DNA from: a virus
Virus record (IMG/VR): IMGVR_UViG_3300028840_004447
DNA length: 64,000 nucleotides
Direction: 5' to 3' (one strand)
The position numbers and the translations under genes were made by a program. This document shows positions 1 through 64,000 of this stretch, one piece after another. The notes under the pieces are model-generated. The model ran no database searches, was not told where the DNA came from, and was given only the letters and a program-made list of their open reading frames with translations. The first letter of the stretch is position 1; each line of letters begins with the position of its first letter.

Positions 1-477
1 GAAGATGATGAGCTCCAGCTGGCCTTAGATAATTACCTTGAGGCTGAGGGCACAGTTCTGAGAGAACTCAGCATGATCGAAAAGTCCACCGTGGATGCTG
101 TTCTGCTTCAGGTCACCAGTGCAATTGAAGAAGGACTCAACGTGAATCAGTTGCAGCAAGCTATTCAGGATGCAGGTGTGTTTGAACCTGAAAGAGCGTT
201 AAGACTGAGTCGGACCATTACCGGGACCGCAGGAAGCATGGGCCAATTTGTATCGGCCGGCCATGCTGGTGCAACCCATAAGAAGTGGGTCGATTCAGGA
301 TTTGAAGTAAGGCCAGAACACCAGACCAGGGCAGGCGAAGCTTCTGTAAAGCTAAACGCCAGATTCTCGCCTCAGTTCGGCCAGATCAATGGGCCGCGGT
401 ATCCGCTAGACCCGATGCTTGTTCCAGCGGACCGAGTGAATTGCAGGTGTTCGATGACTTTCGAAATAAGGGAGTAA
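1..477 (+). CDS. Head morphogenesis / minor head protein (Mu gpF / SPP1 gp7-like), 5'-truncated
   Basis: Frame 1 is open from base 1. The C-terminus KKW..SG..VRPEH....G...P.DP......VNCRC is typical of this family, and it lies directly upstream of the prohead protease. Confidence 0.8.
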   Translation, partial: EDDELQLALDNYLEAEGTVLRELSMIEKSTVDAVLLQVTSAIEEGLNVNQLQQAIQDAGVFEPERALRLSRTITGTAGSMGQFVSAGHAGATHKKWVDSGFEVRPEHQTRAGEASVKLNARFSPQFGQINGPRYPLDPMLVPADRVNCRCSMTFEIRE

Positions 478-480
478 GTC

Positions 481-2127
481 ATGGCAGTTCAACTGGTCAA
501 GAAATCTGAGAAGTTTGCACGGTCACTGATCCATCAGGGCAAAATCAATGACAGCTCCTCATGGTCGTTTTCTGCCGCGGACGGTAACAAGCTGTTAGGA
601 GATGGGAACTGGGAGAACTATGCCAAATGGCATTTGGGCAAGGACACGGATGCTAACAAGGAGACAAAGGCGTATTACAAGTATCCGTTTGGCAAAAATG
701 GCAAGGTCTATATGTCTGCACTCAGGGCTATCAGGACCAGGGCCGCACAGGCAGGAGCGACCACGATCTTTGATGCGGCGGGCCGGCTGTTGAATGCTGC
801 TAAAGCAAAACTAGACAAAAGGGGAATCACAATGAAAAAGGAAATCAGATCTTATCACGTACCGGACGATTTGAAGATTCGGGCAAAAGACGGTGAAGGA
901 TCCGACGGCATATTTGAGGGATATGCAGTTGTATGGGATTCTGTCGACAGCCACGGCACCCGTTTCAAGAAAGGATCATTCACCAAGACACTTCAGGAGA
1001 GAGCCGACAAGGTCAAGGTCCTGTACAACCACCTCACCACCGAGCCGATCGGGAAACCGCTAGAGCTTCTGGAAGACGAAGTCGGTCTGTTTGTACGGGC
1101 TCAGTTGACCGAGGGCGTTCAGCGGGCCGATGAGACACGGCTGAACATTGAGGCCGAAGTCCTTGACACCCTGTCATTCGGATTTCAGACCATTGATTCG
1201 AAGCGTGCGGCTGATAAGGTGACCGATATCACTGAAGTCAAGTTGTACGAAATTTCTCCCGTGACCTTCGCTTCCAATGAGAAGGCCAAGATTACCGGGA
1301 TTAGGTCCGAGGATATGGTTACAGCGGACAATGATCCTGACTCGATCAAGCTCGAAGACATTGCTGATCGGCTGGAGGAAGTTCGGAAGAGATTGCTAGA
1401 AGGCGATGATGGTGCTGCGCCTTCCAGCGATGATGACCTGGATACGCGGGATGATGATCAGGCAGGAGCGAACTCTGCCGATGACCCGATTATCCCACAA
1501 TTGAGGGCTACGGACTTTGACGAATCAGCCCTGATTGAAGAGCTGTATGAAAAGGGACAGCAATTGAATTATGCATTGCGAGTTACCTTGTCCGATATCT
1601 GGTGGGCTGACGATATGGACAATGAGGCCACTTTGGCTTCCTTGGATACAGCCATTTCGAAATACCATGCAGCCTATTTGAATTGGTCCCGTGAGTTCAT
1701 CGGCAAGTTCTGGGAAGAGCGCCATTCGGTCATGCAGTCGGACGATCTGGATGGGGTTTTCAATAAGGAACTCCGCACACTCGGGAAGACAATCGAAACC
1801 ATAGCGGCCGAAACCTCTTTCACCGCTGATGAATTACGAACACTTTCGAGGGGTAACCTGTTATCGCTTGAAAGCCGTTCAAAACTGGCCGAGCTGCCTG
1901 AACCCATCCAAACAGCTCACCAGGAGAAGCGCAGGACGGTAGTGGAGATGCTCTGCAACGAACTGCGGTCGGGTAAGTTCACAAAAGCCGAGTCTGAACG
2001 ATTCCGCTCACTTTTGGAACTGAACGATGCGCGGGCCGAGGATGAGCATCGGTCGACGGACAGCGAGCTTGCAACAACGGTCCTGTCGGCATTGGATCGC
2101 TTGAGATCGGATATCTCAGGATCCTAA
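481..2127 (+). CDS. HK97-family prohead protease with N-terminal extension and C-terminal scaffold-like region
   Basis: FEGYAVVWDSVDSHG...F.K.L....VKVLYNH...PIG...EDEVGLFV...LSFGF...LYEISPVTFASN motifs. In-frame internal ATG at 832 with RBS AAAGGGG. Confidence 0.88.
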   Translation: MAVQLVKKSEKFARSLIHQGKINDSSSWSFSAADGNKLLGDGNWENYAKWHLGKDTDANKETKAYYKYPFGKNGKVYMSALRAIRTRAAQAGATTIFDAAGRLLNAAKAKLDKRGITMKKEIRSYHVPDDLKIRAKDGEGSDGIFEGYAVVWDSVDSHGTRFKKGSFTKTLQERADKVKVLYNHLTTEPIGKPLELLEDEVGLFVRAQLTEGVQRADETRLNIEAEVLDTLSFGFQTIDSKRAADKVTDITEVKLYEISPVTFASNEKAKITGIRSEDMVTADNDPDSIKLEDIADRLEEVRKRLLEGDDGAAPSSDDDLDTRDDDQAGANSADDPIIPQLRATDFDESALIEELYEKGQQLNYALRVTLSDIWWADDMDNEATLASLDTAISKYHAAYLNWSREFIGKFWEERHSVMQSDDLDGVFNKELRTLGKTIETIAAETSFTADELRTLSRGNLLSLESRSKLAELPEPIQTAHQEKRRTVVEMLCNELRSGKFTKAESERFRSLLELNDARAEDEHRSTDSELATTVLSALDRLRSDISGS

Positions 2128-2177
2128 CTGATAACAGGGAACCAACCCACTTTTTCTACTGATAAGGAGACCAAATC

Positions 2178-3410
2178 ATGAAAGAAACAGACCTGAACAA
2201 AATCAATGACATGCTGGGCCGTACTTTCGAGGAGTTCAAGAAACGCAATGATCAGGCCCTCGAGGAAATGGAACAGCGAAATGGCGTTGAGACCGGGGAG
2301 ACCCGGGCGGCAGTCGAGAAGGTTGAATCGGATATCACCGAGATTCGCAAGGCCATGAAAGAGATTGAGGTCCGCATGAATCGACCCGACTTCAGCCCGG
2401 AAGGGGAGCAGACCGAGGAGCAACAGCTCCATCACCGCGCCTTCGAGAAGTACTTGCGCGTCGGTAAGAACCCTGATGAAGATTCCCAATTTGCCTTCAC
2501 GCCTGATGAGCAGCGTGCTCTGACTTCGCAGTCGGACGGCTCCGGCGGATTCCTCGTGCCGATCGATTACGAGGGTGGGATCATCATGAATGCCTACAAC
2601 CTTGCCGAACTGCGACCCATTTGTCAGGTCGGGACCACGGGCAGGGATGTTGTCCAGCTGGGTGCGCTTTCCAAACCCTCCGTCGGATGGGGCAGGGCCG
2701 GTGTGCAGATCAGTACGCAGACCTTGACCGCAGGCGGACGCCGAATCACCATATATCCTCTGTATGGTCTGACGACCGTGGCCGTGGATACCTTGGATGA
2801 TGCGGAAGCGAACATCGAGCAAGAACTGAATGACGCCTTCTCCCGGGCAATCGCCGAGGCCGAGGATGATGCCTATGCAGCCAGCGCGGGTGATGACAGC
2901 CCGAAGGGCGTGGTAGCGGATACGAATGTTCAGGCCAATTATGTTGCCTCGGGCGTTGCAGCCGCTATCTCGGACGCCAATAACAACGGCGTGGATGTCC
3001 TGATCGAAATGCTTCAGTCGCTGAACAAGATCTATCGTCGGAACGCGACCTGGGCCATGAACAGCACGACCGAGGGTCTGGTCCGTAAGCTGAAGAACGG
3101 TGAGGGTGACTACATTTGGGCAATGGGCGTGGGTGCTACCGGAACCGTCGGGGCCAATCCTCCGACTCTGCTTGGTCGCCCGATCGTGAATCCTGAAGGA
3201 ATGCCTGATGTGTCCGCTGGTACCTACCCGATCGTAATCGGTGACTTTATGGCCGGCTACAAGATCCGGGACAACCGCGGCCTGTCCGTGCAGCGTCTGG
3301 TGGAGAAGTATGCGGACTACGATCAAATCGGCTTCAAGGTCAAGAAGAGAACCGGCGGTATGGTTACTCTGCCCGAGGCCTTCGTCCCGATGAAAATCGC
3401 GACCAGCTAG
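2178..3410 (+). CDS. Major capsid protein, HK97 fold
   Basis: N-terminal coiled-coil delta domain, then SDGSGGFLVP..., GDDSPKG, NATWAMN, LLGRP, GDF..GY.I.D, KRTGG. Position after the protease and a strong RBS fit. Confidence 0.93.
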   Translation: MKETDLNKINDMLGRTFEEFKKRNDQALEEMEQRNGVETGETRAAVEKVESDITEIRKAMKEIEVRMNRPDFSPEGEQTEEQQLHHRAFEKYLRVGKNPDEDSQFAFTPDEQRALTSQSDGSGGFLVPIDYEGGIIMNAYNLAELRPICQVGTTGRDVVQLGALSKPSVGWGRAGVQISTQTLTAGGRRITIYPLYGLTTVAVDTLDDAEANIEQELNDAFSRAIAEAEDDAYAASAGDDSPKGVVADTNVQANYVASGVAAAISDANNNGVDVLIEMLQSLNKIYRRNATWAMNSTTEGLVRKLKNGEGDYIWAMGVGATGTVGANPPTLLGRPIVNPEGMPDVSAGTYPIVIGDFMAGYKIRDNRGLSVQRLVEKYADYDQIGFKVKKRTGGMVTLPEAFVPMKIATS

Positions 3411-3476
3411 CAATAGCTGATTCGGTAATCCTCAGGAAAAGCTAACTCTCAGAAATCCGAAAAGGAGACCAATATC

Positions 3477-5492
3477 ATGAAACATTTCACCCGAATTTCC
3501 GCAATCCTCATGGTCCTGTTCCTGGTTTTTGCAGGAACAGCGTCGGCCCAGCAATACTACAGGCCCTGGGTCAAGACCGTTGAGCTCACTGTTCAGAATC
3601 CCCCGGTCTTTGAATCGGGACTTGGCCTGGCTGACTCCGGCGACGAATGGTTTGTCAATTCCAACGCATCAGGAACCGCTGCCGGTACCAGTTGGACAAA
3701 TGCATGTCTGACTATTGATGCTTGTATCAATCTGGCTACTGCGTCAAACGGGGACATTATCCATATCTCCTCCACCCATGCCGAGTCCTTTACAGCGGCG
3801 GACGGTTTTGACGTGGATAAGGCTGGCCTAACCCTGATCTTCCATGGTGAGGGACAGAACCAGGCCACCTTGACCTTTGCCGATACTGATGCAACCGTTG
3901 CATGTGGCGCGGCCAATGTAACCATCTTTGGTGGCCGCTATCTGGCAGGAATCTCCGCGGTTGTGCTTGGCATAGCTGTTGAGGCTACCTGCGATAATTT
4001 CACGCTCATCAATCCTGTCTTCCCTGAGCCCGCTACATCCTCGTATGAATTTCTGGATGCGATTGATCTGGCTGCGGGAGCTGATAACGTGAAGATCATC
4101 AATGCTTGGGCACGGTCCGCTGATGCTACCGGGGCTGCTCATTTTATCGAGGCCGGCAACGGGGTAAACAACGGGCTGGAAATCATCAATCCTGACATTG
4201 AGGGTGAATACTCTGTCGCGGCCATTTGGTCCGACACGGCTGATCTGGAAACCCGGATCGCTGGCGGTGTTATCACCAATATGACCAATGGCCAGCATGC
4301 GGTCGAGTTCACCGCGGCTGCAACAGGTGTCATTCAGGATATCCTGTTGAGAACGGATGCTCAGGGCACTGCCTTGGATCCGGGCTCCCTTGGTATGTCG
4401 AATGTCCTCTGGGATGATGATGCGGTGGCTGATGCCACGGCTGGTCCTGTTGTACTCGGTGCTCTCGGTCCTGCAACTATAGGTCCGATCAACTCCACCA
4501 CCACGGATTCTGTCAATGGTAAGATCGGGACGGATACCGAGATGGCGGACAGCTCTTTGTATGATCTGCTCGGTGCAGGTGCCAAGACCCTTGCTATTTC
4601 TGCATCAGTAGGTGCGGATGTGGATGGGGCCACGACCGATACCCTCCAGGGTAAGATCGGTACGGATACCGAGATGGCCGATAATTCCTTGTATGATCTG
4701 CTCGGCGCGGGAGCCAAGACCCTTGCTATTTCGACTTCTGTCGGGTCTGATGTAGATTCCGCTACCACGGACAATCTGCAAGGAAAGATCGGTACGGATA
4801 CCGAGCTGGCTGACAACAGCCTCTATGATCTGCTCGGTGCAGGATCCAAAACGCTTGACCTTTCTGCCGCTATTGGTTCCAGTGTCGACGGGACCACGAC
4901 AGATACCCTGCACGGGAAGATTGGAACCGATACCGAAATGGCTGATAGCTCCTTGTATGATATGCTCGGGGCGAATAATGCAACTACCACGGATTCGCTC
5001 AATGGTAAGATTGGAACCGACACCGAAATGGCGGATAGTTCCTTGTATGACATCTTGCTTCAGATGGAGCGGACGGCCACAGGTTCCACGGCTGTCATGG
5101 CCAACGGCGATACGATTTTCACCATTGCCGGCGGACCAATTAAGATCGTTGAACTGGTCTCGGTCTGTATCACCCTGAATGATGCCACAGCATCCACTCT
5201 GCAATATTCGGCTGATCCCACAGTCGGAGCTGCAACGACCATTTCAGGAGCTTCGGCTTCTTTGGCAAATGCGGCCGCGGGATCTGGTGTAGTTCTGAAT
5301 ATGACTGCGCTTGCAACCGCTCCAGACGTAGTGGATCCGCTTGTTGACCTCGGTGGCGTTGATACCCGCGGGATAATTGTGAATGAGGGTATTATCACAA
5401 TCGTGGTTGGGGTCGGAACAACGACCGGTACCTGGAAGCACTATATCAGGTATCAGCCGCTTGCACCCGGCGTGACTGTTACCGGCACATAG
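3477..5492 (+). CDS. Signal-peptide-bearing, repeat-containing protein next to the capsid gene (putative head decoration/fibre)
   Basis: N-terminus MKHFTRISAILMVLFLVFAGTASA. Beta-rich Ala/Thr/Asp/Gly composition with internal 44-aa repeats. Confidence 0.55.
   Translation: MKHFTRISAILMVLFLVFAGTASAQQYYRPWVKTVELTVQNPPVFESGLGLADSGDEWFVNSNASGTAAGTSWTNACLTIDACINLATASNGDIIHISSTHAESFTAADGFDVDKAGLTLIFHGEGQNQATLTFADTDATVACGAANVTIFGGRYLAGISAVVLGIAVEATCDNFTLINPVFPEPATSSYEFLDAIDLAAGADNVKIINAWARSADATGAAHFIEAGNGVNNGLEIINPDIEGEYSVAAIWSDTADLETRIAGGVITNMTNGQHAVEFTAAATGVIQDILLRTDAQGTALDPGSLGMSNVLWDDDAVADATAGPVVLGALGPATIGPINSTTTDSVNGKIGTDTEMADSSLYDLLGAGAKTLAISASVGADVDGATTDTLQGKIGTDTEMADNSLYDLLGAGAKTLAISTSVGSDVDSATTDNLQGKIGTDTELADNSLYDLLGAGSKTLDLSAAIGSSVDGTTTDTLHGKIGTDTEMADSSLYDMLGANNATTTDSLNGKIGTDTEMADSSLYDILLQMERTATGSTAVMANGDTIFTIAGGPIKIVELVSVCITLNDATASTLQYSADPTVGAATTISGASASLANAAAGSGVVLNMTALATAPDVVDPLVDLGGVDTRGIIVNEGIITIVVGVGTTTGTWKHYIRYQPLAPGVTVTGT
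4500..5057 (+). repeat. Intragenic tandem repeat, 132-bp (44-aa) period
   Basis: Five copies of the core GKIGTDTE(M/L)AD(S/N)SLYD. The first two cores start at 4518 and 4650. Confidence 0.92.
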
Positions 5493-5499
5493 TATATAG

Positions 5500-5566
5500 C
5501 CGTGGGGATAGGATGACGATCCGAAAAACCGAAATCCTGGCCGGTCTTCCCCACGGTCTGCTTTTT
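5500..5566 (+). terminator. Bulged hairpin plus T-run (possible terminator/attenuator)
   Basis: CCGTGGGGA (5500-5508) pairs with TCCCCACGG (5548-5556), inner AGGAT/ATCCT, followed by TCTGCTTTTT. Confidence 0.55.
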
Positions 5567-5618
5567 CCAGGAACCGAACAGACAACAACAACTCATTTAG
5601 TATAAGGAGACCTATATC

Positions 5619-5999
5619 ATGAAAACTGATCCCAAGAGCAATTTCACCATTGAGGATGGATTGGATGCACAGTCGAGAACAGCAGATACCTACTACACCA
5701 GCCCAGTTGTAGATCACGGTGATGCACCGGCTGTCACTTTCCACGTAAGCTGCGGTATCTTTGCCACGTCTTTCGTTGCTACTCTTCAGCACAGCGACGA
5801 CGGTGTAGCCTATACCGATGAAGCAGATACGTCATACGGCAATACCGTGAGCTTAACCCTGCTGGCCGCGGGTGAGGGGAATATCCATTGCCCCAACCCG
5901 AGAGCCCGCTATACCCGACTCAAGGTCGTCATTGGCGGCACTTGCGAATTCAGCGTGACCAATGTCTTCGGACCCCTGAGGTATGTCGATCAGGGCTAA
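5619..5999 (+). CDS. Small beta-rich head-associated protein (putative capsid decoration/cement)
   Basis: 126 aa, located in the head module, with the same leader as the capsid gene. Confidence 0.5.
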   Translation: MKTDPKSNFTIEDGLDAQSRTADTYYTSPVVDHGDAPAVTFHVSCGIFATSFVATLQHSDDGVAYTDEADTSYGNTVSLTLLAAGEGNIHCPNPRARYTRLKVVIGGTCEFSVTNVFGPLRYVDQG

Positions 6000-6136
6000 A
6001 GCCCACAATTGACGCCTCGCAGGCTGGTGCAATACGGGTGGCAGTTTGGACAAATGTAGCTCCGGGCTGTCCACCCGTATCTTACAAATGAAGTCAGGAC
6101 AAACCAGGACAACCTTGCCAGGAGAGGAGAAAGACA

Positions 6137-6877
6137 ATGAAACTCATTTTTTTGGAGAAAGCAAGAGGAAGTGAGAACGGGATTTTTGTCCGTGCTTACG
6201 AGGAAGGGGAGATTGCGGAAGTAACAAACCCCGACCTGATCCGGGCATTTGTAGAAGAAATGAAAGTTGCCCGACCACCAAGCGATCTGGAACTGATGGA
6301 AGCCGAGCCGGAAGATGATGCAGAAGGCGCAGCGATTCCTGACGATGACAGCGATGACGGCTCGACTGTAGTGGATTCTGATCCCGAGCCGGCAGATAAT
6401 GCAGAAGGTGCAGCGACCTCTGACGATGACAGCGATGACTCGGAAAAAACCGAGGATCCTGAGGCCGAGGTGGCAGAAGGCGCAGCAACCTCTGACGATG
6501 ACAGCAATGACAAACCCGCGGATCTGAATTCAATTGTGGATTCTGTCCTTTCAGATGAGATTGACGACGGGTTTGATCCAAATGCAATCGAAACTCCTGA
6601 AGGGGATACTGAGATTGAAACCGCGGATGATTCCGAGGTTGAGACACCCGCTGCCGATACCCCTGAAACACCGGAGAAAGAAGAGAAACCAGAAACCCCT
6701 GAGGATCCTCAACCGAGCGTGGGAATGGTCAAAGAAGGGGATCTGCTCAACGCATCAGGCAAGCCCTATAAGTCCCATGGGATTGCCATGGGAGCTCTGA
6801 AGATGCGAGGGCTGAGTCTGGATGATCACAAGCTCGTGGAAGTTCCCAACGGTTACGTCATTCGACCGAAGAAATAG
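6137..6877 (+). CDS. Very acidic low-complexity hypothetical protein
   Basis: Three copies of AEGAA(I/T)(P/S)DDDS(D/N)D. RBS GGAGAGGAG. Confidence 0.6.
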   Translation: MKLIFLEKARGSENGIFVRAYEEGEIAEVTNPDLIRAFVEEMKVARPPSDLELMEAEPEDDAEGAAIPDDDSDDGSTVVDSDPEPADNAEGAATSDDDSDDSEKTEDPEAEVAEGAATSDDDSNDKPADLNSIVDSVLSDEIDDGFDPNAIETPEGDTEIETADDSEVETPAADTPETPEKEEKPETPEDPQPSVGMVKEGDLLNASGKPYKSHGIAMGALKMRGLSLDDHKLVEVPNGYVIRPKK

Positions 6878-6885
6878 AGGTTACC

Positions 6886-7452
6886 ATGGCTCTTGAACTG
6901 ATATCATTCGCAAATCTGAAGAAACTGTTGACCCTGACGGATGCGGCCATTAGTGATTATCCTCCGCTTGAGGTGATCAACTCAACAATGGTGGATGCAT
7001 TCGAGGTATACTTGGGACGGAAGTTAGAATCCATGGAACGGACCGACACGCAGTATGTCAACACGTTCAAAAAGTGGAAGATCATGCTTCCTGCTATTCC
7101 CATTGCTTCTGTTGATTCTGTCACAGTCACATGGGGCGAAGACAGTGAATCCCTGACTGAGTTTGAGCATTATGAAATCGGGGCCTCTGGCCTTCGGCTA
7201 TATGATCGGATCAGCAACGCAAAGATCGTGACGGTCTATACGGGTGGCCTGTCCCTTGTGACTGAAGAGCCAAATCTCCAACGGGCTGCTCTGTATCAGA
7301 TTGCGTATGAGTTCCAAACGAAAGAATGGATCGGTTCGGAGAGTGTATCATCGGAAGGGGGAAATGTGACCCGGCCCGAACTCCAACTTCTGAAAGAAAC
7401 GAAGCGAATGTTAGGACCATCTCGGCATCCGCTGCACACGGGATTACCCTAA
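6886..7452 (+). CDS. Head-tail connector/adaptor (gp6-like)
   Basis: LK.LL...D..., E.YLGRKL, LP..PI.SV.SV, V.YTGG, L..A.L...A..F pattern. Syntenic position. Confidence 0.75.
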   Translation: MALELISFANLKKLLTLTDAAISDYPPLEVINSTMVDAFEVYLGRKLESMERTDTQYVNTFKKWKIMLPAIPIASVDSVTVTWGEDSESLTEFEHYEIGASGLRLYDRISNAKIVTVYTGGLSLVTEEPNLQRAALYQIAYEFQTKEWIGSESVSSEGGNVTRPELQLLKETKRMLGPSRHPLHTGLP

Positions 7453-7465
7453 AGAGAGGAAACCG

Positions 7466-7762
7466 ATGAAAAAGTTAATTCTATTCATATGCACCGTGGT
7501 TCTAGTTGGCTCAGTCATGATCGGGCTGGAAGCTCAAACGTATGTAAAGGTCACAGAGGATAATACGGTATCCGCTAAGGAGGATGTCGTTGTTCAGGAG
7601 ACCAAATCCACGGAAACCGTGACCCAGTATTCCCTGACCAGCATTGATAAGGATATTGCCCAAATTGATGCGCAGATTGCATACCTTCAGGCCAAACGGG
7701 CAGAACTCGTGACCCTGAGAGCGGCGGTGTCCACCGAGGCTGATAAAGTGGTCTTGAAATAG
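7466..7762 (+). CDS. Small exported coiled-coil protein
   Basis: Signal peptide MKKLILFICTVVLVGSVMIGLEA and C-terminal heptads. Confidence 0.6.
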   Translation: MKKLILFICTVVLVGSVMIGLEAQTYVKVTEDNTVSAKEDVVVQETKSTETVTQYSLTSIDKDIAQIDAQIAYLQAKRAELVTLRAAVSTEADKVVLK

Positions 7763-7844
7763 TCCCTAGGCGGCGTGAGCGCTGGGGTCACTTGCAGTAT
7801 ATCAGCCCTCGGGCCGTATATTACCCTTCGGGGAACTTAAGGGG

Positions 7845-7867
7845 CCTTAAAACGGCTCTGAGCGCGT
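7845..7867 (+). repeat. 23-bp exact direct repeat, copy 1
   Basis: CCTTAAAACGGCTCTGAGCGCGT, identical to 34316-34338. Both copies are intergenic. Confidence 0.9.
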
Positions 7868-7877
7868 TAGGAATACC

Positions 7878-8471
7878 ATGGCATTTGACGTTGAACTTAA
7901 GAATCTGGCTGAAATCGAGACGTATTTGGCTGATCTGCCTGAGGATACCTATGAGGATGCGAAAAAGGTATTCCAGAAGGCTGTTCTCGACGCCGATGCC
8001 AAGGTCAAAGCCAATTTTGGTCCTAAGCTCCAATCCCGATCAGGATCCTTGCGCAGATCCCTCGGGACTTCAGTAAGCGGACAAACCCTTGACACGCTGC
8101 GGGCTTCGATTTTCGGTGCAGCATTTGCTGGTGGGACAGCTTTGGTCTATACCCTAACCCAGGAATATGGGGCGACTATCAAAGCTAAAAAGGCGTACAG
8201 GAACGTGCCAGGCGGACCTTACCTCAATATCCCAACTAAAGCAAATAAGACCGCGGCAGGAGTAACCCGTTTGACAGCTCGGATGGTATTTGACCGGGGT
8301 GGTTACATTCAGCGAACGGCCAGTAAGAAGTGGGGCGTGTTCCTGAAGAATCAGATGATGTTTGCATTGGTCAAGCAAGTTGATATTCCCCCGCGGCTAG
8401 GAATGCGTGAAGCAGCCGCGGACGAAGTACCGACGATCCTTTATAAGTTGCAACAGATGATCGGAGAATAA
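7878..8471 (+). CDS. Neck/tail-completion protein (HK97 gp10-like)
   Basis: RSGSLRRS, Y...QEYGATI, IPPRLGMR motifs. Synteny. Confidence 0.65.
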   Translation: MAFDVELKNLAEIETYLADLPEDTYEDAKKVFQKAVLDADAKVKANFGPKLQSRSGSLRRSLGTSVSGQTLDTLRASIFGAAFAGGTALVYTLTQEYGATIKAKKAYRNVPGGPYLNIPTKANKTAAGVTRLTARMVFDRGGYIQRTASKKWGVFLKNQMMFALVKQVDIPPRLGMREAAADEVPTILYKLQQMIGE

Positions 8472-8472
8472 T

Positions 8473-9333
8473 ATGGGCACAACTCCATCAGTATTGAATA
8501 TCTTAGATGAGATTGACCTTCGGTTGAACCTGATCACAACCGGAAACGGTTACTGGTTCACAGCTAAGAAGGTCACACGTGCTCAGCTAACTCCGTTCAA
8601 AGGATATGATCTGCCGGCTATCAACTACTGGACTACGACTAACTTCAATACAAAGGATGCATACGATACGGATGAGCGGGAGCTGAGATTGTTTGTGGAA
8701 ATGCACAACTTGACCCGCGATGATCCTTTTATTGATGTGGCTGAGAAAATGGCCGCGGATGTTGTGACTGCTCTGAACCGCCGACCTGCCGACACAGCCG
8801 GTTGGTCAAAATCGCAGATCGGGGTTCCAACCGATATGACTGATTTTGCAGCCACAGAGACCAAGCTCAAAATCTCAGCCGATGGGGATGCAGCGGAAAC
8901 AGTCACATTTGACTGGTCGGCCAAAACGACTGGTGTTTTGATCGCTGCCGAGATGCAAACGAAGATCCGGGCCCTCGGAGGAAATAAGGCCACGGTAACT
9001 GTGTCGTTCGGGCAGGAGCGATATGTGATTACTTCTTCCAGTACAGGAGCATCATCTGCCATTGTAATCACCGCGGGAGCGACACTTGACTGTGCAGCTC
9101 GGCTAAGACTCGGAACAGCCAACAGCGGTGAGGAAGAATCGGGGCTGGTTGCTGCACCAGCCGTATCTGATGATCCGAGTTATGACCTTGGCAATACTGT
9201 CAAGGACGTGACCTTTGACGGTTACGATTATGAGGTTGGTGAAGGCCAAGAGCCCTGGTGTGGTATTCTGTGCAAATTCGGGATCAAGTTCCTGGCTGAT
9301 CCCTTTGACATGTTCACCTATATGAGGGAATAA
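8473..9333 (+). CDS. Tail terminator-like protein with an inserted ~120-aa domain
   Basis: IL.EI..RL..IT..NGY, LPAI, terminal WCG....F.I.F. Central insert ISADGD...TSSSTGASS. Confidence 0.55.
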   Translation: MGTTPSVLNILDEIDLRLNLITTGNGYWFTAKKVTRAQLTPFKGYDLPAINYWTTTNFNTKDAYDTDERELRLFVEMHNLTRDDPFIDVAEKMAADVVTALNRRPADTAGWSKSQIGVPTDMTDFAATETKLKISADGDAAETVTFDWSAKTTGVLIAAEMQTKIRALGGNKATVTVSFGQERYVITSSSTGASSAIVITAGATLDCAARLRLGTANSGEEESGLVAAPAVSDDPSYDLGNTVKDVTFDGYDYEVGEGQEPWCGILCKFGIKFLADPFDMFTYMRE

Positions 9334-9334
9334 A

Positions 9335-11551
9335 ATGACGACACCTAAGAAAAAGAAACCCGTTGCGAAGAAGGCTGCTCCCAGGAAAGCAGCTCCGAAG
9401 AAAGAAGCCCCGAAAAAACCAGCCGAGCCCGAGCTGAAGAAAGTCGCTGTAATCTGCGGACCGGGATTGGACAATCATCTCGGAGAAGTTGCCGATTTCC
9501 TAAAGGCAAACTATGAGGTCAAGATCTGTATCACTGCCGATCTGGAGACCATGTTCAATGCAGTCAAGTGGGCTGATGTAGTTTGGATTGAGTGGGCAAA
9601 CCAGACCGCCGTGGATGTAACATCTCTCGGCCATCTGATGTACCATAAGCAAGTGATTCTCCGCCTGCATTCATATGAGGCCTTTATCCCACAATTAGCT
9701 TACATCCATTGGGCCGCGGTCACGGATCTGATCTTTATAGCCGAGCATATCAAGGCCAAGGTCCTCAGGGATTATCCGACGATCAAATATAACGTGAACA
9801 GGATCCACGTTATACCAAATGGGATTGATTTAGACCGGTTCAAAATGCCGGCTTCCAAGAAGTATATGACTGCATCAGGCAAGGACATTGCCTATTTGGG
9901 ATATCTGAATTTCAAGAAGGGGACTCAGTTGATGCTCACGGCATTTGCTGAGCTCGTTCGGAATGACCCCGAGTTCGTTCTGCATATCGGGGGAGCATTC
10001 CAGGAAGAGCGATATATCGAATACCTGAACCAGATGTATGACCAGCATCCTGAGTTGAAGGACAAGATTCGCTTCCACGGCTGGATTGAGGATCCAGTCA
10101 AGTTCCTTTCTGACAAAAGCCATGTGATCTGCACCAGCTTGCTAGAGTCTCAGGCCAAGTTTGTTATGGAAGGGATGGCCATGGGCTGCAAGCCCCTGAT
10201 CCATAACTTCGTTGGGGCAAAGGGCATTTATCCTCCAGGCCTGCTTTGGGAAACGATTGGCCAGTTCTGTGATATGGCTCGGACTGGTGGCAATCGGGTA
10301 GTGTATCGGGATTTCATTCACGATAACTATAACACCAAAGACATAGTCAAGCGAATTGGGGATCTGATTGACAAATCGGATGAGAAGAAGGAAACATTCA
10401 AGGAAGGGGATCAGCCACCGATTAAGCTGTCAGTGGCGATGATCATGAAAGATGAAGAGAAGAACCTGCCGAGGTGCTTGGATTCCATAAAGGGGATTGC
10501 CGACGAATTGGTAATTGTGGACACAGGCTCGACAGATAAAAGCATGGAGATAGCAAAGAAATACGGGGCCAAGATCTATGAGCATCCGTGGCAGGACAAT
10601 TTCTCCTTGCATCGGAATCAGTCAATCGGCTACTGCACAGGTGACTGGATCCTCACAATCGATTGCGATGAAGAGCTGACCGGGAACGTGGAAGGCCTGA
10701 AGACTACCCTGTCGAAATTGCAAGATATCTATAACGCAGTTTCTATCAATCTCAAGGACGCGAATCAGGACGTTGGGAATGAGGTCAATGCAACTCGGAT
10801 CTTCAGGGCAGGCAAGGTCAAATATCGACGGGCCTGGCACAATGTTCCTATTGCAGAAGGCATGGATGAGTATGGGGCGGTGCTATATGCTGACGCGACC
10901 CTTATTCACTATGGATCAATCAATCAGATGGGTGAAGAGGATACGAAACGGAAGGCCATCAGGACGAAACAGTTGATTGAGAAATCCTTGGAGGACGATC
11001 CTGAAGATTGGGAGCTGTATTTCTACTTGTTCCAAACGTATGGGACAGAAGAGAAGTGGCAGGCTGCGGTGAATTGCGGGGAGAAATACCTTGCACAGAG
11101 AAACAATCTCCCCGGCTTTCAGTTGGCCATCTACCATTCCATGATTCGGGTATATGCAATCCATTTGGAAAACATCCCGAGGGCGATGGAGCTGTTTCAA
11201 GAAGCAATTATCCTTCTGCCCGAGGACTTAGATGTGGCTTACGTTCAGTGCGAGCTAGGTGTTCTGACCGGGCGTAAGGATATGATATTGGAAGGGGCGC
11301 GAAGATTCAACGTTTTGTATTCTACGTTCTCCAGGAATCCATCGGCAAAGGGCGGTCGGTTCATCTTCCATCTGAATCCCGATTCGCTATTTTTCTGTCT
11401 TAAGCACTCGACTGATTGTCTGATGCAGGACGGGGTCGAGTCCTTAAAGCTTCTGCAAAAGTCCGTGGGTCTCTTCCCGCAAGATCGGCGGGCTGACGTA
11501 GAAAAGCAGGTAGCAGAAGTGCTACAGCCATTGGGTATTGACACGAATTAA
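9335..11551 (+). CDS. Multidomain glycosyltransferase (GT-B/GT4-like + GT-A/GT2-like + TPR-like) with Lys-rich N-terminus
   Basis: VIPNGID...F, KGTQL, S..ESQ...MEGMAMG (GT4). LSVAMIMKDEE.NL.RCLDS...DE.VIVDTGSTD...W..NFS..RN......W...IDCDE (GT2). Helical C-terminus. Confidence 0.88.
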   Translation: MTTPKKKKPVAKKAAPRKAAPKKEAPKKPAEPELKKVAVICGPGLDNHLGEVADFLKANYEVKICITADLETMFNAVKWADVVWIEWANQTAVDVTSLGHLMYHKQVILRLHSYEAFIPQLAYIHWAAVTDLIFIAEHIKAKVLRDYPTIKYNVNRIHVIPNGIDLDRFKMPASKKYMTASGKDIAYLGYLNFKKGTQLMLTAFAELVRNDPEFVLHIGGAFQEERYIEYLNQMYDQHPELKDKIRFHGWIEDPVKFLSDKSHVICTSLLESQAKFVMEGMAMGCKPLIHNFVGAKGIYPPGLLWETIGQFCDMARTGGNRVVYRDFIHDNYNTKDIVKRIGDLIDKSDEKKETFKEGDQPPIKLSVAMIMKDEEKNLPRCLDSIKGIADELVIVDTGSTDKSMEIAKKYGAKIYEHPWQDNFSLHRNQSIGYCTGDWILTIDCDEELTGNVEGLKTTLSKLQDIYNAVSINLKDANQDVGNEVNATRIFRAGKVKYRRAWHNVPIAEGMDEYGAVLYADATLIHYGSINQMGEEDTKRKAIRTKQLIEKSLEDDPEDWELYFYLFQTYGTEEKWQAAVNCGEKYLAQRNNLPGFQLAIYHSMIRVYAIHLENIPRAMELFQEAIILLPEDLDVAYVQCELGVLTGRKDMILEGARRFNVLYSTFSRNPSAKGGRFIFHLNPDSLFFCLKHSTDCLMQDGVESLKLLQKSVGLFPQDRRADVEKQVAEVLQPLGIDTN

Positions 11552-11572
11552 CAACAATCAAAGGAGAAAATT

Positions 11573-12589
11573 ATGGCAACTTCTTCAAAAGGAAAAATCA
11601 GTATCGAAACGGGTCAAACCCTGACCACGTATGCGAAGATGACTGATAGTGGAGATCACCAGATCTTCTCTCTCGGCACCATCTGGTCAGGGAAGAGCGG
11701 GTTCGAGCCAGATGTCAGACCGAATGGCATGGTAGCTGGTCGAAATGTCCTTTCCGCTCATGCTTCGAATGACACGGTGAATGTCGGGGCATTTACGGCC
11801 TACAGCAAGGGCACTTTGCACACGATCACAGCCACCACGGATACCTTCACCCGTGGGACTGGGCCGGGCAAAGCTAAGATCATTTCAGTCACAATGGACT
11901 GCACGGGCGCGCTTGCTATTGTTCCCGGTGCAGAAGGAGCAGGTGCCACTTTCAGCGAAACGCGGGGTGCGGCTGGTGGGCCTCCTTACATTCCCGTTAG
12001 TTCCGTTGAGATTGGCCAGATCCGAACGACAGGTAGTACGGCTGCACCTGTGACCGCGGCTGAACTCTTCCAGGTCGTTGGACAGCATTCCGAGCGCTTT
12101 GACTTCCCAACCTGGGACGAATCCAACCTCGGCCTCGGGATTAATGCTCCTGTGTCTGCTCAGCAGAATTCGCACATCAAGCTGACGTCGGCCTTGCCGG
12201 CCAGCCATACGGGTGATACGTACAAAGACATCTACGTCCAGTATTATACCCCTGTCTTTGCGGAGCTGCCGAAGACCTTAGACTTTGTCCCGGCCGAACA
12301 ATCGCACTCGGTTTCCAGTACGCAGTTCTACAATGGAACCATTGCAAGTTCGGCTGCGTCCCTGAACGCAGGATCCTTCACGGCTCTGCTTGGGGATGGT
12401 ATCTCGGATGCTCTGATCAATGAGCAGGACGAGGTCATTACTGTCAAGATGTGGCCTGATAGAAACAAGACTCCGTTCATCCTCTCCCAGGGAGTGCTGG
12501 GTCTTTCGCGATCCTTCCCGCCGGCCGATCAGAACCAGGCGGCAGTCACGATCGCGGCTGAAGAGAAGTCCGCATCATTCTTGTCTTAA
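11573..12589 (+). CDS. Major tail (tube) protein
   Basis: Lies between the terminator and the chaperone/TMP, with a strong RBS and a downstream stabilising hairpin. No sheath gene seen. Confidence 0.65.
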   Translation: MATSSKGKISIETGQTLTTYAKMTDSGDHQIFSLGTIWSGKSGFEPDVRPNGMVAGRNVLSAHASNDTVNVGAFTAYSKGTLHTITATTDTFTRGTGPGKAKIISVTMDCTGALAIVPGAEGAGATFSETRGAAGGPPYIPVSSVEIGQIRTTGSTAAPVTAAELFQVVGQHSERFDFPTWDESNLGLGINAPVSAQQNSHIKLTSALPASHTGDTYKDIYVQYYTPVFAELPKTLDFVPAEQSHSVSSTQFYNGTIASSAASLNAGSFTALLGDGISDALINEQDEVITVKMWPDRNKTPFILSQGVLGLSRSFPPADQNQAAVTIAAEEKSASFLS

Positions 12590-12596
12590 CCCTAAT

Positions 12597-12624
12597 CCCG
12601 GGCTGGTTCAGGAGCCAGCCCGGG
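12597..12624 (+). other. Perfect GC-rich hairpin after the tail tube gene
   Basis: CCCGGGCTGG-TTCAGGAG-CCAGCCCGGG, with no U-tract. Confidence 0.7.
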
Positions 12625-12655
12625 TTACACCTGATTGCCAGGATGGAGGTGTCCG

Positions 12656-13093
12656 ATGAGTTTTGATTTACAGAAATATGAAGGTGCAAAGTTTGTCCCC
12701 CGCGAAGAAAACGTGCCTGTGCCTGAGTTAAAGGATTTTTTTGATGAGGATGAGAAACCAGAATTCAAGGTTCGGAATTTGGACGGTCCCGAAATCGCAG
12801 TGGCTAGAACAGCCATGCAGCGGAACCGGTCATTAGAGACTATGGTGGAAGGGCTCTCATCCCAGATCCATGATGAAAAAGTCAATGCTGTAAAGGAGGC
12901 ATTAGGAATCACAAGTGATACAAGTCCTGATGATTACGTTTATCGCGTATCAGTTCTTCATCAGGGGTGTGTGGATCCTCAGCTAGATGAATCTCAGGCA
13001 GTACGCATCGCAAGCACACACGGGGTTGTTTTTTACAAACTCACAAACAAGATCCTTCAGTTGACTGGAATGGGTAAGACCCTGGGGGAATAG
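12656..13093 (+). CDS. Tail assembly chaperone (gpG-like)
   Basis: ATG 12656 with RBS GGAGGT. Ends CTG GGG GAA TAG containing a slippery heptamer. Confidence 0.8.
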   Translation: MSFDLQKYEGAKFVPREENVPVPELKDFFDEDEKPEFKVRNLDGPEIAVARTAMQRNRSLETMVEGLSSQIHDEKVNAVKEALGITSDTSPDDYVYRVSVLHQGCVDPQLDESQAVRIASTHGVVFYKLTNKILQLTGMGKTLGE

Positions 13094-13278
13094 AACGCCT
13101 TTGGAACGAACCGCGGGTACGGAATGCACTAGAACTGTGTTCCAAAGGCATGGGCGGCCAACGATTTCTATTTGAAGTGTTGCCTGATTTTTTCCCGCAT
13201 GGTTTTCTCACTGAAGTTGAAATTGAATTGTGGTCTCTGTTCTACGCAAGTAAACAGAAGCAACCAACGGTGTCATAA
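13084..13278 (+). CDS. -1 frameshift extension of the tail chaperone (gpGT-like)
   Basis: Slippery G GGG GAA at 13084-13090. The -1 frame is open (GIERLWNEPRVRNALELC...KQPTVS) to TAA 13276-78, overlapping the TMP ATG. Confidence 0.85.
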   Translation, partial: GGIERLWNEPRVRNALELCSKGMGGQRFLFEVLPDFFPHGFLTEVEIELWSLFYASKQKQPTVS

Positions 13279-15887
13279 TGGCTGATAGCGTACAGAAAGT
13301 AATTGAAATCGTCTTTGCTGGGGACGACCAAGTTAGTGGGACAGTGCGCGACATTGGAAGCGCATTCTCCACGATTGAGTCAGGGGTGTCTGATGTTCTG
13401 AATCCCTTGGCCAACCTTGCCGACGGTGTTCTTGCCGCGGATGCTGCCTTAGCTGCTATGGCTGTTGGCGGTCTTGCCCTCGCATTAAAAGCTTCCGTTG
13501 AGTTCGAATCTTCGATGATTGAGTTGCAGAAGGTTGTCGGGGATCAACCAGACGAACTGAAAGCAGCCAAAGAAGCTGCATTCGCTCTGTCCACCCAATA
13601 TGGAGAGAGTGCTTCTGAGGTTCTGCTTTCTACTGCCGATTTCAAACAAGCGGGTTTTGATATCGAATCTGCAATGCTCCTCACGGCTAATGCCTTAGAT
13701 CTGGTAATTGCCGGCGGGGTCGGAGCGGATGAAGCCAGCTCCATTCTCGTTGCCACCCTGAAGGGTTTCAAAGCTCCAGCCGAGGATGCTGCCCGGCTCA
13801 TTGATGTCCTGAATGAAGTATCCAACAATTATGCCACGGACGTGCAACAGTTAGCCATTGCTATGGCTGCTCTGTCTCCTGTGGCCAGCACGATGGGTTT
13901 CTCCTTTGAGGAGACTGCGGGCGTACTCACACCCGTGATTGAAGTTTTCCGAAATGGTGGAGAAGCAGCAAATGCTCTGAAGGTTGGTTTGTTGCGTCTG
14001 GTCGATGATCAGAAACCAGTGCAGGAAGCTCTGGCTGCTCTCGGGGTTGCGCAGAAGGATGCGAACGGGGAACTCCGATCAGGCAAGGATATTCTTGCAG
14101 ATGTTGCCACAGCTTTTACGACCTTGGAAGAGAACCAGAAGCTTGCATTTGCTAGCCAGTTGGTCGGGATCAATCAGGCTGCAAGAATGGTTGAGGTATT
14201 CAACGGCCTGTCAAAGAGCACCGAGGTCACAGCTACTGCAATGAATGCGGCAGGATCCGCCGCGGCTGAAGTCGAGGCCCGGTTGGGATCTGCCGAGGTT
14301 GCAGTCAACCGATTCAAAGTTGGTTTTGAGAATCTCGGGATTATTGTCGGGGATGAATTCCTTGAGGCCGCAAAGGGAGCTATCAGCGGAGCAACCGAGA
14401 TCGAAGAAGCTCTTCAGGCTTTAGTGGCTGATGATACGTTTGATCCTCTGTTCACTCTGCTCAGAGAATGGGCAACAGAGTTCGGGGAATTTCTCACTGC
14501 TATAGCAGAAGCCTTGCCTGATGCATTTAAGCTCGTTAGTTTTGATCCGCTGCTTGAGGCGATCGGGGTGCTGCAAGGAGAGTTTGAGGATTTCTTCGAC
14601 GGGATAGATTTGGATACTCCCGAGGGGCTAGCTGAAGTAATCCAGTTTGTAGTTAACGCCATATCCGACTTGATTGTAGTTACTGCCGGAATGGTTGAGC
14701 AGTTTAGACCCTGGGTTGATGGCCTGATATCCACAATAGAGGGATTCAACGCCCTAGATGATGCCAGCAAAAAGACCACGGGGAACATTCTTGCTCTAGC
14801 AAAAGGGGTCGTGGACGGTGGCCTTTTGATAGTTGGCGCCTTGACTGTAATCGGGGAGCATGCCGAATTAGTCACAGGCGTGATTGATACCGTCTTCGGA
14901 GCGGTCAAGATCGGGATCAATATCCTTCAGGTTGCTTTCGATCAGTTGGCCTATGAGATTCTAGATATCGTGGCCACGATAAATGAAGGATTTGCTCTGA
15001 TCACATTTGGTGGCCTGTCCGACCAGTTTGAAGAATCAGCTAAGAGCATCCGTACGACCATGGATGCGATCGGTGAGAATCTTGTCCGAAATATGGGGGA
15101 GATGGGTGACGGTTGGGATCAGATGACCCGTGGCCTCGGGTTTGCCAACGATGAAGCAGAGAACCTGAGCCAAACTGTGAAGGACCTTCCTGCTCAGAAG
15201 GTTGTTGATGTTACAGTTGAAGCGGATAAGACAGCCGAGGAATATGAAGCCCTATTTGACGAGATCTTCGGACCGACAGGGGATAAGGTCAAAGTTCCAA
15301 TCGATGTTGAAGTCTCAGAGACAGCCGTTGAGAACTCATTCCAGGAACTAAACGACCAGATTGCTGCCGCAAAAGAGAAGTCCAAAATCGAAATTGAACC
15401 TGAGGTTAAGGAAATTTCGAAAGAGGATCTGGAGCGGATAAAGACCCAAGCTGAGATCATTCAAACTTCCCTGGAATTCTCTGCCAAAGTAGAAATCGCA
15501 GATATTGAGGCTAATGCAGATATCATGGTTGCGGCCTTCGATGCGGTTCAGGAGTCCGTTAGTTCAACAGCCGACGCAACTGCCACAATGTTCCAGGCTT
15601 TTACAGAGTTCGAAGGGACGTACTCGGAGAAGTTTTTCCTCAGGGATTTGCTAGAAGCCCAACAGGAGATCCAGCAAAACCTGTCGAACTCTCAGGTCGA
15701 ATTGAATAATGCTCAGGCTGATTATATCCGAGCAAAGACGGAAGCACTGGAAGAGGGTGAAGGCTTAATCACGATTTCCGCAGATGGGCTGGAACCTGAG
15801 CTAGAAGCATTCATGTGGAAGATCGTTGAGAAGATCCAGATCAGGGCAAATGAAGCAAGCGCTGAATTTCTATTAGGAATAGCATAA
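13278..15887 (+). CDS. Tape measure protein (TP901-type core)
   Basis: 869 aa, Ala-rich and helical. FESSM..L.KV, A...A..L....N...TD...LA, L...GV...DA.G.LR motifs. Confidence 0.92.
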   Translation: MADSVQKVIEIVFAGDDQVSGTVRDIGSAFSTIESGVSDVLNPLANLADGVLAADAALAAMAVGGLALALKASVEFESSMIELQKVVGDQPDELKAAKEAAFALSTQYGESASEVLLSTADFKQAGFDIESAMLLTANALDLVIAGGVGADEASSILVATLKGFKAPAEDAARLIDVLNEVSNNYATDVQQLAIAMAALSPVASTMGFSFEETAGVLTPVIEVFRNGGEAANALKVGLLRLVDDQKPVQEALAALGVAQKDANGELRSGKDILADVATAFTTLEENQKLAFASQLVGINQAARMVEVFNGLSKSTEVTATAMNAAGSAAAEVEARLGSAEVAVNRFKVGFENLGIIVGDEFLEAAKGAISGATEIEEALQALVADDTFDPLFTLLREWATEFGEFLTAIAEALPDAFKLVSFDPLLEAIGVLQGEFEDFFDGIDLDTPEGLAEVIQFVVNAISDLIVVTAGMVEQFRPWVDGLISTIEGFNALDDASKKTTGNILALAKGVVDGGLLIVGALTVIGEHAELVTGVIDTVFGAVKIGINILQVAFDQLAYEILDIVATINEGFALITFGGLSDQFEESAKSIRTTMDAIGENLVRNMGEMGDGWDQMTRGLGFANDEAENLSQTVKDLPAQKVVDVTVEADKTAEEYEALFDEIFGPTGDKVKVPIDVEVSETAVENSFQELNDQIAAAKEKSKIEIEPEVKEISKEDLERIKTQAEIIQTSLEFSAKVEIADIEANADIMVAAFDAVQESVSSTADATATMFQAFTEFEGTYSEKFFLRDLLEAQQEIQQNLSNSQVELNNAQADYIRAKTEALEEGEGLITISADGLEPELEAFMWKIVEKIQIRANEASAEFLLGIA

Positions 15888-16237
15888 TGATTTCTATTAC
15901 TACCACAACTTCGCAAACAAACGCGGCCGTCCTTATCAAAAATTACAAGGTTGGCTCCGATATCCAGGATGGATCGGCACGGATCAGCAAGAACAAGACG
16001 CTGGACGGCGCGGTGGCCATTATACACAACGGATTTGTTGAAGGGGACCGTACCCTTAAGGTGGAGGGCAGGCTGTCTGAGACCGAGTCTGACGTCCTCT
16101 GGGATATCTTTTCAACAGAGACCTTTGTCAATATAGCAATACCGGATGGGCTTTTCGACGGCGTCATTGCCCGATTGAAGAGGAAGTACGGGGTTATTAC
16201 AATGACCCTTGAACTGAAGGAGAAGCTTACATCATGA
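15887..16237 (+). CDS. Distal tail-like protein
   Basis: Immediately after the TMP. R.S...TLDG.V...H.G....DRTL motif. Confidence 0.55.
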   Translation: MISITTTTSQTNAAVLIKNYKVGSDIQDGSARISKNKTLDGAVAIIHNGFVEGDRTLKVEGRLSETESDVLWDIFSTETFVNIAIPDGLFDGVIARLKRKYGVITMTLELKEKLTS

Positions 16238-16407
16238 AGGTGAAATCAGATTTTGGCGCAAAGTTCGAGGCTGAACTGTGGCGAGATGGCAAATTGGTAC
16301 CTGATGAGCCTAAACCCACAATTGACCCGGATGCGGTTTTAGTCCAGAAAGATAGTGCAAGTATTATGCTTGCCGAGTTAACCAAAAAGGAGAAATCCCA
16401 TGAATGA
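16234..16407 (+). CDS. Small hypothetical protein (57 aa, not in ORF track)
   Basis: ATGA overlap with the upstream stop. MKVKSDFGAKFEAELWRDG... resembles the N-terminus of the next gene. Confidence 0.5.
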   Translation: MKVKSDFGAKFEAELWRDGKLVPDEPKPTIDPDAVLVQKDSASIMLAELTKKEKSHE

Positions 16408-16987
16408 CATTTTCAAACCAGACAACAGTTTGCTGCTTCCGAAACCCGGGCTTAGCCTCGTTGCACGGCCGATCGTCAAGTCGGTCTGGGATGTGGAGCA
16501 CTGGAGAAAAGGGGAACTGCTTGACAAAACCCGTGACCATAATATCGTAACAGCCGAAGGCCTGAACCAGCTCCTTCGGATCATGTTTACGGGCGGCACA
16601 CAGATCCCGCTTGCCAATTGGTATATTGCAATCTTCAAATCGGATACCACCCCTGCGGATGGTACCACATATGCGACGCCGGTTTATACTGAGGAAACCG
16701 ATTACGATTCGGCAACCCGACCGCAATGGCAAGGTGGTTCGGTCTCAGGCAAATCCGTGGATAACTCTGCCAATAAGGCCACGTTTGTTTTTGATGCCAC
16801 GTCTGATGGGGATACGATCTATGGAGCTTCCCTGGTCGGTGGATCAGGGGCGGATGTCAAGGGTGATACGGCTGACACTGATGGCCGATTGTATGCGGCT
16901 GCTCAGTTCAGTTCTTCCAAGACTGTAGAGGATGACGATACCCTGAAGGTCACGGTTACCTTAACCGCTGCCGACGACGGAGTATAA
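16400..16987 (+). CDS. Minor tail protein
   Basis: NIVT.EGLN..L, WYIAI, Y....R..W, IYGA.LV, G.LYAA..F...K.V...D.L.VT pattern common in siphophage tail tips. Confidence 0.65.
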   Translation: MNDIFKPDNSLLLPKPGLSLVARPIVKSVWDVEHWRKGELLDKTRDHNIVTAEGLNQLLRIMFTGGTQIPLANWYIAIFKSDTTPADGTTYATPVYTEETDYDSATRPQWQGGSVSGKSVDNSANKATFVFDATSDGDTIYGASLVGGSGADVKGDTADTDGRLYAAAQFSSSKTVEDDDTLKVTVTLTAADDGV

Positions 16988-16990
16988 CAC

Positions 16991-18649
16991 ATGGCTGTTA
17001 CTTGGAACCCATCCGATAAGTCCGCTTGTACGACCCTGAGCGCCGGAAACCTGAAGGCAACTGCTTCCGCTGGGGGTTGTGGCGTTCGATCTACGAACTA
17101 CAAAAGTTCAGGGAAGTGGTACGTTGAGTGTCTGTGGGAAACGCTCGGGAGTACTGGCGGGGTATGGAGCTTCGGGATGGCGAATTCCTCGGCTGTGTTA
17201 GGAAATACAGTCGGATCGGATGCGAATGCTTGGGGGTTCTGTGACCAATATTACGGGGATGGGACCAAGGCACACAACGGTTCCGGGTCTGCATACTATG
17301 GAAGTATTCCCGTTTCCGGCGACCGGATTATGATGGCGGTGGATTTGACTGCCGGGAAGGTCTGGTGGGGAATAAACGGTGTCTGGATAGCGTCCGGCGA
17401 CCCGGCGAACGGGACCAATGAAGCGTTCTCCGGGTTGTCTGGAAACCTATATGTGATGTGTCGGGGCGCTTATTATGGAGCTGCCCCGGATCAGACAGTC
17501 AACTTCGGCGGCTCGGCTTTCACGTACAGTATTCCTTCTGGTTTCTCTGCTTGGGATGCGCCGATTGAAGTTTCCATTACTGAAGGGGTTTCACTCGGGG
17601 ATACATTCGATGGCAACCATTTTTCTGAGAATCTTATTCAAGGAATCCTTCTCGGAGATACGTTTACTGATGAGCATTTTGTTGGAGCTCTAACCGAAGG
17701 AATTCTTCTAGGGGATACGCTTGCTGATGACCACTTCGTGGTAGCATTAACAGAAGGAGCTAAACTCGGGGATACCCTCACAGCCGCACATACGTTTTTC
17801 AAGGCTCTTACTGAAGGGGCCAGACTCGGAGACAGTATCGTTGATGAACATTTTGTCGGGGCTTTGTTAGAAGGTATCCTGCTCGGGGATGATATTGGAG
17901 CAGCGGGCACTTATGAAAAAGCTCTGAGCGAAGGTACTCTCCTCGGGGATACGATTGCAGACAATCATTATGTAGAAGCCCTGACAGAAGGAATCAAACT
18001 CGGTGAGGCCTTAGTTCGAACTCTGGAAGTCACAAAGGCCTTGACTGAAGGGGTCGTTCTCGGGGACGATATTGAAGGCCTGAACTGGACACAATGGCTG
18101 GAAGAGAATGCCGAGAAATCTGTCAAACGGTATTACCTAACCCTTACGGGGGATGCAGATGGCACGACTGATATAGAGATTCCGATGAAATCCTTTCAGG
18201 GCAGATTGAGGGATGGCGATCCGACTTGGCTGTCTTGTGTAGTCCCAGGAATCGTGATCAACGGGGTTGATTATGCGGCCGAGATTAACGCCCGATCAAA
18301 TGGGGATCTGAAAGTCGAAATGGCTTACGTTCTAGACGGAGAGGTTCAGCAAAGAGAGACCTTGGTCGAGGTAGATTTCGAAGAGATAGTTTTGTATGAA
18401 GGCTCAATCAATGAATCCATAACACTGACCGGGCACAGAACGGAGACATTTGTTCCGAAGACGGTTCTGCTAGACAATAGCACATATTACAGTTTGAATG
18501 ACGGCAAGATCCTGTATAGGTACCCTGAGCCAGACCTGTTCCTTCGACCAGGGGATACAGTGGAAACCCGATCGGATACATTCACAGTAGGCCTGATCAC
18601 GTACTTCATTGATGTTGGCCGACCGCAAATGCAGTTAACCGAGGCATAG
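16991..18649 (+). CDS. Tail protein with N-terminal SPRY/B30.2-like lectin domain and ~19-aa repeats
   Basis: WNPSDK...LS.GNL, SSGKWY.E, GD.I..AVDL.AGK.W.G.NG, NFG..F.Y.IPSGF. Nine xxALTEGxxLGD-type repeats. Confidence 0.7.
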   Translation: MAVTWNPSDKSACTTLSAGNLKATASAGGCGVRSTNYKSSGKWYVECLWETLGSTGGVWSFGMANSSAVLGNTVGSDANAWGFCDQYYGDGTKAHNGSGSAYYGSIPVSGDRIMMAVDLTAGKVWWGINGVWIASGDPANGTNEAFSGLSGNLYVMCRGAYYGAAPDQTVNFGGSAFTYSIPSGFSAWDAPIEVSITEGVSLGDTFDGNHFSENLIQGILLGDTFTDEHFVGALTEGILLGDTLADDHFVVALTEGAKLGDTLTAAHTFFKALTEGARLGDSIVDEHFVGALLEGILLGDDIGAAGTYEKALSEGTLLGDTIADNHYVEALTEGIKLGEALVRTLEVTKALTEGVVLGDDIEGLNWTQWLEENAEKSVKRYYLTLTGDADGTTDIEIPMKSFQGRLRDGDPTWLSCVVPGIVINGVDYAAEINARSNGDLKVEMAYVLDGEVQQRETLVEVDFEEIVLYEGSINESITLTGHRTETFVPKTVLLDNSTYYSLNDGKILYRYPEPDLFLRPGDTVETRSDTFTVGLITYFIDVGRPQMQLTEA

Positions 18650-18650
18650 T

Positions 18651-20045
18651 ATGGGTAAAGGCACGATACAATCTGATCTTGGAAGCGGACATTACTCCGT
18701 CGAACTGAACTTAGCGCGCGACGGATATAACGCAACTGTTGCCAGTATCAATGCTCAGATTACGACCTTGACTGCATATATTGCAACGCTGCCGGCTGGG
18801 GCTGAGAAGAACCTGGCTGAACTCAGGAAGACTGCTCTAGAGAAACGCCTGACTTATATGGCCGCAAACTTCCCGGCTGATCCCACAATTAATGCTTGGT
18901 GCGCGGATTCGACCGAAGGACTGTCAGGAGAGGTCGGCACGATTGAAGTTCCAGGTGAACGAGGTTCAGTCAATATCCAGCCCGGGTATGGTGGCAATGC
19001 TGTTTATGATTCTGCCCGGGACGGACAGCTCGGCCATCCGCTGAACAATCCACCGGAAGGAACTTGGTATAATTTGGCGATGCTTCCTGGCTGGCAGAAA
19101 TGGCAACCGACTTATCGGTATGGAACAATCACAGCTAAGCCAACTGTAGATACGGCAGATGTGACTCTGGATGCAGCCACAAGCAGTCAACAGTCATTAG
19201 ATGTTAATCAGACACCGACTTTGTCTGATGTTCCGATTTCGTATGAGGATTGCGATGGTGATGCGTTCAGTGTAACAGATGAGGTCTTAGTCAAATTCAC
19301 GAGTCAGAACTGGGCAAACCCGGTAATTGTGGGCTTTAAGGACAATCCCACTCCTTGCTATGTGGCTCCGACCGTTCAGCTAGGGAACCAGTTTGCGAAG
19401 GTTTATCAGTTGCAGCTATCATCCATGTTTGCTTATGGTGGGACAGGAGTGGGGCCGTTCAATTTCTCGGCTTCAGTAGGAACTTTTCTTACACCTAACA
19501 CGGGGCTCAATCATTCCGTATTAACTGTTTGGCAAGCTCCAACGGGTAGTGGATCTGCAACGATTACCGTGGATGATACGGGTCGGCCGCCTGATAAGGA
19601 TCAGCATACGATTACGTATCACAACACGCAACAGATCCCGAATGATACTCCGTTAACCGATAACTATTTGGGGGGTTGGACAGGTATTGTGTCCGCATCT
19701 ACTCAATACACGGGATATGTTTCATCAGGGTCACAGTGGTTCACACACCCTTCCCTAACTCCCGCAATAGGTACGATTAATATCGGGGATTTTGCAGTCA
19801 TGGGGATGAACCCAACTTGGACACCAGGCATGCCTTGTTATGATCTGTTTTTACCGTACCTTGCAAAAGGGGTTCCCTATATTGCATGCCAGATTATTGA
19901 TAAGGGGTATAATGGTGGGGTCGGATCTATAAAGACAGAATACAAGTGGTGCGAGAACTGTTCAGGTCAGTGGATAAACGTTTTCAGGGGCCGACCAGTT
20001 GTTGGCCGCGCATCTATGTCTATATTGCCAAATCAATTTTGCTAA
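18651..20045 (+). CDS. Tail tip/baseplate-associated protein
   Basis: MGKG.I....G.G.Y.V, AWCAD.TE.LSGEV.TIEVPGE, P.YR.G.IT motifs. Synteny. Confidence 0.55.
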   Translation: MGKGTIQSDLGSGHYSVELNLARDGYNATVASINAQITTLTAYIATLPAGAEKNLAELRKTALEKRLTYMAANFPADPTINAWCADSTEGLSGEVGTIEVPGERGSVNIQPGYGGNAVYDSARDGQLGHPLNNPPEGTWYNLAMLPGWQKWQPTYRYGTITAKPTVDTADVTLDAATSSQQSLDVNQTPTLSDVPISYEDCDGDAFSVTDEVLVKFTSQNWANPVIVGFKDNPTPCYVAPTVQLGNQFAKVYQLQLSSMFAYGGTGVGPFNFSASVGTFLTPNTGLNHSVLTVWQAPTGSGSATITVDDTGRPPDKDQHTITYHNTQQIPNDTPLTDNYLGGWTGIVSASTQYTGYVSSGSQWFTHPSLTPAIGTINIGDFAVMGMNPTWTPGMPCYDLFLPYLAKGVPYIACQIIDKGYNGGVGSIKTEYKWCENCSGQWINVFRGRPVVGRASMSILPNQFC

Positions 20046-20058
20046 AGGAGATAATAAA

Positions 20059-20391
20059 ATGGCCGTTCAAGCAATGGTAGAAAGAGCACTTGGTAGGAAA
20101 CCAGGATATCATCACACGGAGCAGTTAGCAGATGGGATCACAGGAGATCCCGTTGTTGTTCCCCCACTGAACGGGCAACCGGTCACGTGTACAATCAGGA
20201 TCACGGGAGTGAGTGGCAAGGTTCAGTTCACAACTTCGACCGATGCGGCCGTTGCAGCCGGCACGGCTGTCTGGCAGGATTGGCCAGAAGGAACTGTGAC
20301 CACAAATACTTCGGATACTCTGCTTGGTCCTGTTACGGCAGTTCGCGGTGTTTCGGTTTCCGGTGTTATTGACTTTGACGTTGTAGTATAA
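20059..20391 (+). CDS. Small virion-associated hypothetical protein
   Basis: ATG 20059 with RBS AAAGGAG. Beta-rich sequence. Confidence 0.5.
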   Translation: MAVQAMVERALGRKPGYHHTEQLADGITGDPVVVPPLNGQPVTCTIRITGVSGKVQFTTSTDAAVAAGTAVWQDWPEGTVTTNTSDTLLGPVTAVRGVSVSGVIDFDVVV

Positions 20392-20408
20392 CGGAAGGAA
20401 GGTGAAAC

Positions 20409-20768
20409 ATGGCACTTTGGTTAAGCGAACTAGGAGCAAATGGAGCAGCTGGTGGACTGGCCTGGGTAGATCGGGGAGTTGTTACTCTGAGTGGCGGAGT
20501 TCTAGATGCTTCTGCCGGCCCTGGGTTGTATACTGTTGCGGCAGAAACAGGCACGGCGGACAATCTTACTCAGATCACGGGGTTGACCCTATTTGAAGGG
20601 ATCAGGATCCAGCCTGATACAGGTGATACGATCACGGTCAAGGATGGGGCAAAACTGCATCTCCAAGGGGTCGACTTTCCCATGGATAACGTGAATGACC
20701 TGATGGAGCTAACATGCAATGTAGCTGGCGATGAATGTACTGAAGTATCGCGGGCTGATAACAACTAA
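20409..20768 (+). CDS. Small beta-rich tail-associated protein
   Basis: RBS GGAAGGAAGG, 119 aa. Confidence 0.5.
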   Translation: MALWLSELGANGAAGGLAWVDRGVVTLSGGVLDASAGPGLYTVAAETGTADNLTQITGLTLFEGIRIQPDTGDTITVKDGAKLHLQGVDFPMDNVNDLMELTCNVAGDECTEVSRADNN

Positions 20769-20780
20769 GGAGAACGCAAA

Positions 20781-23700
20781 ATGAAATTCAAGATCACAAC
20801 CCTACTGATGGTTGCCCTTCTCCTCTGCGCGTCTTCTGCTTTCGGTGGTATTGGGAGCCCGATGATTGAGGGGAAAGCACTCACAACTACCCTCATGGAA
20901 GCCCAGGGTGCAGATGTGGCCAGTGCAAATGCTCTGACCTTGGGAAACGACGGGAATGCTTTCGATATTACAGGCACGACCACGATTAATACTATTGCAA
21001 CCCAAGGTGTCGGGACTCGGGTCACGCTTCAGTTCGATGGTATTCTTCAGCTTACTCACAGTGCAGATCTTGTCTTGCCAACGGGTTCAAATATCACTAC
21101 AGCCGCGGGGGATATCGCAGTCTTCTACGAGTATGCATCAGGAGACTGGAGATGCGAGACTTATACCCGGGCAGATGGAACAGCCTTGTCGGCGGATGCT
21201 GCCTTGCTCCTCGACGGTTCTACTCAGATGACCGGCCCAGTGAAAATGGCTCAGGGATCTGATGTAGCCAGCGCGAATAATATGACCCTTGGGAATGATG
21301 GGAATTTTTTCGATATCACGGGAACTACAACCATTAATACCATTGCGACTAAGGCCGTTGGAACACGGGTCACGCTTCAGTTCGACGGGATCCTCCAATT
21401 GACCCATAGCGCAGATTTGGTTCTTCCTACGGGTGCGAATATTACAACAGCCGCGGGAGATATTGCTTCATTCTATGAGTATGCGACTGGTGATTGGCGG
21501 TGTGATACCTATCTTCGAGCAGATGGCACGGCCCTCGTAGATGATGATGGGTTGACCTCTGTAGCTGTCCAAACAGGAGCTTATTCAGCCAATGCGAATG
21601 AGTGGGTTCCGTGTAATGTTGCAGCAGGCGGATTTACGGTCACACTTCCTGCAACCCCGGCTAATGGAACTCGGATGGTCATAGCAAATGTTACAGTTGC
21701 CGCAGGAAATACAAATGTTCTTCAGATCGATTCGGCTGGTGGAGATACCTTTGCGATTGCCGCTGGTCCTACAAGTTTGTATTCAACAGAGTTTCTCGAA
21801 GTATATAATCTTCAGTATGATGCTTCAAAAGCAACCTGGGAACTTATTCAAACAGCAGCTCCTTCAAATTATGCTGTTAATTTCCCCGGTATAGATGCTC
21901 AAACCCCCTTAACTAGTGCTGATATTTCAGTAGATACAGGAACTCGAGTGCTTACAGTTACCCCTCCCTTAGGATACTTTAATATCGTAGTAAATGGGGA
22001 TGGAAGAGCTCGGAAGTTTAGAAAGGACGGTGCTCAGGCATTCCCTGCCTTCACAGATACTTCGGGGATGTGGTATTTCTATTTCAACTCCTCGGGAACA
22101 GCAACGACCACTCAAACTCCATGGACAGGTGCAGATTTCCATACTAGTGCTCTTGTATATCGGTTATACTGGAATGCTACGGAAACGGGTGCAGACAAAT
22201 TGGTGGATGAATATGTCGAGTACCATGAGAATGATATCCCGGCCGATACTCACCAATGGTTGCATTTGTATGGAGCTGTCTGGGTATCGGGTGGAGTGAT
22301 GACCAATAATGCTCTTACTTCAGGAGCACCGGCTGCGGATGGAAGCGAGACAGTTATCGGCCTTTCTACTGTCACGGTGACTGATGACAACCTAGAATAT
22401 ACAGTTACAAATGCAAGTTCTCCCTCGGCTGATTGGGAGCAGGATCTGGGTGAAACGAATGCCGGATCCTTGGATGCAACCAATAGCGGCCAGTTTGAAA
22501 TCTTCGTTCAAGATGGGGCTGGGCTAGTTACGTATTTGCCTGCAACTCGGTTCCCGTTTGACTGGGGATCAGGGGACAATATTCCTCAGTATATCACTTC
22601 GACAGGTACACGAACCGATGTTACGAATACCTATTACATGGTTTGGTTTGTTTATGCTACTCAGAATCCTAACCAGGGCGTAGCCGTCAAGCTTGTTTCG
22701 GCTCCAACTGAGTACGCAGATATTACTTCTGCGCGGAGTGTTACTTGGACGACTATTCAGAACACTTATTCGATTCTGAACGATGGGGAGATCCGGCCAC
22801 TTTACAGGTTGATTTCTCAAGTTCGGCATTCTGCCAGTCCGTATCCGGCAGGGGCTAAGTATACAGCTCTCCGTGAGACTCAGGACTTGAGGAAGGCCGA
22901 GGTTACCTCGACCACTGTTGCAACAGGTTCACTTCCTGCTTCATCTGTTACAGTCGTTGCCGCGGGGAACATATCCTCGACGAATGCGCAAGCAGCTCTG
23001 GAAGAACTGGACACTGAGAAATTCCAGTTGGCAGGAGTTGCGGGTGGCCAGACCGCGATTGGTGGAACTGCATCAGGGGATGACCTGATTCTTCAATCGA
23101 CTTCTGATGCAACTAAAGGGCTCTTCGGTTTTGATATTCCAACTCCAACGGCCAAGTATCATTTTGGTCATAATGCTGCTTACAGTGCAGTATTTGATAT
23201 GTATAGTACTACTAATTCAACGATGGCTGATATCGCGATCAGGAAGAGCTCAAGTGGAACCCTGGAAACGCTTGCTCAAACAGCCGATGGTGAGGATCTT
23301 GGAAGCATAAGCTGGTACGGAGTTAAAGGCACTCTAGCTTGGGCAATCGGTGCTAGGATTCGGGTCGCTCAGGACTCGACCACGAATGTATATACACCTG
23401 GGGCTTTGATCTTTGAAACATATGAGCGAACAAGCGGCGTAAGAACAAACGCATATCGGATCAATTCATCAGGCGGTTCGAGCTGGAACGTTTCAGCAGT
23501 GTCAATAGCGGACTTTGATATGAGGTCTAGTTCTGGAGCCACAGAACTAGCCTTAGCCTCCAATTCATCTGATGCCGATGTTACTCTTTCCTTTGCAGAT
23601 AATGCTGTAATCGAGTGGAATATCAAACGGGAAGAGACTGGCAACTATTTGGAGATCTGGGAGACCGGCGTGGGGATGTACACGCAGTATGCACCGGGTG

Positions 23701-24641
23701 GCAATATTGGTTGGGGCGGTGTGACTCCAACACAGAAGTATGAGTTTGCACATACTTCGGATTTCAAGTTTGCTGTTGATCTGTATAGTGTAACCAATAC
23801 AGACGAGGCAGAAATCGCTATTCGGAAAAACGGGAACGCCACTTATGGTGGTTGGACGAAAACCGTGGATGAAGAGGAAATTGGAGATCTTACTTTCTAT
23901 GGTGTCAATACGGGTGAGACTGATTGGGCTCCAATGGCTCGGATGCGGGTCGAACAGGAAGGGAATGCAGGGGCAACTTATAACCCATCTAAGCTGATCC
24001 TTGAACCGACAAGTTCTTCCGGCTACCTATCTTATAAGCTCGTGCTTGATACGAACGGGCTGTCTGGTATTAATACCGGTGGCAATCCTGCTTATGAGTG
24101 GCATGTTGGCGGAGCTAGTGTTTCGAGGATAGGTCTGACGACAGGCGGTTCTGATGATGCAACAATCCACTTCGCTGATGGGACCACGGATGAGTGGGAA
24201 CTGAAACGAGAAGAGACAGGGAACTATTTTGAGATCTATGAAACAGGGGTCGGCACGCACTTTCAGATGGCGCCTGGCGGGGCTGCGACCTTTGCCAGTA
24301 CAGTAGATGGGGAGACTGTTGTGAACCTGTCCACGGCTGCTACAGTGACCGTATCGGGTACAAATCAGTTCTATGTAAATAATGATGATGATGCAATCGA
24401 GTTTGATCTGCCGGCAGATCCCACGGGTAATATGTTTTGCTTCCGAAACCGGTATGCTCAGGCTATCACGATTGATCCGAATGGAACAGACGTGATCACA
24501 ATGACCGATACAGCGGCATCGGCAGGAGAGGCTGTAGTCTCAACAGGCGCGGCAGATGAATATATATGCCTGGCTGGTGTGGATACCTCCAACTGGATCG
24601 GTATGGGGATCGTCGGAACGTGGGCAGAAGAAACACCGTAA
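20781..24641 (+). CDS. Large modular tail-fibre/adhesin-like protein with signal peptide
   Basis: MKFKITTLLMVALLLCASSAFG. Two ~115-aa N-terminal repeats (AQG.DVASAN..TLGNDGN.FDITGTTTINTIAT...) and two C-terminal repeats (F.D....EW..KREETGNY.EI.ETGVG). Confidence 0.65.
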   Translation: MKFKITTLLMVALLLCASSAFGGIGSPMIEGKALTTTLMEAQGADVASANALTLGNDGNAFDITGTTTINTIATQGVGTRVTLQFDGILQLTHSADLVLPTGSNITTAAGDIAVFYEYASGDWRCETYTRADGTALSADAALLLDGSTQMTGPVKMAQGSDVASANNMTLGNDGNFFDITGTTTINTIATKAVGTRVTLQFDGILQLTHSADLVLPTGANITTAAGDIASFYEYATGDWRCDTYLRADGTALVDDDGLTSVAVQTGAYSANANEWVPCNVAAGGFTVTLPATPANGTRMVIANVTVAAGNTNVLQIDSAGGDTFAIAAGPTSLYSTEFLEVYNLQYDASKATWELIQTAAPSNYAVNFPGIDAQTPLTSADISVDTGTRVLTVTPPLGYFNIVVNGDGRARKFRKDGAQAFPAFTDTSGMWYFYFNSSGTATTTQTPWTGADFHTSALVYRLYWNATETGADKLVDEYVEYHENDIPADTHQWLHLYGAVWVSGGVMTNNALTSGAPAADGSETVIGLSTVTVTDDNLEYTVTNASSPSADWEQDLGETNAGSLDATNSGQFEIFVQDGAGLVTYLPATRFPFDWGSGDNIPQYITSTGTRTDVTNTYYMVWFVYATQNPNQGVAVKLVSAPTEYADITSARSVTWTTIQNTYSILNDGEIRPLYRLISQVRHSASPYPAGAKYTALRETQDLRKAEVTSTTVATGSLPASSVTVVAAGNISSTNAQAALEELDTEKFQLAGVAGGQTAIGGTASGDDLILQSTSDATKGLFGFDIPTPTAKYHFGHNAAYSAVFDMYSTTNSTMADIAIRKSSSGTLETLAQTADGEDLGSISWYGVKGTLAWAIGARIRVAQDSTTNVYTPGALIFETYERTSGVRTNAYRINSSGGSSWNVSAVSIADFDMRSSSGATELALASNSSDADVTLSFADNAVIEWNIKREETGNYLEIWETGVGMYTQYAPGGNIGWGGVTPTQKYEFAHTSDFKFAVDLYSVTNTDEAEIAIRKNGNATYGGWTKTVDEEEIGDLTFYGVNTGETDWAPMARMRVEQEGNAGATYNPSKLILEPTSSSGYLSYKLVLDTNGLSGINTGGNPAYEWHVGGASVSRIGLTTGGSDDATIHFADGTTDEWELKREETGNYFEIYETGVGTHFQMAPGGAATFASTVDGETVVNLSTAATVTVSGTNQFYVNNDDDAIEFDLPADPTGNMFCFRNRYAQAITIDPNGTDVITMTDTAASAGEAVVSTGAADEYICLAGVDTSNWIGMGIVGTWAEETP

Positions 24642-24667
24642 ACCCTAAACAACCCCTGAGGTACAAA

Positions 24668-27600
24668 ATGAAAAAGATACTTTGCCTAATTCTGGCATTT
24701 TGCCTGATTATCCCAGCTCCATCGTTTGCTCTGATGATAACCGCTCTCACGCCAAGTGGGAGCGGTGCCGAAACGGTGGGCTGGTTAGAGGACTGGGAAA
24801 AACGGGTTGAAATCACTCTTTCCAATACCAATGTGGATTCGGAGTTGACCAATTTCCCTGTCCTCGTTTATCTGAGTGCAAGCTCAGGAACTGGAACAGA
24901 TGATGTGAGTTTTGTCTTTGACGAACTTACATCAGATGATAATCGCAAACGAATAGCCTTAACTTCCTCGGATGGAACCACCCAGCTATACGGGGAGATT
25001 GAGCGCTGGGATGATGCGAATGAGAAAGCGTGGATCTGGGTCAAAGTCCCCACTGTTAGTGACTCGGAAGATACCACGATCTTTCTTTACTTTGATGACA
25101 ATCAGCCTGAAAACACGACCTATATTGGAGACTCGACTGATGACGTAGCACATAATGTATGGGACTCAAATTACGTGGCTGTCATGCATATGGCTCAGGA
25201 TCCGGATGGCGATGCAACGGATGCCATGAAGGATTCCACGTCCAATGAGAATGACGGTACTCCAACAGGGACCATGACCTCGGCTGATCTGGTTGACGGT
25301 AAGATCGGCAAGGCAATCGAGTTTGATGGGTCTGATGATGGGATTGAACTCAAGAACGAAAGTCAGTTCGATTTTGCTACTGAGTCCTTCACCCTGGAAG
25401 CATTTTTCTATACTGAGACTGTCGCATCTGGAAATTATGAGATTGCAGGGAAGCACCATGATGCAGATCCTTCGGGTTATTTTATGCGGGAAGATGGAAC
25501 GAATGGTGATTTCAATGCATGGATTTATGATTCGGGTGGTTATGAAAGTGCTGGGAGTTCGGGCGGAGTTATGTCTGTTCAAACTTGGTATTACGGCTCG
25601 ATGATGTATGATGCTACAGGCAATAATTTGTATGCAAACTTCAACGGGACAGATTATGGACCGACAGGAAGCGTGCTTTCTCCCGTCGGGAATAATAACC
25701 CGTTCACAATCGGTAAGGAAAACGACGGCACAGATTTCCCATGGGAAGGGCAGATTGACGAAGTCCGTGTTTCCAATATCAAACGAACAGATGATTGGTT
25801 GAAGGCCAGCCGTATCTCAGGCACGGATGGTCTTGCAAGCTACGGGTCTGAAGAAGAGTATGCAAATGTGTGGTTAGGGAGCTGGGAGAACAGGATTCCT
25901 TTGACTATATCCAATACAAATGTCGATTCCGACCTGACCGATTTTCCTGTCCTTGTTTATCTGTCAACCTCATCCGGGACAGGCACGACTGATGTAAGTG
26001 CAGTATTTGATGAACTGAAGTTCGACGGGAACAGGAAGAAAATCGCAATCACTTCAGCCGACAAACTCACACAGTTATACGTGGAGATTGAGCGCTGGGA
26101 TGATGCAAATGAGAAGGCCTGGCTCTGGGTAAAGGTTCCCACTGTTTCTTCATCCGCTTCTACTCTGCTTTATCTGTATTATGATATCAATCAGCCAGAC
26201 AATGCAGTCTATGTCGGGGATACAACCGAGACGGCTGCTCAGAATGTTTGGGATGCTAACTTTCTAAATGTCTATCATATGGCTCAGGATCCAAATGGAG
26301 ATGTAGCTGATTCGGTCAAGGACTCTACTTCTAATGCAACCCATGCAGATCCCGAAGGAACCATGACAACCGATGATCTTGTGGATGGAAAAATCGGCAA
26401 AGCAATTGAATTTGATGGATCTGATGATGCTTTAGGTGGGATCGGAAACTTTGCCGTTGCAACCGGAACAACAGAAGCTTATATCAATATGACGACCGAT
26501 ATTAGCGGTAATTACATGTGGGTCGGTAATGGAAATGGATCAAGTGATACGGTTTGGTTCAGTGGATTCGTAAGTTCGATTGACGATGTTCGGACATCGG
26601 TCTACAATAGCGGATGGACAGACCTTGACACAACAACGGGCGATTGGGAGACAAATACATATTACAGTATGGCAACCCTTTGGGGAACGGGTGGGATGAG
26701 CATCTGGGTTGGTGGTGCAGAATCTATAAACAATGCAACTACAACCTTGCCCGCTTCTCCCACGACTGGCTGGATTGCGGACTCATCTCCTAATGGAAAT
26801 CAACATTTTAAGGGGATCATTGATGAAGTTCGAATCTCAGATATCCAGAGATCTGATGAATGGCTAAAGGCGACTTACTATTCCAATGAAGACGGCCTGA
26901 TTGCTTATGGATCTGCATCCACTTCGGCACCGGGTTGGTTATCAGGGGAATGGGACAGTCGTATCCTGATCACTCTCGATGATACAAATGTTGACGGATC
27001 CTTGGCCAATATTCCTGTGCTCCTGTATATTAGTGCAGCCTCCGGTCCGGGTTCCGCTGATCTGTCTCCCGTGTTTGATGAACTGGCTTCTGATGCAAAT
27101 CGGAAGAAAATTGCAGTGACCAAAGCCGATGGCGTGACTGAACTGTATGTGGAGATTGAGCGCTGGGATGACGCAAATGAGAAGGCCTGGCTCTGGGTAA
27201 AGGTACCCAAACTATATATGAAAGGATCCAATTCACTATTCTTCTATTTTGATGCAGATCACGCAGACAATGATTCCTATGTGGGTGATACTACTGATGC
27301 AGTCGTTCATAATGTCTGGGATTCTAACTATGCCCTGGTTTACCATATGGCTCAGGATCCAAACGGGGATGTTGCAGATTCTATCAAGGACTCTACTTCC
27401 AACGAGAATGACGGAACTCCTGTCGGATCCATGACCACTGCGGATCTGGTTGACGCCTATATCGGCAAAGGTCTAGAGTTTGATGGGTCTAATGATTATA
27501 TCTCTGTAGGTGACCATACTTCCATTAGAGTTACAACAGGGCTCACGATTGAAATTGCAGCCAATTTGACAGCCACCACGGACGAGGGTATTATTCAGAA

Positions 27601-29068
27601 GGGCACGGACTTCAATAACGAGTACGGAGTCTATGCAATCTCAAATGCTGGCGGAGCTTGGAAGCTCAGATTGAATGCTTCAGACACAGAAGGGAATGGA
27701 AAAGAGTCCGGGGGATCTGCTTCGACAGGAACCTGGTACTCGGTATTTGGTAGTTATGGTGACCAAACTATGTCCTTGTCCGTGGACACGGCCAGCATCG
27801 GTTCGTCTTCCTTCACGGGACCACTGAACACTGACACAAATGCGATTCGGGTTGGTGATTACTGGTCCTCCTTATTCACAATTAACGGGCTGCTTGACGA
27901 GGTCCGACTTTCAAATATAGCCCGAAGCGCTGATTATGAAAAGGCAACTTACTATTCCAATACGGATGACCTTGCTTATTACAGCTCGGTAGAAAACGAC
28001 CCTGATTTCCTGAGCGGCTGGGATCAGCGGCTTAGGATTGACCTGGACAATTCCTTCTTTACCTCTGCCGAGACTGATTTCCCTGTTCTCGTCTACTTGA
28101 GTGCGAGTTCAGGCAAAGGGGCGAGGGATGTAAGCTATGTGTTTGATGAACTGGCTTCAGATGCCAATCGGAAAAAGATTGCAGTTACGAGTTCTGATGG
28201 TGAGACAGAACTATACGCCGAGATTGAACGCTGGGACGATGCGAATGAGAAAGCATGGCTATGGGTCAAGATTCCAACCTTCAAAACAGAAGGGAATGCC
28301 ATGTCTCTGTTTTTCTATTTTGACGCAGACCACGCAGACAATACAACCTACATTGGAGACACAACTGATGCAGTAACTCATAATGTATGGAACTCGGATT
28401 TCTCAGTTGTCTACCATATGGCTCAGGATCCAAACGGGGATGTTGCGGGGTCTATAAAGGATTCGACTTCCAATGGCGACGATGCGGATCCAAACGGATC
28501 CATGGTCACGGCTGATCTGGTTGACGGCCAGATTGGTAAGGGTATTGAGTTCGACGGCTCCTCCCAATATTTGGATGGGATCACAGAAGTCTTCTTTGCT
28601 GATGCAACCGGCACGATAGAGGTCTGGGGCAAATGGACAGCTATTGCAGCAAACCGAACACTGGTTGGAGTTCAGAATGGAAGCAGTGATGGAGTCGGAG
28701 CTATTCAGTATCAAAATGCACAAGATGCTTTGCGATTGGCCATACACGATGGTGGCTGGGACACGATTGATTGTGTGGGCTGTATTTCCGCAGGAACATT
28801 CTATGGTGGTGCAGGAACCTGGGACGGTAGCGGAAAGATACTTTATCTCAACGGCACCGCTGTTGGAACTAACTCAGATACAGGCGGCTCGGTTGGTGCA
28901 GCCTCTTCATCAGTCGGTCGCCATTCTGGCAATGGTCCTGAGTATATGTACGGAATAATTGATGAGGTTAGATATTCGACAATCAGCCGGGATGCGGAGT
29001 ATCTGAAGGCAACCTATAATTCTAATATTGACAATATAGGATATTTCAGCGCAGAAGAAACCCCATAA
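24668..29068 (+). CDS. Exported protein with four tandem DUF2341-like + LamG/ConA-like modules
   Basis: Start moved to ATG 24668 (MKKILCLILAFCLIIPAPSFA). Four copies of W..R......VDS.L..FPVL.YLS.SSG / EIERWDDANEKAW.WVK.P / HMAQDP / DG.IGK.IEFDGS / IDEVR.S..R...W.KA. Confidence 0.85.
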   Translation: MKKILCLILAFCLIIPAPSFALMITALTPSGSGAETVGWLEDWEKRVEITLSNTNVDSELTNFPVLVYLSASSGTGTDDVSFVFDELTSDDNRKRIALTSSDGTTQLYGEIERWDDANEKAWIWVKVPTVSDSEDTTIFLYFDDNQPENTTYIGDSTDDVAHNVWDSNYVAVMHMAQDPDGDATDAMKDSTSNENDGTPTGTMTSADLVDGKIGKAIEFDGSDDGIELKNESQFDFATESFTLEAFFYTETVASGNYEIAGKHHDADPSGYFMREDGTNGDFNAWIYDSGGYESAGSSGGVMSVQTWYYGSMMYDATGNNLYANFNGTDYGPTGSVLSPVGNNNPFTIGKENDGTDFPWEGQIDEVRVSNIKRTDDWLKASRISGTDGLASYGSEEEYANVWLGSWENRIPLTISNTNVDSDLTDFPVLVYLSTSSGTGTTDVSAVFDELKFDGNRKKIAITSADKLTQLYVEIERWDDANEKAWLWVKVPTVSSSASTLLYLYYDINQPDNAVYVGDTTETAAQNVWDANFLNVYHMAQDPNGDVADSVKDSTSNATHADPEGTMTTDDLVDGKIGKAIEFDGSDDALGGIGNFAVATGTTEAYINMTTDISGNYMWVGNGNGSSDTVWFSGFVSSIDDVRTSVYNSGWTDLDTTTGDWETNTYYSMATLWGTGGMSIWVGGAESINNATTTLPASPTTGWIADSSPNGNQHFKGIIDEVRISDIQRSDEWLKATYYSNEDGLIAYGSASTSAPGWLSGEWDSRILITLDDTNVDGSLANIPVLLYISAASGPGSADLSPVFDELASDANRKKIAVTKADGVTELYVEIERWDDANEKAWLWVKVPKLYMKGSNSLFFYFDADHADNDSYVGDTTDAVVHNVWDSNYALVYHMAQDPNGDVADSIKDSTSNENDGTPVGSMTTADLVDAYIGKGLEFDGSNDYISVGDHTSIRVTTGLTIEIAANLTATTDEGIIQKGTDFNNEYGVYAISNAGGAWKLRLNASDTEGNGKESGGSASTGTWYSVFGSYGDQTMSLSVDTASIGSSSFTGPLNTDTNAIRVGDYWSSLFTINGLLDEVRLSNIARSADYEKATYYSNTDDLAYYSSVENDPDFLSGWDQRLRIDLDNSFFTSAETDFPVLVYLSASSGKGARDVSYVFDELASDANRKKIAVTSSDGETELYAEIERWDDANEKAWLWVKIPTFKTEGNAMSLFFYFDADHADNTTYIGDTTDAVTHNVWNSDFSVVYHMAQDPNGDVAGSIKDSTSNGDDADPNGSMVTADLVDGQIGKGIEFDGSSQYLDGITEVFFADATGTIEVWGKWTAIAANRTLVGVQNGSSDGVGAIQYQNAQDALRLAIHDGGWDTIDCVGCISAGTFYGGAGTWDGSGKILYLNGTAVGTNSDTGGSVGAASSSVGRHSGNGPEYMYGIIDEVRYSTISRDAEYLKATYNSNIDNIGYFSAEETP

Positions 29069-29133
29069 TCTTCTTTCTTGCCGATCCCGAAACCGGAGCT
29101 CAAACGACTAATCCATGACAAGGGAGAACAGTT

Positions 29134-29478
29134 ATGCCGAAAGATGACTTGAAACTTAGCTTGCAACGACGGTCAACAGAGAACGGAATCACAAGTGCTA
29201 ATTTCGAGGCCATGGATGATGTCACCCGGGCCTGGCACCTCTATTCACGGATCAATGCCGTCGGGGGAGCTGTTGAAAGTCTTGTAGATCATCTGTCCGA
29301 TCACTGTCCTGCTCAGCAAGATGAATGTGTAGACAAATTCATCAAGTTAGAAGCAAAAGTGGATAAGATAAAGATCGGAGCAATCATCTGTATTTCTCTC
29401 TCGCTAGGAACGGCAATCGGGATGGGAGTACTCAACCACGATAAAGCAATCGGGATCTTGCTTAAGCTCTTTGCCTGA
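29134..29478 (+). CDS. Membrane-anchored protein (holin/antiholin-like)
   Basis: C-terminal hydrophobic segment, directly upstream of the endolysin. Confidence 0.45.
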   Translation: MPKDDLKLSLQRRSTENGITSANFEAMDDVTRAWHLYSRINAVGGAVESLVDHLSDHCPAQQDECVDKFIKLEAKVDKIKIGAIICISLSLGTAIGMGVLNHDKAIGILLKLFA

Positions 29479-29505
29479 TCCCACAATTAGCCAGGAGACC
29501 GGGAT

Positions 29506-29928
29506 ATGAAACCAGCAGCAATTGTGATACACCACAGTTTGACAAAAGATTCGAAATCTGTTTCATGGTCAGCCATCCGTCGCTATCACAAACAAACCTG
29601 CGGGTGGCGTGAAATTGGTTATCACTATGGAATCGAAATGGTCGGCACAGAACCTGAGATCTTTGTCGGGCGTATGATGAATGAATACGGCGCTCATTGC
29701 AAGGACTCGGGCATGAATCGCATTTCACTAGGGATCTGTTTAGTCGGGAACTTTGACGAGGAAGCTCCGCCCACAATTCTCTGGGAGCGAGGGTTAGTTC
29801 TAGTTCGGAGCTTGCTCGATCTGCTGGACATTAGTCCATCTGATGTTTACGGCCACCGGGATTTTTCTGACAAGTCCTGCCCTGGGGATATGTTTGATAT
29901 GGATCAGTTCAGAAAGGATTTGATATGA
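29506..29928 (+). CDS. Endolysin, N-acetylmuramoyl-L-alanine amidase (Amidase_2)
   Basis: IVIHHS, IRRYH...GW..IGYHY, GAH, N..SLGICLVGNFD, GHRDF..KSCPG zinc-amidase motifs. Confidence 0.93.
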   Translation: MKPAAIVIHHSLTKDSKSVSWSAIRRYHKQTCGWREIGYHYGIEMVGTEPEIFVGRMMNEYGAHCKDSGMNRISLGICLVGNFDEEAPPTILWERGLVLVRSLLDLLDISPSDVYGHRDFSDKSCPGDMFDMDQFRKDLI

Positions 29929-30275
29929 ACCCGGAAATCAGGGAAATTATCCAGACAATCAAACCCGAGATCTTTATGCTGTTAGGCTGGGCGTCAATTG
30001 TGGGATTCCTAGCCCTAGTAGCACAGGGGATCATCAGGAGCTATGTGGCGTATTATTTCTTCCTGACGAATGAGCAACTCTGAGTGAACACAAAGGTCCG
30101 AGTTCGCGGACACGACGGAGTGATCACGAAATACAACAGGAAGAATATCATCATCCGAGTGGCTGATGGCGTGGAGCTGATTGATATGCGCGATTGGCGA
30201 AAGGAGAAATGGGCAATCCTGTATAACGGAGAGTTCAAACGTGTAGCTGATATAGGAAAAGGAGAAGAATCATGA
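29925..30275 (+). CDS. Membrane protein with MscS-like beta domain, interrupted by in-frame TGA at 30081-30083 (readthrough or pseudogene)
   Basis: ATGA-coupled to the endolysin. TM helix, then ...EQL*VNTKVRVRGHDGVITKYNRKNIIIR in the same frame. Confidence 0.55.
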
Positions 30276-30475
30276 AACCGATGAAGGGATGGAAGACATG
30301 GACAGGGGCCGTGCTGATTATTCTATCAGCATTTGCAGCGAAGATCTGTGTGGCATTAACCGTACCTGAGTACGCGGCGGATGCTTCCAATATTTGTATG
30401 AAGGCAGGAATGGCTCTCGGCGGAGTGGGCGTTGCTCACAAGGTTGAGAAATTGATGACAGCTCTGAAGAGCTAA
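30272..30475 (+). CDS. Small two-helix membrane protein (holin-like)
   Basis: KGWKTW.GA N-terminus and hydrophobic segments. Located in the lysis region. Confidence 0.5.
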   Translation: MKPMKGWKTWTGAVLIILSAFAAKICVALTVPEYAADASNICMKAGMALGGVGVAHKVEKLMTALKS

Positions 30476-30513
30476 CAGACGGTCAGGACTAAGGCCAGGA
30501 AAGGAGAACCAAA

Positions 30514-30978
30514 ATGAAAGCAATTGTAACGAGACGAATGATTCGGTGGAGTTTGTTGGGCGTATTCATGTTTCTGTGTCTGATCTTCGGGTGCGCACAT
30601 CTGCCCGGGGCGCCTTCTGTTTGTGATGATATTAAGGGCAGGTCATTGCTCTGCCAAATGTCTGAGCAAAGTGGGGTGGCCTTGGAAGATATTGGCAATG
30701 CATTCGTGATTGCGAATGCAGTGGCCATCGGTGAGGGTTTGTATACCAAAGATCAGGCGCTGGACGTGATGCAGGAATTTCTACGCTTCCTAGAGGCTCC
30801 AGTTTCATATGTATTTGTCCGGAATACAGTGAAGCAATATACGGACAAATACCCCGGTCTTCTGGTCGTTTCTCAGATGTATGTGGACCGCTTCATCAGT
30901 GGGCGGATCATGTATAAGGACGACCAGGAAATTCTCAAGGCTTGGCTGGCTAAGCAAGTCAAAACACTCTCATCCTAA
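30514..30978 (+). CDS. Predicted lipoprotein
   Basis: Basic N-region, hydrophobic core, lipobox LIFG-C. Confidence 0.65.
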   Translation: MKAIVTRRMIRWSLLGVFMFLCLIFGCAHLPGAPSVCDDIKGRSLLCQMSEQSGVALEDIGNAFVIANAVAIGEGLYTKDQALDVMQEFLRFLEAPVSYVFVRNTVKQYTDKYPGLLVVSQMYVDRFISGRIMYKDDQEILKAWLAKQVKTLSS

Positions 30979-30989
30979 AGGAGGACCGT

Positions 30990-31223
30990 ATGAAGAGGAC
31001 CATTTTGATTTTGACCTTGAGCCTGCTCTTTGTGGCTGTTGCAACGGCTGGTCCGATCATTGAGGAGGATCTTCTCCCGGAAGTTACAGAGGAAGAAGTC
31101 CAGGACCAGTTTGAGATGGAAGGACAGAAACAGAAAATCGATGATCCGAAGTTCAAGAAGATCATCGTCAAGAAACCCGAAAAGCTGGTGAAAACCAAAA
31201 ACAAGGATAAGGAGGAGCTATGA
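30990..31223 (+). CDS. Small exported charged protein
   Basis: MKRTILILTLSLLFVAVATA signal peptide. Confidence 0.6.
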   Translation: MKRTILILTLSLLFVAVATAGPIIEEDLLPEVTEEEVQDQFEMEGQKQKIDDPKFKKIIVKKPEKLVKTKNKDKEEL

Positions 31224-32419
31224 AAAAACAAATGATACTTAGTTGGGTTCTGTTCCTTCTTTTGGTTTTCTCGGGATCGGCAGGGGCAACCATCACCCAG
31301 TTGTATTTCTTTGATGATACTGAAGGCACGACAAAGATGCTCACGGGCACGGGTGATATGGCCTTCTACCACGGGACCGTCGGCAATCAGCATTACAAGA
31401 GTGCTAGCAAGGCCTACACAGATGGCGTTACAGAAGGTGCCCCGTATGCAGATAATACACTGAGGTTCCTTCGGACACCGAATATAGATCTGTCAAAGCA
31501 CTCAGGGAGTCTGTATGCTAGCTATTCAATTTGGCATCAGTTGTTCGAGGGGGATACCCTTCGGGTTATGTCCTGCAAAGATGCCACGACTTGCTATCTG
31601 ATGGCAACTCGGGAGTGTGCACTCACTTCCAGTATGACATCCTATTATTTCACGATTCCCCAGGACCATAAGACGTCGACCTGGCATTTGCGCTTCCAGC
31701 TGGATACGGAATCAGATAATGCAGATGGTGTCTATATTGATGATATCATCATCAGTGACGACCAGAATGCAAATATGACTGCCGTGAATGCTCTTGGTCC
31801 TCCGACCACTCCTTGGTGTTCGGGCGGTTGCCCCGACGGGCCTGATCTGGAACCCAAGCTTTTGTCGGGATGGGATAACAAAATCATCCCTTCCAAGGTT
31901 ACCGGCACACGAACTTCTGTGACCGAGTTCACAACTTCAGATACGATCTATGTGGACTACAATTGCGGGAACACTGATGCAAGTCAGGCTGTCTCTGGCA
32001 CTTGGCGCTATGGGTTATATCTGAATGATACCCGAATCAAGTATTTCGAACGGACGGCGGACCTTGCTGCCGGATCGACTTCCTATATCAGTGATTCGGA
32101 TATCGGAACTTTGTCCGCGGGCACTCATTCCCTGAAAGTCGTATGTGATTACGATTCGAACATCGGGGAGGATGATGAAACTAACAACTCCTATACACGG
32201 AGTAGCATCACGGTCACAAGTGATTCAACAGGTACTTGGACATTGACTGCCACCCAGCAATGCACTCCGGTTACTCAAGATGATGGTCCTCAGTCCGGCG
32301 GCTGTGATTACGATCCGCAGGATCCTCCGAAATGGGACGTGCTCTGCACGAGCTGTTGCCAAGGTCCGATGGGAATGATGTGGAATATCGTCGATACATG
32401 GGCTTGTATCGAAAACTAG
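31220..32419 (+). CDS. Exported beta-sandwich + CARDB-like + 6-Cys C-terminal domain protein
   Basis: Signal peptide. L.TP.IDL...VYIDDI.I jelly-roll pattern. PDL.P...GTHSLKVV.DY...I.E.DETNN (CARDB). Confidence 0.7.
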   Translation: MKKQMILSWVLFLLLVFSGSAGATITQLYFFDDTEGTTKMLTGTGDMAFYHGTVGNQHYKSASKAYTDGVTEGAPYADNTLRFLRTPNIDLSKHSGSLYASYSIWHQLFEGDTLRVMSCKDATTCYLMATRECALTSSMTSYYFTIPQDHKTSTWHLRFQLDTESDNADGVYIDDIIISDDQNANMTAVNALGPPTTPWCSGGCPDGPDLEPKLLSGWDNKIIPSKVTGTRTSVTEFTTSDTIYVDYNCGNTDASQAVSGTWRYGLYLNDTRIKYFERTADLAAGSTSYISDSDIGTLSAGTHSLKVVCDYDSNIGEDDETNNSYTRSSITVTSDSTGTWTLTATQQCTPVTQDDGPQSGGCDYDPQDPPKWDVLCTSCCQGPMGMMWNIVDTWACIEN

Positions 32420-32434
32420 AAAGGAGATGATACC

Positions 32435-32596
32435 ATGAAAAGAATCGCGATTATACTGATCATTCTCGGTTTGGTTTTTAGCCCGGTAGTCTATGCAAAA
32501 AAGAAAGCTGCAAAGGCTACTCCCGTGGATCAGCAGGAAGAGGTCCAGAAGGACAAGGATATTCGACCTGTCAAGGAATCCAAGAAGTCGAAATGA
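32435..32596 (+). CDS. Small exported basic protein (53 aa, not in ORF track)
   Basis: RBS AAAGGAG. MKRIAIILIILGLVFSPVVYA-KKK... Confidence 0.6.
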   Translation: MKRIAIILIILGLVFSPVVYAKKKAAKATPVDQQEEVQKDKDIRPVKESKKSK

Positions 32597-32652
32597 GGCC
32601 AAGCTAAGAACTGGGATACGGTCGTAGAACCTAGAAAGGAGAACTGATTATT

Positions 32653-33447
32653 ATGAAACGATTTTTGATTATCCTCTTGGCCTTTGGCCTGATGGCAGGG
32701 TATGCTTCGGCAGAAATCACGAAGCTATATTATTATACGGATTTCGAAAGCAATCCGAGCTGGGGCCAGGGGAGTCCGTACAATTGGGAGCTGGCCATGC
32801 GGCCTTCTGCATATCCTCAGTATATGGAGAGCGGCTGGTCAGGTTTTGCTCATTACAGCTTAACCGGCCATGATCCGTGGGATACTTACGATGCCAACTA
32901 TGACACGGGCAGGTTATACTCGCCTGAGATTGATCTGTCGAGTGAATCAGATCCGATCTATGTCACATATTCCATGTATTACGGGATTGCAAAAGATGGT
33001 GACCTTCTCAAGATTTGGGTTTGCAATGATGGGACTTGCACACTCAGATTCTCAGCCGAGTGTTCTACCTTTGGAAAGCAAACCAGATTCTATTTCCAGA
33101 TCCCGTCGGAAGATTATGATACGGATACGCAGATTGCCTTCCAGCTCATTACCAATTCCTCGGGAAATGCTTTCGGTGTAATTCTTGACGATTTCATCAT
33201 CAGTGATGACCCGCAGGCTGATATGGATGACATAGATAATCTTGGCAATCCCTCGGTCCCTTGGTTCGACGGGGGAACATGGACAAAAACCCTTAGCTAT
33301 GAATGCCTCCCGATTACTACTGATGATGGTCCACAAAGTGGTAACTGTCCAACAGTAGATGAAATCAAATGGGATATCCTGTGCTACAATTGCTGTGATG
33401 AGTTCAATATGTGGCACAGGATGGACCAATGGAAGTGCGTTGATTAG
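32653..33447 (+). CDS. Exported paralog of 31220..32419 lacking the CARDB domain
   Basis: Signal peptide. Aligns by eye across the N-domain and the C-terminal DDGPQSG.C...KWD.LC..CC...W.C domain. Confidence 0.7.
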   Translation: MKRFLIILLAFGLMAGYASAEITKLYYYTDFESNPSWGQGSPYNWELAMRPSAYPQYMESGWSGFAHYSLTGHDPWDTYDANYDTGRLYSPEIDLSSESDPIYVTYSMYYGIAKDGDLLKIWVCNDGTCTLRFSAECSTFGKQTRFYFQIPSEDYDTDTQIAFQLITNSSGNAFGVILDDFIISDDPQADMDDIDNLGNPSVPWFDGGTWTKTLSYECLPITTDDGPQSGNCPTVDEIKWDILCYNCCDEFNMWHRMDQWKCVD

Positions 33448-33456
33448 GAGTCAGCC

Positions 33457-33897
33457 ATGAGAGGCGAAATCCGAGACCATAATGGGATCAGGTATAAGGT
33501 CCTGACGAACTGGCACCTGTTCCGCAATAGGTATGAACTGCTTGAGCCCTATTTTATTCGCACGGGGTTCATCGGTTATGATATCGAGACGGATCGGGTT
33601 AAATTGACCCCTGACGGAATGCTGTGCCTGAAAGCAGGATATACATGGGACGGTCCGTCAGGTCCCACAGTTGACACGAAGAACTTCATGCGCGGATCGC
33701 TAGGGCACGATGGGAAGTATGAGCTATTCCGATTAGGTCTGCTTCCTCACACAGGCCGGATCATTGCAGATTTGGAACTTCAGAAGGATTGCTTGAAGGA
33801 TGGAATGTCAGGACTTCGAGCCATGTGGGTCTTCTGGGGTGTGCATCTGTTTGCTTCATTTGCAGCTCGGCCCACGGTCATAATGAAAGGAGTATGA
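33457..33897 (+). CDS. DUF1353-like protein
   Basis: GY.WDGPSGP..DT...R.SL.HD..Y motif and final hydrophobic helix. Confidence 0.7.
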   Translation: MRGEIRDHNGIRYKVLTNWHLFRNRYELLEPYFIRTGFIGYDIETDRVKLTPDGMLCLKAGYTWDGPSGPTVDTKNFMRGSLGHDGKYELFRLGLLPHTGRIIADLELQKDCLKDGMSGLRAMWVFWGVHLFASFAARPTVIMKGV

Positions 33898-34220
33898 AGA
33901 TGAAACTACTGCCAGGATTTTTGATGATAACTGTCCTCGTATTCTCGGGGTGTGGAACAGCCAAGAGGATCGGGCTGGCCAAGCTGGGGATGACCACGAC
34001 CACAATTGAACTAAGCGAGGACAAGAAGAAAGCAGAAATTGTATCCAAGTCGGATTCAAAGGTCACATTCACGGCGGATGCGAATGGAATTACTGGAGCA
34101 ACCGTGGATAATCAGGGCCGGCCAGGTTTGCCTGAACGATTGGCCGAATCCCTGGTCAACAGGACCTCGCTTGTGGTCGGATCCGGGGTGGATACCATTA
34201 AGCAAGATTCCGATGATTAA
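33894..34220 (+). CDS. Predicted lipoprotein
   Basis: ATG 33894 (ATGA overlap). Lipobox VFSG-C. Confidence 0.65.
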   Translation: MKMKLLPGFLMITVLVFSGCGTAKRIGLAKLGMTTTTIELSEDKKKAEIVSKSDSKVTFTADANGITGATVDNQGRPGLPERLAESLVNRTSLVVGSGVDTIKQDSDD

Positions 34221-34315
34221 GGTCTGGATCCTGTCCCTAGCGGGCTACGCCAGCCCGTGCAAGCGACAGTTTCTAACCTTTTCCCATGGGTATACACGGC
34301 CAAGGGCCTTGAGGC

Positions 34316-34338
34316 CCTTAAAACGGCTCTGAGCGCGT
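34316..34338 (+). repeat. 23-bp exact direct repeat, copy 2
   Basis: Identical to 7845-7867. Confidence 0.9.
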
Positions 34339-34486
34339 CGGATTATGGGTGATCTGGCCGCGTTCAGAGCCGATCTAGGCACCGTTCTGTTTGGGGGATA
34401 TATCAGTATGGGTATTCTCTCGGGCGGGCAGGGTGCGTACGTGGGGGAGCCCGGCAGGGGTGTTTCAGGGGTTGGACACCCCTGCC
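34324..34486. terminator. Hairpins at the convergent junction of the two genome arms
   Basis: CGGCTCTGAGCGCG (34324-37) / CGCGTTCAGAGCCG (34359-72). GGCAGGGGTGT (34453-63) / ACACCCCTGCC (34476-86). Confidence 0.6.
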
Positions 34487-34495
34487 CGGCACACG

Positions 34496-34831
34496 TTACT
34501 TTTTGCGGCGTTTCTTGCCACTTGGTTGACCTTCCTCTTTCTCCTTTGCCTCGGCTTCTTCATCAGCTAGCCGCTTCTGCTCTGTAGCAATTGCAGCTTG
34601 GGTCTCCTGCATCTGTTGACGAAGCTGTTTCGACCGAAGTTGCAGCAAGGCCTGCCGGTTCCTCAGTTGAACCAGAATGACAGCCAAGTGCTCATTCTCC
34701 TCTCCGAGGTACTGATCCATTTGTTGAATAGCGGTCAACTTGGCCTTCAGTGCGTCGAGGGGTTCTGCTTGACTGATCCCGCACCAAAAGAGCAGGCCGA
34801 TCAAAGTTAATACTACTAGCATCCGTTTCAT
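34496..34831 (-). CDS. Exported coiled-coil protein
   Basis: MKRMLVVLTLIGLLFWCGISQA signal peptide and Gln/Leu heptads. Confidence 0.6.
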   Translation of the reverse strand: MKRMLVVLTLIGLLFWCGISQAEPLDALKAKLTAIQQMDQYLGEENEHLAVILVQLRNRQALLQLRSKQLRQQMQETQAAIATEQKRLADEEAEAKEKEEGQPSGKKRRKK

Positions 34832-35265
34832 ATTATTCTCCTTTTGTTTTTGCGGTCCAGGATCTCAACCAGTTCCGTAACAGGGATCGACCTCGACCAG
34901 TGTTGAACAGCATTCTCGATTAGTCCCGATCGGGGAACCTCCCCGAGGAATCCGTGACAAAGGTAATCGAAGATGAAATACTCCCGATCTACCTGAAGCA
35001 GAACAAACACATTTGCTCCAGCCATCCCGTGCCTCTTCAGCCAGCCTTTTTGGGCCGGGGTGAAATGGTCTAGCCTAAGCGGAGTAGTTGGACGCTTTGG
35101 CCATCTGTGAGCATACTTTAGCTCGATCCAGCCCATGGATCCATTCACGGTAGTTGTGAAGTATACATCCGGCGTCCCTTCATCAACTAGGTTCTCAATT
35201 CGTTCAGCAATCCAAACAGGCTTCATTCGATTATACAGATATCTCCAAAAACCAGATTCATTCAT
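34828..35265 (-). CDS. PD-(D/E)XK nuclease (VRR-NUC / resolvase-like)
   Basis: E..F...RIEN....GTPD......WIELK motif, adjacent to the polymerase. Confidence 0.75.
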   Translation of the reverse strand: MNESGFWRYLYNRMKPVWIAERIENLVDEGTPDVYFTTTVNGSMGWIELKYAHRWPKRPTTPLRLDHFTPAQKGWLKRHGMAGANVFVLLQVDREYFIFDYLCHGFLGEVPRSGLIENAVQHWSRSIPVTELVEILDRKNKRRII

Positions 35266-37196
35266 TTTACATCACTCCAATCTCTTCCCGTGTCAGGATC
35301 CACGACAACGGGAAGCTTCAGGGGGATTGCTCGTTCCATCAGTCGGGCCGATTCTGCAAAGGCCTCTTTTCCTGCGGGCGTGTTAGGAACCGACCAATCC
35401 AATTCATCGTGGACTGTCAGAAGAGGAAATCCAAGCTCGTCAAATATCCCTGCTTCAGCAATATCAACCATGGCCTGCTTCATGATATCGGCTGCGCTGC
35501 CCTGATCGATAGCATTGAAGGCCTTATAACAGCCGGCCCGCTGAACTCCCCAACCGCCCATCTTCTTGGTAATTTCCAGCATCTTTTGTTTGTCTTTCAT
35601 GGCCGTTACCTCTTTGGCCAGATCAAACTTGTTTGGCTCCCACAGATCAAACCTTCGTTTCCGACCGAGGATAGTTCGGACATATCCTTTCTTCATTGCC
35701 TGAGATGAGGCCGTATTCAAAGTTCGCTTCAGGAAGGGGAGCTTCTCATAGTACATTCTGATGAAGCTCTCGGCCTCATCCTTGGGAATCCCGAGGGAAA
35801 CAGCCAGCTTTGCAGCTCCCATGCCATATATGATCCCGAAGTTAATAGTCTTCGCAGCCTTCCGGCTGATCCCCGCGGTGTCTGCGCACCACTGATGATA
35901 ATCGAGGGCCCGGTCATTCTTGAATGCTTCCCGAATATCATCTGCTCCTTCCCCGATAGCAAAATGGGCCAAGACCCGAATCTCAATCTGAGAATAGTCA
36001 GCCCTGCCCCACAGTTCCCCTTCATCAGGAATGAAGATGGATCTGCACAGAGGACCGAGCTCAGGATCTCGGCCAGGGATAAACTGCAAGTTAGGATTGG
36101 AAGAACTGAAACGGCCAGTCACCGTCCCACCCTCGTCTCCCTTGAGCTGGTTGAACTGGCAGTGGATCCGATCCCCGATTACCTGGTCAAGCAAGGATCC
36201 TCGAAGGAAAGTACCGATGAATTTGTCGACCTTCCGATAGTCCACAATTAGCTTTGTGACATCAGATCCGTGCCGCTCGAGCCATGTTTGTTGGAAGGAT
36301 GGTTGACCTGTCTTGGTCCTTGGATAATCCCAGCCTTGCTTTTTGAAATAGCGGCCAATGGACTGGTTTGCCCACGGGTCAATATCGAACTTCGTTAATT
36401 GGTGGCTCAGGCGCTTAAGTTCCTGCTCCTTTCTGTCAATGGCCACATGCAATTTCTGCATGTCTACACGGACGCCACGCTGTCTCATTCCGAGCAAGAT
36501 AGGTATTAAGGCAGATTCCATTTTGAACAGATCTATCAGCCCTTCACGTTGCATTTTATCCCATTGCTTGAGAAAGATCTGAATCGGTTGGATAGCATCA
36601 GACTCGGCATATGGGCCGACAATGTTCGAGGGGAGTTTCCAGAGGTGTTCTTGGGGCTTGGATTTCTTGCTCTTTCTGAAGGGCCGGGTCGCTTCCTCGA
36701 TCAGGTCTTCATTTTTAGTTTCACCCAAATACTCCTGGCATAAACTGTCGAGGGAATAGACCCGTTTGTTCTCATCAATCAGGGGTTCTGCCACTTGGAC
36801 GTCATAAAATGGACCTGCAACAGGCACGCCCTCTGCATATAACCAGTCAAGGTCATAGAGCAGGTTTGCCCCGATCTTAGGTTGGTTGGGTCTGCACAGT
36901 TCTTGCCGGGCCCATTTGAGGACCACTTTCTTATTGAACTGCGGACCCTCAAAATGGCCGAATGGCAAATACCATGTCTGTCCTTCAGGAACCGCGATCG
37001 AAATCCCGAGAATATAGTTCCCCTCCCGACGGACACCAGGTCCTTTTGTTGTCAGGTCTTTGTCTCGGGTCTCGATATCCAGCCCAATAGCTCTTGCGTC
37101 TCCGAGTCGGGGGAGCTGTTCCGGAATTTCCCAATCTGATTTGGGCTGGAATAAAGGTTGCTGAAAGGCATCCACAGTCGACCTTGAGATTTCCAT
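35262..37196 (-). CDS. polA: Family A DNA polymerase with 3'-5' exonuclease
   Basis: DIET (ExoI), TGRFSSSNPNLQ, DYSQIE (motif A), AKTINFGIIYG (motif B, Phe at the 762-equivalent), VHDEL (motif C). Confidence 0.95.
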   Translation of the reverse strand: MEISRSTVDAFQQPLFQPKSDWEIPEQLPRLGDARAIGLDIETRDKDLTTKGPGVRREGNYILGISIAVPEGQTWYLPFGHFEGPQFNKKVVLKWARQELCRPNQPKIGANLLYDLDWLYAEGVPVAGPFYDVQVAEPLIDENKRVYSLDSLCQEYLGETKNEDLIEEATRPFRKSKKSKPQEHLWKLPSNIVGPYAESDAIQPIQIFLKQWDKMQREGLIDLFKMESALIPILLGMRQRGVRVDMQKLHVAIDRKEQELKRLSHQLTKFDIDPWANQSIGRYFKKQGWDYPRTKTGQPSFQQTWLERHGSDVTKLIVDYRKVDKFIGTFLRGSLLDQVIGDRIHCQFNQLKGDEGGTVTGRFSSSNPNLQFIPGRDPELGPLCRSIFIPDEGELWGRADYSQIEIRVLAHFAIGEGADDIREAFKNDRALDYHQWCADTAGISRKAAKTINFGIIYGMGAAKLAVSLGIPKDEAESFIRMYYEKLPFLKRTLNTASSQAMKKGYVRTILGRKRRFDLWEPNKFDLAKEVTAMKDKQKMLEITKKMGGWGVQRAGCYKAFNAIDQGSAADIMKQAMVDIAEAGIFDELGFPLLTVHDELDWSVPNTPAGKEAFAESARLMERAIPLKLPVVVDPDTGRDWSDVK

Positions 37197-37585
37197 AAAT
37201 CCTTTCCTTCTGTCGGGTAATCCTCATCAAAGACAAGGATCGTGCATGAAGTGTTGAGGAGCATGGCCGTACAGATAAGGCAAGGGGCCGTTGTAATGAA
37301 GGCCATTTGTATGCTGTAAGGATCCTGGCATTGCAATACAGCATTTACCTCAGCATGTACGGCCACGCATTTATCAAGATCCTGTCCACTTCTGCCGATC
37401 CTCGGGCACGATGCTTCAGTGCAGTGGGGCATCCCGGCTGGAATACCGTTATACCCCGTTGCCTTGATATGGTTCCGCTCATTGACGAGGACACAACCGA
37501 CTTTCCGGGTCAGGCAAGTGGATCGCTGTGCAACCAACTTGGCCAGCTCCATAAAGTATTCATATTGGTCCAGTCTGGGTTTCAT
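37052..37585 (-). CDS. dCMP deaminase-like zinc deaminase
   Basis: RSTC..RKVG, TGYNG.P.G.PHC, HAE.NA, PC..C. The 3' end overlaps the polymerase start by 145 nt. Confidence 0.9.
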   Translation of the reverse strand: MKPRLDQYEYFMELAKLVAQRSTCLTRKVGCVLVNERNHIKATGYNGIPAGMPHCTEASCPRIGRSGQDLDKCVAVHAEVNAVLQCQDPYSIQMAFITTAPCLICTAMLLNTSCTILVFDEDYPTEGKDLWKSQGRLWMPFSNLYSSPNQIGKFRNSSPDSETQELLGWISRPETKT

Positions 37586-38301
37586 TAGAAGATATTCCTG
37601 TCCTTCAGATCCCCGTGGAATGCATGCAAAGATCCAAGAAAGTGAGTGAAGTTCCCCGCTTCGATACGGAGTTCTTCTGCAATGTGCTTCATCAGTTGGA
37701 TTGTAAGGAAAACGTCCGCGCCGAAGAACTTGATGAAATCACAGGATCGCTGGTTGTAGATCAGATGCAGCTTGTTTGCCCGAATCATGAACTGGTAGGT
37801 CAAACTGCACGGAACTCTGTCACGTCCGCCCCAGTTCATCATATCCTGGTGCCGATCATACATGGTCATGATGGCCTGCCGGGAGTTCGGCCGAAGTCGG
37901 AGTTCATTTACGACATAGCTGATCTGTTCTTGCCACCGCTCCGCGTATGAATAGGAGAACTTGCCGTCACGAAGGAAAGGTTCCCACAATTGCTTGTTCT
38001 CTTTCCAAGCTGTGCCGGGGTTCAGGGTTGCCCCGACCGGCATTCCGAACAGACCGCCCAGCCGTTCTCGCTCTTCGGCCTTCAGCCAAGCAGCATTCAA
38101 ATTGAGGTACTGAATGAGCTCGGACAGGTCTTCATATTTGGTAAGTGTGTATGCGTACCCGAAAAGCTCGATGGTCTGGAAGTCTGGGTTATCCGCAACC
38201 TCCTGATCCTGAACCGTGGCCGTTTGGTATCTGATCCCCATTTCAAACAGATCCCGCTCGACCTCTTTCACCATTTCTAACGTGTTCTGATAAATCCTCA
38301 T
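37585..38301 (-). CDS. Thymidylate-synthase-family enzyme with dCMP-type specificity residue (putative dCMP hydroxymethylase/methylase)
   Basis: SRQA, catalytic PC, QRSCDFIKFFGAD (Asp where dUMP enzymes have Asn177), GSLH.F. Confidence 0.8.
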   Translation of the reverse strand: MRIYQNTLEMVKEVERDLFEMGIRYQTATVQDQEVADNPDFQTIELFGYAYTLTKYEDLSELIQYLNLNAAWLKAEERERLGGLFGMPVGATLNPGTAWKENKQLWEPFLRDGKFSYSYAERWQEQISYVVNELRLRPNSRQAIMTMYDRHQDMMNWGGRDRVPCSLTYQFMIRANKLHLIYNQRSCDFIKFFGADVFLTIQLMKHIAEELRIEAGNFTHFLGSLHAFHGDLKDRNIF

Positions 38302-38478
38302 TCATGCCTCCTTTTTGACTTTCTGAGGGTTAAGATATAACTTGCAAAACGACTTCATATAAAGACGATAGCATTTCACGGTACATACATGGTCGCCATT
38401 ATCTAATTTCCACATGGATCGGCAGTTTGTGAGATTTGTCCCGCATTCTGCACAGTATATTTCTTGCTCAGTTTCCAT
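38302..38478 (-). CDS. Small Cys-rich (zinc-finger-like) protein, probably leaderless
   Basis: CAECG...HVC...C. The ATG lies 7 nt from the -10 box and has no RBS. Confidence 0.5.
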   Translation of the reverse strand: METEQEIYCAECGTNLTNCRSMWKLDNGDHVCTVKCYRLYMKSFCKLYLNPQKVKKEA

Positions 38479-38484
38479 GGGTTC

Positions 38485-38513
38485 TTTATACCATAAAGAA
38501 ATTATTCTGTAAA
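38485..38513 (-). promoter_or_regulatory. sigma70-type promoter
   Basis: TTTACA-N17-TATAAA. Confidence 0.75.
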
Positions 38514-38520
38514 CCATTTT

Positions 38521-38590
38521 TCAAAAAAGGACGCCCGACCAGGGAGGTAGTCTGGCCAGGCGCCCGAACTCGGATCTGGTTGGCGGCGAG
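38521..38590 (-). terminator. Double hairpin plus U-tract after the C5-MTase-like gene
   Basis: On the - strand: CTCGGACTGGTT..AACCAGATCCGAG, then GGGCGCCTGGCCAG..CTGGTCGGGCGTCC-TTTTTT. Confidence 0.75.
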
Positions 38591-38602
38591 AACCAGTCCG
38601 AG

Positions 38603-39826
38603 CTACCTCTTACAAGGCAACCAGCAAGTTTGACAGATGAGCTTTTGCCGTGCCTTGGGTTTGTATCCGTGGGTCTCACAATACCATTTCTTCGCCTCAT
38701 CGATATAGGGATTCGGGTTGATGACCCGCTGATTGAAGAGCTTCTCCCGGGTTTCCACAACGGGTTTCCCCGCGATATGGGCTGCAATAAGTTCAGCCAC
38801 ATACGTGCAGAACTGAACCGGCATGAATTTGCCGATCTGCTTATAGACAGCCGAATAGGTTTTGAAGTCCCTCAGGTAATCCAGCGGATAGAAAATGAAA
38901 TCATCCGGGCATCCTTGGATCCTTGCCCGTTCCCGCATGGTCAGGGGATTCAACGTGTCCTCTCTGTAGTGGTTATCGAGAGCAGATCCCCCGCCGGTCA
39001 TAACGGGGCAGGTATTGTCCAGACAGATCTTCGAATAGCCGGGTTTGAAATGCTGGACACCCTGCTTGTTGTAGTACTGAAAGTTCCGCTTTGAAGGATA
39101 ATCCCTGATGACCTCTTTGAAGTCGCCCAGGGTCACAACCTCCTTGTCTCGGGTCTCAGCGAAATTGTGTGGGCTGAACCCGTGCAGCCGATCCTTATCC
39201 TTCACATGCACGTGATTGATCTTTTTGATGTCCCTCTTCGGAGGTAGTCCTTTGAGCATATGCCGCAAATGGGTAATGTGCTCAAATTCCCCCGGGACAA
39301 AAACGAACTTTTCCTTCTTCAGTGCACCGATCATGAAGAACCGCCGACGGAAGAACTGCGAATTGCCGTAATGGTAATTCGAAATCCATTCGGGGAACAA
39401 ATCGTAGTCGGGCAGGGCCTCTTTCCATTGCTGAATTGTCCAGCCGATCAGTGACTTCGGAAGGTTGTCCTGAACGAAGAACCGTGGCTTCAGGCGATTG
39501 ACCAGTTCACAAAATAGCGGAATATCTCCCGGGTCTTTCAGCTTAGCCGTCTTGTTCGGCCTGAGGTTGGAATAGGATCCACACTCGGGATGACCCATGG
39601 CCAGATCTATCTTCCCCCGAAGAGCACGGATCTGTTTCTCATCCAGTTCATCTATCTTATGGACGAGGAATGCTCCGGGGAAATTCTCGGTGAATGTGTT
39701 CCGGCCTTGGTCGTCCTGCCAATGGTAGTATGGACGCCATTCAATATTTCCGAGGACAGTAAATCCTGCCGCTCGGGCTCCGATCAGCATCGAGCCGATC
39801 CCTGATGTTAGTCCAATTGCCCTCAT
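38603..39826 (-). CDS. Divergent DNA cytosine-C5 methyltransferase homolog (possible carboxymethyl/alkyl transferase)
   Basis: Start ATG 39826 with RBS GAAGGAG. Motifs I LTSGIGS, IV GHPECGSYS, VI QDNL, VIII Q..RRR, IX RERARIQG.PDDF, X QIGKFMPV. Confidence 0.8.
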   Translation of the reverse strand: MRAIGLTSGIGSMLIGARAAGFTVLGNIEWRPYYHWQDDQGRNTFTENFPGAFLVHKIDELDEKQIRALRGKIDLAMGHPECGSYSNLRPNKTAKLKDPGDIPLFCELVNRLKPRFFVQDNLPKSLIGWTIQQWKEALPDYDLFPEWISNYHYGNSQFFRRRFFMIGALKKEKFVFVPGEFEHITHLRHMLKGLPPKRDIKKINHVHVKDKDRLHGFSPHNFAETRDKEVVTLGDFKEVIRDYPSKRNFQYYNKQGVQHFKPGYSKICLDNTCPVMTGGGSALDNHYREDTLNPLTMRERARIQGCPDDFIFYPLDYLRDFKTYSAVYKQIGKFMPVQFCTYVAELIAAHIAGKPVVETREKLFNQRVINPNPYIDEAKKWYCETHGYKPKARQKLICQTCWLPCKR

Positions 39827-39828
39827 AA

Positions 39829-40698
39829 CTATTTCTCCTTCCTGAATACCAAAATGGTTTGGTATGCCGGAACTTTGATATCCAGATCCGGAAACCGTTT
39901 GTTGTATGTGTTCATGAACAGGGTCGGCGGATAATGGGGCAGGAGCGCCATACAAACGAACTCCATCCCGAGGCCGAGAAGAATCTCCCCGTACATCTTA
40001 TGGAGCAGGTACGGGGCTTTGTTCTGAACCATGTCCTTCACGCCGATGCAGAAATGCCCGCCAGCCTTCAGCATGCCCAAGCTGTCCTCATAGATCTGCC
40101 GAATGTCGTCCCAATATTGTGGAGTTTCCTTCATCCGGCCGAGACCCTTCTGTTGCAAATAGAACGCGGTGCTGGGTTTCCCGAAGATCTTTTGATGCTG
40201 ATCCCCGGAGTACGGGGGATTGTTTACAATTAGGCCGAACTTCCTGCGACCGAGATGCTTGCGGATATCCCGTGCGTCTCCATCCACGATGTTCCACTGA
40301 ATGGACTTGGGGAGTCCCTGCTCCTTCCAGACATAGTTCACATTTGCCTGAGCATACTCGGCAAACTCCAGTTCAACACCGGCTGCACACCTGCCCAGCA
40401 TCATGGCTTCGACGGCTGTTGTCCCGACGCCAATTGTGGGATCAAGCACCCAGTCTTTCGGTTTGGAAAATTCCTGAATGCACCAGCGGGCAACATGGAG
40501 AGGAGTCTTGGCAATATGGGCGAGGTCGGCCTGTTTGTTGTAATACTGCCGGCGCTCCAGTTTGCTATACGGGGTTCCATCAGGACGGATCAGGACGCCG
40601 CGGAATGTCTTGGGCTTGCAGAAGTCACAGTTGCAGTGATAATCCTTTGGCGTCCGTTTGAGGGGCTTTACTTCAACAGTCTCAATCTCATACTTCAT
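39829..40698 (-). CDS. Amino (N6-A / N4-C type) methyltransferase
   Basis: VLDPTIGVGTT (SAM binding), GDAR, NNPPY (catalytic). N-terminal HCNCDFC. Confidence 0.82.
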   Translation of the reverse strand: MKYEIETVEVKPLKRTPKDYHCNCDFCKPKTFRGVLIRPDGTPYSKLERRQYYNKQADLAHIAKTPLHVARWCIQEFSKPKDWVLDPTIGVGTTAVEAMMLGRCAAGVELEFAEYAQANVNYVWKEQGLPKSIQWNIVDGDARDIRKHLGRRKFGLIVNNPPYSGDQHQKIFGKPSTAFYLQQKGLGRMKETPQYWDDIRQIYEDSLGMLKAGGHFCIGVKDMVQNKAPYLLHKMYGEILLGLGMEFVCMALLPHYPPTLFMNTYNKRFPDLDIKVPAYQTILVFRKEK

Positions 40699-41072
40699 AA
40701 TTCCTCCTTATCGTAATGTCTTGTGGATATGCGTTTTCGTTCGGGGTTGTATCCTGTGTCACCCTTCCCGATCGGCACGATTACAGAGAAGCCGAAAAGC
40801 AGGGGCATCCCTTCTGCGGATAGGATATTGTTGCAGCAAAACTCGAGCAGGGATTCCATGCCGTGCAGTCTCTCGACGAAGTCCGCTAGTTTCCGCTTTC
40901 GGTAATCAACCTCACCGGCCAAGGAAATAGCTTTGAGTATATTCTCCTTCAATACTTCTTCAGGGGAATGCTCATCCATGATCCCGACCAAAAGCCAGGA
41001 CAGCAATTCCGATCCCTTATAAACCGGGAGTGGTTCACTGCCCTGGATCTTTACCCAAGCTTGAACTCGCAT
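40695..41072 (-). CDS. Hypothetical protein within the modification cluster
   Basis: Tightly coupled to both neighbours. No recognisable motif. Confidence 0.55.
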   Translation of the reverse strand: MRVQAWVKIQGSEPLPVYKGSELLSWLLVGIMDEHSPEEVLKENILKAISLAGEVDYRKRKLADFVERLHGMESLLEFCCNNILSAEGMPLLFGFSVIVPIGKGDTGYNPERKRISTRHYDKEEL

Positions 41073-41073
41073 A

Positions 41074-41502
41074 TTAGTACTCGGACCGCTGGCGGAATTT
41101 GTTGACGAGGGATTTCTTCAGATACAGCATGGCCACATCCTTCGCATCCAGACCGGACAGGATAAACAGTTCGACCATGAAGTGAAGTGCATCTGCCAGC
41201 TCTTCATAGAAGTGATCCCGGTCGGTGAGCATCTGTGTCTGTTTCCAGGGTTTGTTCTTCAGGCAGTTCATGGCTTCGCCGAGCTCCTCGGTCACTCTCC
41301 AGGCGAAGTCTTTCAGTCGGGCCTGACCCTTGGCCGAGTCCAGATCAACAGGCACATCGGGCGAAAGGAGTAGGTCATTTGCAGCCTCAATCGGATGGTA
41401 CTTTTCCATGAGTTCTTTCTGCCGATCGAAGATAGCCTCGAGCATATCTGTATCCCCGAGGAAGTCCAGAATGTCTTCATCAGTTACATCGTTGATGTTC
41501 AT
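41074..41502 (-). CDS. All-alpha NTP pyrophosphohydrolase (dimeric dUTPase/dCTPase/MazG-like)
   Basis: EELGEA, KPWK, EELADALHF, Y..K..VN..RQ..Y. Confidence 0.85.
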   Translation of the reverse strand: MNINDVTDEDILDFLGDTDMLEAIFDRQKELMEKYHPIEAANDLLLSPDVPVDLDSAKGQARLKDFAWRVTEELGEAMNCLKNKPWKQTQMLTDRDHFYEELADALHFMVELFILSGLDAKDVAMLYLKKSLVNKFRQRSEY

Positions 41503-42862
41503 AGTACATTTCCTCCGCTAATCCTTTGAATTGGTTGATTAAGTGTAGCCGCCAGCTCATTTTGTCCTGACGGATGGCTGGGATCTTCAGGGCTTCTTTC
41601 TTCCGTGCTTGTATAGCTTGGGGGACAATATCTGCAAAGGTCTTCTTCAGGATTCGCTTGTTCATACGCCTCTCGTAAGGGATCTGTAGGGCGTTATTCA
41701 CGACATCCGGGGCTAAGAACGGGCTCCTGAGCTCCACGGTACTGGCCATCATCAGCCGATCCAACCGGGGCAAATGGTAATATACCAGTTCATCAAAGAT
41801 GTCCGTGTATTGGCTGTCATACTGCGCTATACGACGGTATCCGCCGAACAGCTCATCAGCCCCATCACCTGAGATTGCTACGTCGAATCCTTCCTTCCTG
41901 ATTGCCCGACCTAACAGATATTGGGGGAGCATGGATCCAAGGTCGACTGGTGTCTGGTTTGCAGCCAATGCCCCGAGCAGATCATCCCCCTCGAGTTCAA
42001 TCTGCTTCAGTTCCACACCTGAGAAGTCAATGTAGTTCAGCCACTCAGCCTCGTCGTTGTCCACGTGGAACACGGTCAGGGGTTGGTTGGAGAATTCTCG
42101 GGTGAGGTAATACACGATTGTGCTGTCCAGTCCTCCTGATACTAATAAGGAGACTGGCACATCTGATACCAGCCGATTCTTGACTGCTTCCTCAATGGCT
42201 GTTCTGAGCTCCCGGGTAGGTTGCCGTGGCCATTGGAGATTCTGCCTGAGGATATGCTCGACTTGCAGGTTCTCCATATTCAGGATCATATGGCAGTTCG
42301 CTGGGATCTTCATTATGTTTTTGAACGGGGTGGTCTCGGCTGGGTGATAGCCCCATTTAGCAGTGGCCGACATATTGTGCTGATCCCATTCCAGCTCATC
42401 AAGGAGCAGCATCAGTGGGAGAATCTCCGAGCAGATTGCTACAGATTCCTCGGCCACCATAATGTATAGGGGTTTCTTTGCAAGATGGTCAGTGAAGATA
42501 TGGGCGCGCTTGCCCGTGATTCTGCGATGGCCGTCTATATGCACAATAGACCAGAAGCCATCAAACCACTCAAAACTCTGGATGGGAATCCTGCCCATCA
42601 TCAGATCGTGGACGGCCTCGATATCTGAGGAATAGTCCCCGAACGTTTTGTAGTTGAATATCTCTCCGACGAATAAGGTCTGATCCCGAAACGGTTGGTC
42701 AAACTCAGGATCCAATCCTTGAATAGGCAGGCGGACGTGCCCCAGGGAATAGGTCGCGAAATGTTCGGCCCGCGACCTGATCCCCCGATGGGTCATGTGG
42801 TTGATCAGGGTGAGTAGATTTTCTTCATGGTTTTTTCCGATACATAGGGCTAATCCACACAT
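41480..42862 (-). CDS. Asparagine synthetase B-like glutamine amidotransferase
   Basis: N-terminal MCG (Ntn nucleophile), HRG, GH.RL.I, GEI.N, KPLY, SGGLDS, SGDGADELFGGY, DR..MA..VE.R.PFL. Confidence 0.92.
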   Translation of the reverse strand: MCGLALCIGKNHEENLLTLINHMTHRGIRSRAEHFATYSLGHVRLPIQGLDPEFDQPFRDQTLFVGEIFNYKTFGDYSSDIEAVHDLMMGRIPIQSFEWFDGFWSIVHIDGHRRITGKRAHIFTDHLAKKPLYIMVAEESVAICSEILPLMLLLDELEWDQHNMSATAKWGYHPAETTPFKNIMKIPANCHMILNMENLQVEHILRQNLQWPRQPTRELRTAIEEAVKNRLVSDVPVSLLVSGGLDSTIVYYLTREFSNQPLTVFHVDNDEAEWLNYIDFSGVELKQIELEGDDLLGALAANQTPVDLGSMLPQYLLGRAIRKEGFDVAISGDGADELFGGYRRIAQYDSQYTDIFDELVYYHLPRLDRLMMASTVELRSPFLAPDVVNNALQIPYERRMNKRILKKTFADIVPQAIQARKKEALKIPAIRQDKMSWRLHLINQFKGLAEEMYYEHQRCN

Positions 42863-43370
42863 CGTGCAATTCCTCCGTTGGCATGGTATCCCGATTGAAC
42901 CAGAGAATATTCAAACCCGATCGGACCATCCTCATCATCACCCGGTCGTACTGGTAGATGAGACGCAGTCGCTGAGCCTGAACCTTCTCCACATGGTCGG
43001 GCAGTTTGTGTGCTTTGGCTGTTATAAGGTGCCCCGTGATCGTCTTGATTGATGGACGACAGAAGACGATGAGAGGATCCTCTTTGAGTAGCCGACCAGT
43101 AAAGGACTGGATATCCTCATCTGATAGGAGACAGCCATCGCGGACAATGGGACCATATACCTGCTCGGAAAAGAGTGCGAACCGATCCACAAGGGTCTCT
43201 TTCCCGGGCTGTTGCAGATCCAGGACGGAGTCCATACGGCAGAGCAAATCCGCCCTCGATTTCGGTGGTCCCTGGGTCGGAAACAGGGAGAAGCTATCTG
43301 GGGCTTTTTCGAGTAGGTACTGCACCAGATAACTCTTCCCTGAACCGTCCGGGCCTTCGAAGATGATCAT
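42825..43370 (-). CDS. P-loop nucleotide (dNMP-like) kinase
   Basis: IIFEGPDGSGKS Walker A and DR motif (VDRF). Confidence 0.8.
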   Translation of the reverse strand: MIIFEGPDGSGKSYLVQYLLEKAPDSFSLFPTQGPPKSRADLLCRMDSVLDLQQPGKETLVDRFALFSEQVYGPIVRDGCLLSDEDIQSFTGRLLKEDPLIVFCRPSIKTITGHLITAKAHKLPDHVEKVQAQRLRLIYQYDRVMMRMVRSGLNILWFNRDTMPTEELHDVWISPMYRKKP

Positions 43371-43371
43371 C

Positions 43372-44232
43372 TTAGGCCTCGTCCCCCGTTGCCACGGAGT
43401 AGGTCTTATCCTTCCGGTTGAACTGAATGTCGATCATGTTCTCCGGCTTGGTTCGCTTGGCGTTCCGGAGAATGGCACAGGCGGTGACCAGATTCTTGGC
43501 ATCATACCCGGTCCGCTCAATGAGCTCTTCCTGCTTCCAGACAGGCTTCTCATCGAAGGCGGACTTCAGGAGACTGGACTTGGTAATCCGCGGTGCCGGT
43601 TTGCCGAGGGCCTTCAGCCCCTCGAAGATGGTGCTGGTCAGCTCCCCTTTGTTCTTCCCGGGGCCGTCCAGTTCGAGGGCCTTCTTCAGGCGTTTCAGAT
43701 CCCCGACGGACAGTTCAGCGAGGTCTTCCTCTTTCGCGATTTCCATGTAAACATCGTCGGCGCAGATCTCTTTTGCGGCCTTCGCGCTGTTCACGGTTTC
43801 CTTCAGTGTCATTTCGTTTGTGTCAATGATAAATCTCTTAGCCATGGTGGGCCTCCTTTTAGTGTTGGGTCTCGATGACCCGAAGTTAGATTTGATGAAA
43901 GCTTCCTGATCTTCCACGCTGAGTACTATATCACCTTTCAAGCGCCTTGTAAATAAATTTTTCCGTATTTCTTTGTTATTTTTCACGCAATTACGGCAGT
44001 ATACGTCCGTCTCTGCCTTGAAGAAGCACCATCGTTTGTTGACCAACCATCCATGGAAGGGACAGTTGAAATCATCAGGCACGAACTCCCGATCAGTCTT
44101 CTTCGTGCAGTCCTCGACACATGGCCAGACATTACCCTTAGACTCCCGATGGTAGTATTGCCTGTATGCGCATTCGAGGACGGTAATCTGATCTTCCTCT
44201 TTCTCCTGATTCGGACAGATGAACTCGGTCAT
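43372..44232 (-). CDS. Winged-helix-like DNA-binding protein, family member 1 (internal start 43845; Cys-rich N-extension)
   Basis: Internal RBS AAGGAGG before MAKRF. C-terminus ITKSSLLKSAFDEKPVWKQEEL.ERTGYD.KNL..A..ILRN.KRTK. Confidence 0.6.
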   Translation of the reverse strand: MTEFICPNQEKEEDQITVLECAYRQYYHRESKGNVWPCVEDCTKKTDREFVPDDFNCPFHGWLVNKRWCFFKAETDVYCRNCVKNNKEIRKNLFTRRLKGDIVLSVEDQEAFIKSNFGSSRPNTKRRPTMAKRFIIDTNEMTLKETVNSAKAAKEICADDVYMEIAKEEDLAELSVGDLKRLKKALELDGPGKNKGELTSTIFEGLKALGKPAPRITKSSLLKSAFDEKPVWKQEELIERTGYDAKNLVTACAILRNAKRTKPENMIDIQFNRKDKTYSVATGDEA

Positions 44233-44241
44233 GGTTCCCCC

Positions 44242-44415
44242 TTAGATAAAATCCGCCTGACGGCGAGCAATGGCTTTGTCCAGATCCGACCAATTCTCAT
44301 TCTCCAGTTCCGGGTGATGCTTCAGAATGGCCTTGCGGATTTCCTGAGGATCTCCGTCTGGCCCACAGTGTTTGATGTATTCTGAAATTTCGAATTCGGC
44401 GTCTGAACTTATCAT
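44242..44415 (-). CDS. Small hypothetical protein (57 aa)
   Basis: Directly downstream of the promoter at 44449, with RBS AGGGGGA. Confidence 0.55.
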   Translation of the reverse strand: MISSDAEFEISEYIKHCGPDGDPQEIRKAILKHHPELENENWSDLDKAIARRQADFI

Positions 44416-44448
44416 TTAGTTTCCCCCTTGTTTGATTGTGTTAAGTGT

Positions 44449-44477
44449 ACTCTACCACACCTGCAAACGTTTGTAAA
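44449..44477 (-). promoter_or_regulatory. sigma70-type early promoter repeat
   Basis: GGGG-TTTACA-N17-TAGAGT with an A-tract UP element. Confidence 0.8.
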
Positions 44478-44486
44478 CCCCTTTTT

Positions 44487-45053
44487 TCATCTTTTTTCAA
44501 ATCTTTCGATAATTTCCCACCACTTCAGTTTCGGGGCTTGGGGATCTGCCACGGGGGACATGCCGGCCATCAGCTCCTCATAAAGGCCTTGGCTGTAGTC
44601 GGGCTGAGTCGGTTTAGCATCAGGCGCATCCGGACCGAATAAATGGTTTATGTTGAGGAAGGCTGCAAAGGTTGCACGGGCTGTTTTATCCAGTTCCGCG
44701 CTCAGAGCCGTTTTAAGCAGGTCGAATTTCCTCTGGAGGGTTTCCCCTTCCTTAGGGTTCAACTGGACAAGGACAACCATCTGGCCGTCCTTTTCATGGG
44801 ACTGGTGCGGCATATTGAATGTGTCAAACTCGCTGCAATAGATCTGAACCAGAAGGAGCTTCTCGAACGGGGTAGAATACGGGAAGATGAATGTCTCCTC
44901 ATCTTCAACGGCCAGCCTAACCTGATCAATCGTGACCCCGTGCTTGTCCATCAGTCGGACGAGCAGAGCCTTTGCAGACTCTTGCTCGCCCTCGTGACCC
45001 ATTGCAGCAAGCTTATAGACCTTGCCGAGCTTGCTGAGTAGTTTCTTATCCAT
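44487..45053 (-). CDS. DUF2786-like helical protein, paralog A
   Basis: MDKKLL.KL.K.Y.LA..G..GE.E.A...L..LM.KH. Start refined to 45053. Confidence 0.55.
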   Translation of the reverse strand: MDKKLLSKLGKVYKLAAMGHEGEQESAKALLVRLMDKHGVTIDQVRLAVEDEETFIFPYSTPFEKLLLVQIYCSEFDTFNMPHQSHEKDGQMVVLVQLNPKEGETLQRKFDLLKTALSAELDKTARATFAAFLNINHLFGPDAPDAKPTQPDYSQGLYEELMAGMSPVADPQAPKLKWWEIIERFEKR

Positions 45054-45588
45054 TGGATATTTTCCTTGCGTTAGGATCCGCCACGGCCCACATCGAGTTG
45101 TAAATCTGGGAGAAGACATCCATATCAAATCCCGGGTCTTGAGTCTCTGCATCAGGATCCGGATCACCGAACAAATTGTTCTTCGAGAAGAATGCTTGCT
45201 GGGTCATTTCCATGACCTCTTTAAGCTGAACCCGGAGGGCCTTCTTCAAGAGCGTGTATCGCTGGCTGATTTCCTTATACTGACTCGGGGTCAATTTGAT
45301 CCTGATCCGCCTCTTGCGGTCTCTGTTTGCCCGGAACTCCATGCTATTACAGTTCAGGACTTTGCAATAGACCTGGATCAAAAGGGATTTCTCCATTTTG
45401 TCAAAGTATGGGAACTCGTAATATTGCTCCTGCTCAATCACCTCTCGGAGCTCCTCGATGGTCATGTTGTGAGCGGCCATCAGTTCTGCCAATTTCCGGC
45501 CGGCAGTTTCCTTCTCACCACCGATCCCGCGAGTTGCCAAATTGTAGATCTTCTCCAGCCGACTGATCAATTTCTTGTTGTCTCTCAT
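45046..45588 (-). CDS. DUF2786-like helical protein, paralog B
   Basis: Same N-terminal motif as paralog A. Shares Y....EK.LL.Q.YC and N.LFGP/D.PDA. Confidence 0.55.
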   Translation of the reverse strand: MRDNKKLISRLEKIYNLATRGIGGEKETAGRKLAELMAAHNMTIEELREVIEQEQYYEFPYFDKMEKSLLIQVYCKVLNCNSMEFRANRDRKRRIRIKLTPSQYKEISQRYTLLKKALRVQLKEVMEMTQQAFFSKNNLFGDPDPDAETQDPGFDMDVFSQIYNSMWAVADPNARKISNG

Positions 45589-45608
45589 CAGGGTATCCTC
45601 CAATTAGC

Positions 45609-45941
45609 TTAGACGGTTCTCCAGGAGTTCCGAACATCCTGTCTCATTTCTTCCATAACATTCTGAGCTAAGGAAACCTCAGAACCCCACTCACTGTGGG
45701 ACTCGCACCAGGCTTCCATTTCTCTTAATGCTGCCATCTGATCCTCAGTGGTCCGATGCCTGACCGAACAGGTCATTTCTAATTCTCTCCGCCAGACTCT
45801 GTTTCCGCCCTCATCCCAGACGACTGTCATTGACTGCCATTCCTCTTCAGAGACCATGACCTCAACTTCCATCTGGCCTCGGCCTGTGCAGCGCCTGACG
45901 GCGACTGTTTGGTTTTCGGAGTTTCTCATTTCAGTTGACAT
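45609..45941 (-). CDS. Hypothetical protein
   Basis: First gene after the promoter at 45974, with RBS AAAGGGG. Confidence 0.55.
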   Translation of the reverse strand: MSTEMRNSENQTVAVRRCTGRGQMEVEVMVSEEEWQSMTVVWDEGGNRVWRRELEMTCSVRHRTTEDQMAALREMEAWCESHSEWGSEVSLAQNVMEEMRQDVRNSWRTV

Positions 45942-45973
45942 TGTGTATCCCCTTTCTCATTGTGTTTAGAAAG

Positions 45974-46002
45974 ATTATATCACAGAGAAATCTTTTTGTA
46001 AA
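45974..46002 (-). promoter_or_regulatory. sigma70-type early promoter repeat
   Basis: TTTACA-N17-TATAAT. Confidence 0.85.
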
Positions 46003-46032
46003 CCCCTTTTTTGCATTTTTTGCAAAAAAGTT

Positions 46033-46383
46033 TTAGGCTGACAGAAACCCGGACTCGCTGGAGCTGAAACGGGACAGCTCAATAGAGACAGATTGGAACT
46101 TCCTAATCCGGTCAATGCTGAAGATCACCCGAAGAATCACGCCCTGATATCGTCCCTCATCCTGCTCGAACGGGATCTGGAATGCGATGGATTTCCCCGT
46201 GCTCCAGGTCTGTTCTTCTTGCACCTTATAAATACCCTTCAGACCATTGACAGCCCAACCGACGCGGGCTTTCATCTGAGGATTGACCTTGACCCCGAGG
46301 TCGCATGCATCAGGGTAAAGACGAACCTGTTTCTTCATCAGGCCTTCTAAGAAGTGATAGTACTGATCCCCGGCGATACTCAT
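46033..46383 (-). CDS. Hypothetical protein
   Basis: ATGA-coupled to the HNH gene. Confidence 0.5.
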   Translation of the reverse strand: MSIAGDQYYHFLEGLMKKQVRLYPDACDLGVKVNPQMKARVGWAVNGLKGIYKVQEEQTWSTGKSIAFQIPFEQDEGRYQGVILRVIFSIDRIRKFQSVSIELSRFSSSESGFLSA

Positions 46384-46703
46384 TTGACTAACCTCCTCTT
46401 TGTGTTGCGGCGGATTCTCCGCCCGATCTTATCAGTGGCCACCCCGCGCTTCCTCAGATATGCGAAGAACTGCCGGATGGTCTTGGATCCTTTTTGGCTG
46501 TTGCAGGTCTTGCAAGCGGTGACCAGATTAGACTCGTGATTGGATCCGCCGAGCTCCTGGGGGATCAGATGGTCGAGGGTGAAGATGATTCCATCCTCAA
46601 TCCCCTTTCCGCAGTATACACAGGCCAGATCATCGCGGACATAAATAGCTTTCCGTTTTTTAGGCCTGATCCATTTCCCACCGTTGTTAGCTGCATTAGC
46701 CAT
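46380..46703 (-). CDS. HNH endonuclease
   Basis: CVYCG...TLDHLIP..LGGSN..SNLVTACK.CN..KG. Confidence 0.9.
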   Translation of the reverse strand: MANAANNGGKWIRPKKRKAIYVRDDLACVYCGKGIEDGIIFTLDHLIPQELGGSNHESNLVTACKTCNSQKGSKTIRQFFAYLRKRGVATDKIGRRIRRNTKRRLVK

Positions 46704-46714
46704 TCTGATCTCCC

Positions 46715-46951
46715 CTATGCTACGGCCTGAATGATAATGGTATGGGTTTCTACATAAGCAAATCCAGTCCCGAGCTCCAGACCAGAATCAAAAGCATTAC
46801 AGGCTGCATCATGATCTGCAAAACTTGCGATGGCGTGAACTGTATCTTCCCCCATCTGGTTCCGCCCGCCGCGGTATTCAATTACCTCACCTGCGAGCTC
46901 TTCTACCTGAATCATGATGTCCAGAATTTTCTCTTCTTGTTGGTTGGTCAT
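46715..46951 (-). CDS. Small hypothetical protein
   Basis: Follows the promoter/leader repeat, starting ATGACC. Confidence 0.55.
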   Translation of the reverse strand: MTNQQEEKILDIMIQVEELAGEVIEYRGGRNQMGEDTVHAIASFADHDAACNAFDSGLELGTGFAYVETHTIIIQAVA

Positions 46952-46983
46952 TTTGTTTCCCCCTGTGTTATTGTGTTAAGTGT

Positions 46984-47012
46984 ACAATAACACACCTGCA
47001 AACATTTGTAAA
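46984..47012 (-). promoter_or_regulatory. sigma70-type early promoter repeat
   Basis: TTTACA-N17-TATTGT, near-identical over ~95 bp to the 54430-54525 copy. Confidence 0.85.
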
Positions 47013-47046
47013 CCCCTTTTTTGCATTTTTTTGAAAAAAGTTTGCA

Positions 47047-47214
47047 CTACTTGAATTTGCCCTGGTCCTTCAGATCCCGGAAGGCCTTATCGCTCGCGGC
47101 CTCTCTGTCCATCCCTTCTGCCATCAGCTGGTCCATCAGTTCCTTGTGGATCCTCAGGTTGTGCCTGATCCGTCTATCGTGGGTTTTGTAGTCCCGATTC
47201 GTGCCGAGTCCCAT
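47047..47214 (-). CDS. Small hypothetical protein (55 aa)
   Basis: RBS GGAGG. MGLGTNRDYK... Confidence 0.5.
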   Translation of the reverse strand: MGLGTNRDYKTHDRRIRHNLRIHKELMDQLMAEGMDREAASDKAFRDLKDQGKFK

Positions 47215-47278
47215 GGGTATCCTCCAATTAGGTTTTTGCCGATCCCCCGCCGTAGCAGGGGATCAGCTAATTGTGGGC

Positions 47279-48163
47279 TTAAGCAGCCTGGCAGGATTCT
47301 TCGGCTGCGTCCTCGATCCCGATCAGGTGAGGTCTGGATCCGAAAGCGAAATGAGGATCATCTTTGCTGACGGAGAAGGTTGCGCGGAAATGGATTTTGA
47401 TCCCGCGGTCAATCCCTTCGCCGTAGTTAGGAGCCGTGCACCATACCTTGCTGTTGTTAGCCAGTTTGACCAGCATCTTCAGGGAGCCGCCGAAATCGTT
47501 GTCGCGCCATTTGACTGAGAGGACCTCTCCCTTGACCTCGACCCGACCTTCTGGGGCTGGTCCTTTTTCCTCATTGTCCTCGGCCTGCCGTTTGGCCTCG
47601 TACTCGTGATCCCGGGCAACGGCCTGAACGAATGCGGTGATCTGCCGTTCGGACAGTTTGTGATAGCGGAAGAACTTGGCCTGGATATCCCGTGCGAAGG
47701 TGTTCCGCATATGGGTGCTGTCCTTGTGCTCATCCAAGCATTTTATAGCAGCCTCTAGCCCCGGGTTCTCGTCCATGATCTTCTGCCGGGCCTCGGCATT
47801 TTTCTTGGCCTGCCTCTCTAGGTTGGCGCGGGTTCTGATGTGCTTGGATTTGAACTCGCTGGCATTCGCGAAGCCTAATCTGTTCACGCATACATCGCCG
47901 AAGGTAACGACCTCACCTGAGGGGATGTGCTCACAGGCCACGATATACCGAACATTGCCCTGACCGCAGTGCACGCAGCGGTGGATTTTGCTGCGGAAGT
48001 CTGGACCATAAACCCTCTCCAGATCAGCCTTCCACTGTTCTACCATGTGCGCGAAGTGATCCATATCCATTCCGAAGTAGTACTCGGGCGGATGGTTGTC
48101 GAAATACTCAATAACGCGGTAGTCTCGGGGTTCGAAATTTTTGGGATTGTGTACGGTTGACAT
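47279..48163 (-). CDS. Hypothetical protein with Cys/His cluster and possible C-terminal OB-like fold
   Basis: Start 48163 (RBS GGAGGA). C.HCG...CEH...C motif. Confidence 0.55.
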   Translation of the reverse strand: MSTVHNPKNFEPRDYRVIEYFDNHPPEYYFGMDMDHFAHMVEQWKADLERVYGPDFRSKIHRCVHCGQGNVRYIVACEHIPSGEVVTFGDVCVNRLGFANASEFKSKHIRTRANLERQAKKNAEARQKIMDENPGLEAAIKCLDEHKDSTHMRNTFARDIQAKFFRYHKLSERQITAFVQAVARDHEYEAKRQAEDNEEKGPAPEGRVEVKGEVLSVKWRDNDFGGSLKMLVKLANNSKVWCTAPNYGEGIDRGIKIHFRATFSVSKDDPHFAFGSRPHLIGIEDAAEESCQAA

Positions 48164-48207
48164 ATTTTCCTCCTGGCTGTTGGGTTGATGTTTGATTGTT
48201 AAGAAAG

Positions 48208-48236
48208 AATATATCATCAGTACGAATGTTTGTAAA
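48208..48236 (-). promoter_or_regulatory. sigma70-type early promoter repeat
   Basis: TTTACA-N17-TATATT. Confidence 0.8.
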
Positions 48237-48256
48237 CCCCTTTTTTGCATTTTTTG

Positions 48257-48290
48257 AAAAAAAATTAGGGCCACCCTTTCGGGTGACCCT
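48257..48290 (-). terminator. Intrinsic terminator
   Basis: AGGGTCACCC-GAAA-GGGTGGCCCT followed by a T-run that doubles as the next promoter's UP element. Confidence 0.75.
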
Positions 48291-48307
48291 GATGGGGCTG
48301 GCTGGGA

Positions 48308-48844
48308 TCAGTCAACCAGCAGATAGGTCTTCGAGACCCGATCATACTTCACCCGAAGGATCTGATCCTCTTTGGTCCGTTTGGGGTTCCGAAGGATGGC
48401 TAGGGCCACGGTCAGGTTATTCTTATCATAACCGGTCCGCTTCAGAAGCTCATCCCGAGTCCAGACCACCTTCTCATCAAAGGCGGATCTGAGCAACGAG
48501 GCCTTAGTAATACGGACAGGCTTATCATCCGCCTTTGGGGCCTCATCAGCCTTCGGGGTTTCAGGGATCAGGTCTTCCGGTTTGGTATCCGGTGCCACAG
48601 TGTTCTCATCCTCTTCCTCGAGGGTCGGGACAGATTCCATCTCATCCCAGAGCATCTGAGCAAGCTCTGCCTTCTTCATATTGGCAGCTCCCACCTTATT
48701 ACCGAGGACCTTCTTCAGCTTACGGAGGGTCGGGATGGACAGAGCCTTGCAGAGTTCCTCTGCGCTGTTCACTACGGCCACGTGATCCTGGTTATTGTCA
48801 TTGCTCTCGATTGCCCCTGTTTCCTTATTGATGTGAACGGTCAT
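48308..48844 (-). CDS. Winged-helix-like DNA-binding protein, family member 2
   Basis: Start 48844 (RBS GAAAGGAG). ITKASLLRSAFDEKVVWTRDELLKRTGYDKNNL..AL.ILRNPKRTK. Confidence 0.65.
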   Translation of the reverse strand: MTVHINKETGAIESNDNNQDHVAVVNSAEELCKALSIPTLRKLKKVLGNKVGAANMKKAELAQMLWDEMESVPTLEEEDENTVAPDTKPEDLIPETPKADEAPKADDKPVRITKASLLRSAFDEKVVWTRDELLKRTGYDKNNLTVALAILRNPKRTKEDQILRVKYDRVSKTYLLVD

Positions 48845-48907
48845 TTTGATCTCCTTTCTGTGTTGTGTATGTGGTTTGTTTTGTCTCATGATCTAGCAAT
48901 AGTATAC

Positions 48908-48924
48908 TGCCAAACCTGTGCCAA
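48908..48924 (-). promoter_or_regulatory. sigma54-like (-24/-12) promoter
   Basis: TTGGCACAGGTTTGGCA, with GG-N10-GC spacing. Confidence 0.6.
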
Positions 48925-49034
48925 AAAGGAGAAAACTGCGAAACTTTTTTCGATGCAAATATTCGCAATGATTCTAAGATGTTAGCAGGCTATGTGTTTC
49001 TTTGGGGATCAGGGGATGGGTAGCAGGTAGGCCT

Positions 49035-49177
49035 GAAAATTCACGTATATGAATCACATTTTTGTAGGAAACGAATATTTGCAATGATCATAAGGACTTA
49101 TGCGGATTTTGCGAAATTCACGTATTTGAACCGAAAAATCGCAGATTTGCATAAGCCCTTATAATCATTAGCAATAT
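49035..49177. repeat. Intergenic direct and inverted repeats
   Basis: AAATTCACGTATwTGAA at 49037 and 49114. Imperfect ~40-bp inverted repeat 49075-49114 / 49139-49177. Confidence 0.75.
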
Positions 49178-49213
49178 GCACAGTTCACGATATTCTGTTT
49201 TTTGAACCCTTTA

Positions 49214-49774
49214 CTATTTCGACAGGATCCAGGTCGCTATCTGATCCTCGGGGCCATATTTTGCATGTAACTCGACCCGAAGACTGTGATCAGAAAAGAA
49301 GGAATTGTAATCATGATAAAAGCAATGCTTCGACGGAACCCGTCCTTCGATTCCGACTGATGAAGTTAGGAAGATCAGCCCGTTGGAAATCCGAACGTGC
49401 TCTGCAAAGATCCCGGCCAGGTCCTGAGGAGGAACATGCAGAAGGACATATGAAGAGATAACCAGATCAAATGCCCCCTCTGCTTCAGGGATCTGGTGGC
49501 CGTCCCATCCATTTGGCCGTTGCCCTGTTGCAGCTAGACAGCACGTTCGCATGGATTCCACAAAGTCATACATGGTCAGCCGAGCGCGGAACAGCAAACC
49601 TTTCTTCTCTAGGGCTGAATAGATCCGACCATAGCCAGACCCCACCTCGCAAATCTTTCGGAGAGGTTCCGTTTGCAGCAAGGCGGACAGGTAGTCCAGT
49701 TCAATATCATGGGTTTCTCCGCGGTAGGACTTCCCCCGCGCTTCCCAGTATTCTTTCGGATTGTAAGTGGTCAC
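49214..49774 (-). CDS. Class I SAM-dependent methyltransferase (small-molecule/glycan type)
   Basis: YWE.R, ICEVGSGYGR, FDLV.S..VL.HV. Confidence 0.85.
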   Translation of the reverse strand: MTTYNPKEYWEARGKSYRGETHDIELDYLSALLQTEPLRKICEVGSGYGRIYSALEKKGLLFRARLTMYDFVESMRTCCLAATGQRPNGWDGHQIPEAEGAFDLVISSYVLLHVPPQDLAGIFAEHVRISNGLIFLTSSVGIEGRVPSKHCFYHDYNSFFSDHSLRVELHAKYGPEDQIATWILSK

Positions 49775-50388
49775 TTTCCCTCCTGAAGGGTATAGGTTTT
49801 TGCAGCCCGGTCGAACTTGACTTCGAGGATCAGATCGGGCTTTGTCCGTTTGGGGTTTCTCATTATGGCTAGAGCCGTGTTCAGATTACGAGCATCGTAT
49901 CCGGTCTTCGTTAGCAGATCATCCTGAGCCCATGTGGGCTGTTCTGCAAAGGCCTCTCGGAGTAGGGCTGTCTTGGTCTTCTTCTTGGGCCCGGTCGGCT
50001 GCTTCCGTGGTGGCCGTTTGTTTGCAACGGGTCCTCTGGGTTTCCGATCCCGTTTCCCTGCGTTCGGGTTGCTATAACTGAAGATCAGGGGCACATCTGA
50101 TGCTTCCCGGTTGGCCAGATCCTCGGCCGTGATTGTCTTCGGGGGATTGTCCTTCGCGTACTGAATCCCTGCACAGATCGGGCAGGACTTGATATGCTCC
50201 CAGAAGTTATATTCAGGATGCTTCGGGCATTTGAAGTTACCCACTTTCATATCCTCCTTTCGGTGATGGCAGATCGGACAGTTGTCCTCTTTCCAATCAT
50301 AATGAGGAAATCCACAGAACTTGCAGAAGTGATGGAACTGGGGATCGAAGATGAACCGCCGTTCTTCAGTCATTGTCTTTGGCCTCAT
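49771..50388 (-). CDS. Winged-helix-like DNA-binding protein, family member 3, with zinc-ribbon N-terminus
   Basis: Several CxxC pairs. TKTALLREAF.EQP.W.QDDLL.KTGYD.RNL..AL.I.RNPKRTK. Confidence 0.65.
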   Translation of the reverse strand: MRPKTMTEERRFIFDPQFHHFCKFCGFPHYDWKEDNCPICHHRKEDMKVGNFKCPKHPEYNFWEHIKSCPICAGIQYAKDNPPKTITAEDLANREASDVPLIFSYSNPNAGKRDRKPRGPVANKRPPRKQPTGPKKKTKTALLREAFAEQPTWAQDDLLTKTGYDARNLNTALAIMRNPKRTKPDLILEVKFDRAAKTYTLQEGK

Positions 50389-51002
50389 TCTCCCGCTGGA
50401 TCTGCTTGGCCATCCAGCATATCATAATAAAGAACAGAACTAGCCAAATGAGGAAGCAGGGCATAGTGGGGAATGAGTCCGCGATCAGAATCAGCATACT
50501 CGCCCCAAGTGTTGCACCTACCAAAACTTTACCCGCGTTGCATATGAATTGCCGTATCATCCTGTTAGCTCCTTATCCAGAAAATCCTGAAGGACCTGGA
50601 CAATCGTCAGAGCATCCTCGATTGGGTGATGCATCTGATATGAGATGGAATGGTTTTCATTGTGGATCAGTTTCAGCCACGTGCCGTCTCGATCCTCAAC
50701 AACCTCTGCTCGGATAGGGTCACGCATCGGGATTCTCCTCGTAGAATTTCTCCCATCGTTTGGACTCGCCCGGCTTGCAGGTCAGATGGTGCTCAACCTG
50801 TTCGGGGGATTCTGCATATGCGCCACAGTCATTACAGACATGGACACCAGCCTCTTCGATTTCGGTATATTCCCGTTCGGGGATCTGTTCATCAGGAAAG
50901 CAGGTCTCGCACATCGGGTCACCGCATTTCTCTTCCCATTCGCCCATTGATCTAACCTCCGTGGGCAGGATCCGAAGACCCTGCCCTGGTGTCAATTGTG
51001 GG

Positions 51003-51743
51003 TTAAGCAGCCTTCAGGGCTACCATATAGTCGTCAGCGACCCCGTGAAGGGTATCAGTCTGGCGAGCAATCTGCCACAGGCTGGTCTCTCTCATCAGCC
51101 GGGTGGCTGCACCGTGCCAGGTGTACAGAGTCGGGGCCTCGGTCTGCGCGACCTTCAGCTCCTCATCATGGCAGGCCAAGAACTGGGGGAATTTCCCCGG
51201 GCTGAAGACCCCGCGGTCCATTGCATCATAGGTCAGGACCTTGAAGGCTTCCGATTCCAGGGGGAACTGATTGAGCTCATCCAGCCAGTCCACCTGATAC
51301 TGGATCTTCGAAATGAGCTGGCCGACTGCCCGATGAGCAACCTCGTGGATCTCGGCCTCATCCAGATGAGCAGTGTGCCGACGGAACTCCAGGAACTCTC
51401 CCGAGAAGGCCATGTTAGAACAGACGAAGACCTTCGTGCCGGCTGTGATTCCCAACGCGAAAGTCTTACGGATGGAGTTGCGGAAGCCGATCTGCCAACC
51501 GATCTTGTCCGTGCCGCCGTCCAGACCCCATGTGCCGAAGAGGTTATCCCCATCGGCTGCGAGGGAGTAGTCCCGATCCGTTACCACCAGCCCGTGGTCC
51601 TGAACTGCCTTGCCCAAGCAATCGAGCACCTTGCCGTGGCTGTACGGGCGCCAGGTTTCGGTGAACTCAGGTTCCTTGACTGCCCTTACCGCTGCCTCAC
51701 TTACCCTTGTACCGTGTCCGTGTTCTGCGATCCTTGCTGTCAT
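51003..51743 (-). CDS. DUF932-family protein
   Basis: P.SH...L, FRNS......GI.AG..VFVCSNM.F, RRHT. Confidence 0.8.
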   Translation of the reverse strand: MTARIAEHGHGTRVSEAAVRAVKEPEFTETWRPYSHGKVLDCLGKAVQDHGLVVTDRDYSLAADGDNLFGTWGLDGGTDKIGWQIGFRNSIRKTFALGITAGTKVFVCSNMAFSGEFLEFRRHTAHLDEAEIHEVAHRAVGQLISKIQYQVDWLDELNQFPLESEAFKVLTYDAMDRGVFSPGKFPQFLACHDEELKVAQTEAPTLYTWHGAATRLMRETSLWQIARQTDTLHGVADDYMVALKAA

Positions 51744-51787
51744 GTTGACCTCCTTATTTAAGTGTGAATATCTGAACTGTTAAAATG

Positions 51788-51816
51788 AATGTATCACGGA
51801 ATAATTTCTTTGTAAA
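51788..51816 (-). promoter_or_regulatory. sigma70-type early promoter repeat
   Basis: TTTACA-N17-TACATT. Confidence 0.75.
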
Positions 51817-52300
51817 CCCCTTTTTTGAAAAAAGATCAAAAAAGTTTCAGCCTAACTTCGCGGCCTCTTTCAGACGGTCGATGGCCTTTAGAAGAGCATT
51901 GATCTCCCGGTTGTGGGATTTCTTCTCATTATCGGCTGCGATAATATGGTCGGCGATTTCCAGTCTCAGAAGATTGATTGCACGTTCCATTTGATTCTCC
52001 TTTCGGGGATCTGCGGACAGATCCCCAGTCGGTTAGTAGATTGAATCCCCATCACAGATGGAGTGGCTCAGGATAACCTCTTTGCAGTTGATGATTGCGG
52101 GCATCTGAACGACCGCAATGGGCTGAACTGCCCGACAAGGATCAAACTCAGGGAACTGCACCGAGGCCTGCTCGGGGTATAGGATCCGACCAGACTTCTG
52201 AAGGTTGCGAGTGGCTGTTTTGATCATTTCGGATTCGATTAGGTCCTGATTCATTTTCCCCTCCTTGGGGTGCCCTGCCCGAAGGCAGGGCGGTTGAGGA

Positions 52301-52483
52301 TTAGATTGACTGAACATAACCCATTTTGGTAAGTTTCTTTTCCAGTTCCACTCGGGTCTTTGCTCGGGCGAGGTAGCTGATGCTGAGGGAATCCTTAGCA
52401 TTCTTTGCATACCAGTGTCCGCTGAAGCCGATTCGGAAGATTTTGATCTGGATGAGTTTTCCTTCTCGTTCGTAGTATGGCAT
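52301..52483 (-). CDS. Small basic hypothetical protein
   Basis: Start 52483 with RBS GGAGGT, downstream of the second sigma54-like promoter. Confidence 0.55.
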   Translation of the reverse strand: MPYYEREGKLIQIKIFRIGFSGHWYAKNAKDSLSISYLARAKTRVELEKKLTKMGYVQSI

Positions 52484-52526
52484 GTTTTTGACCTCCGGGT
52501 TGTTGTTAGTGTTACCATTTAATATA

Positions 52527-52543
52527 TGCCAAATCTGTGCCAA
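52527..52543 (-). promoter_or_regulatory. sigma54-like (-24/-12) promoter
   Basis: TTGGCACAGATTTGGCA, 16/17 identical to the 48908 copy. Confidence 0.6.
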
Positions 52544-52701
52544 GTTAGCAGGATTTATTGAGTTATTATTTGCAATCATTTCAATCATTTAGCGATCTGT
52601 GGTTTTTGGGTTGTCCCGATTCCTGCTGGGAGTTACAAAAGGATGCAATCTGAATTACATCCTTTTGTAACTGGGGGATCGGTTCAGATCCCCCGAGCAA
52701 G

Positions 52702-52911
52702 TTAGCCAATGTCCCCATTCTCCATTGCCAGCCCCATCTGAATTTCCCCGATCGGTTCTTCAGTATTCATCAGGGTAGCTGCAACCGCCTCACCCTCTGC
52801 CGAGTAGTCAGTTCCCTTGGTGGCGAACTTCATCAGTTTGGCAGCGCGCTCGATCAGTTCCTCAGCCTGTCTCATTGCCTTTTTTCGATCTTCGTATCTC
52901 ATTTTTCCTCC
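52702..52911 (-). CDS. Small hypothetical protein
   Basis: MRYEDRKK..., RBS GGAGG, after the promoter at 52934. Confidence 0.5.
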   Translation of the reverse strand, partial: GGKMRYEDRKKAMRQAEELIERAAKLMKFATKGTDYSAEGEAVAATLMNTEEPIGEIQMGLAMENGDIG

Positions 52912-52933
52912 CTGTTTGATTGTTGTTGAGTGC

Positions 52934-52962
52934 ATTGTATACTATCTGCAAACGTTTGTAAA
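52934..52962 (-). promoter_or_regulatory. sigma70-type early promoter repeat
   Basis: TTTACA-N17-TACAAT. Confidence 0.85.
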
Positions 52963-52984
52963 CCCCTTTTTTGCATTTTTTTGA

Positions 52985-53019
52985 AAAAAGTTTGCGGGGG
53001 ATCAGATCAGATCCCCCGC
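52985..53019 (-). terminator. Intrinsic terminator
   Basis: GCGGGGGATC-N6-GATCCCCCGC followed by AAACTTTTTT on the - strand. Confidence 0.7.
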
Positions 53020-53027
53020 TTGCGGGG

Positions 53028-53333
53028 TTAGATTTGTCGGGTGAGTTCTGTCAGATCAGACGGAATTTCGGACTGGGATTCGGTTAGCTGTTTCACAAGC
53101 TGGATCAGTTTGTGAATGTCAGGCTGGATCTGAATCAGAACAGCGCGAAGGATACAGGATTCGGCAGAATCGATAGCAAGATATCCTTCGTACAGTTCAG
53201 TTGTCAGAGTATCTAAGTCTGATCGGCTGTAGATGGTGAGCAGTTTTTTCATTTGCTCAGGAACGACGGAATCCATCTGGCTGTAGTTTTCAGAGTTGAA
53301 AAGGTCTGTCATTTCTTGAATTAGGTCAGTCAT
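53028..53333 (-). CDS. Small hypothetical protein
   Basis: Single-gene cassette between a promoter and a terminator. Confidence 0.55.
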   Translation of the reverse strand: MTDLIQEMTDLFNSENYSQMDSVVPEQMKKLLTIYSRSDLDTLTTELYEGYLAIDSAESCILRAVLIQIQPDIHKLIQLVKQLTESQSEIPSDLTELTRQI

Positions 53334-53365
53334 TTTTTCCTCCCTTTTGAATTGTTGTTAAGTAT

Positions 53366-53394
53366 ACAATAACACATTTCCTAACCTTTGTAAA
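53366..53394 (-). promoter_or_regulatory. sigma70-type early promoter repeat
   Basis: TTTACA-N17-TATTGT. Confidence 0.85.
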
Positions 53395-53437
53395 CCCCTT
53401 TTTTGCATTTTTTTTGAAAAAGTTCAAACTTTTTTTG

Positions 53438-53487
53438 TACCACAAAGTGCAGCCATGTCCTACCACACTGTGTTATACCACAAAGTG
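53438..53487. repeat. Three 12-bp direct repeats
   Basis: TACCACAAAGTG (53438), TACCACACTGTG (53461), TACCACAAAGTG (53476). Confidence 0.8.
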
Positions 53488-53604
53488 GTAAGTCGCGATT
53501 GGAGCCTGCCTACTTCCTAAAGGTTCGAAAGAAAGTCCGGCAAAGGAAATCCCCTGCCGGAGCAGGGGATCGGGTGGAAGGACGACGGGCGGAGTTGGGG
53601 TGGG

Positions 53605-54433
53605 TTAGAAGTATTTGGCCTTTGCTTCCTCGTAATCTACCTCCTCGAATTCGGGGCCTTCCTGATAGACGAGGAAACCCAGTTTGTCTTCGTGGCTGAT
53701 GATCAGATAGCTGGTCATGTCTGCTCGGACCGAGGTGTCGTCCAGATCAGAATCAACCTGCTCGCGGAGCCATTCAATAGCATCTGATGAATTCACAAAG
53801 TGGTAATTCATCTGGAGAACCTCCTCTCGGTCTTCTTGATAGCAGTTAGGACTTCATGCATCCGGATCGTGGCCGTGCTGATCGTGGCCATATGGGCCGG
53901 GCTGTCACCATTGATGATTGTCCATTGGAACAGATACCCTCGGGAACTTGCCCCATAGTCGGGCTGAACCCCATCAAACCGAACTCCCGGTAGCGAGGTA
54001 CGGGCTTTGAAATCCTGTCCTGCCGTAAAGGCTGCTTTCCCGAATTTGGTCAGGGCTGTATTTTTGTGGCCGTCAAACCCCATCCAGAACATCTTAAAGA
54101 TAGGGTTGTCTACTGATCTGGAACCATCCTCCAAATCATACGGGGGATGGTCCACCAAATACTGCCTGAGCTCCGAAGGATTAGTATTTCTGATCTGATT
54201 GCTGGTCATGAGGATTCCTCCTTAAGAAATAATATGGGCCTCATCAATGTATCCCCAGTAGCTACCAGCAAAAATCTTCGGGGCCAACCCCTTAGCTTTG
54301 CAGTCTTCTTCTGAGAATTCATAACCGAAAGTTCCGTCTTCCTCATTTATACTGGAGACGGTTACGATGTTTTCGTCGAGGCTTACGTTGTAGATTCTAA
54401 CTCTGTTTCCTATTTGCAGTTTATTCTCGGTCA
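53605..54433 (-). other. Cassette of three small hypothetical genes (53605-53811, 53808-54209, 54222-54433)
   Basis: Each has a GGAG/GGGG RBS or an ATGA overlap, downstream of the promoter at 54468. Confidence 0.5.
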
Positions 54434-54467
54434 TTTTGTTTCCCCCTTGTGTTATTGTGTTAAGAAT

Positions 54468-54496
54468 ACAATAACACATCTGCAAACGTTTGTAAA
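54468..54496 (-). promoter_or_regulatory. sigma70-type early promoter repeat
   Basis: TTTACA-N17-TATTGT. Confidence 0.85.
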
Positions 54497-54525
54497 CCCC
54501 TTTTTTGCATTTTTTTGAAAAAAGT

Positions 54526-55292
54526 TCAAACTTTTTTCTGAGGACGAAATCCATCGGCCTCGGTCGGCTGACCGGCCAGCAGCTTGCGGAGCTCCTGAGC
54601 ACAGTGGGAATATACCGGGCCGGATCCGTTCTCGGCCTTATCTGCCCGCTCTGTCCATTTGTCAATCAGCTCCTGAACCCTAACTTTGTCCCGTCGTTGC
54701 ATGTTCCTAATCTCCTTTGACCTGTTCTAGGGATTTGATAAATCTCATCAGCCCCTTCTCTGTCTTGGGGATCTTCAGACCCCGAATGGCATGGGCTGCT
54801 CGTATGCGAAGTCTCTTCAATCGGATTCTCTTCTGGAACTGCTCATCATATTCTTGGATCCTGTTCCGGTGCCACGTGTCCCCTGGTTCGCGGCCATCCG
54901 ACCGCCGAAACCTGTACTCGATCTCGGGGTCCTCAGGATGGATCTGATGCACGATGAACTGGGTCTTTGTCAGCCGTTTGACCCTGCCCGTATAGATCCG
55001 ATCCCCGCGGGTGCTGCTCAGGGTTACTCCCACAATTGACCCAATCTGAAGTCTGCTCATCCATTCACTAAGTTCCATTGTAAATCTCCATGACTTTTTG
55101 GACTTGATCCTCGGACAGTTCCCGACGAAGTTTGGCACCGCTCAGGATCCTGATCTCTCTGCCTGTCCTCATATTGGTTGCTCGCCAGCCTTGCTTATTC
55201 TTCCGGATTTGTTTTTCAATCCGAACGGCTGTCAACCGCCCACTCACCTTAGCCACGTACAGTGCCCCAACTTTGACTTCCTTCTTCAGCAT
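54526..55292 (-). other. Cassette of small hypothetical genes (54526-54702 and the ORFs at 54707-55138 and 55068-55316, true starts probably internal)
   Basis: Open frames with RBS-like leaders, downstream of the promoter at 55321. Confidence 0.45.
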
Positions 55293-55320
55293 GTTCCTTC
55301 CTCCGATTTGTTTCAAACAG

Positions 55321-55349
55321 ATTGTACCACAAAGAAATTATTCTGTAAA
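55321..55349 (-). promoter_or_regulatory. sigma70-type promoter
   Basis: TTTACA-N17-TACAAT. Same spacer class as the 38485 copy (GAATAATTTCTTT). Confidence 0.8.
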
Positions 55350-55387
55350 CCATTATTTTGGGGCCGGCCGAAACCGACCCCGTTTGG

Positions 55388-56193
55388 TTAGTTAGTAATC
55401 TCTACCCAGCCGACCATGTCGCACTGCCAGGCGGTGTCTGTTTCCATATCCCAGACAACGTCCCCGACCGACATGGACGTGTGCTTCAGGCCGAGGCCTT
55501 GGATCAGTTCGCGGGCCTCTCCCATCGGGCTCCAAACCTCTCCCTGCATCAGGCGGAACACGTCCCCATATTCTTCTGCCTGGATCTCTTTGACCTGACG
55601 GTGTGTCCGTTCTGACAGAACGTCCTCGCGGGTTAGGTTCTTGTCTAGCATGAAGGTCGGTTCTGTTCGGTAGTATACGGTGAATTCTTTCATTGTTACC
55701 TCCGTGGGGGATCTGAACAGATCCCCCGAGTTTGGGTTAGGCCAATTCTTCCAGGGCCGTCGCGATGGTTTCAATCAGGTACTCAGGAAGATCTGCATCA
55801 TCCAGAATATCCGCCCCTTCACATTCCTCTTTGAAATCCTGGAACCGTTCCATCAGGCGGCTTGTGATATACTCAGCCTTTATAATCTGAATCCCTCTCT
55901 TTACTGAACCGCAGTTTGAACTGTCATAATGTAGCATTTGAACCTCCTAATTTTGGGGAATGGTTATAAACTTCTGGCTATTTGAACTCCAAGCAATCTG
56001 GATTCCGTAATCTCTCAGCACGCCCTCAATCCCGGTTTCCACCCGACCCTTAAGAAAACTGATCCGATCAGCAACCCCTTTCCACTCACGGTCAGGAACT
56101 TCCCCGTTAGCAATTCGGTTGCACAGTTCTTCGTAGGTCTGTTGGAAATCGGTGAGCTGGCTGATCTCTTTTCTCATTTCTTTCATTTCGTTT
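55388..56193 (-). other. Cassette of three small hypothetical genes (within ORFs 55388-55774, 55737-55937, 55947-56252)
   Basis: GGAGGT / GGGAG RBS before internal ATGs, downstream of the promoter at 56235. Confidence 0.45.
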
Positions 56194-56234
56194 TTGGTCA
56201 TTTTGTTTTCTCCCTGTTTGATTGTTGTAAGTAC

Positions 56235-56263
56235 ACTATACACCATCTGCAAATGTTTGTAAA
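56235..56263 (-). promoter_or_regulatory. sigma70-type early promoter repeat
   Basis: TTTACA-N17-TATAGT. Confidence 0.85.
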
Positions 56264-56294
56264 CCCCTTTTTTGCATTTTTTTGAAAAAAGTGC

Positions 56295-56327
56295 AAAAAA
56301 AATCGACCCCGGTTTCCCGAGGCCGAT
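56295..56327 (-). terminator. Intrinsic terminator ending the replication operon
   Basis: ATCGGCCTCGG-GAAA-CCGGGGTCGAT-TTTTTTT. Confidence 0.75.
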
Positions 56328-56379
56328 CAGTATTATATTATAGAATATAGTTCAATTTCGTGGATGGAGCCAGCCGAGG

Positions 56380-56598
56380 TTAGTCCTCCCAGTCTATCCG
56401 TCGCCAGACACTTCTGCTCTTTCTGAACCCGCGGCCAGTCTCAGTCTTATTCGGATTTCTCCTCTCGAAAGTATAGTACTTGTGACCACAGGCCAAGCAT
56501 TTGATTCGCCGACGGATCATAATTCGTTTTGTATTCTTGTGCTGTAGAACCCGGGTCTCGATTGTCTTTATATAGGTAGCGCATTTTGAACAGGGCAT
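56380..56598 (-). CDS. NrdR-like N-terminal zinc-ribbon protein (no ATP cone)
   Basis: CSKC...T.ETR......RRR.KC..CG.KY.TFER. Confidence 0.7.
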   Translation of the reverse strand: MPCSKCATYIKTIETRVLQHKNTKRIMIRRRIKCLACGHKYYTFERRNPNKTETGRGFRKSRSVWRRIDWED

Positions 56599-56608
56599 CC
56601 AGATCCTC

Positions 56609-57064
56609 CTAATAGCAGAGGTTCATGAATGGATGTTGCCCCTGTCGGTAATACTGCTCCTTAGTGATCCCGACTCCATACGGGATCAGGTATTGCAGAT
56701 TGCCGATCGTGTTCAGTTCGGGGATTGCTTCCACGGAATAGATCCGGAGGACCTCATCCTCAATCTGTTGGAAGTCATTCACCCGATCAGTGAAAGCATA
56801 ATACACGTGGCAGATAAATAGCCCGCTGTCATTATTGACACCGGACAAGCAAGCTGCATTCAGCCACGGGATATCATCCAGCCCCGTTTCCTCTTTGCAC
56901 TCCCGCTGGATTGCTTCCCAGCCTTCCTCACCATCTTCAATATGTCCACCGATCCCGTTCAGTTTCCCAGCCTGCCAGTCAGGCCGATTCTTCTTGACCA
57001 GAAGAACCCGAGATGCATCCTCGGTGAATATGAATCCAACTACATATTTTGACATCTCAGTCAT
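56609..57064 (-). CDS. Nudix hydrolase
   Basis: GIGGHIEDGE....AIQRECKEETGL Nudix box. Confidence 0.88.
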   Translation of the reverse strand: MTEMSKYVVGFIFTEDASRVLLVKKNRPDWQAGKLNGIGGHIEDGEEGWEAIQRECKEETGLDDIPWLNAACLSGVNNDSGLFICHVYYAFTDRVNDFQQIEDEVLRIYSVEAIPELNTIGNLQYLIPYGVGITKEQYYRQGQHPFMNLCY

Positions 57065-57522
57065 GTGCTTCCTCCCTTCTTAGGTTTCGGCGGATAATAC
57101 GGTTCCAGATCAGGTGGGATATCTTTGAAGACTGTTCCATACCTGACCGGGTTCTTAGCCACCAATTGACTTTGTTGAAATTTATGATACTGAGGATCAC
57201 CAACAAAATGCGGTTTCACTGCATACCCCATATGGGGCACGTACGGGATCTTCTGTTCGAACCCTCGCTCTTCCCACAAGGCCAAAGCTGTGTTGCAGTA
57301 GAATGTAAGTGAGCGAGAATACCCTTTCCATAAAAGGACGTCCGGGTGCTGAGCATATTTCTCCCAGAAGACCTTCTTCTGGATCGGCAAATGGTTCGTG
57401 AACTGAAACCCTGTCAACATCCCGACGATCGTGTAAGCATCTCGGCACTGCTTCCTCAGATCCTCATCGCTCAGGATCCGAAGAGAAGCCGTGTATGACT
57501 GGTATGGCAGATGGATATTCAT
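57061..57522 (-). CDS. Pyrimidine-dimer-glycosylase-like (DenV / MSMEG_6728-type) protein
   Basis: MNI.LPY.....S...L.D..L.KQ......I...HP...LW.GY...L..Y....L..WE.RG. Confidence 0.7.
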   Translation of the reverse strand: MNIHLPYQSYTASLRILSDEDLRKQCRDAYTIVGMLTGFQFTNHLPIQKKVFWEKYAQHPDVLLWKGYSRSLTFYCNTALALWEERGFEQKIPYVPHMGYAVKPHFVGDPQYHKFQQSQLVAKNPVRYGTVFKDIPPDLEPYYPPKPKKGGST

Positions 57523-58544
57523 CGCATTTCCCTCCAATCGTCTTCGGGGTAGTCCGGCGGATCTGGTTCATCATACTCAGGGTTGCTTACATCAGCATCA
57601 CAACAGCATGATATCTCGACCCACTGAACATCAACCCCGGGTGCGCCCCAATATTCATAGGATCCTATCCCCACGTCTTCCATATAGAATTCGCATTCCT
57701 CGCCGCATTCGTCACAGATCCCCGTGCCACTTCTAACTGGTTGCTGTGCCATGAGTAGTCTCCCAAAGTTTCCGCTCTGTTCTGTTCAGGAACTTCTGGT
57801 ACTTCCCGCAGGCCTTGCAATACAGTTCCTTGTGCGGTCCGTTATCCCGAACATCCAGATCAGAGCTTCCACAGTCTTTGCAGTTTGTGGGCAGCATTAG
57901 CCTTATCCTCCAATTAGGATTTCTTCTTAAGCCATCGGTCATATGACTTGGGCTCCTGTTTTGCTTTTGCCGGGTTCAGATACATGCTCAAAAGGATCGG
58001 TTCCCGTCGGACAGGGCACATAGCCCAGGATGTATATGGCTCGGCATGGACGACCTGAGGTCCTGATTTGAACTCTTTGAACTCAAGCGAATTGTGGTTT
58101 TTCCCGCAACGGGAGCAGTTCTTGATTCGGATCAGAACGACAGTTTGCTTGCCCTGTTTCTTAGTGCTGAGTACCTCGGCTGATGGTTTATTCGTCGGCA
58201 TCTGTCTCTCCAAAACGTTTGTTGAATTCATCAACAGCCTCGTTAGCATTTTTGGTCGCGGTCAGGTATCCGCTATCCGTACCGAGGGTCTTCAAAAAGC
58301 ATTCCATCCAAAGGGTTTCCTCTTTGTTGAAGATCTCCCCATCGCATTCACAGTCGTCCGGATCCGGATCCTCAAGGGACAGTTCCCCTGTATCAGCCAA
58401 CGGGTGAATGACCTCATCCAGAATTTGCTGGGATAAATCCATTAGCATCAGTTGGACCTTTGCATCGGCCTCCCGGATGTTGTGCTCGGACAGCGCGTGC
58501 TCTCCTAGTGAAATGATCATTCCTTGGATCTCTTTGTCTTCCAT
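57519..58544 (-). other. Four small hypothetical genes, several with CxxC pairs (57519-57752, ~57733-57900, 57914-58249, 58188-58544)
   Basis: Tightly packed ORFs on the operon strand. Confidence 0.45.
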
Positions 58545-58556
58545 TTCTTTCTCCTT

Positions 58557-60011
58557 TCAAAAGCGGTAGTATAAATCGGTTTGCGGTCTGATGATGAACA
58601 GGTTCTTTCGGGCCCGGGTTACTCCCACATAGAAGACCCGGTGTTCTGCGTCTGGATTCTGATCCATCCCCTCTTTGGTCCTGAACGAAATATCTGACAT
58701 GACTGCCACATTGTCAGCCTCTCCGCCCTTTACCCCGTGGATAGTATCGATATGAATGTTCGGCTGTCGAGCGAGGTTTCCCCCGTTCCTGAGGATGGCC
58801 TGATAATATGCCCGGCGTCCTGGCGGCATCTTAACCAGCGCGTCGAACCATGGGCGGTTCAGATGAAGGCCCACGTCCGTGTGGCTGATCTGATCCTTGT
58901 CGGGTAATGGTAACTTATGGCCAAGGGCTTTGCACATCGTCTGCGCGTCCTCAGCAAGCACCTGCTTGCCCTTCCGCAGTCTTTCATAGGTATATATGGC
59001 CACTCTGTCTTTCGGGTCTACAGATCCGCCCGACTTAGTTGTGTACGGATATCCTTGAAGTCGAACCTCGTCAATATATGTGTCAAGCAGGTATCTGTTC
59101 CGAGCCAGAAGCAGCCAAGACTCATCATTGAACTGTAACAGATCCGGAAAGGAAACCAGCTCCACGTGGCCTGCTTCCTCTTTCGGTCTGAAGACCTTAG
59201 TATACCGGGAAACGATTTTGCTTGAGACGGACTGGCCGACCTGATGAATTGTTTTGGGGATTCTGTGCGACTGTGCAAGGATCTGTTTGGATCCTTGGAT
59301 GGACAGGAAGGAATCTACGTCCGCCCCTGACCACTGATATATAGCCTGATCATCATCCCCCGCAATATAGATCCGCTGGCAGTTCCGAAAAGCAATCCGG
59401 ACCATTTCCCACTGTAGCTTTGACAGGTCTTGGGCCTCATCAATGATGGCCACATCCACGGGGATCGGGTCACGATCCAGAACAAACTGCTCAATCATAT
59501 CAGTGAAATCGATCAGGGCAAACTTCTGTTTGTATTCCTCAAAGGTATCATTGAAATATTTGAGCTGCATCCAGTCCAGATCTCGGCCGATCAGTCGCCA
59601 GGTTTCTTCTAACGACTTGCGGATGTTCCGTGCGTATCCGCAGACAAAGTTGAGGGTATCCCCGAGAAGCGAACTGTAAGGATCATCCTCATTCACAAAT
59701 CCCCTGAACGGGAATCCTGTCAAGTTGGCGATCTCCTTATAATGCTCCCGCTGGATAACCCGATCGGATGAAGCACCTGTCCATTTGAAAGCGATACTGT
59801 GCAGGGTTCTGAACCACGGCAGTTCTCTCTGGCTATAGCCAAACTGCTCCATGATCCGATCCCGGCCTTCATACGCGCCCTTCTTGGTAAAGGACACAAA
59901 AGCAATTCTGTCGACAGGGGTTCCGCCTTGGATTTCTTCTTCAAGGACTTCTAATAAGGTGGTTGTTTTCCCGGTTCCTGGCGGACCGAGGATGAGCTTA
60001 TTTTCTGGCAT
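58557..60011 (-). CDS. Superfamily 1 (UvrD/Rep-like) DNA helicase
   Basis: GPPGTGKTT, SFT.K, IIDEAQD, AGDDDQAIY.W.GA, QS.R.P, LARN, T.HG.KG.EA, YV..TRA. Confidence 0.93.
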   Translation of the reverse strand: MPENKLILGPPGTGKTTTLLEVLEEEIQGGTPVDRIAFVSFTKKGAYEGRDRIMEQFGYSQRELPWFRTLHSIAFKWTGASSDRVIQREHYKEIANLTGFPFRGFVNEDDPYSSLLGDTLNFVCGYARNIRKSLEETWRLIGRDLDWMQLKYFNDTFEEYKQKFALIDFTDMIEQFVLDRDPIPVDVAIIDEAQDLSKLQWEMVRIAFRNCQRIYIAGDDDQAIYQWSGADVDSFLSIQGSKQILAQSHRIPKTIHQVGQSVSSKIVSRYTKVFRPKEEAGHVELVSFPDLLQFNDESWLLLARNRYLLDTYIDEVRLQGYPYTTKSGGSVDPKDRVAIYTYERLRKGKQVLAEDAQTMCKALGHKLPLPDKDQISHTDVGLHLNRPWFDALVKMPPGRRAYYQAILRNGGNLARQPNIHIDTIHGVKGGEADNVAVMSDISFRTKEGMDQNPDAEHRVFYVGVTRARKNLFIIRPQTDLYYRF

Positions 60012-60028
60012 ATCTTCCTCCGAGAAGA

Positions 60029-60568
60029 TTAGTCAGGTAGTTTTGTTGTTTCATCAGGCCTCAGGTCTCTGTGCCTGTATGCCCAATATCTACCAAATTT
60101 ACGAACGGATGTAAACCATAAAGTTCGAGTTTCTGTGCTGATCCCTTCTTTCTTGTGTCTGATATGGGCATGCCCCATATATTCTTTGATCTCTCCTGAC
60201 AGCATAACCCGCGGCAGATACAGCCAGGGAGGTTCAATCCACATGCTCATCTTATCAGCCACGCACAGTCGGGAGAATCCGACCCCGTGCCGCTTAGCAA
60301 GGAAGCGACTGTGATACAGGCAGAACTCGTGCCACTTCTGTCCGAACCAATACCCCATCTTCTCAGCGGCCCACCATGGGTGCAGTTCCCCTTCTTCACC
60401 GTCCATGTTCGGGCATTCCCAATATCCCCAGTCGTGAATTACAAATGCAATCCAGAGCCGCGGGTCTGAAGGAAACCCGTACAATTTCCACCAAGCAAAG
60501 AAGACACAGATGGGGTGAATGATGAACTGATGTGCTCCAAATAGAATACTCTTCGTTCCGAGTTTCAT
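60029..60568 (-). CDS. HD-domain-like metal-dependent phosphohydrolase
   Basis: H...H, VIHDWGY, E.HP, YHS, ADK spacing of HD-fold ligands. Confidence 0.6.
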   Translation of the reverse strand: MKLGTKSILFGAHQFIIHPICVFFAWWKLYGFPSDPRLWIAFVIHDWGYWECPNMDGEEGELHPWWAAEKMGYWFGQKWHEFCLYHSRFLAKRHGVGFSRLCVADKMSMWIEPPWLYLPRVMLSGEIKEYMGHAHIRHKKEGISTETRTLWFTSVRKFGRYWAYRHRDLRPDETTKLPD

Positions 60569-60816
60569 ATCAACCCCTTTTCTTCAGCCAGCCACCGGGG
60601 AACTTCAATCGAATAGACAGCTCCCGGAATGAAATCATCTCGGTCATGCTCCTTTATTTGAGAATAAGGAATCCAGATCTCATCCCCCGTGTCAAAGATC
60701 GGATCCTCTTCCGCGACCTTCAGAGCATTCCGCCCGACCAGTTCAACCTCAATTCCTACATCCACCCATTCTTCCGATTCTGGATCTCTGTCCATGAATT
60801 CATCTACTCGTTTCAT
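60565..60816 (-). CDS. Small acidic hypothetical protein
   Basis: Probable start 60816, just past the primase stop. Confidence 0.45.
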   Translation of the reverse strand: MKRVDEFMDRDPESEEWVDVGIEVELVGRNALKVAEEDPIFDTGDEIWIPYSQIKEHDRDDFIPGAVYSIEVPRWLAEEKGLI

Positions 60817-60817
60817 T

Positions 60818-62338
60818 TCAAAATGGCTCCTCTTCCGGCCCATCAGGCCCGAATGGTTCTTCGATTTCTGGCAGGTCAAACTCTTCCACTTGCTTCTCGA
60901 ACTCAGGCACCCACCAAGTACGGATTTGCTTGCCTTTGACTTTCATTGGTTTGGTTTTGCCACCAATTGACGAGATTGCTTCATATATCTGGTTGGTACT
61001 GTATGCAGCAAACTTCTTGCTGCTAAGGTATTTGATCAGATCAGACGACAGGAAATAGGTCTTCTTTTCCTCGGCATTTGTCCACGGTCTCCCCCTCAGC
61101 AATCCGTCTCGCTGATCATCCACACCGGACGTGCAGAAAGTCTGCAAATGAAATAAGAACTGTCCTCGAGGTCCTGCATCTACCGGGGCATCAATGATCT
61201 CACACTTGTCCAGTTTCTCACCTAACAGACGATCCCAAGTATCAGCCTTCATGCGCGGCGGAATCTTCTTCACTCGTTCCATGCACACTCTGCGAAATCT
61301 GTTCTGGTCCATCAGGTCGGACGTGTCAAATTGAATGAGCGTGGATTCAACGCTCATATACCATATAGGGGGATCTGTCTCCAGACATTTCAAAATCCCC
61401 ATCTTCAACCGAGGCGTGGATTCTGATTGCCCTATTCCAAAGGGCTGAGTCATGCAGCGGTCCCGGTTGCAAAATTCCTTAATTGGTGGCTTATTGCACG
61501 TGTAGAAGTAGGTCTTCTTTTTGTGGGGTTTCATCACTTTGACCAAGGTTGAAGACTTGGCCGGCGGGTCAACATACGTTCTGTTTATCTCTTCTAAGTG
61601 CCCTTCCCAATCCTCCGGATATTTGAGCTTGCAGTAAACAGCAAAGTTGAAAAGGCTTGCATCTTTTTCCCCTGACTGAACCCCACGTGTGGCTAAGTAC
61701 TGCAAGCACGGCGGAGCATCAGACAGGGCCTCTACAAGTTTAGGTTCTATCTCCTCTAACTGTTCTTCCGTGACTGATAATTCCCCAGCATACTCAAGGA
61801 ACTCCTCCAATTCAAGCAGTGGCTCGCCATCCTTATAAGCATAGCGGGTCGTATGTTCAGCCTCGAAATATGGAAGGTTGATCCAGTTCCCTATCTCATC
61901 ATCGTCATTGATCTCAGTTTGTTTGGGGAATATCTCGGCATCGGGGTGACCGAGTGAGGCTGCATATTCGAACAGTTTGTTCCGAAGGATTATTGCAGAA
62001 ATCGGTTCATTGAGGAAGATGTACAGGTGTGCTCCGCCCGACTTACTCCGACACAGAACAAGGGGCAACTCCATGCTCACGAGCTGCCTGCTCAATGTCT
62101 CAAGGGGCAATTTGTAATCATCTACATCTATCGCGCCCCAGAAGCACGTGCCATCCGGTCTGATCGGAATAATGCCGAGACCTACCTTACCTTCGAGATG
62201 CTCTTGCCAGTGTTGGTCGGTCAGGGGCTCGACCTTGGTATAGGCTCGCCCCTGGACCTTTTGCTGAGCAGTCTTCTCAATAAGGTAGATCCCGAACGCA
62301 TCATCCCGACCCTGAAATAACTCAGGAAAGGATTTCAT
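60818..62338 (-). CDS. Archaeo-eukaryotic-type primase-polymerase with PriCT-like region
   Basis: W..HL.G..GLGIIPI, WGAIDVD.Y, RSKSGGAH.Y.F, GN.INLPY, PPC. Confidence 0.85.
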   Translation of the reverse strand: MKSFPELFQGRDDAFGIYLIEKTAQQKVQGRAYTKVEPLTDQHWQEHLEGKVGLGIIPIRPDGTCFWGAIDVDDYKLPLETLSRQLVSMELPLVLCRSKSGGAHLYIFLNEPISAIILRNKLFEYAASLGHPDAEIFPKQTEINDDDEIGNWINLPYFEAEHTTRYAYKDGEPLLELEEFLEYAGELSVTEEQLEEIEPKLVEALSDAPPCLQYLATRGVQSGEKDASLFNFAVYCKLKYPEDWEGHLEEINRTYVDPPAKSSTLVKVMKPHKKKTYFYTCNKPPIKEFCNRDRCMTQPFGIGQSESTPRLKMGILKCLETDPPIWYMSVESTLIQFDTSDLMDQNRFRRVCMERVKKIPPRMKADTWDRLLGEKLDKCEIIDAPVDAGPRGQFLFHLQTFCTSGVDDQRDGLLRGRPWTNAEEKKTYFLSSDLIKYLSSKKFAAYSTNQIYEAISSIGGKTKPMKVKGKQIRTWWVPEFEKQVEEFDLPEIEEPFGPDGPEEEPF

Positions 62339-62347
62339 GGGAAGTCA

Positions 62348-63169
62348 CTAAAACGGAGGTTCGCTGTCGGGAGCATCATCATCGCCTTCGACTCCCTGTG
62401 CTCCATCAGCGGCCGCATAATCAACTTTAGCAACCCCACTGGCCAGAAGATCCCGAGCAGCCTTAACGGCCTCGAATTCCTCTGCATTGATCAGACGAGA
62501 GAACTCATACTTGCCGGCTGACTTGGAGCCGATCTGGTACCAGTTGCCCTCATCCCCTTCGTTCAGAACCGTGGACAGTTCCCAGACTCCCAGGAAGATA
62601 GGATTGTTGACTTTCTTGGTGACAGGGTTCACCAGCCGGCGCATCATCGACATCCACCGTTTGGAATGCCTGATCCCCGTGGATACGAGGGAGAAGATCA
62701 TCGGACCCTCTTCCAGCCGGTCGGGAAGCAGAATGAAGTGGTTGCGGGATTCCTGGAGGACATTCCCGTTGTCCATGATCTGCTCATTCTTCTCGGAGAC
62801 TTCCACGATTCGCTGTCGGATCCGCTCATCATCCCCGTGGGACATAACAAATCCGCCGCGATCAGGACGCCATTCGATGAAATCCCGGCCGAAGTGGCAG
62901 TTGATAACCTGAACGGTCTTGCCGTACACGTCACCGGTTAGTGTGTTGAAGAAGTGGCCAGCCTTGGCACCATCCAGATATGCGTCGGATTCTTCCAAGA
63001 GCTGCGGGCTGTTCTGCTGAAGGATCCGCAGAAACGGGACGGCAAAGGAATCTTGAGTTGCGTCCTCATATCCGTCCTGGCCATATCCTTCCATCTGGGC
63101 AACCAGTTCCTGAGCTGCTTTGGTCGCCAAGTCTTTGCCTGCTTGGGCATTTGCTTTCTTCTTTGCCAT
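62348..63169 (-). CDS. Single-stranded DNA-binding / annealing-like protein
   Basis: P.LRILQ.NSPQ, FIEWR...GGFV, acidic C-tail ending in F. Replication synteny. Confidence 0.6.
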   Translation of the reverse strand: MAKKKANAQAGKDLATKAAQELVAQMEGYGQDGYEDATQDSFAVPFLRILQQNSPQLLEESDAYLDGAKAGHFFNTLTGDVYGKTVQVINCHFGRDFIEWRPDRGGFVMSHGDDERIRQRIVEVSEKNEQIMDNGNVLQESRNHFILLPDRLEEGPMIFSLVSTGIRHSKRWMSMMRRLVNPVTKKVNNPIFLGVWELSTVLNEGDEGNWYQIGSKSAGKYEFSRLINAEEFEAVKAARDLLASGVAKVDYAAADGAQGVEGDDDAPDSEPPF

Positions 63170-63182
63170 GATAACTTCCTCC

Positions 63183-63827
63183 TTATTTGATCTTGGTGTA
63201 TTTGTATTCAAAAACAGAAACCGAATCCGGGTATTGCTTGCCCTTCTCCTTGAATTCGCCCATGAGCTTCTTCAAGGTTTGTGCGTGCACATCCTCCTTT
63301 TCCTTTAGGGTACACTTATCGCGATCTGCGTAGTACCGGTTAACATATTTGACGAACCGCTTGGACGACTTTCGGCCTTCCATGGGGAATAGGACCACGA
63401 CCTGATTCTTAATCGCGTCCTGGTACCCTGCCCGGATCAGAGCTTCTTTCAGGGCCTCCTTATCTTTGACCGTGACGGACAGTCCATCCTTCACTTCAAT
63501 CGATCCGCCGCTCTTCAGCGTAAACGATGAAAAACCGAGTTCCTCCATCTTCTCAGGAAGCTCGGTCATTCTAACCTGTTGGTAGACCTGGTTGACCTTG
63601 GTTTGTACCGCGCTGATTGTTGCCAGGGATACCCCGCGTTCGATCAGGGATTTGAAAAGCGACGCGACGATTTTCTCATCTGGTCCTGCTTCAAAAACCT
63701 TCTGTCGTTCTGCGAGGGCTGACAAACCTTCAAGGTCGGCCTCGGTGACAGACTTCTTGGCCTCTTCATCCATATCGGCGAAGATGTCCTGATCTGTCTT
63801 TGTGTCAGCTTTTTTCTTTTTTGCCAT
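63183..63827 (-). CDS. Conserved phage replication-module protein of unknown function
   Basis: LPE.M.E.G...FTL..G..I.V, IKN.V...F pattern, adjacent to the SSB-like gene. Confidence 0.55.
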   Translation of the reverse strand: MAKKKKADTKTDQDIFADMDEEAKKSVTEADLEGLSALAERQKVFEAGPDEKIVASLFKSLIERGVSLATISAVQTKVNQVYQQVRMTELPEKMEELGFSSFTLKSGGSIEVKDGLSVTVKDKEALKEALIRAGYQDAIKNQVVVLFPMEGRKSSKRFVKYVNRYYADRDKCTLKEKEDVHAQTLKKLMGEFKEKGKQYPDSVSVFEYKYTKIK

Positions 63828-63970
63828 GTTACCTCCGTGTAGTTTAAGGTTTGCTACCCGGCTATCACCAACCGGGTAGCTCCGTTGGATCTGCGTTGGG
63901 TTTAATCAGCTAATCATAGTGACCACCTCCTTCACAAATCGTTGTTCGGTCGTTCTTAAAAACTGAACGC

Positions 63971-63999
63971 AGTATAACACAAATAAATTTATCTGTAAA
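63971..63999 (-). promoter_or_regulatory. sigma70-type promoter
   Basis: TTTACA-N17-TATACT. Confidence 0.75.
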
Positions 64000-64000
64000 C

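Follow-up and report, generated by a model that had tools for sequence, protein, structure and literature searches.

The gene set described here probably serves an uncultured phage of marine or sediment origin to replace its DNA cytosine by an amide-bearing base. It lies in a window of 64,000 nucleotides of viral DNA (IMG/VR record IMGVR_UViG_3300028840_004447). As the best explanation, which we put forward tentatively, the locus would be one lineage's version of a widespread phage pathway in which a C5-acid derivative takes the place of cytosine ahead of replication and is then amidated. A homolog of DNA C5-methyltransferases (C5-MTases), here called Lys type, would be an accessory of this pathway. 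From the observed gene content, residue patterns and co-occurrence we infer every chemical step and the product.

Gene run and neighbouring genes

A previous sequence-only reading had placed the C5-MTase homolog in one coupled run with an AsnB homolog, a kinase, a pyrophosphatase, an unknown ORF and an NPPY methyltransferase, closed by a terminator. This arrangement was borne out: the genes abut or overlap. In minus-strand order the locus contains:

43372..44232, minus strand: orf286, head of the run; related PolA phages have homologs 5' of the kinase gene
42825..43370, minus strand: P-loop kinase, dNMP/thymidylate-kinase-like (PHROG 761 thymidylate kinase, E 3.7e-13)
41480..42862, minus strand: Gln-dependent AsnB-like amidotransferase, 460 aa (Asn_synthase 1.1e-44 and GATase_7)
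41074..41502, minus strand: MazG/dUTPase_2-type NTP pyrophosphohydrolase (PF08761 1.4e-07; PHROG 12184 nucleotide pyrophosphohydrolase 2.2e-37)
40695..41072, minus strand: orf125, position kept in 4 close relatives
39829..40698, minus strand: NPPY amino-methyltransferase (N6_N4_Mtase 3.8e-16, the match covering the motif I part only)
38603..39826, minus strand: C5-MTase-like enzyme, Lys type (PF00145 9.6e-23; His79, Glu81, Cys82, Asp120, Lys333, C-terminal Cys4)
38518..38605, minus strand: intrinsic terminator, two hairpins and a U6 tract (-46.3 kcal/mol, z -5.45)
38302..38517, minus strand: orf71, first gene past the terminator
37585..38301, minus strand: TS-like enzyme (PF00303 2.8e-15; aligned with E. 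coli ThyA and T4 gp42)
37052..37585, minus strand: dCMP deaminase (PF00383 2.6e-17; zinc motifs HAE and PCxxC)
35262..37196, minus strand: family A DNA polymerase, PolA (Pfam DNA_pol_A on the called gene)

The terminator is located directly 3' of the stop codon of the C5-MTase homolog, and 0 of 200 shuffles folded as well. No match was found for orf286 and orf125 in Pfam, PHROG or NCBIfam, nor for orf71 in Pfam or PHROG. Furthermore, orf71 had no homolog in the related loci, and orf125 showed no similarity to the DUF1599 protein that occupies the same place in L095.

Within 65 related loci the P-loop kinase was present in 17 and the MazG-type pyrophosphohydrolase in 26, while PolA was adjacent in 37. 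Viral proteins that fuse a TS-like enzyme with a thymidylate kinase exist as well. The likely role of the MazG-type enzyme is clearance of dCTP or dUTP. The phage additionally encodes its own ThyX, outside the window. In the NPPY methyltransferase motif I precedes NPPY, an order that is permuted relative to PF01555. It was fused with the C5-MTase homolog into one protein in four cases (L001, L034, L052 and P0110) and adjoined an SAH hydrolase in L085.

The Lys-type C5-MTase homolog

A TTG at 39955 was rejected as the start of this gene and the ATG at 39826 was used instead, giving a protein of 407 aa. It scored 81.5 bits against PF00145 (cut-off 22). The AF2 model (pLDDT 93) was assigned by Foldseek to the DNA C5-MTase fold, with 8YF3 (rank 34) no nearer than HhaI or HaeIII.

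The changes in the catalytic motifs reported from the sequence (PC to PEC, ENV to DNL, GNS to GKF) are real, as judged by alignments with HaeIII and by the best 120 of 567 homologs. In HMMER comparisons with the PDB the segments 'ghpecgsys', 'ffvqdnl' and 'ykqigkfmpv' stood opposite 'ggppcqsws', 'fflaenv' and 'ykmignavpv' of HaeIII, with Cys82 opposite the catalytic Cys. The enzyme carries GHPEC for PPC and DNL for ENV, and both the Glu of ENV (motif VI) and the Asn of motif X are absent, their places being taken by Asp120 and Lys333. A Lys at the motif X position equivalent to HhaI N304 was likewise found in the BLASTP alignment with SpCmoX, which put Cys82 on Cys98 and Lys333 on Arg350.

Among these best 120 of 567 homologs Lys333 was present in 120/120, Cys82 and Asp120 in 119/120 each, His79 in 117 and Glu or Asp at position 81 in 115. 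The family of more than 500 metagenomic homologs shares the motif GH[PT][ED]C. Glu29-Trp30, which correspond to Glu40-Trp41 of HhaI, are conserved in the family, and an adenosyl cofactor is therefore probably still bound. One methyltransferase gene of the family contained an intein, which suggests that the gene matters to the phage.

The TS-like enzyme and the amidotransferase

The TS homolog beside the run had been described as dCMP-type, and its residue at position 177 of E. coli ThyA is indeed Asp. Its Arg162, Cys165, Arg185, Asp188, Asp196 and His226 correspond to L143R, C146, R166, D169, N177D and H207 of ThyA, whose numbering is used below. The catalytic Cys, the dNMP phosphate binders, Tyr94 and His207 are retained. 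All TS-like proteins compared (52/52 and 55/55) carried Arg143, Asp169 and Asp177; none had Glu at position 58, and position 172 was Lys or Arg in 43/52. At the level of sequence, the combination of Asp177, invariant Arg143, Lys/Arg172, His/Phe173 and loss of Glu58 is a new signature among TS homologs. The C-terminus is short.

Positions 143 and 173 of ThyA are less than 6 Å from C5 (PMC13326640). Position 143 is Asp or Glu in hydroxymethylases and Leu in methylases, and a polar residue there goes with hydroxymethyl products. T4-type dCMP hydroxymethylases are marked by Asp177, an acidic residue 143 and Glu58/Glu60 as general acid-base, of which only Asp177 was found here. The D169N exchange of the 5-hydroxy-dCMP synthases was absent from all copies. 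The residue pattern points to an enzyme that would read cytosine via Asp177, and whose formerly hydrophobic folate-side pocket near C5 would now be basic. Asp169 is a pterin binder in ThyA; given its invariance folate may still serve, with plain 5-methyl- or 5-hydroxymethyl-dCMP as a possible product. In that case the AsnB homolog would be left without an obvious carboxylate.

The amidotransferase starts with Met-Cys-Gly and carries the PP-loop SGGLDS. Cys2, the Gly-Glu of the glutaminase site and SGGLDS are invariant in its family. Together with the GATase_7 domain this agrees with its description as a complete Gln-dependent AsnB homolog. It remained below the equivalog cut-off of TIGR01536 (197.8 vs 267.1 bits) and that of PRK09431 (138.6 bits, cut-off 499), and is approximately 95 aa shorter than E. 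coli AsnB. In IMG/VR 435 relatives were found. The family HMM gave 168 bits for E. coli AsnB, 165 for TurkishDelight gp124 and 15 for SpCmoY.

Co-occurrence across contigs and genomes

The link between AsnB and the methyltransferase stood only in part. Of the contigs with the Lys-type methyltransferase, 40 of 50 also had AsnB, as did 15 of 18 complete genomes, but AsnB was also present in 8 complete genomes without any C5-MTase. No PF00145 protein was detected in 50 further AsnB-bearing contigs (0/50), among which these 8 complete genomes are counted (0/8). The AsnB-bearing genomes lacking such a protein include the closest relative, L076, which has the same gene order. The TS-like enzyme accompanied the methyltransferase in 48/50 contigs and 18/18 complete genomes, and was present in 8/8 of the complete genomes with AsnB and no C5-methyltransferase. 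In many loci the genes for the TS-like enzyme, AsnB and the deaminase abut or overlap, and in most loci without methyltransferase the deaminase gene follows immediately after AsnB. The constant partner of the AsnB homolog is the TS-like enzyme, and the methyltransferase is an add-on to that core.

The residue before the catalytic Cys of the methyltransferase was acidic in 49/49 copies with AsnB nearby and in 0/7 without AsnB, where Tyr, Ser or Lys was found instead. This covariation of Glu81 with AsnB may trace back to two to four separate events, and phylogeny is a confounder. Among 50,697 phage records close homologs were absent, with the exception of one distant AsnB-type ligase of a Streptomyces phage. 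Viral contigs whose cytosine has been demonstrated experimentally to be modified are marked by gene neighbourhoods that combine a deaminase, a TS with Asp177, a pyrophosphatase and PolA (bioRxiv 10.1101/2024.12.05.627091).

Proposed pathway

As hub of the pathway, the TS-like enzyme would place an acid-bearing substituent onto C5 of dCMP. The product would enter DNA via the kinase and PolA, provided that PolA accepts the modified dNTP, while the MazG-type enzyme would clear the normal nucleotide and the deaminase and ThyX would supply dTMP. The AsnB-like enzyme would adenylate the carboxylate and amidate it with glutamine-derived ammonia. The Lys-type enzyme would act on DNA as a lineage-specific accessory, in which Lys333, in parallel to Arg143 of the TS-like enzyme, may contact the same acid or amide group on C5. 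The enzyme might add this group to cytosines that escaped replacement, or alkylate the substituted base further by means of its bound adenosyl cofactor. The NPPY methyltransferase may be a second optional tailoring enzyme.

Several points weigh against this explanation, among them the invariant Asp169 and the experimental precedent for carboxymethyl transfer at the position of Lys333. We know of no precedent for productive chemistry of a Cys-dependent C5 enzyme on a cytosine that is already substituted at C5. Furthermore, genes for acid sugars (KdsA/KdsB-like, UDP-glucose dehydrogenase) occur in some AsnB loci and could supply a different carboxylate.

A more specific and rather doubtful version starts from two unrelated Cys-dependent enzymes of pyrimidine C5 whose genes are neighbours. 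One has a TS fold and works on dCMP, the other has a C5-MTase fold and works on DNA, and each would have acquired a basic residue near C5. Both would install or handle a carboxyl-bearing substituent without folate-type one-carbon transfer or Cx-SAM, for example by adding CO2 or glyoxylate onto the C5 carbanion. After amidation by AsnB the base could be, for instance, 5-carboxamido- or 5-(carbamoyl-hydroxymethyl)-cytosine, an undescribed DNA base that would fully replace cytosine in hundreds of uncultured phages, jumbo phages among them.

Alternative explanations

The phage carboxymethylcytosine systems mentioned in the sequence-only reading were published in 2025, and the conversion of carboxymethylcytosine to an amide by a Gln-type ligase was proposed there for CmoA/CmoX/CmoY (PMC12783734); the idea itself is less novel than supposed. 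It is unlikely, in our view, that the Lys-type enzyme acts as a CmoX by convergence and transfers the carboxymethyl group of host-made Cx-SAM to unmodified DNA cytosine, with AsnB yielding 5-carbamoylmethylcytosine and the TS-like kit forming a separate or partial replacement system. Lys333 would suit this role. It is opposite Arg350 of SpCmoX, the residue in contact with the carboxylate of Cx-SAM in structure 8YF3, and at the position of M.MpeI N374K; both enzymes are experimental precedents for carboxymethyl transfer with a basic residue at this site. SpCmoX alone forms 5cxmC in E. coli via the host CmoA, a Gln-type ligase cluster beside CmoX, a cassette also present in Streptomyces phage TurkishDelight, is predicted to use ammonia, and AsnB and the Lys-type methyltransferase co-occur and co-vary. 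However, the noted lack of a CmoA-like synthase in the window was confirmed by profile search (TIGR00740, which matched the S-B43 CmoA at 2.5e-34), and CmoA was absent from all 50 methyltransferase-bearing contigs and 18 complete genomes as well as from the genes listed for the flanks read (~78 kb genome), whereas the 5615 published CmoX are accompanied by 4257 CmoA genes. Host supply of Cx-SAM is not general either, since a true CmoA above the cut-off was found in only 1 of 14 control bacteria. The AsnB orthologs in genomes without C5-MTase, the near-constant presence of the TS-like enzyme, the Foldseek rank of 8YF3 and the equal rating of E. coli AsnB and the TurkishDelight ligase by the family HMM speak against it too. 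Finally, C5 is probably already substituted because a dC-replacement kit (TS-like enzyme, kinase, MazG, deaminase, ThyX) is present, which would leave no free C5. Of carboxymethylation followed by amidation, the Lys at the carboxylate site and the association with AsnB are supported; a phage-encoded source of Cx-SAM, a strict tie of AsnB to the methyltransferase and a free C5 are not.

C5-MTases can couple 5hmC with thiols in vitro. The TS-like enzyme might form ordinary 5-hydroxymethyl- or 5-methyl-dCMP, which the methyltransferase-like enzyme would re-activate in DNA (Cys on C6, exocyclic methylene, addition of a carboxylate-bearing nucleophile or group) prior to amidation by AsnB. Such an action on an already substituted base had been raised before; Asp177 with the retained Asp169, Tyr94 and His207 suits folate-type chemistry, and a polar residue 143 fits a hydroxymethyl product. 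We regard this as quite improbable, since Arg143 (not Asp/Glu) and the loss of Glu58 are unlike every characterised hydroxymethylase, and the substrate of AsnB would be unexplained in the many phages with the TS-like enzyme and AsnB and no methyltransferase. There is even less to be expected from a divergent 5-methylcytosine anti-restriction methylase that stands beside nucleotide-metabolism genes and is linked to AsnB by inherited gene order. Phage orphan methylases and N6/N4 methylase fusions are common, and the full fold with its cofactor and catalytic residues is conserved. Against this, Lys for the motif X Asn, Asp for the ENV Glu and Glu before the Cys are kept in more than 100 proteins of 40-78% identity, residue 81 co-varies with AsnB, and the TS-like enzyme is regularly alongside. 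SpCmoX R350N lost all activity, so the motif X position is not neutral.

If the favoured explanation is true, the module would stand for a new chemistry of cytosine replacement, probably with a natural base that is new to DNA, in a large group of uncultured phages with global distribution, as the numbers of AsnB relatives and Lys-type homologs indicate. Arg143 would mark a third product class of phage TS homologs beside methyl/hydroxymethyl and hydroxyl, and a natural Lys-type C5 transferase would be available for DNA labelling tools.

Comparison with known systems

CmoA/CmoX/CmoY of Synechococcus phage S-B43 produce 5cxmC and its glycine amide (Yang et al. 2025, PMC12783734). As in these systems and in the Gln-type cassette of TurkishDelight (gp121-125), an enzyme of C5-MTase fold whose residue at the HhaI Asn304 position is basic is found here next to a ligase with an Asn_synthase domain, and an amide on the C5 substituent of DNA cytosine is the expected outcome. 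In contrast, the basic residue is Lys rather than Arg, the motif is GHPEC rather than SPPC, Asp replaces the ENV Glu and a C-terminal Cys4 is added. The C5-MTase homolog is ~21% identical to SpCmoX, no special kinship of the system to CmoX or CmoY was apparent, and neither CmoA, a true CmoX nor ParB is nearby. The ligase has a glutaminase domain and by HMM score is no nearer to CmoY-type ligases than to E. coli AsnB. Moreover, both enzymes would depend on a TS-like enzyme that is missing from the Cmo systems.

The Asp177 TS homolog, dNMP kinase, NTP pyrophosphatase, dCMP deaminase and separate thymidylate synthase (ThyX) resemble dC replacement of the T4 type (gp42 dCMP hydroxymethylase, gp1 kinase, gp56 dCTPase, cd deaminase) and 5mC replacement of the Xp12 type. 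These differ by lacking Arg143, the loss of Glu58, the basic 172/173 region (173 His/Phe) and an attached AsnB-type amidotransferase. With the 5-hydroxy-dCMP synthases of RB69 and DLP3 (Lee et al. 2026, PMC13326640) the TS-like enzyme shares the phage TS fold, Asp177 and a re-tooled cofactor pocket, and its best PDB sequence matches were such synthases (9IQU/9IQC), but their diagnostic D169N is missing. As in thymidine hypermodification (5-hmdU, kinase and aGPT-Pplase; Lee et al. 2018, 2021), the product of a TS homolog would be incorporated and then tailored on DNA. Here, however, no homolog of aGPT-Pplase or 5-HMUDK was identified, the tailoring enzymes belong to other families and the base is cytosine.

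Organisation of the locus and source phage

Gene calls with Pfam, PHROG and NCBIfam assignments delimit a minus-strand block (35262-44232) whose genes abut or overlap one another. In order of transcription it contains:

orf286 (-)
P-loop kinase (-)
41480-42862 (-), 460-aa homolog of the Gln-dependent amidotransferase AsnB
MazG/dUTPase_2 pyrophosphatase (-)
orf125 (-)
NPPY amino-methyltransferase (-)
38603-39826 (-), 407-aa C5-methyltransferase homolog with Lys333 in motif X
terminator (-)
orf71 (-)
37585-38301 (-), thymidylate synthase (TS) homolog
dCMP deaminase (-)
family A polymerase, PolA (-)

The terminator consists of two hairpins and a U6 tract immediately 3' of the methyltransferase stop codon (-46.3 kcal/mol, z -5.45); it was detected by folding and missed by a simple terminator scan. 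Gene calls and folding thus bear out the tight run of AsnB, kinase, pyrophosphatase, ORF of unknown function and NPPY methyltransferase, closed by a terminator, that had been read from the sequence alone. The candidate assignment of orf125 as a DUF1599 protein was rejected, as it is not recognisable as such.

The source phage is uncultured, about 78 kb in size and was seen in sediment and seawater metagenomes of several studies. A scan of genome contigs gave only four MAG contigs, probably mis-binned phage, so that no host was identified. The flanks of the two end genes, read outside the window, encode ThyX (L012:6480-7217, a locus of the same phage), an SNF2 helicase, a terminase and a portal gene. 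Since the phage has its own ThyX, the TS-like enzyme is not required for dTMP. Pyr_excise (13968-14429) and NUDIX (14426-14881) domains are present among the other called genes of L012. The only glycosyltransferase of the phage is a 738-aa protein with GT1, GT2 and TPR domains within the structural gene block (9335-11551, +), whose target could be virion proteins or, less likely, DNA.

The Lys-type C5-methyltransferase homolog

HMMER aligned GHPEC to GPPC of HaeIII, DNL to ENV and the Lys of QIGKFMP to the Asn of IGNAVP. BLASTP against the solved carboxymethyltransferase SpCmoX of Synechococcus phage S-B43 pairs Cys82 with Cys98 and Lys333 with Arg350, which holds the carboxylate of Cx-SAM (PMC12783734). 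A large protein search found 567 homologs. Of the best 120 (41-78% identity), all have Lys333 and nearly all have Cys82 and Asp120; 117 keep His79, and 115 carry an acidic residue (Glu or Asp) at position 81. The changes noted earlier (PC to PEC, ENV to DNL, GNS to GKF) are real, and they are family-wide and not private to this phage. The equivalents of HhaI Glu40-Trp41, which bind ribose and adenine of the cofactor, are conserved as well, and a four-Cys element is appended at the C-terminus.

The AF2 model (pLDDT 93, pTM 0.92) resembles DNA-bound C5-methyltransferases. SpCmoX (8YF3) ranked only 34th among its structural matches, so the enzyme forms an independent lineage and no subgroup of CmoX. 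When 50,697 phage records were searched at the DNA level, only short matches to the dUTPase gene came up. At the protein level, neither the methyltransferase nor AsnB has a close homolog in cultured phages, the best AsnB match being that of Streptomyces phage TurkishDelight (27%). The module has no cultured representative and is worth bench work.

Co-occurrence across related phages

Starting from the methyltransferase, 64 IMG/VR loci were collected and whole-contig tallies made over 50 contigs, including 18 complete genomes. The TS homolog, whose presence beside such a methyltransferase had been singled out as unusual, was found in 48 of the 50 contigs and all 18 complete genomes; AsnB was found in 40 and 15, respectively. 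The order was, with variations, AsnB, MazG, methyltransferase, TS-like gene, deaminase, PolA.

The AsnB-anchored set (best 80 loci of 435 relatives, counted over 78) contained the methyltransferase in only 14 loci, a TS homolog in 56 and a deaminase in 58; TS-like gene, AsnB and deaminase usually form an abutting trio. A whole-contig search of AsnB-bearing, methyltransferase-less contigs found a PF00145 protein in none of 50 contigs and none of 8 complete genomes, while all 8 genomes carry the TS-like enzyme. These contigs include jumbo phages of 343-373 kb. The closest relative, L076, has the gene order of the window minus the methyltransferase alone, and no PF00145 protein. According to the tallies from both anchors the hub is the TS-like enzyme: AsnB requires it and not the methyltransferase, and the methyltransferase never occurs without it.

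All 49 methyltransferases whose locus includes AsnB combine an acidic residue (Glu or Asp) directly before the catalytic Cys with the motif X Lys. The AsnB-less members (L057, L059, L062, L065, L066, L069 and L070, the last a short contig judged without whole-contig search) have Tyr, Ser or Lys before the Cys, and Lys, Arg or Asn in motif X. L057 is nested within an otherwise AsnB-positive clade, so the covariation of residue 81 with AsnB reflects at least two independent events. The alignments thus indicate that a methyltransferase-AsnB link does exist, in a small sample. The proposed pairing of both enzymes holds to this extent, but AsnB also persists independently of the methyltransferase.

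Two of the AsnB-less relatives, L062 (10001-11062) and L066 (9430-10530), combine GHPKC with a motif X Arg. This different charge pattern around C5 may represent a sister chemistry.

Variation in the neighbourhoods of relatives

TS-kinase and TS-deaminase fusions occur, and two relatives encode the module kinase as a fusion with a UDG-superfamily domain (L059:5648-6826, L034:7648-8637). Four proteins join the NPPY methyltransferase to the C5 enzyme. In L067 (8807-10969) an intein with a DUF559/MTES_1575 endonuclease splits the Lys-type gene. In L085 (1268-6128) an S-adenosylhomocysteine hydrolase separates the TS-like gene from the NPPY methyltransferase; AsnB and deaminase come next, and immediately upstream of this stretch is a protein of the DUF1599 family ("nucleotide modification associated"). 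The position of the hydrolase hints at high-flux SAM use. The NPPY-C5 fusions, this neighbour and the intein are signs of the importance of the accessory enzymes.

On the T4-like contig L094 (5057-12571) the genes on either side of the trio are KdsA-like, KdsB-like, phosphomannomutase/HAD and UDP-glucose dehydrogenase genes, which hints that an acid sugar is attached in this lineage. Amidation of acid sugars of a glycosylated base by AsnB was considered for the window phage and rejected: no sugar-nucleotide genes of this kind occur near its module, and its only glycosyltransferase is the one within the structural genes.

The TS-like enzyme

The TS-like enzyme was aligned to E. coli ThyA (numbering used here) and T4 gp42 in sets of 52 and 55 proteins sharing about 10 contigs. 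It retains Tyr94, Cys146, Arg166, Ser167 and His207, and Asp177, the cytosine mark, is invariant. A flavin-type 5-hydroxy-dCMP synthase is ruled out, because Asp169 is kept and the mark of that enzyme is D169N (PMC13326640). Position 143 is Leu in methyl-forming TS-fold enzymes and Asp or Glu in hydroxymethylases; here, by contrast, it is Arg in 52 of 52 and 55 of 55 proteins of the two overlapping sets. Glu58 is absent from all proteins aligned, position 172 is Lys or Arg in 43 of 52, position 173 is His or Phe, and only about 13 residues follow His207. In ThyA, positions 143 and 173 lie <6 Å from C5 (PMC13326640). From these residues, the pocket may accommodate an anionic co-substrate or product. 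No literature on PDB codes 9IQU and 9IQC was found. The predicted complex of AsnB with the TS-like enzyme scored 0.21 against a mark of 0.32, which speaks neither for nor against an interaction.

Proposed pathway

Tentatively, we favour a replacement of cytosine before replication. The TS-like enzyme would act on dCMP and the kinase would phosphorylate its product, MazG would remove the normal nucleotide, deaminase and ThyX would supply dTMP, and PolA would bring the modified nucleotide into DNA. Substrates of AsnB-family enzymes are carboxylates; because AsnB follows the TS-like enzyme, the product of the latter may bear a carboxylate which AsnB would convert to the amide. Like the TS-like enzyme, the Lys-type enzyme places a basic residue next to C5; it would work on the same group once this is in DNA, by installing it on leftover cytosines or by alkylating the substituted base. 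Viral contigs with experimentally shown modified cytosine are marked by exactly such neighbourhoods of deaminase, TS homolog with Asp177, pyrophosphatase and PolA (bioRxiv 10.1101/2024.12.05.627091).

Alternative readings and comparison with the Cmo system

In S-B43, CmoA produces Cx-SAM, CmoX (SPPC motif, Arg350) yields 5-carboxymethylcytosine, and CmoY, an Asn_synthase-family ligase without glutaminase domain, attaches glycine; a large ligase cluster with glutaminase domain was also described, with ammonia proposed as substrate (Yang et al. 2025, PMC12783734). Carboxymethylation of cytosine followed by amidation, put forward as possibly new in the sequence-only reading, is therefore already in print.

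As that reading had stated, the window has no CmoA: TIGR00740, which recovers S-B43 CmoA at 2.5e-34, gave no match there, nor in any of the 50 related viral contigs, of which 18 are 90% complete or more. For the genes read on the flanks outside the window, the families listed include none of CmoA type. Two candidates were rejected: the 186-aa protein at 49214-49774 (-), a class I SAM methyltransferase (Methyltransf_11/25/23) with neither TIGR00740 match nor similarity to SpCmoA, and an FkbM-type methyltransferase outside the window. In the published set, 5615 CmoX are accompanied by 4257 CmoA genes (PMC12783734). A true CmoA passed the curated cut-off in only 1 of 14 control genomes, so that supply by the host cannot be assumed across so broad a phage family.

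A route of the published type, from host Cx-SAM through 5cxmC to the amide, has direct experimental precedent for the Lys position, which falls on Arg350, but the 50 contigs without CmoA and the 8 complete genomes with AsnB and no methyltransferase speak against it, and we consider it unlikely. A route via ordinary 5hmC or 5mC seems less likely still, and a plain methylase is the least probable reading. The initial observation is confirmed and its interpretation partly supported.

The Gln-type Cmo cassette has a cultured carrier, TurkishDelight (NC_073473 gp121-125, L157:3179-8207), with two ParB genes, CmoX (GSPPC/ENV/Arg), a 466-aa Gln-type AsnB-like ligase and CmoA, and offers itself for testing the ammonia-using ligase predicted for the published system. 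Against the AsnB family profile of the window locus, E. coli AsnB (168 bits) and the TurkishDelight ligase (165 bits) score alike, and SpCmoY reaches 15 bits. In contrast to these cassettes the window locus has no CmoA, and it is not the Cmo system.

Follow-up and report, generated by a model that had tools for sequence, protein, structure and literature searches.

Candidate enhancer-type sigma54 promoters in the early region of an uncultured lytic phage

A sigma54 promoter stays silent until an ATPase has been activated to open it. A lytic phage that used such promoters without an activator of its own would therefore make some of its early genes conditional on the physiological state of its host. 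The question whether phages do so is raised by an uncultured marine-sediment phage, lytic, in which an earlier note had pointed out two sigma54-like motifs in a 64,000-nucleotide stretch (hereafter, the window). The window, together with records L050 and L051, assembles into a circular genome of 77,857 bp (ENA contig of 77,998, equal to the genome plus a 141-base overlap). Here we ask what the two motifs are, and which factors would read them. Probably, in our judgement, they are the cores of IHF-assisted, enhancer-type sigma54 (RpoN) promoters that are fired by host activators.

Two -24/-12-type cores and the genes behind them

The 17-bp motif occurs exactly twice, as had been claimed, with exact GG-N10-GC spacing and on the minus strand in both cases (Table 1), and no further copy with three or fewer mismatches is present in the window. 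Both cores are intergenic, sense-oriented and upstream of genes with a ribosome-binding site (RBS), and both have a single consensus mismatch in the -12 box, G rather than T at -14. The leaders of both genes are A/C-rich and unstructured, with Shine-Dalgarno sequences AGAAAGGAG / GGAGG, and the distance from T-26 to ATG (79 nt for site 1, 59 nt for site 2) is a plausible one. Neither gene carries the TTTACA-type sigma70 repeat (family D2), which sits at 11 other places of the arm and 13 times in the whole genome. What the earlier note had seen is confirmed. No sense sigma70 promoter is predicted at either site, and no terminator clearly shields either gene from upstream sigma70 read-through.

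Table 1. Positions of cores, downstream genes, IHF-like boxes and palindromes in the window
Feature	Position	Strand	Remarks
Site 1, -24/-12-type core	48908..48924	-	predicted +1 at 48897, G on minus strand
Site 2, -24/-12-type core	52527..52543	-	predicted +1 at 52516, G on minus strand
Gene behind site 1	48308..48844	-	178 aa, C-terminal winged-helix domain
First gene behind site 2	52301..52483	-	60-aa orphan
Proximal IHF-like box, site 1	48963..48986	-	TAA-N4-TT..AATCATT type; starts 61 bp upstream of T-26
Second IHF-like box, site 1	49079..49102	-	box-matrix scan
Third IHF-like box, site 1	49150..49173	+ (inverted)	box-matrix scan
IHF-like box, site 2	52570..52593	-	starts 49 bp upstream of T-26; one mismatch to WATCAR-N4-TTR
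Class B palindrome, copy 1	49040..49053		TTCA-N6-TGAA; candidate enhancer site
Class B palindrome, copy 2	49117..49130		77 bp from copy 1
Class B palindrome, copy 3	49193..49206		one mismatch; 76 bp from copy 2; aligned copy in L103
Inverted repeat, 19-bp arms, site 2	52631..52672		class A palindromes, TTACA-N6-TGTAA type, at 52633-52648 and 52655-52670

Because the 17-mer pattern was derived from the pair itself, a chance figure for it would be a posteriori. With an independent matrix, built solely from eight sites of related phages, the two window sites are the best two matches of the whole genome, at 23.1 and 22.7 bits, followed by a match at 18.0 bits. The generic sigma54 matrix scan that the earlier note had proposed finds both sites, at ranks 3 and 6 in the genome (14.7 and 12.7 of 22.6), and is much less decisive than the relatives' matrix: six genome sites score at least 12.7, as compared to 0-4 in five shuffles. 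The window sites are the only AT-rich matches among the generic matrix's top twelve.

The gene behind site 1 is one of three paralogs (the others at 49771-50370 and 43372-44232), and its product has the predicted winged-helix fold that had been proposed for it (pLDDT 84.6; H-E-H-H-E-E). Searches of the winged-helix domain against Pfam, PHROG, PDB and cultured phages gave no significant match, only weak winged-helix and DUF3489 leads. Behind site 2, the first gene is followed by orphans at 52033-52254 and 51847-51990, with the next sigma70 promoter at 51816.

Conservation of the cores across six phages

Eight orthologous cores are present in five related phages, for a total of ten sites in six phages; the UvrD of the relatives is 46-61% identical to that of the window phage, where compared. 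In all ten cores, GG, A-22, A-20, G-19, C-12, A-11 and the spacing are invariant, the predicted +1 is a purine, and the stretch from -10 to -1 is AT-rich. GG at -25/-24 and GC at -13/-12, exactly 10 bp apart, are found in both window sites and five of the eight orthologues, and the other three have TC at -13/-12 at the same spacing (G-13 to T in 3/10 overall). The -24 box reads TGGCA(C/T) in both window sites and in 8/10 overall, the exceptions being one AGGCAT and one TGGTAT.

The placement of the cores is conserved as well. All ten face a gene or leader in sense, eight of them 54-79 nt before an RBS-ATG; in L052 and L103, back-to-back cores share one array, each core facing its own gene; and the interval from UvrD to the DUF932 gene in L109 is free of sense sigma70-like matches, which leaves the core as the sole promoter-like site at the head of its block. 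Chance resemblance or neutral local duplication might be suggested by the 0-4 equally good generic-matrix sites in shuffled genomes and by a motif-only scan of viral contigs that gave mostly chance matches and a flat spacing distribution. However, the phages share the position and orientation of the sites, the phase of the box and the spacing of the palindromes even though UvrD is only 46-61% identical, and this explanation, largely refuted by the orthologous cassettes, is hardly credible.

The exact motif has 46 matches in viral contigs, none of which is this cassette: several are tandem TTGGCACA arrays near integrase/att ends or in iteron-like regions, and the rest are chance matches in coding sequence. 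A box-plus-core scan of viral contigs gave flat spacing; apart from chance matches, it recovered the L052 site already known and a single canonical sigma54 site (L134). Distant relatives found by a UvrD scan (30-38%) have no core, the more distant DUF932 fragments L093-L102 have none in the DNA examined, and an asparagine-synthase-like scan gave no match.

One feature of the cores is atypical. T-14, of the TGC element, is present in just two of the ten, so that the clade as a whole departs systematically from the -12 consensus, and the generic-matrix scores of the L106 and L108 cores are low (5.6 and 7.8). By hand counts, T-14 occurs in 28/29 Salmonella sites (PMC3844500) and in about 83/87 D. 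vulgaris sites (PMC4641369), and A-20 and G-19 occur together in 2/29 and about 5/87 of those sites, respectively, as compared to 10/10 here. There are precedents for individual bases: T-13 in Salmonella glnH (PMC3844500, Table 3) and D. vulgaris DVU1418 (PMC4641369, file 6), and G-14 in the predicted site of D. vulgaris DVUA0036 (PMC4641369, file 6). Judged from sequence, the missing T-14 weakens canonical sigma54 membership, not the claim that the cores work like sigma54 promoters. On the same comparison, sigma54 specificity alone does not explain the fixed A-20/G-19.

The invariance of A-20 and G-19, beyond what sigma54 needs, raises the alternative that another sequence-specific factor reads the core: for example, that the phage winged-helix paralogs bind an 11-bp direct repeat, TTGGCA-N5-TTGGCA, and activate sigma70 polymerase in a MotA- or PhoB-like manner or modify sigma54 recognition, the likeness to sigma54 being partly convergent. 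In 5/6 phages the gene directly behind a site encodes a winged-helix paralog; the direct repeat is perfect in 4/10 sites, among them one in L106 whose two halves have changed together from T to A; several cores are followed by TATA-like bases; and the tandem TTGGCACA repeats of other viral contigs, near integrase ends and in iteron-like regions, read from their context as protein-binding arrays. Against this, the second half-site is only 2-3/6 identical in 5/10 sites (L052, L103, L108), while C-12/A-11 and the spacing are fixed; a TAnnnT hexamer is missing in 4/10 sites and has offsets of 0-8 in the rest, leaving no conserved sigma70 -10 element; and neither window site has a predicted sense sigma70 promoter. 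We consider this alternative unlikely.

IHF-like boxes and upstream palindromes

Nine of the ten sites have an IHF-like box, at a distance of 49-50 or 58-61 bp, corresponding to two helical phases (Rayleigh R 0.82-0.89, p 0.001-0.011; the sites are not fully independent). The boxes have 1-2 mismatches to the E. coli IHF consensus, WATCAR-N4-TTR, at w2 (site 2), 105a, 105b, 103a and 108, and more than two at w1 (site 1), 052b and 103b. The proximal site-1 box is the top match of a matrix built from non-window boxes. No IHF-like box lies near the 13 sigma70 promoters of the genome; elsewhere in the genome there are three in terS-terL repeats and one in an origin-like gap.

The palindromes lie at a distance from the core that suits an enhancer; no match to named activator motifs was established, and they presumably do not resemble the NtrC site. 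In the whole 77.9 kb, the exact class B form is confined to the site-1 array, which has two copies of it. L103 carries an almost base-for-base version of that array, its palindromes lying at 128/205/282 (130/207/283 in the window) and its boxes at 59/175/228 (61/177/229 in the window). The site-2 inverted repeat could, by its sequence, be an enhancer pair, an RNA hairpin also being possible. Relatives of the class A element are found upstream of both L105 sites, and the class B element occurs four times in L108. Since the palindromes differ between sites 1 and 2, the two sites probably answer to two different activators. A scan of viral contigs for class B pairs gave five chance matches and one real-looking array, at the end of contig L117, which is unrelated to the clade and lacks a core in its available part.

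Phased IHF-like boxes combined with distant palindromes characterise sigma54 promoters rather than class II activation, and the arrangement fits sigma54 better than a MotA- or PhoB-like factor. The arrays bear also on the possibility that the cassettes bind sigma54 holoenzyme or IHF yet are unproductive, serving as sigma54-RNAP decoys, as roadblocks to read-through, or as a nucleoprotein structure for replication or packaging. The boxes in the terS-terL repeats and the origin-like gap, the similar array without a core on L117, the lack of a phage activator, and the alternating palindrome-IHF arrays of lambda cos and att would all be compatible with this. However, all ten cores point in sense toward a gene or leader, at the short RBS-ATG distance in eight; in back-to-back pairs, either core faces a gene of its own; the number of cores, about two in each genome, is small for a sponge; and the L109 block has no other promoter-like site. 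We regard unproductive binding as distinctly improbable.

According to the favoured hypothesis, host sigma54-RNA polymerase would form a closed complex on a weak core (non-consensus at -14/-13), host IHF would bind the box, 49 or 61 bp upstream, and bend the DNA there, and a host enhancer-binding AAA+ protein bound to the palindromes would loop over and open the promoter. By analogy with Klebsiella nifH, the weak -12 box would make firing dependent on IHF and the cognate activator. Alongside the constitutive sigma70 early promoters, the cassettes would then supply one winged-helix DNA-binding protein and three small orphan proteins in a conditional manner. With the palindromes as candidate upstream activator sites (UAS) and the IHF-like box as putative IHF site, the cassette agrees with the order of UAS, IHF site and core and with the enhancer distance of 70-150 bp in sigma54 systems (PMC3844500, PMC3897727), and IHF is described as a restrictor of cross-activation (PMC2709558).

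We conclude that the sigma54-type reading of the earlier note is partly supported: it gains from the orthologous cores, the phased IHF-like box, the palindromes, the likeness of site 2 to glnAp2 and, as a suggestive sign only, the purine at the predicted +1, and falls short in the -12 box, off-consensus clade-wide. A variant that we think rather improbable takes the fixed A-20/G-19 and lost T-14 as marks of a phage-tuned sigma54 route, in which a factor made by the phage would help to open the cores (a winged-helix paralog, for instance, that recruits an activator of the host or circumvents the ATPase step), and interchangeable enhancer modules would gate part of the early programme, or in L106/L109 the whole ribozyme-processed early transcript, on different host signals.

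Activator, host and comparison with known systems

The absence of an enhancer-binding ATPase, first remarked for the window, extends to the complete 77.9-kb genome, where none is recognisable: searches for GAFTGA, a candidate Walker A protein, PF00158 and sigma gave no match, and no enhancer-binding protein was found in the complete genome or in the 85%-complete L052 record. With sigma54-type cassettes before early genes and no recognisable activator, a host signalling protein probably decides when these genes are switched on; the cassette genes may be wired to a host signalling pathway. The proposed deltaproteobacterium-like host remains speculative: the metagenome-assembled-genome labels of homologues are inconsistent, with Desulfobacterales and Syntrophales standing next to Dehalococcoidales, KSB1, Thermoplasmata and Bathyarchaeia. 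A search of genome contigs gave one contig, binned with an archaeon. Cultured phages include no near relative, the primase reaching 37% identity at best. The palindromes may lead to the activators of the host and, through these, to the host itself.

Bacterial IHF-dependent sigma54 promoters (E. coli glnHp2 and pspA, Klebsiella nifH, P. putida Pu, D. vulgaris orp1/orp2; PMC2709558, PMC3897727) resemble the phage cassettes, with their candidate UAS and IHF-like boxes, in the order UAS, IHF site, GG-N10-GC core, in a UAS about 100-290 bp upstream, and in individual off-consensus bases (glnH T-13, glnA C-14); orp1/orp2 is in addition a divergent pair sharing one array, like the back-to-back cores of L052 and L103. 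Unlike them, the phage cassettes belong to a lytic phage that has no gene for a cognate activator, mostly lack T-14, have A-20/G-19 fixed, and have up to three IHF-like boxes interleaved with three palindromes in 76-77-bp steps. Site 2 is identical to E. coli glnAp2 at 15/17 positions, spacer included, differing only at -14 and -11; glnAp2 itself is IHF-independent and NtrC-driven (PMC2709558), whereas site 2 has an IHF-like box.

Among phage systems, phage AV110 Htm (bioRxiv 10.64898/2026.10.06.757011) makes it conceivable that a phage encodes a modulator of sigma54 polymerase that lacks GAFTGA; Htm itself belongs to the AAA+ ATPases, and the window phage genome has no comparable Walker A protein. 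The cores resemble T4 middle promoters (MotA box plus sigma70 -10) and OmpR/PhoB boxes in having a conserved box before an AT-rich stretch, an 11-bp repeat in some copies and a winged-helix protein nearby, but differ in having no conserved -10 hexamer and in not keeping the repeat clade-wide. The use of sigma54 by phages is barely studied, and the one published case found is Pseudomonas phage YuA, with a sigma54-like promoter, P015, and a mapped start (bioRxiv 10.1101/2023.10.13.562163, PMC10914365, citing Ceyssens 2008). YuA is likewise lytic, has no RNA polymerase of its own and uses both sigma70 and sigma54-like promoters (PMC10914365); there it is one promoter in a cultured phage, here a predicted, clade-wide modular cassette in an uncultured group. 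With ten natural variants, three enhancer classes and an altered -12 box, the clade offers a handle on whether and how phages borrow host enhancer-binding proteins.

Conservation of the sigma54-type cores

A search of the whole window establishes that the two sigma54-type 17-mers (−24/−12 boxes, GG-N10-GC) claimed by the earlier note are exact and both on the minus strand; no third copy with three or fewer mismatches occurs elsewhere in the window. Placement is promoter-like, as claimed: both cores are intergenic and in sense orientation, T−26 (relative to the predicted +1) lies 79 nt (site 1) and 59 nt (site 2) from the RBS-ATG, and the genes behind both lack the sigma70 repeat. Site 1 heads a 178-aa protein with a C-terminal domain modelled confidently as a winged helix, bearing out the earlier gene assignment. 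Site 2, which shares 15 of its 17 bases with E. coli glnAp2, heads three small orphan genes. A generic sigma54 matrix, tallied from the sites in PMC3844500, gives the window cores only moderate scores (ranks 3 and 6), and shuffled sequence yields 0–4 equally good matches; the core alone would therefore not settle the question. In unrelated viral contigs (L001, L007, L010, L012, L020, L046 and others) the same 17-mer forms tandem TTGGCACA repeats beside iteron-like clusters and integrase or tRNA/att ends, so finding the motif by itself does not identify a sigma54 promoter.

Winged-helix and DUF932 protein homologues led to five related phages (L052/L092, L103, L105, L106 and L108/L109), with UvrD 46–61% identical to the window's (four relatives compared) and, in L105, an amidotransferase 63% identical. 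The element is present in the early block of all five, adding eight cores; it directly follows UvrD in four, and L052 and L103 have back-to-back pairs. TGGCAC-N7-GC matches in the 62-kb L052 record are confined to its pair. A matrix built from the eight foreign cores only ranks the window sites first and second genome-wide. GG, A−22, A−20, G−19, C−12 and A−11 are invariant in all ten cores, positions −10 to −1 are AT-rich, and a purine stands at every predicted +1. A sigma70 −10 hexamer is lacking at some of the ten sites and shifts in position among the others. The window's TTGGCA direct repeat is perfect in four sites and reduced to 2–3 of 6 positions in five.

A winged-helix paralog is the first gene past a site in five of the six phages. 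The L105 orthologue of window 48308–48844, which probably starts at 2472 within a called 325-aa ORF, is instead under its own TTTACA-type sigma70 promoter, located with its RBS inside that ORF, indicating that control of this gene is swappable. In L052 and L105 alike, one core is followed first by a gene for a ~40-aa peptide, and the two peptides are homologous.

IHF-like boxes and palindromes upstream of the cores

A box, TAA-N4-TT..AATCATT, lies upstream of nine of the ten cores, starting 49–50 or 58–61 bp before T−26, so that the boxes form two groups separated by roughly one helical turn (Rayleigh p = 0.001 with the full set of nine and 0.011 with a reduced set, n = 5, the sites sharing ancestry). 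It resembles the IHF consensus, differing by 1–2 mismatches at five sites and by more at others. The eight best boxes in the window genome comprise four at the two promoters, three in the terS–terL repeats, one in an origin-like gap and none near sigma70 promoters. Judged by sequence features, that 1.1-kb non-coding gap (between an HTH_17 gene and terS; several GCATACGG repeats, an IHF-like box, divergent promoters) is a candidate replication origin, and the terS–terL block (a ~170–190-bp unit in three copies, each with an IHF-like box) a candidate packaging (cos/pac) region.

Three kinds of palindrome lie further upstream. Class B (TTCA-N6-TGAA) has two exact copies in the whole genome, both above site 1, and a third with one mismatch; its distances in L103 vs. 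the window are 128/205/282 vs. 130/207/283 bp, with box distances in the same array of 59/175/228 vs. 61/177/229, and L108 has four copies. Class A (TTACA-N6-TGTAA) is in tandem above site 2, where it could alternatively be an RNA hairpin, with looser versions above both L105 sites. Class C (GTCTCA/TGAGAC), in the L103 and L052 arrays, resembles some Clostridiales activator sites, which is a lead only. The two classes in the window genome suggest two inputs. An unrelated phage contig, L117, ends in three TTCA-N6-TGAA palindromes, TGAGACA sites and an IHF-like box, which hints that host proteins read these sites.

Activator, host and promoter function

The earlier statement that no activator ATPase is seen in the window holds for the complete genome, a 77,857-bp circle closed from the window and two overlapping loci. 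Six-frame searches of it detected no GAFTGA motif and confined Walker A matches to UvrD, a nucleotide kinase and two structural-region ORFs; the 56 unassigned ORFs gave no match to sigma, RpoN or AAA+ families, and PF00158 was not found in the L052 record. The window covers 64 kb of this genome, which belongs to a tailed phage and carries HK97-type head genes, PolA, an AEP-TOTE primase (≤37% identical to the nearest cultured phages), helicases of the UvrD and SNF2 types and a base-modification cluster. Its DNA is present in sediment and seawater metagenomes, with no RNA run among those listed. Thirteen near-identical TTTACA-N17-TAnnnT promoters (sigma70 type) drive the minus-strand early arm. 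Three GC-rich hairpin copies lie between early genes, one with a clear U-tract; some may be processing sites, not terminators. An Rfam int-alpA motif (46.9 bits, above gathering) follows a 671-aa head-region gene.

A homologue of the endolysin (52%) occurs in a Desulfobacterales MAG, and one winged-helix cluster is labelled Syntrophales; labels on other homologues conflict (Dehalococcoidales, KSB1, Thermoplasmata, Bathyarchaeia). Desulfobacteria lead in the number of activators per genome (PMC12316311), which makes the deltaproteobacterium-like host first guessed plausible, though no more than a guess. The late region ends with a predicted lipoprotein, its lipobox preceding Cys, consistent with a diderm host.

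Geometry, conservation, phasing and absence of a recognisable phage activator are direct observations. In the mechanism we propose, sigma54 holoenzyme would occupy a weak core, IHF would bend the DNA, and a host activator at the palindromes would open the promoter. In L106 and L109, hammerhead- and pistol-type ribozymes, not sigma70 promoters, separate the downstream genes, and ahead of DUF932 in L109 no sense promoter besides the element is predicted; this speaks for the element being a functional promoter. Within the window itself, sigma70 promoters further upstream may read through into the genes behind the two sites. Just past the predicted +1, L106 and L108 share a leader with a GC stem and possible GGGG/CCCC pseudoknot; it has no Rfam match and its folding z-scores are not significant.

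Coordinates of features in the window and other loci
Feature	Locus	Coordinates
Site 1 core (−)	window	48924-48908
Site 2 core (−)	window	52543-52527
GC-rich hairpins	window	52672-52697, 52995-53020, 55705-55730
int-alpA motif	window	5501-5571
Predicted lipoprotein	window	33789-34220
Candidate origin gap	L050, outside window	~3070-4210
terS/terL repeats	L050, outside window	~4850-5345
TTTACA-type sigma70 promoter and RBS	L105	2394-2472
~40-aa peptide	L052	3703-3828
~40-aa peptide	L105	1709-1831
Type II hammerhead-like (just under Rfam gathering score) and pistol ribozymes, early genes past core	L106	6091-6158, 6888-6955, 7517-7588
Type II hammerhead-like (just under Rfam gathering score) and pistol ribozymes	L109 (L108 too)	7207-7278, 8248-8325, 8046-8114
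Common leader	L106	5865-5920
Common leader	L108	6685-6745
Palindrome array	L117	10150-10453

Comparison with known sigma54 promoters

T−14 is present in two of the ten phage cores, compared with 28/29 Salmonella sites (PMC3844500) and ~83/87 D. vulgaris sites (PMC4641369) by hand counts, and −13 is T, not G, in three. Under a strict definition the cores fall outside the sigma54 class at T−14. Single precedents exist: T−13 in Salmonella glnH (PMC3844500) and DVU1418 (PMC4641369), and, at −14, C in glnAp2 and G in DVUA0036 (predicted; PMC4641369). Sigma54 preference alone is no explanation for the clade-wide −14/−13 pattern with fixed A−20/G−19. Possible reasons are that the cores go back to one ancestor and are weak by design, dependent on IHF and an activator, or that another protein also reads the site. 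It is mainly this anomaly that keeps our confidence from being higher. The observation in the earlier note stands, and its sigma54 and host-signalling interpretation is supported in part only. The sole published phage precedent found is phage YuA (bioRxiv 10.1101/2023.10.13.562163 = PMC10914365). The cassette's elements follow one another in the order, and at the distances, known from IHF-dependent sigma54 promoters (PMC3844500, PMC3897727, PMC2709558), and the cassette probably works like such a bacterial promoter.
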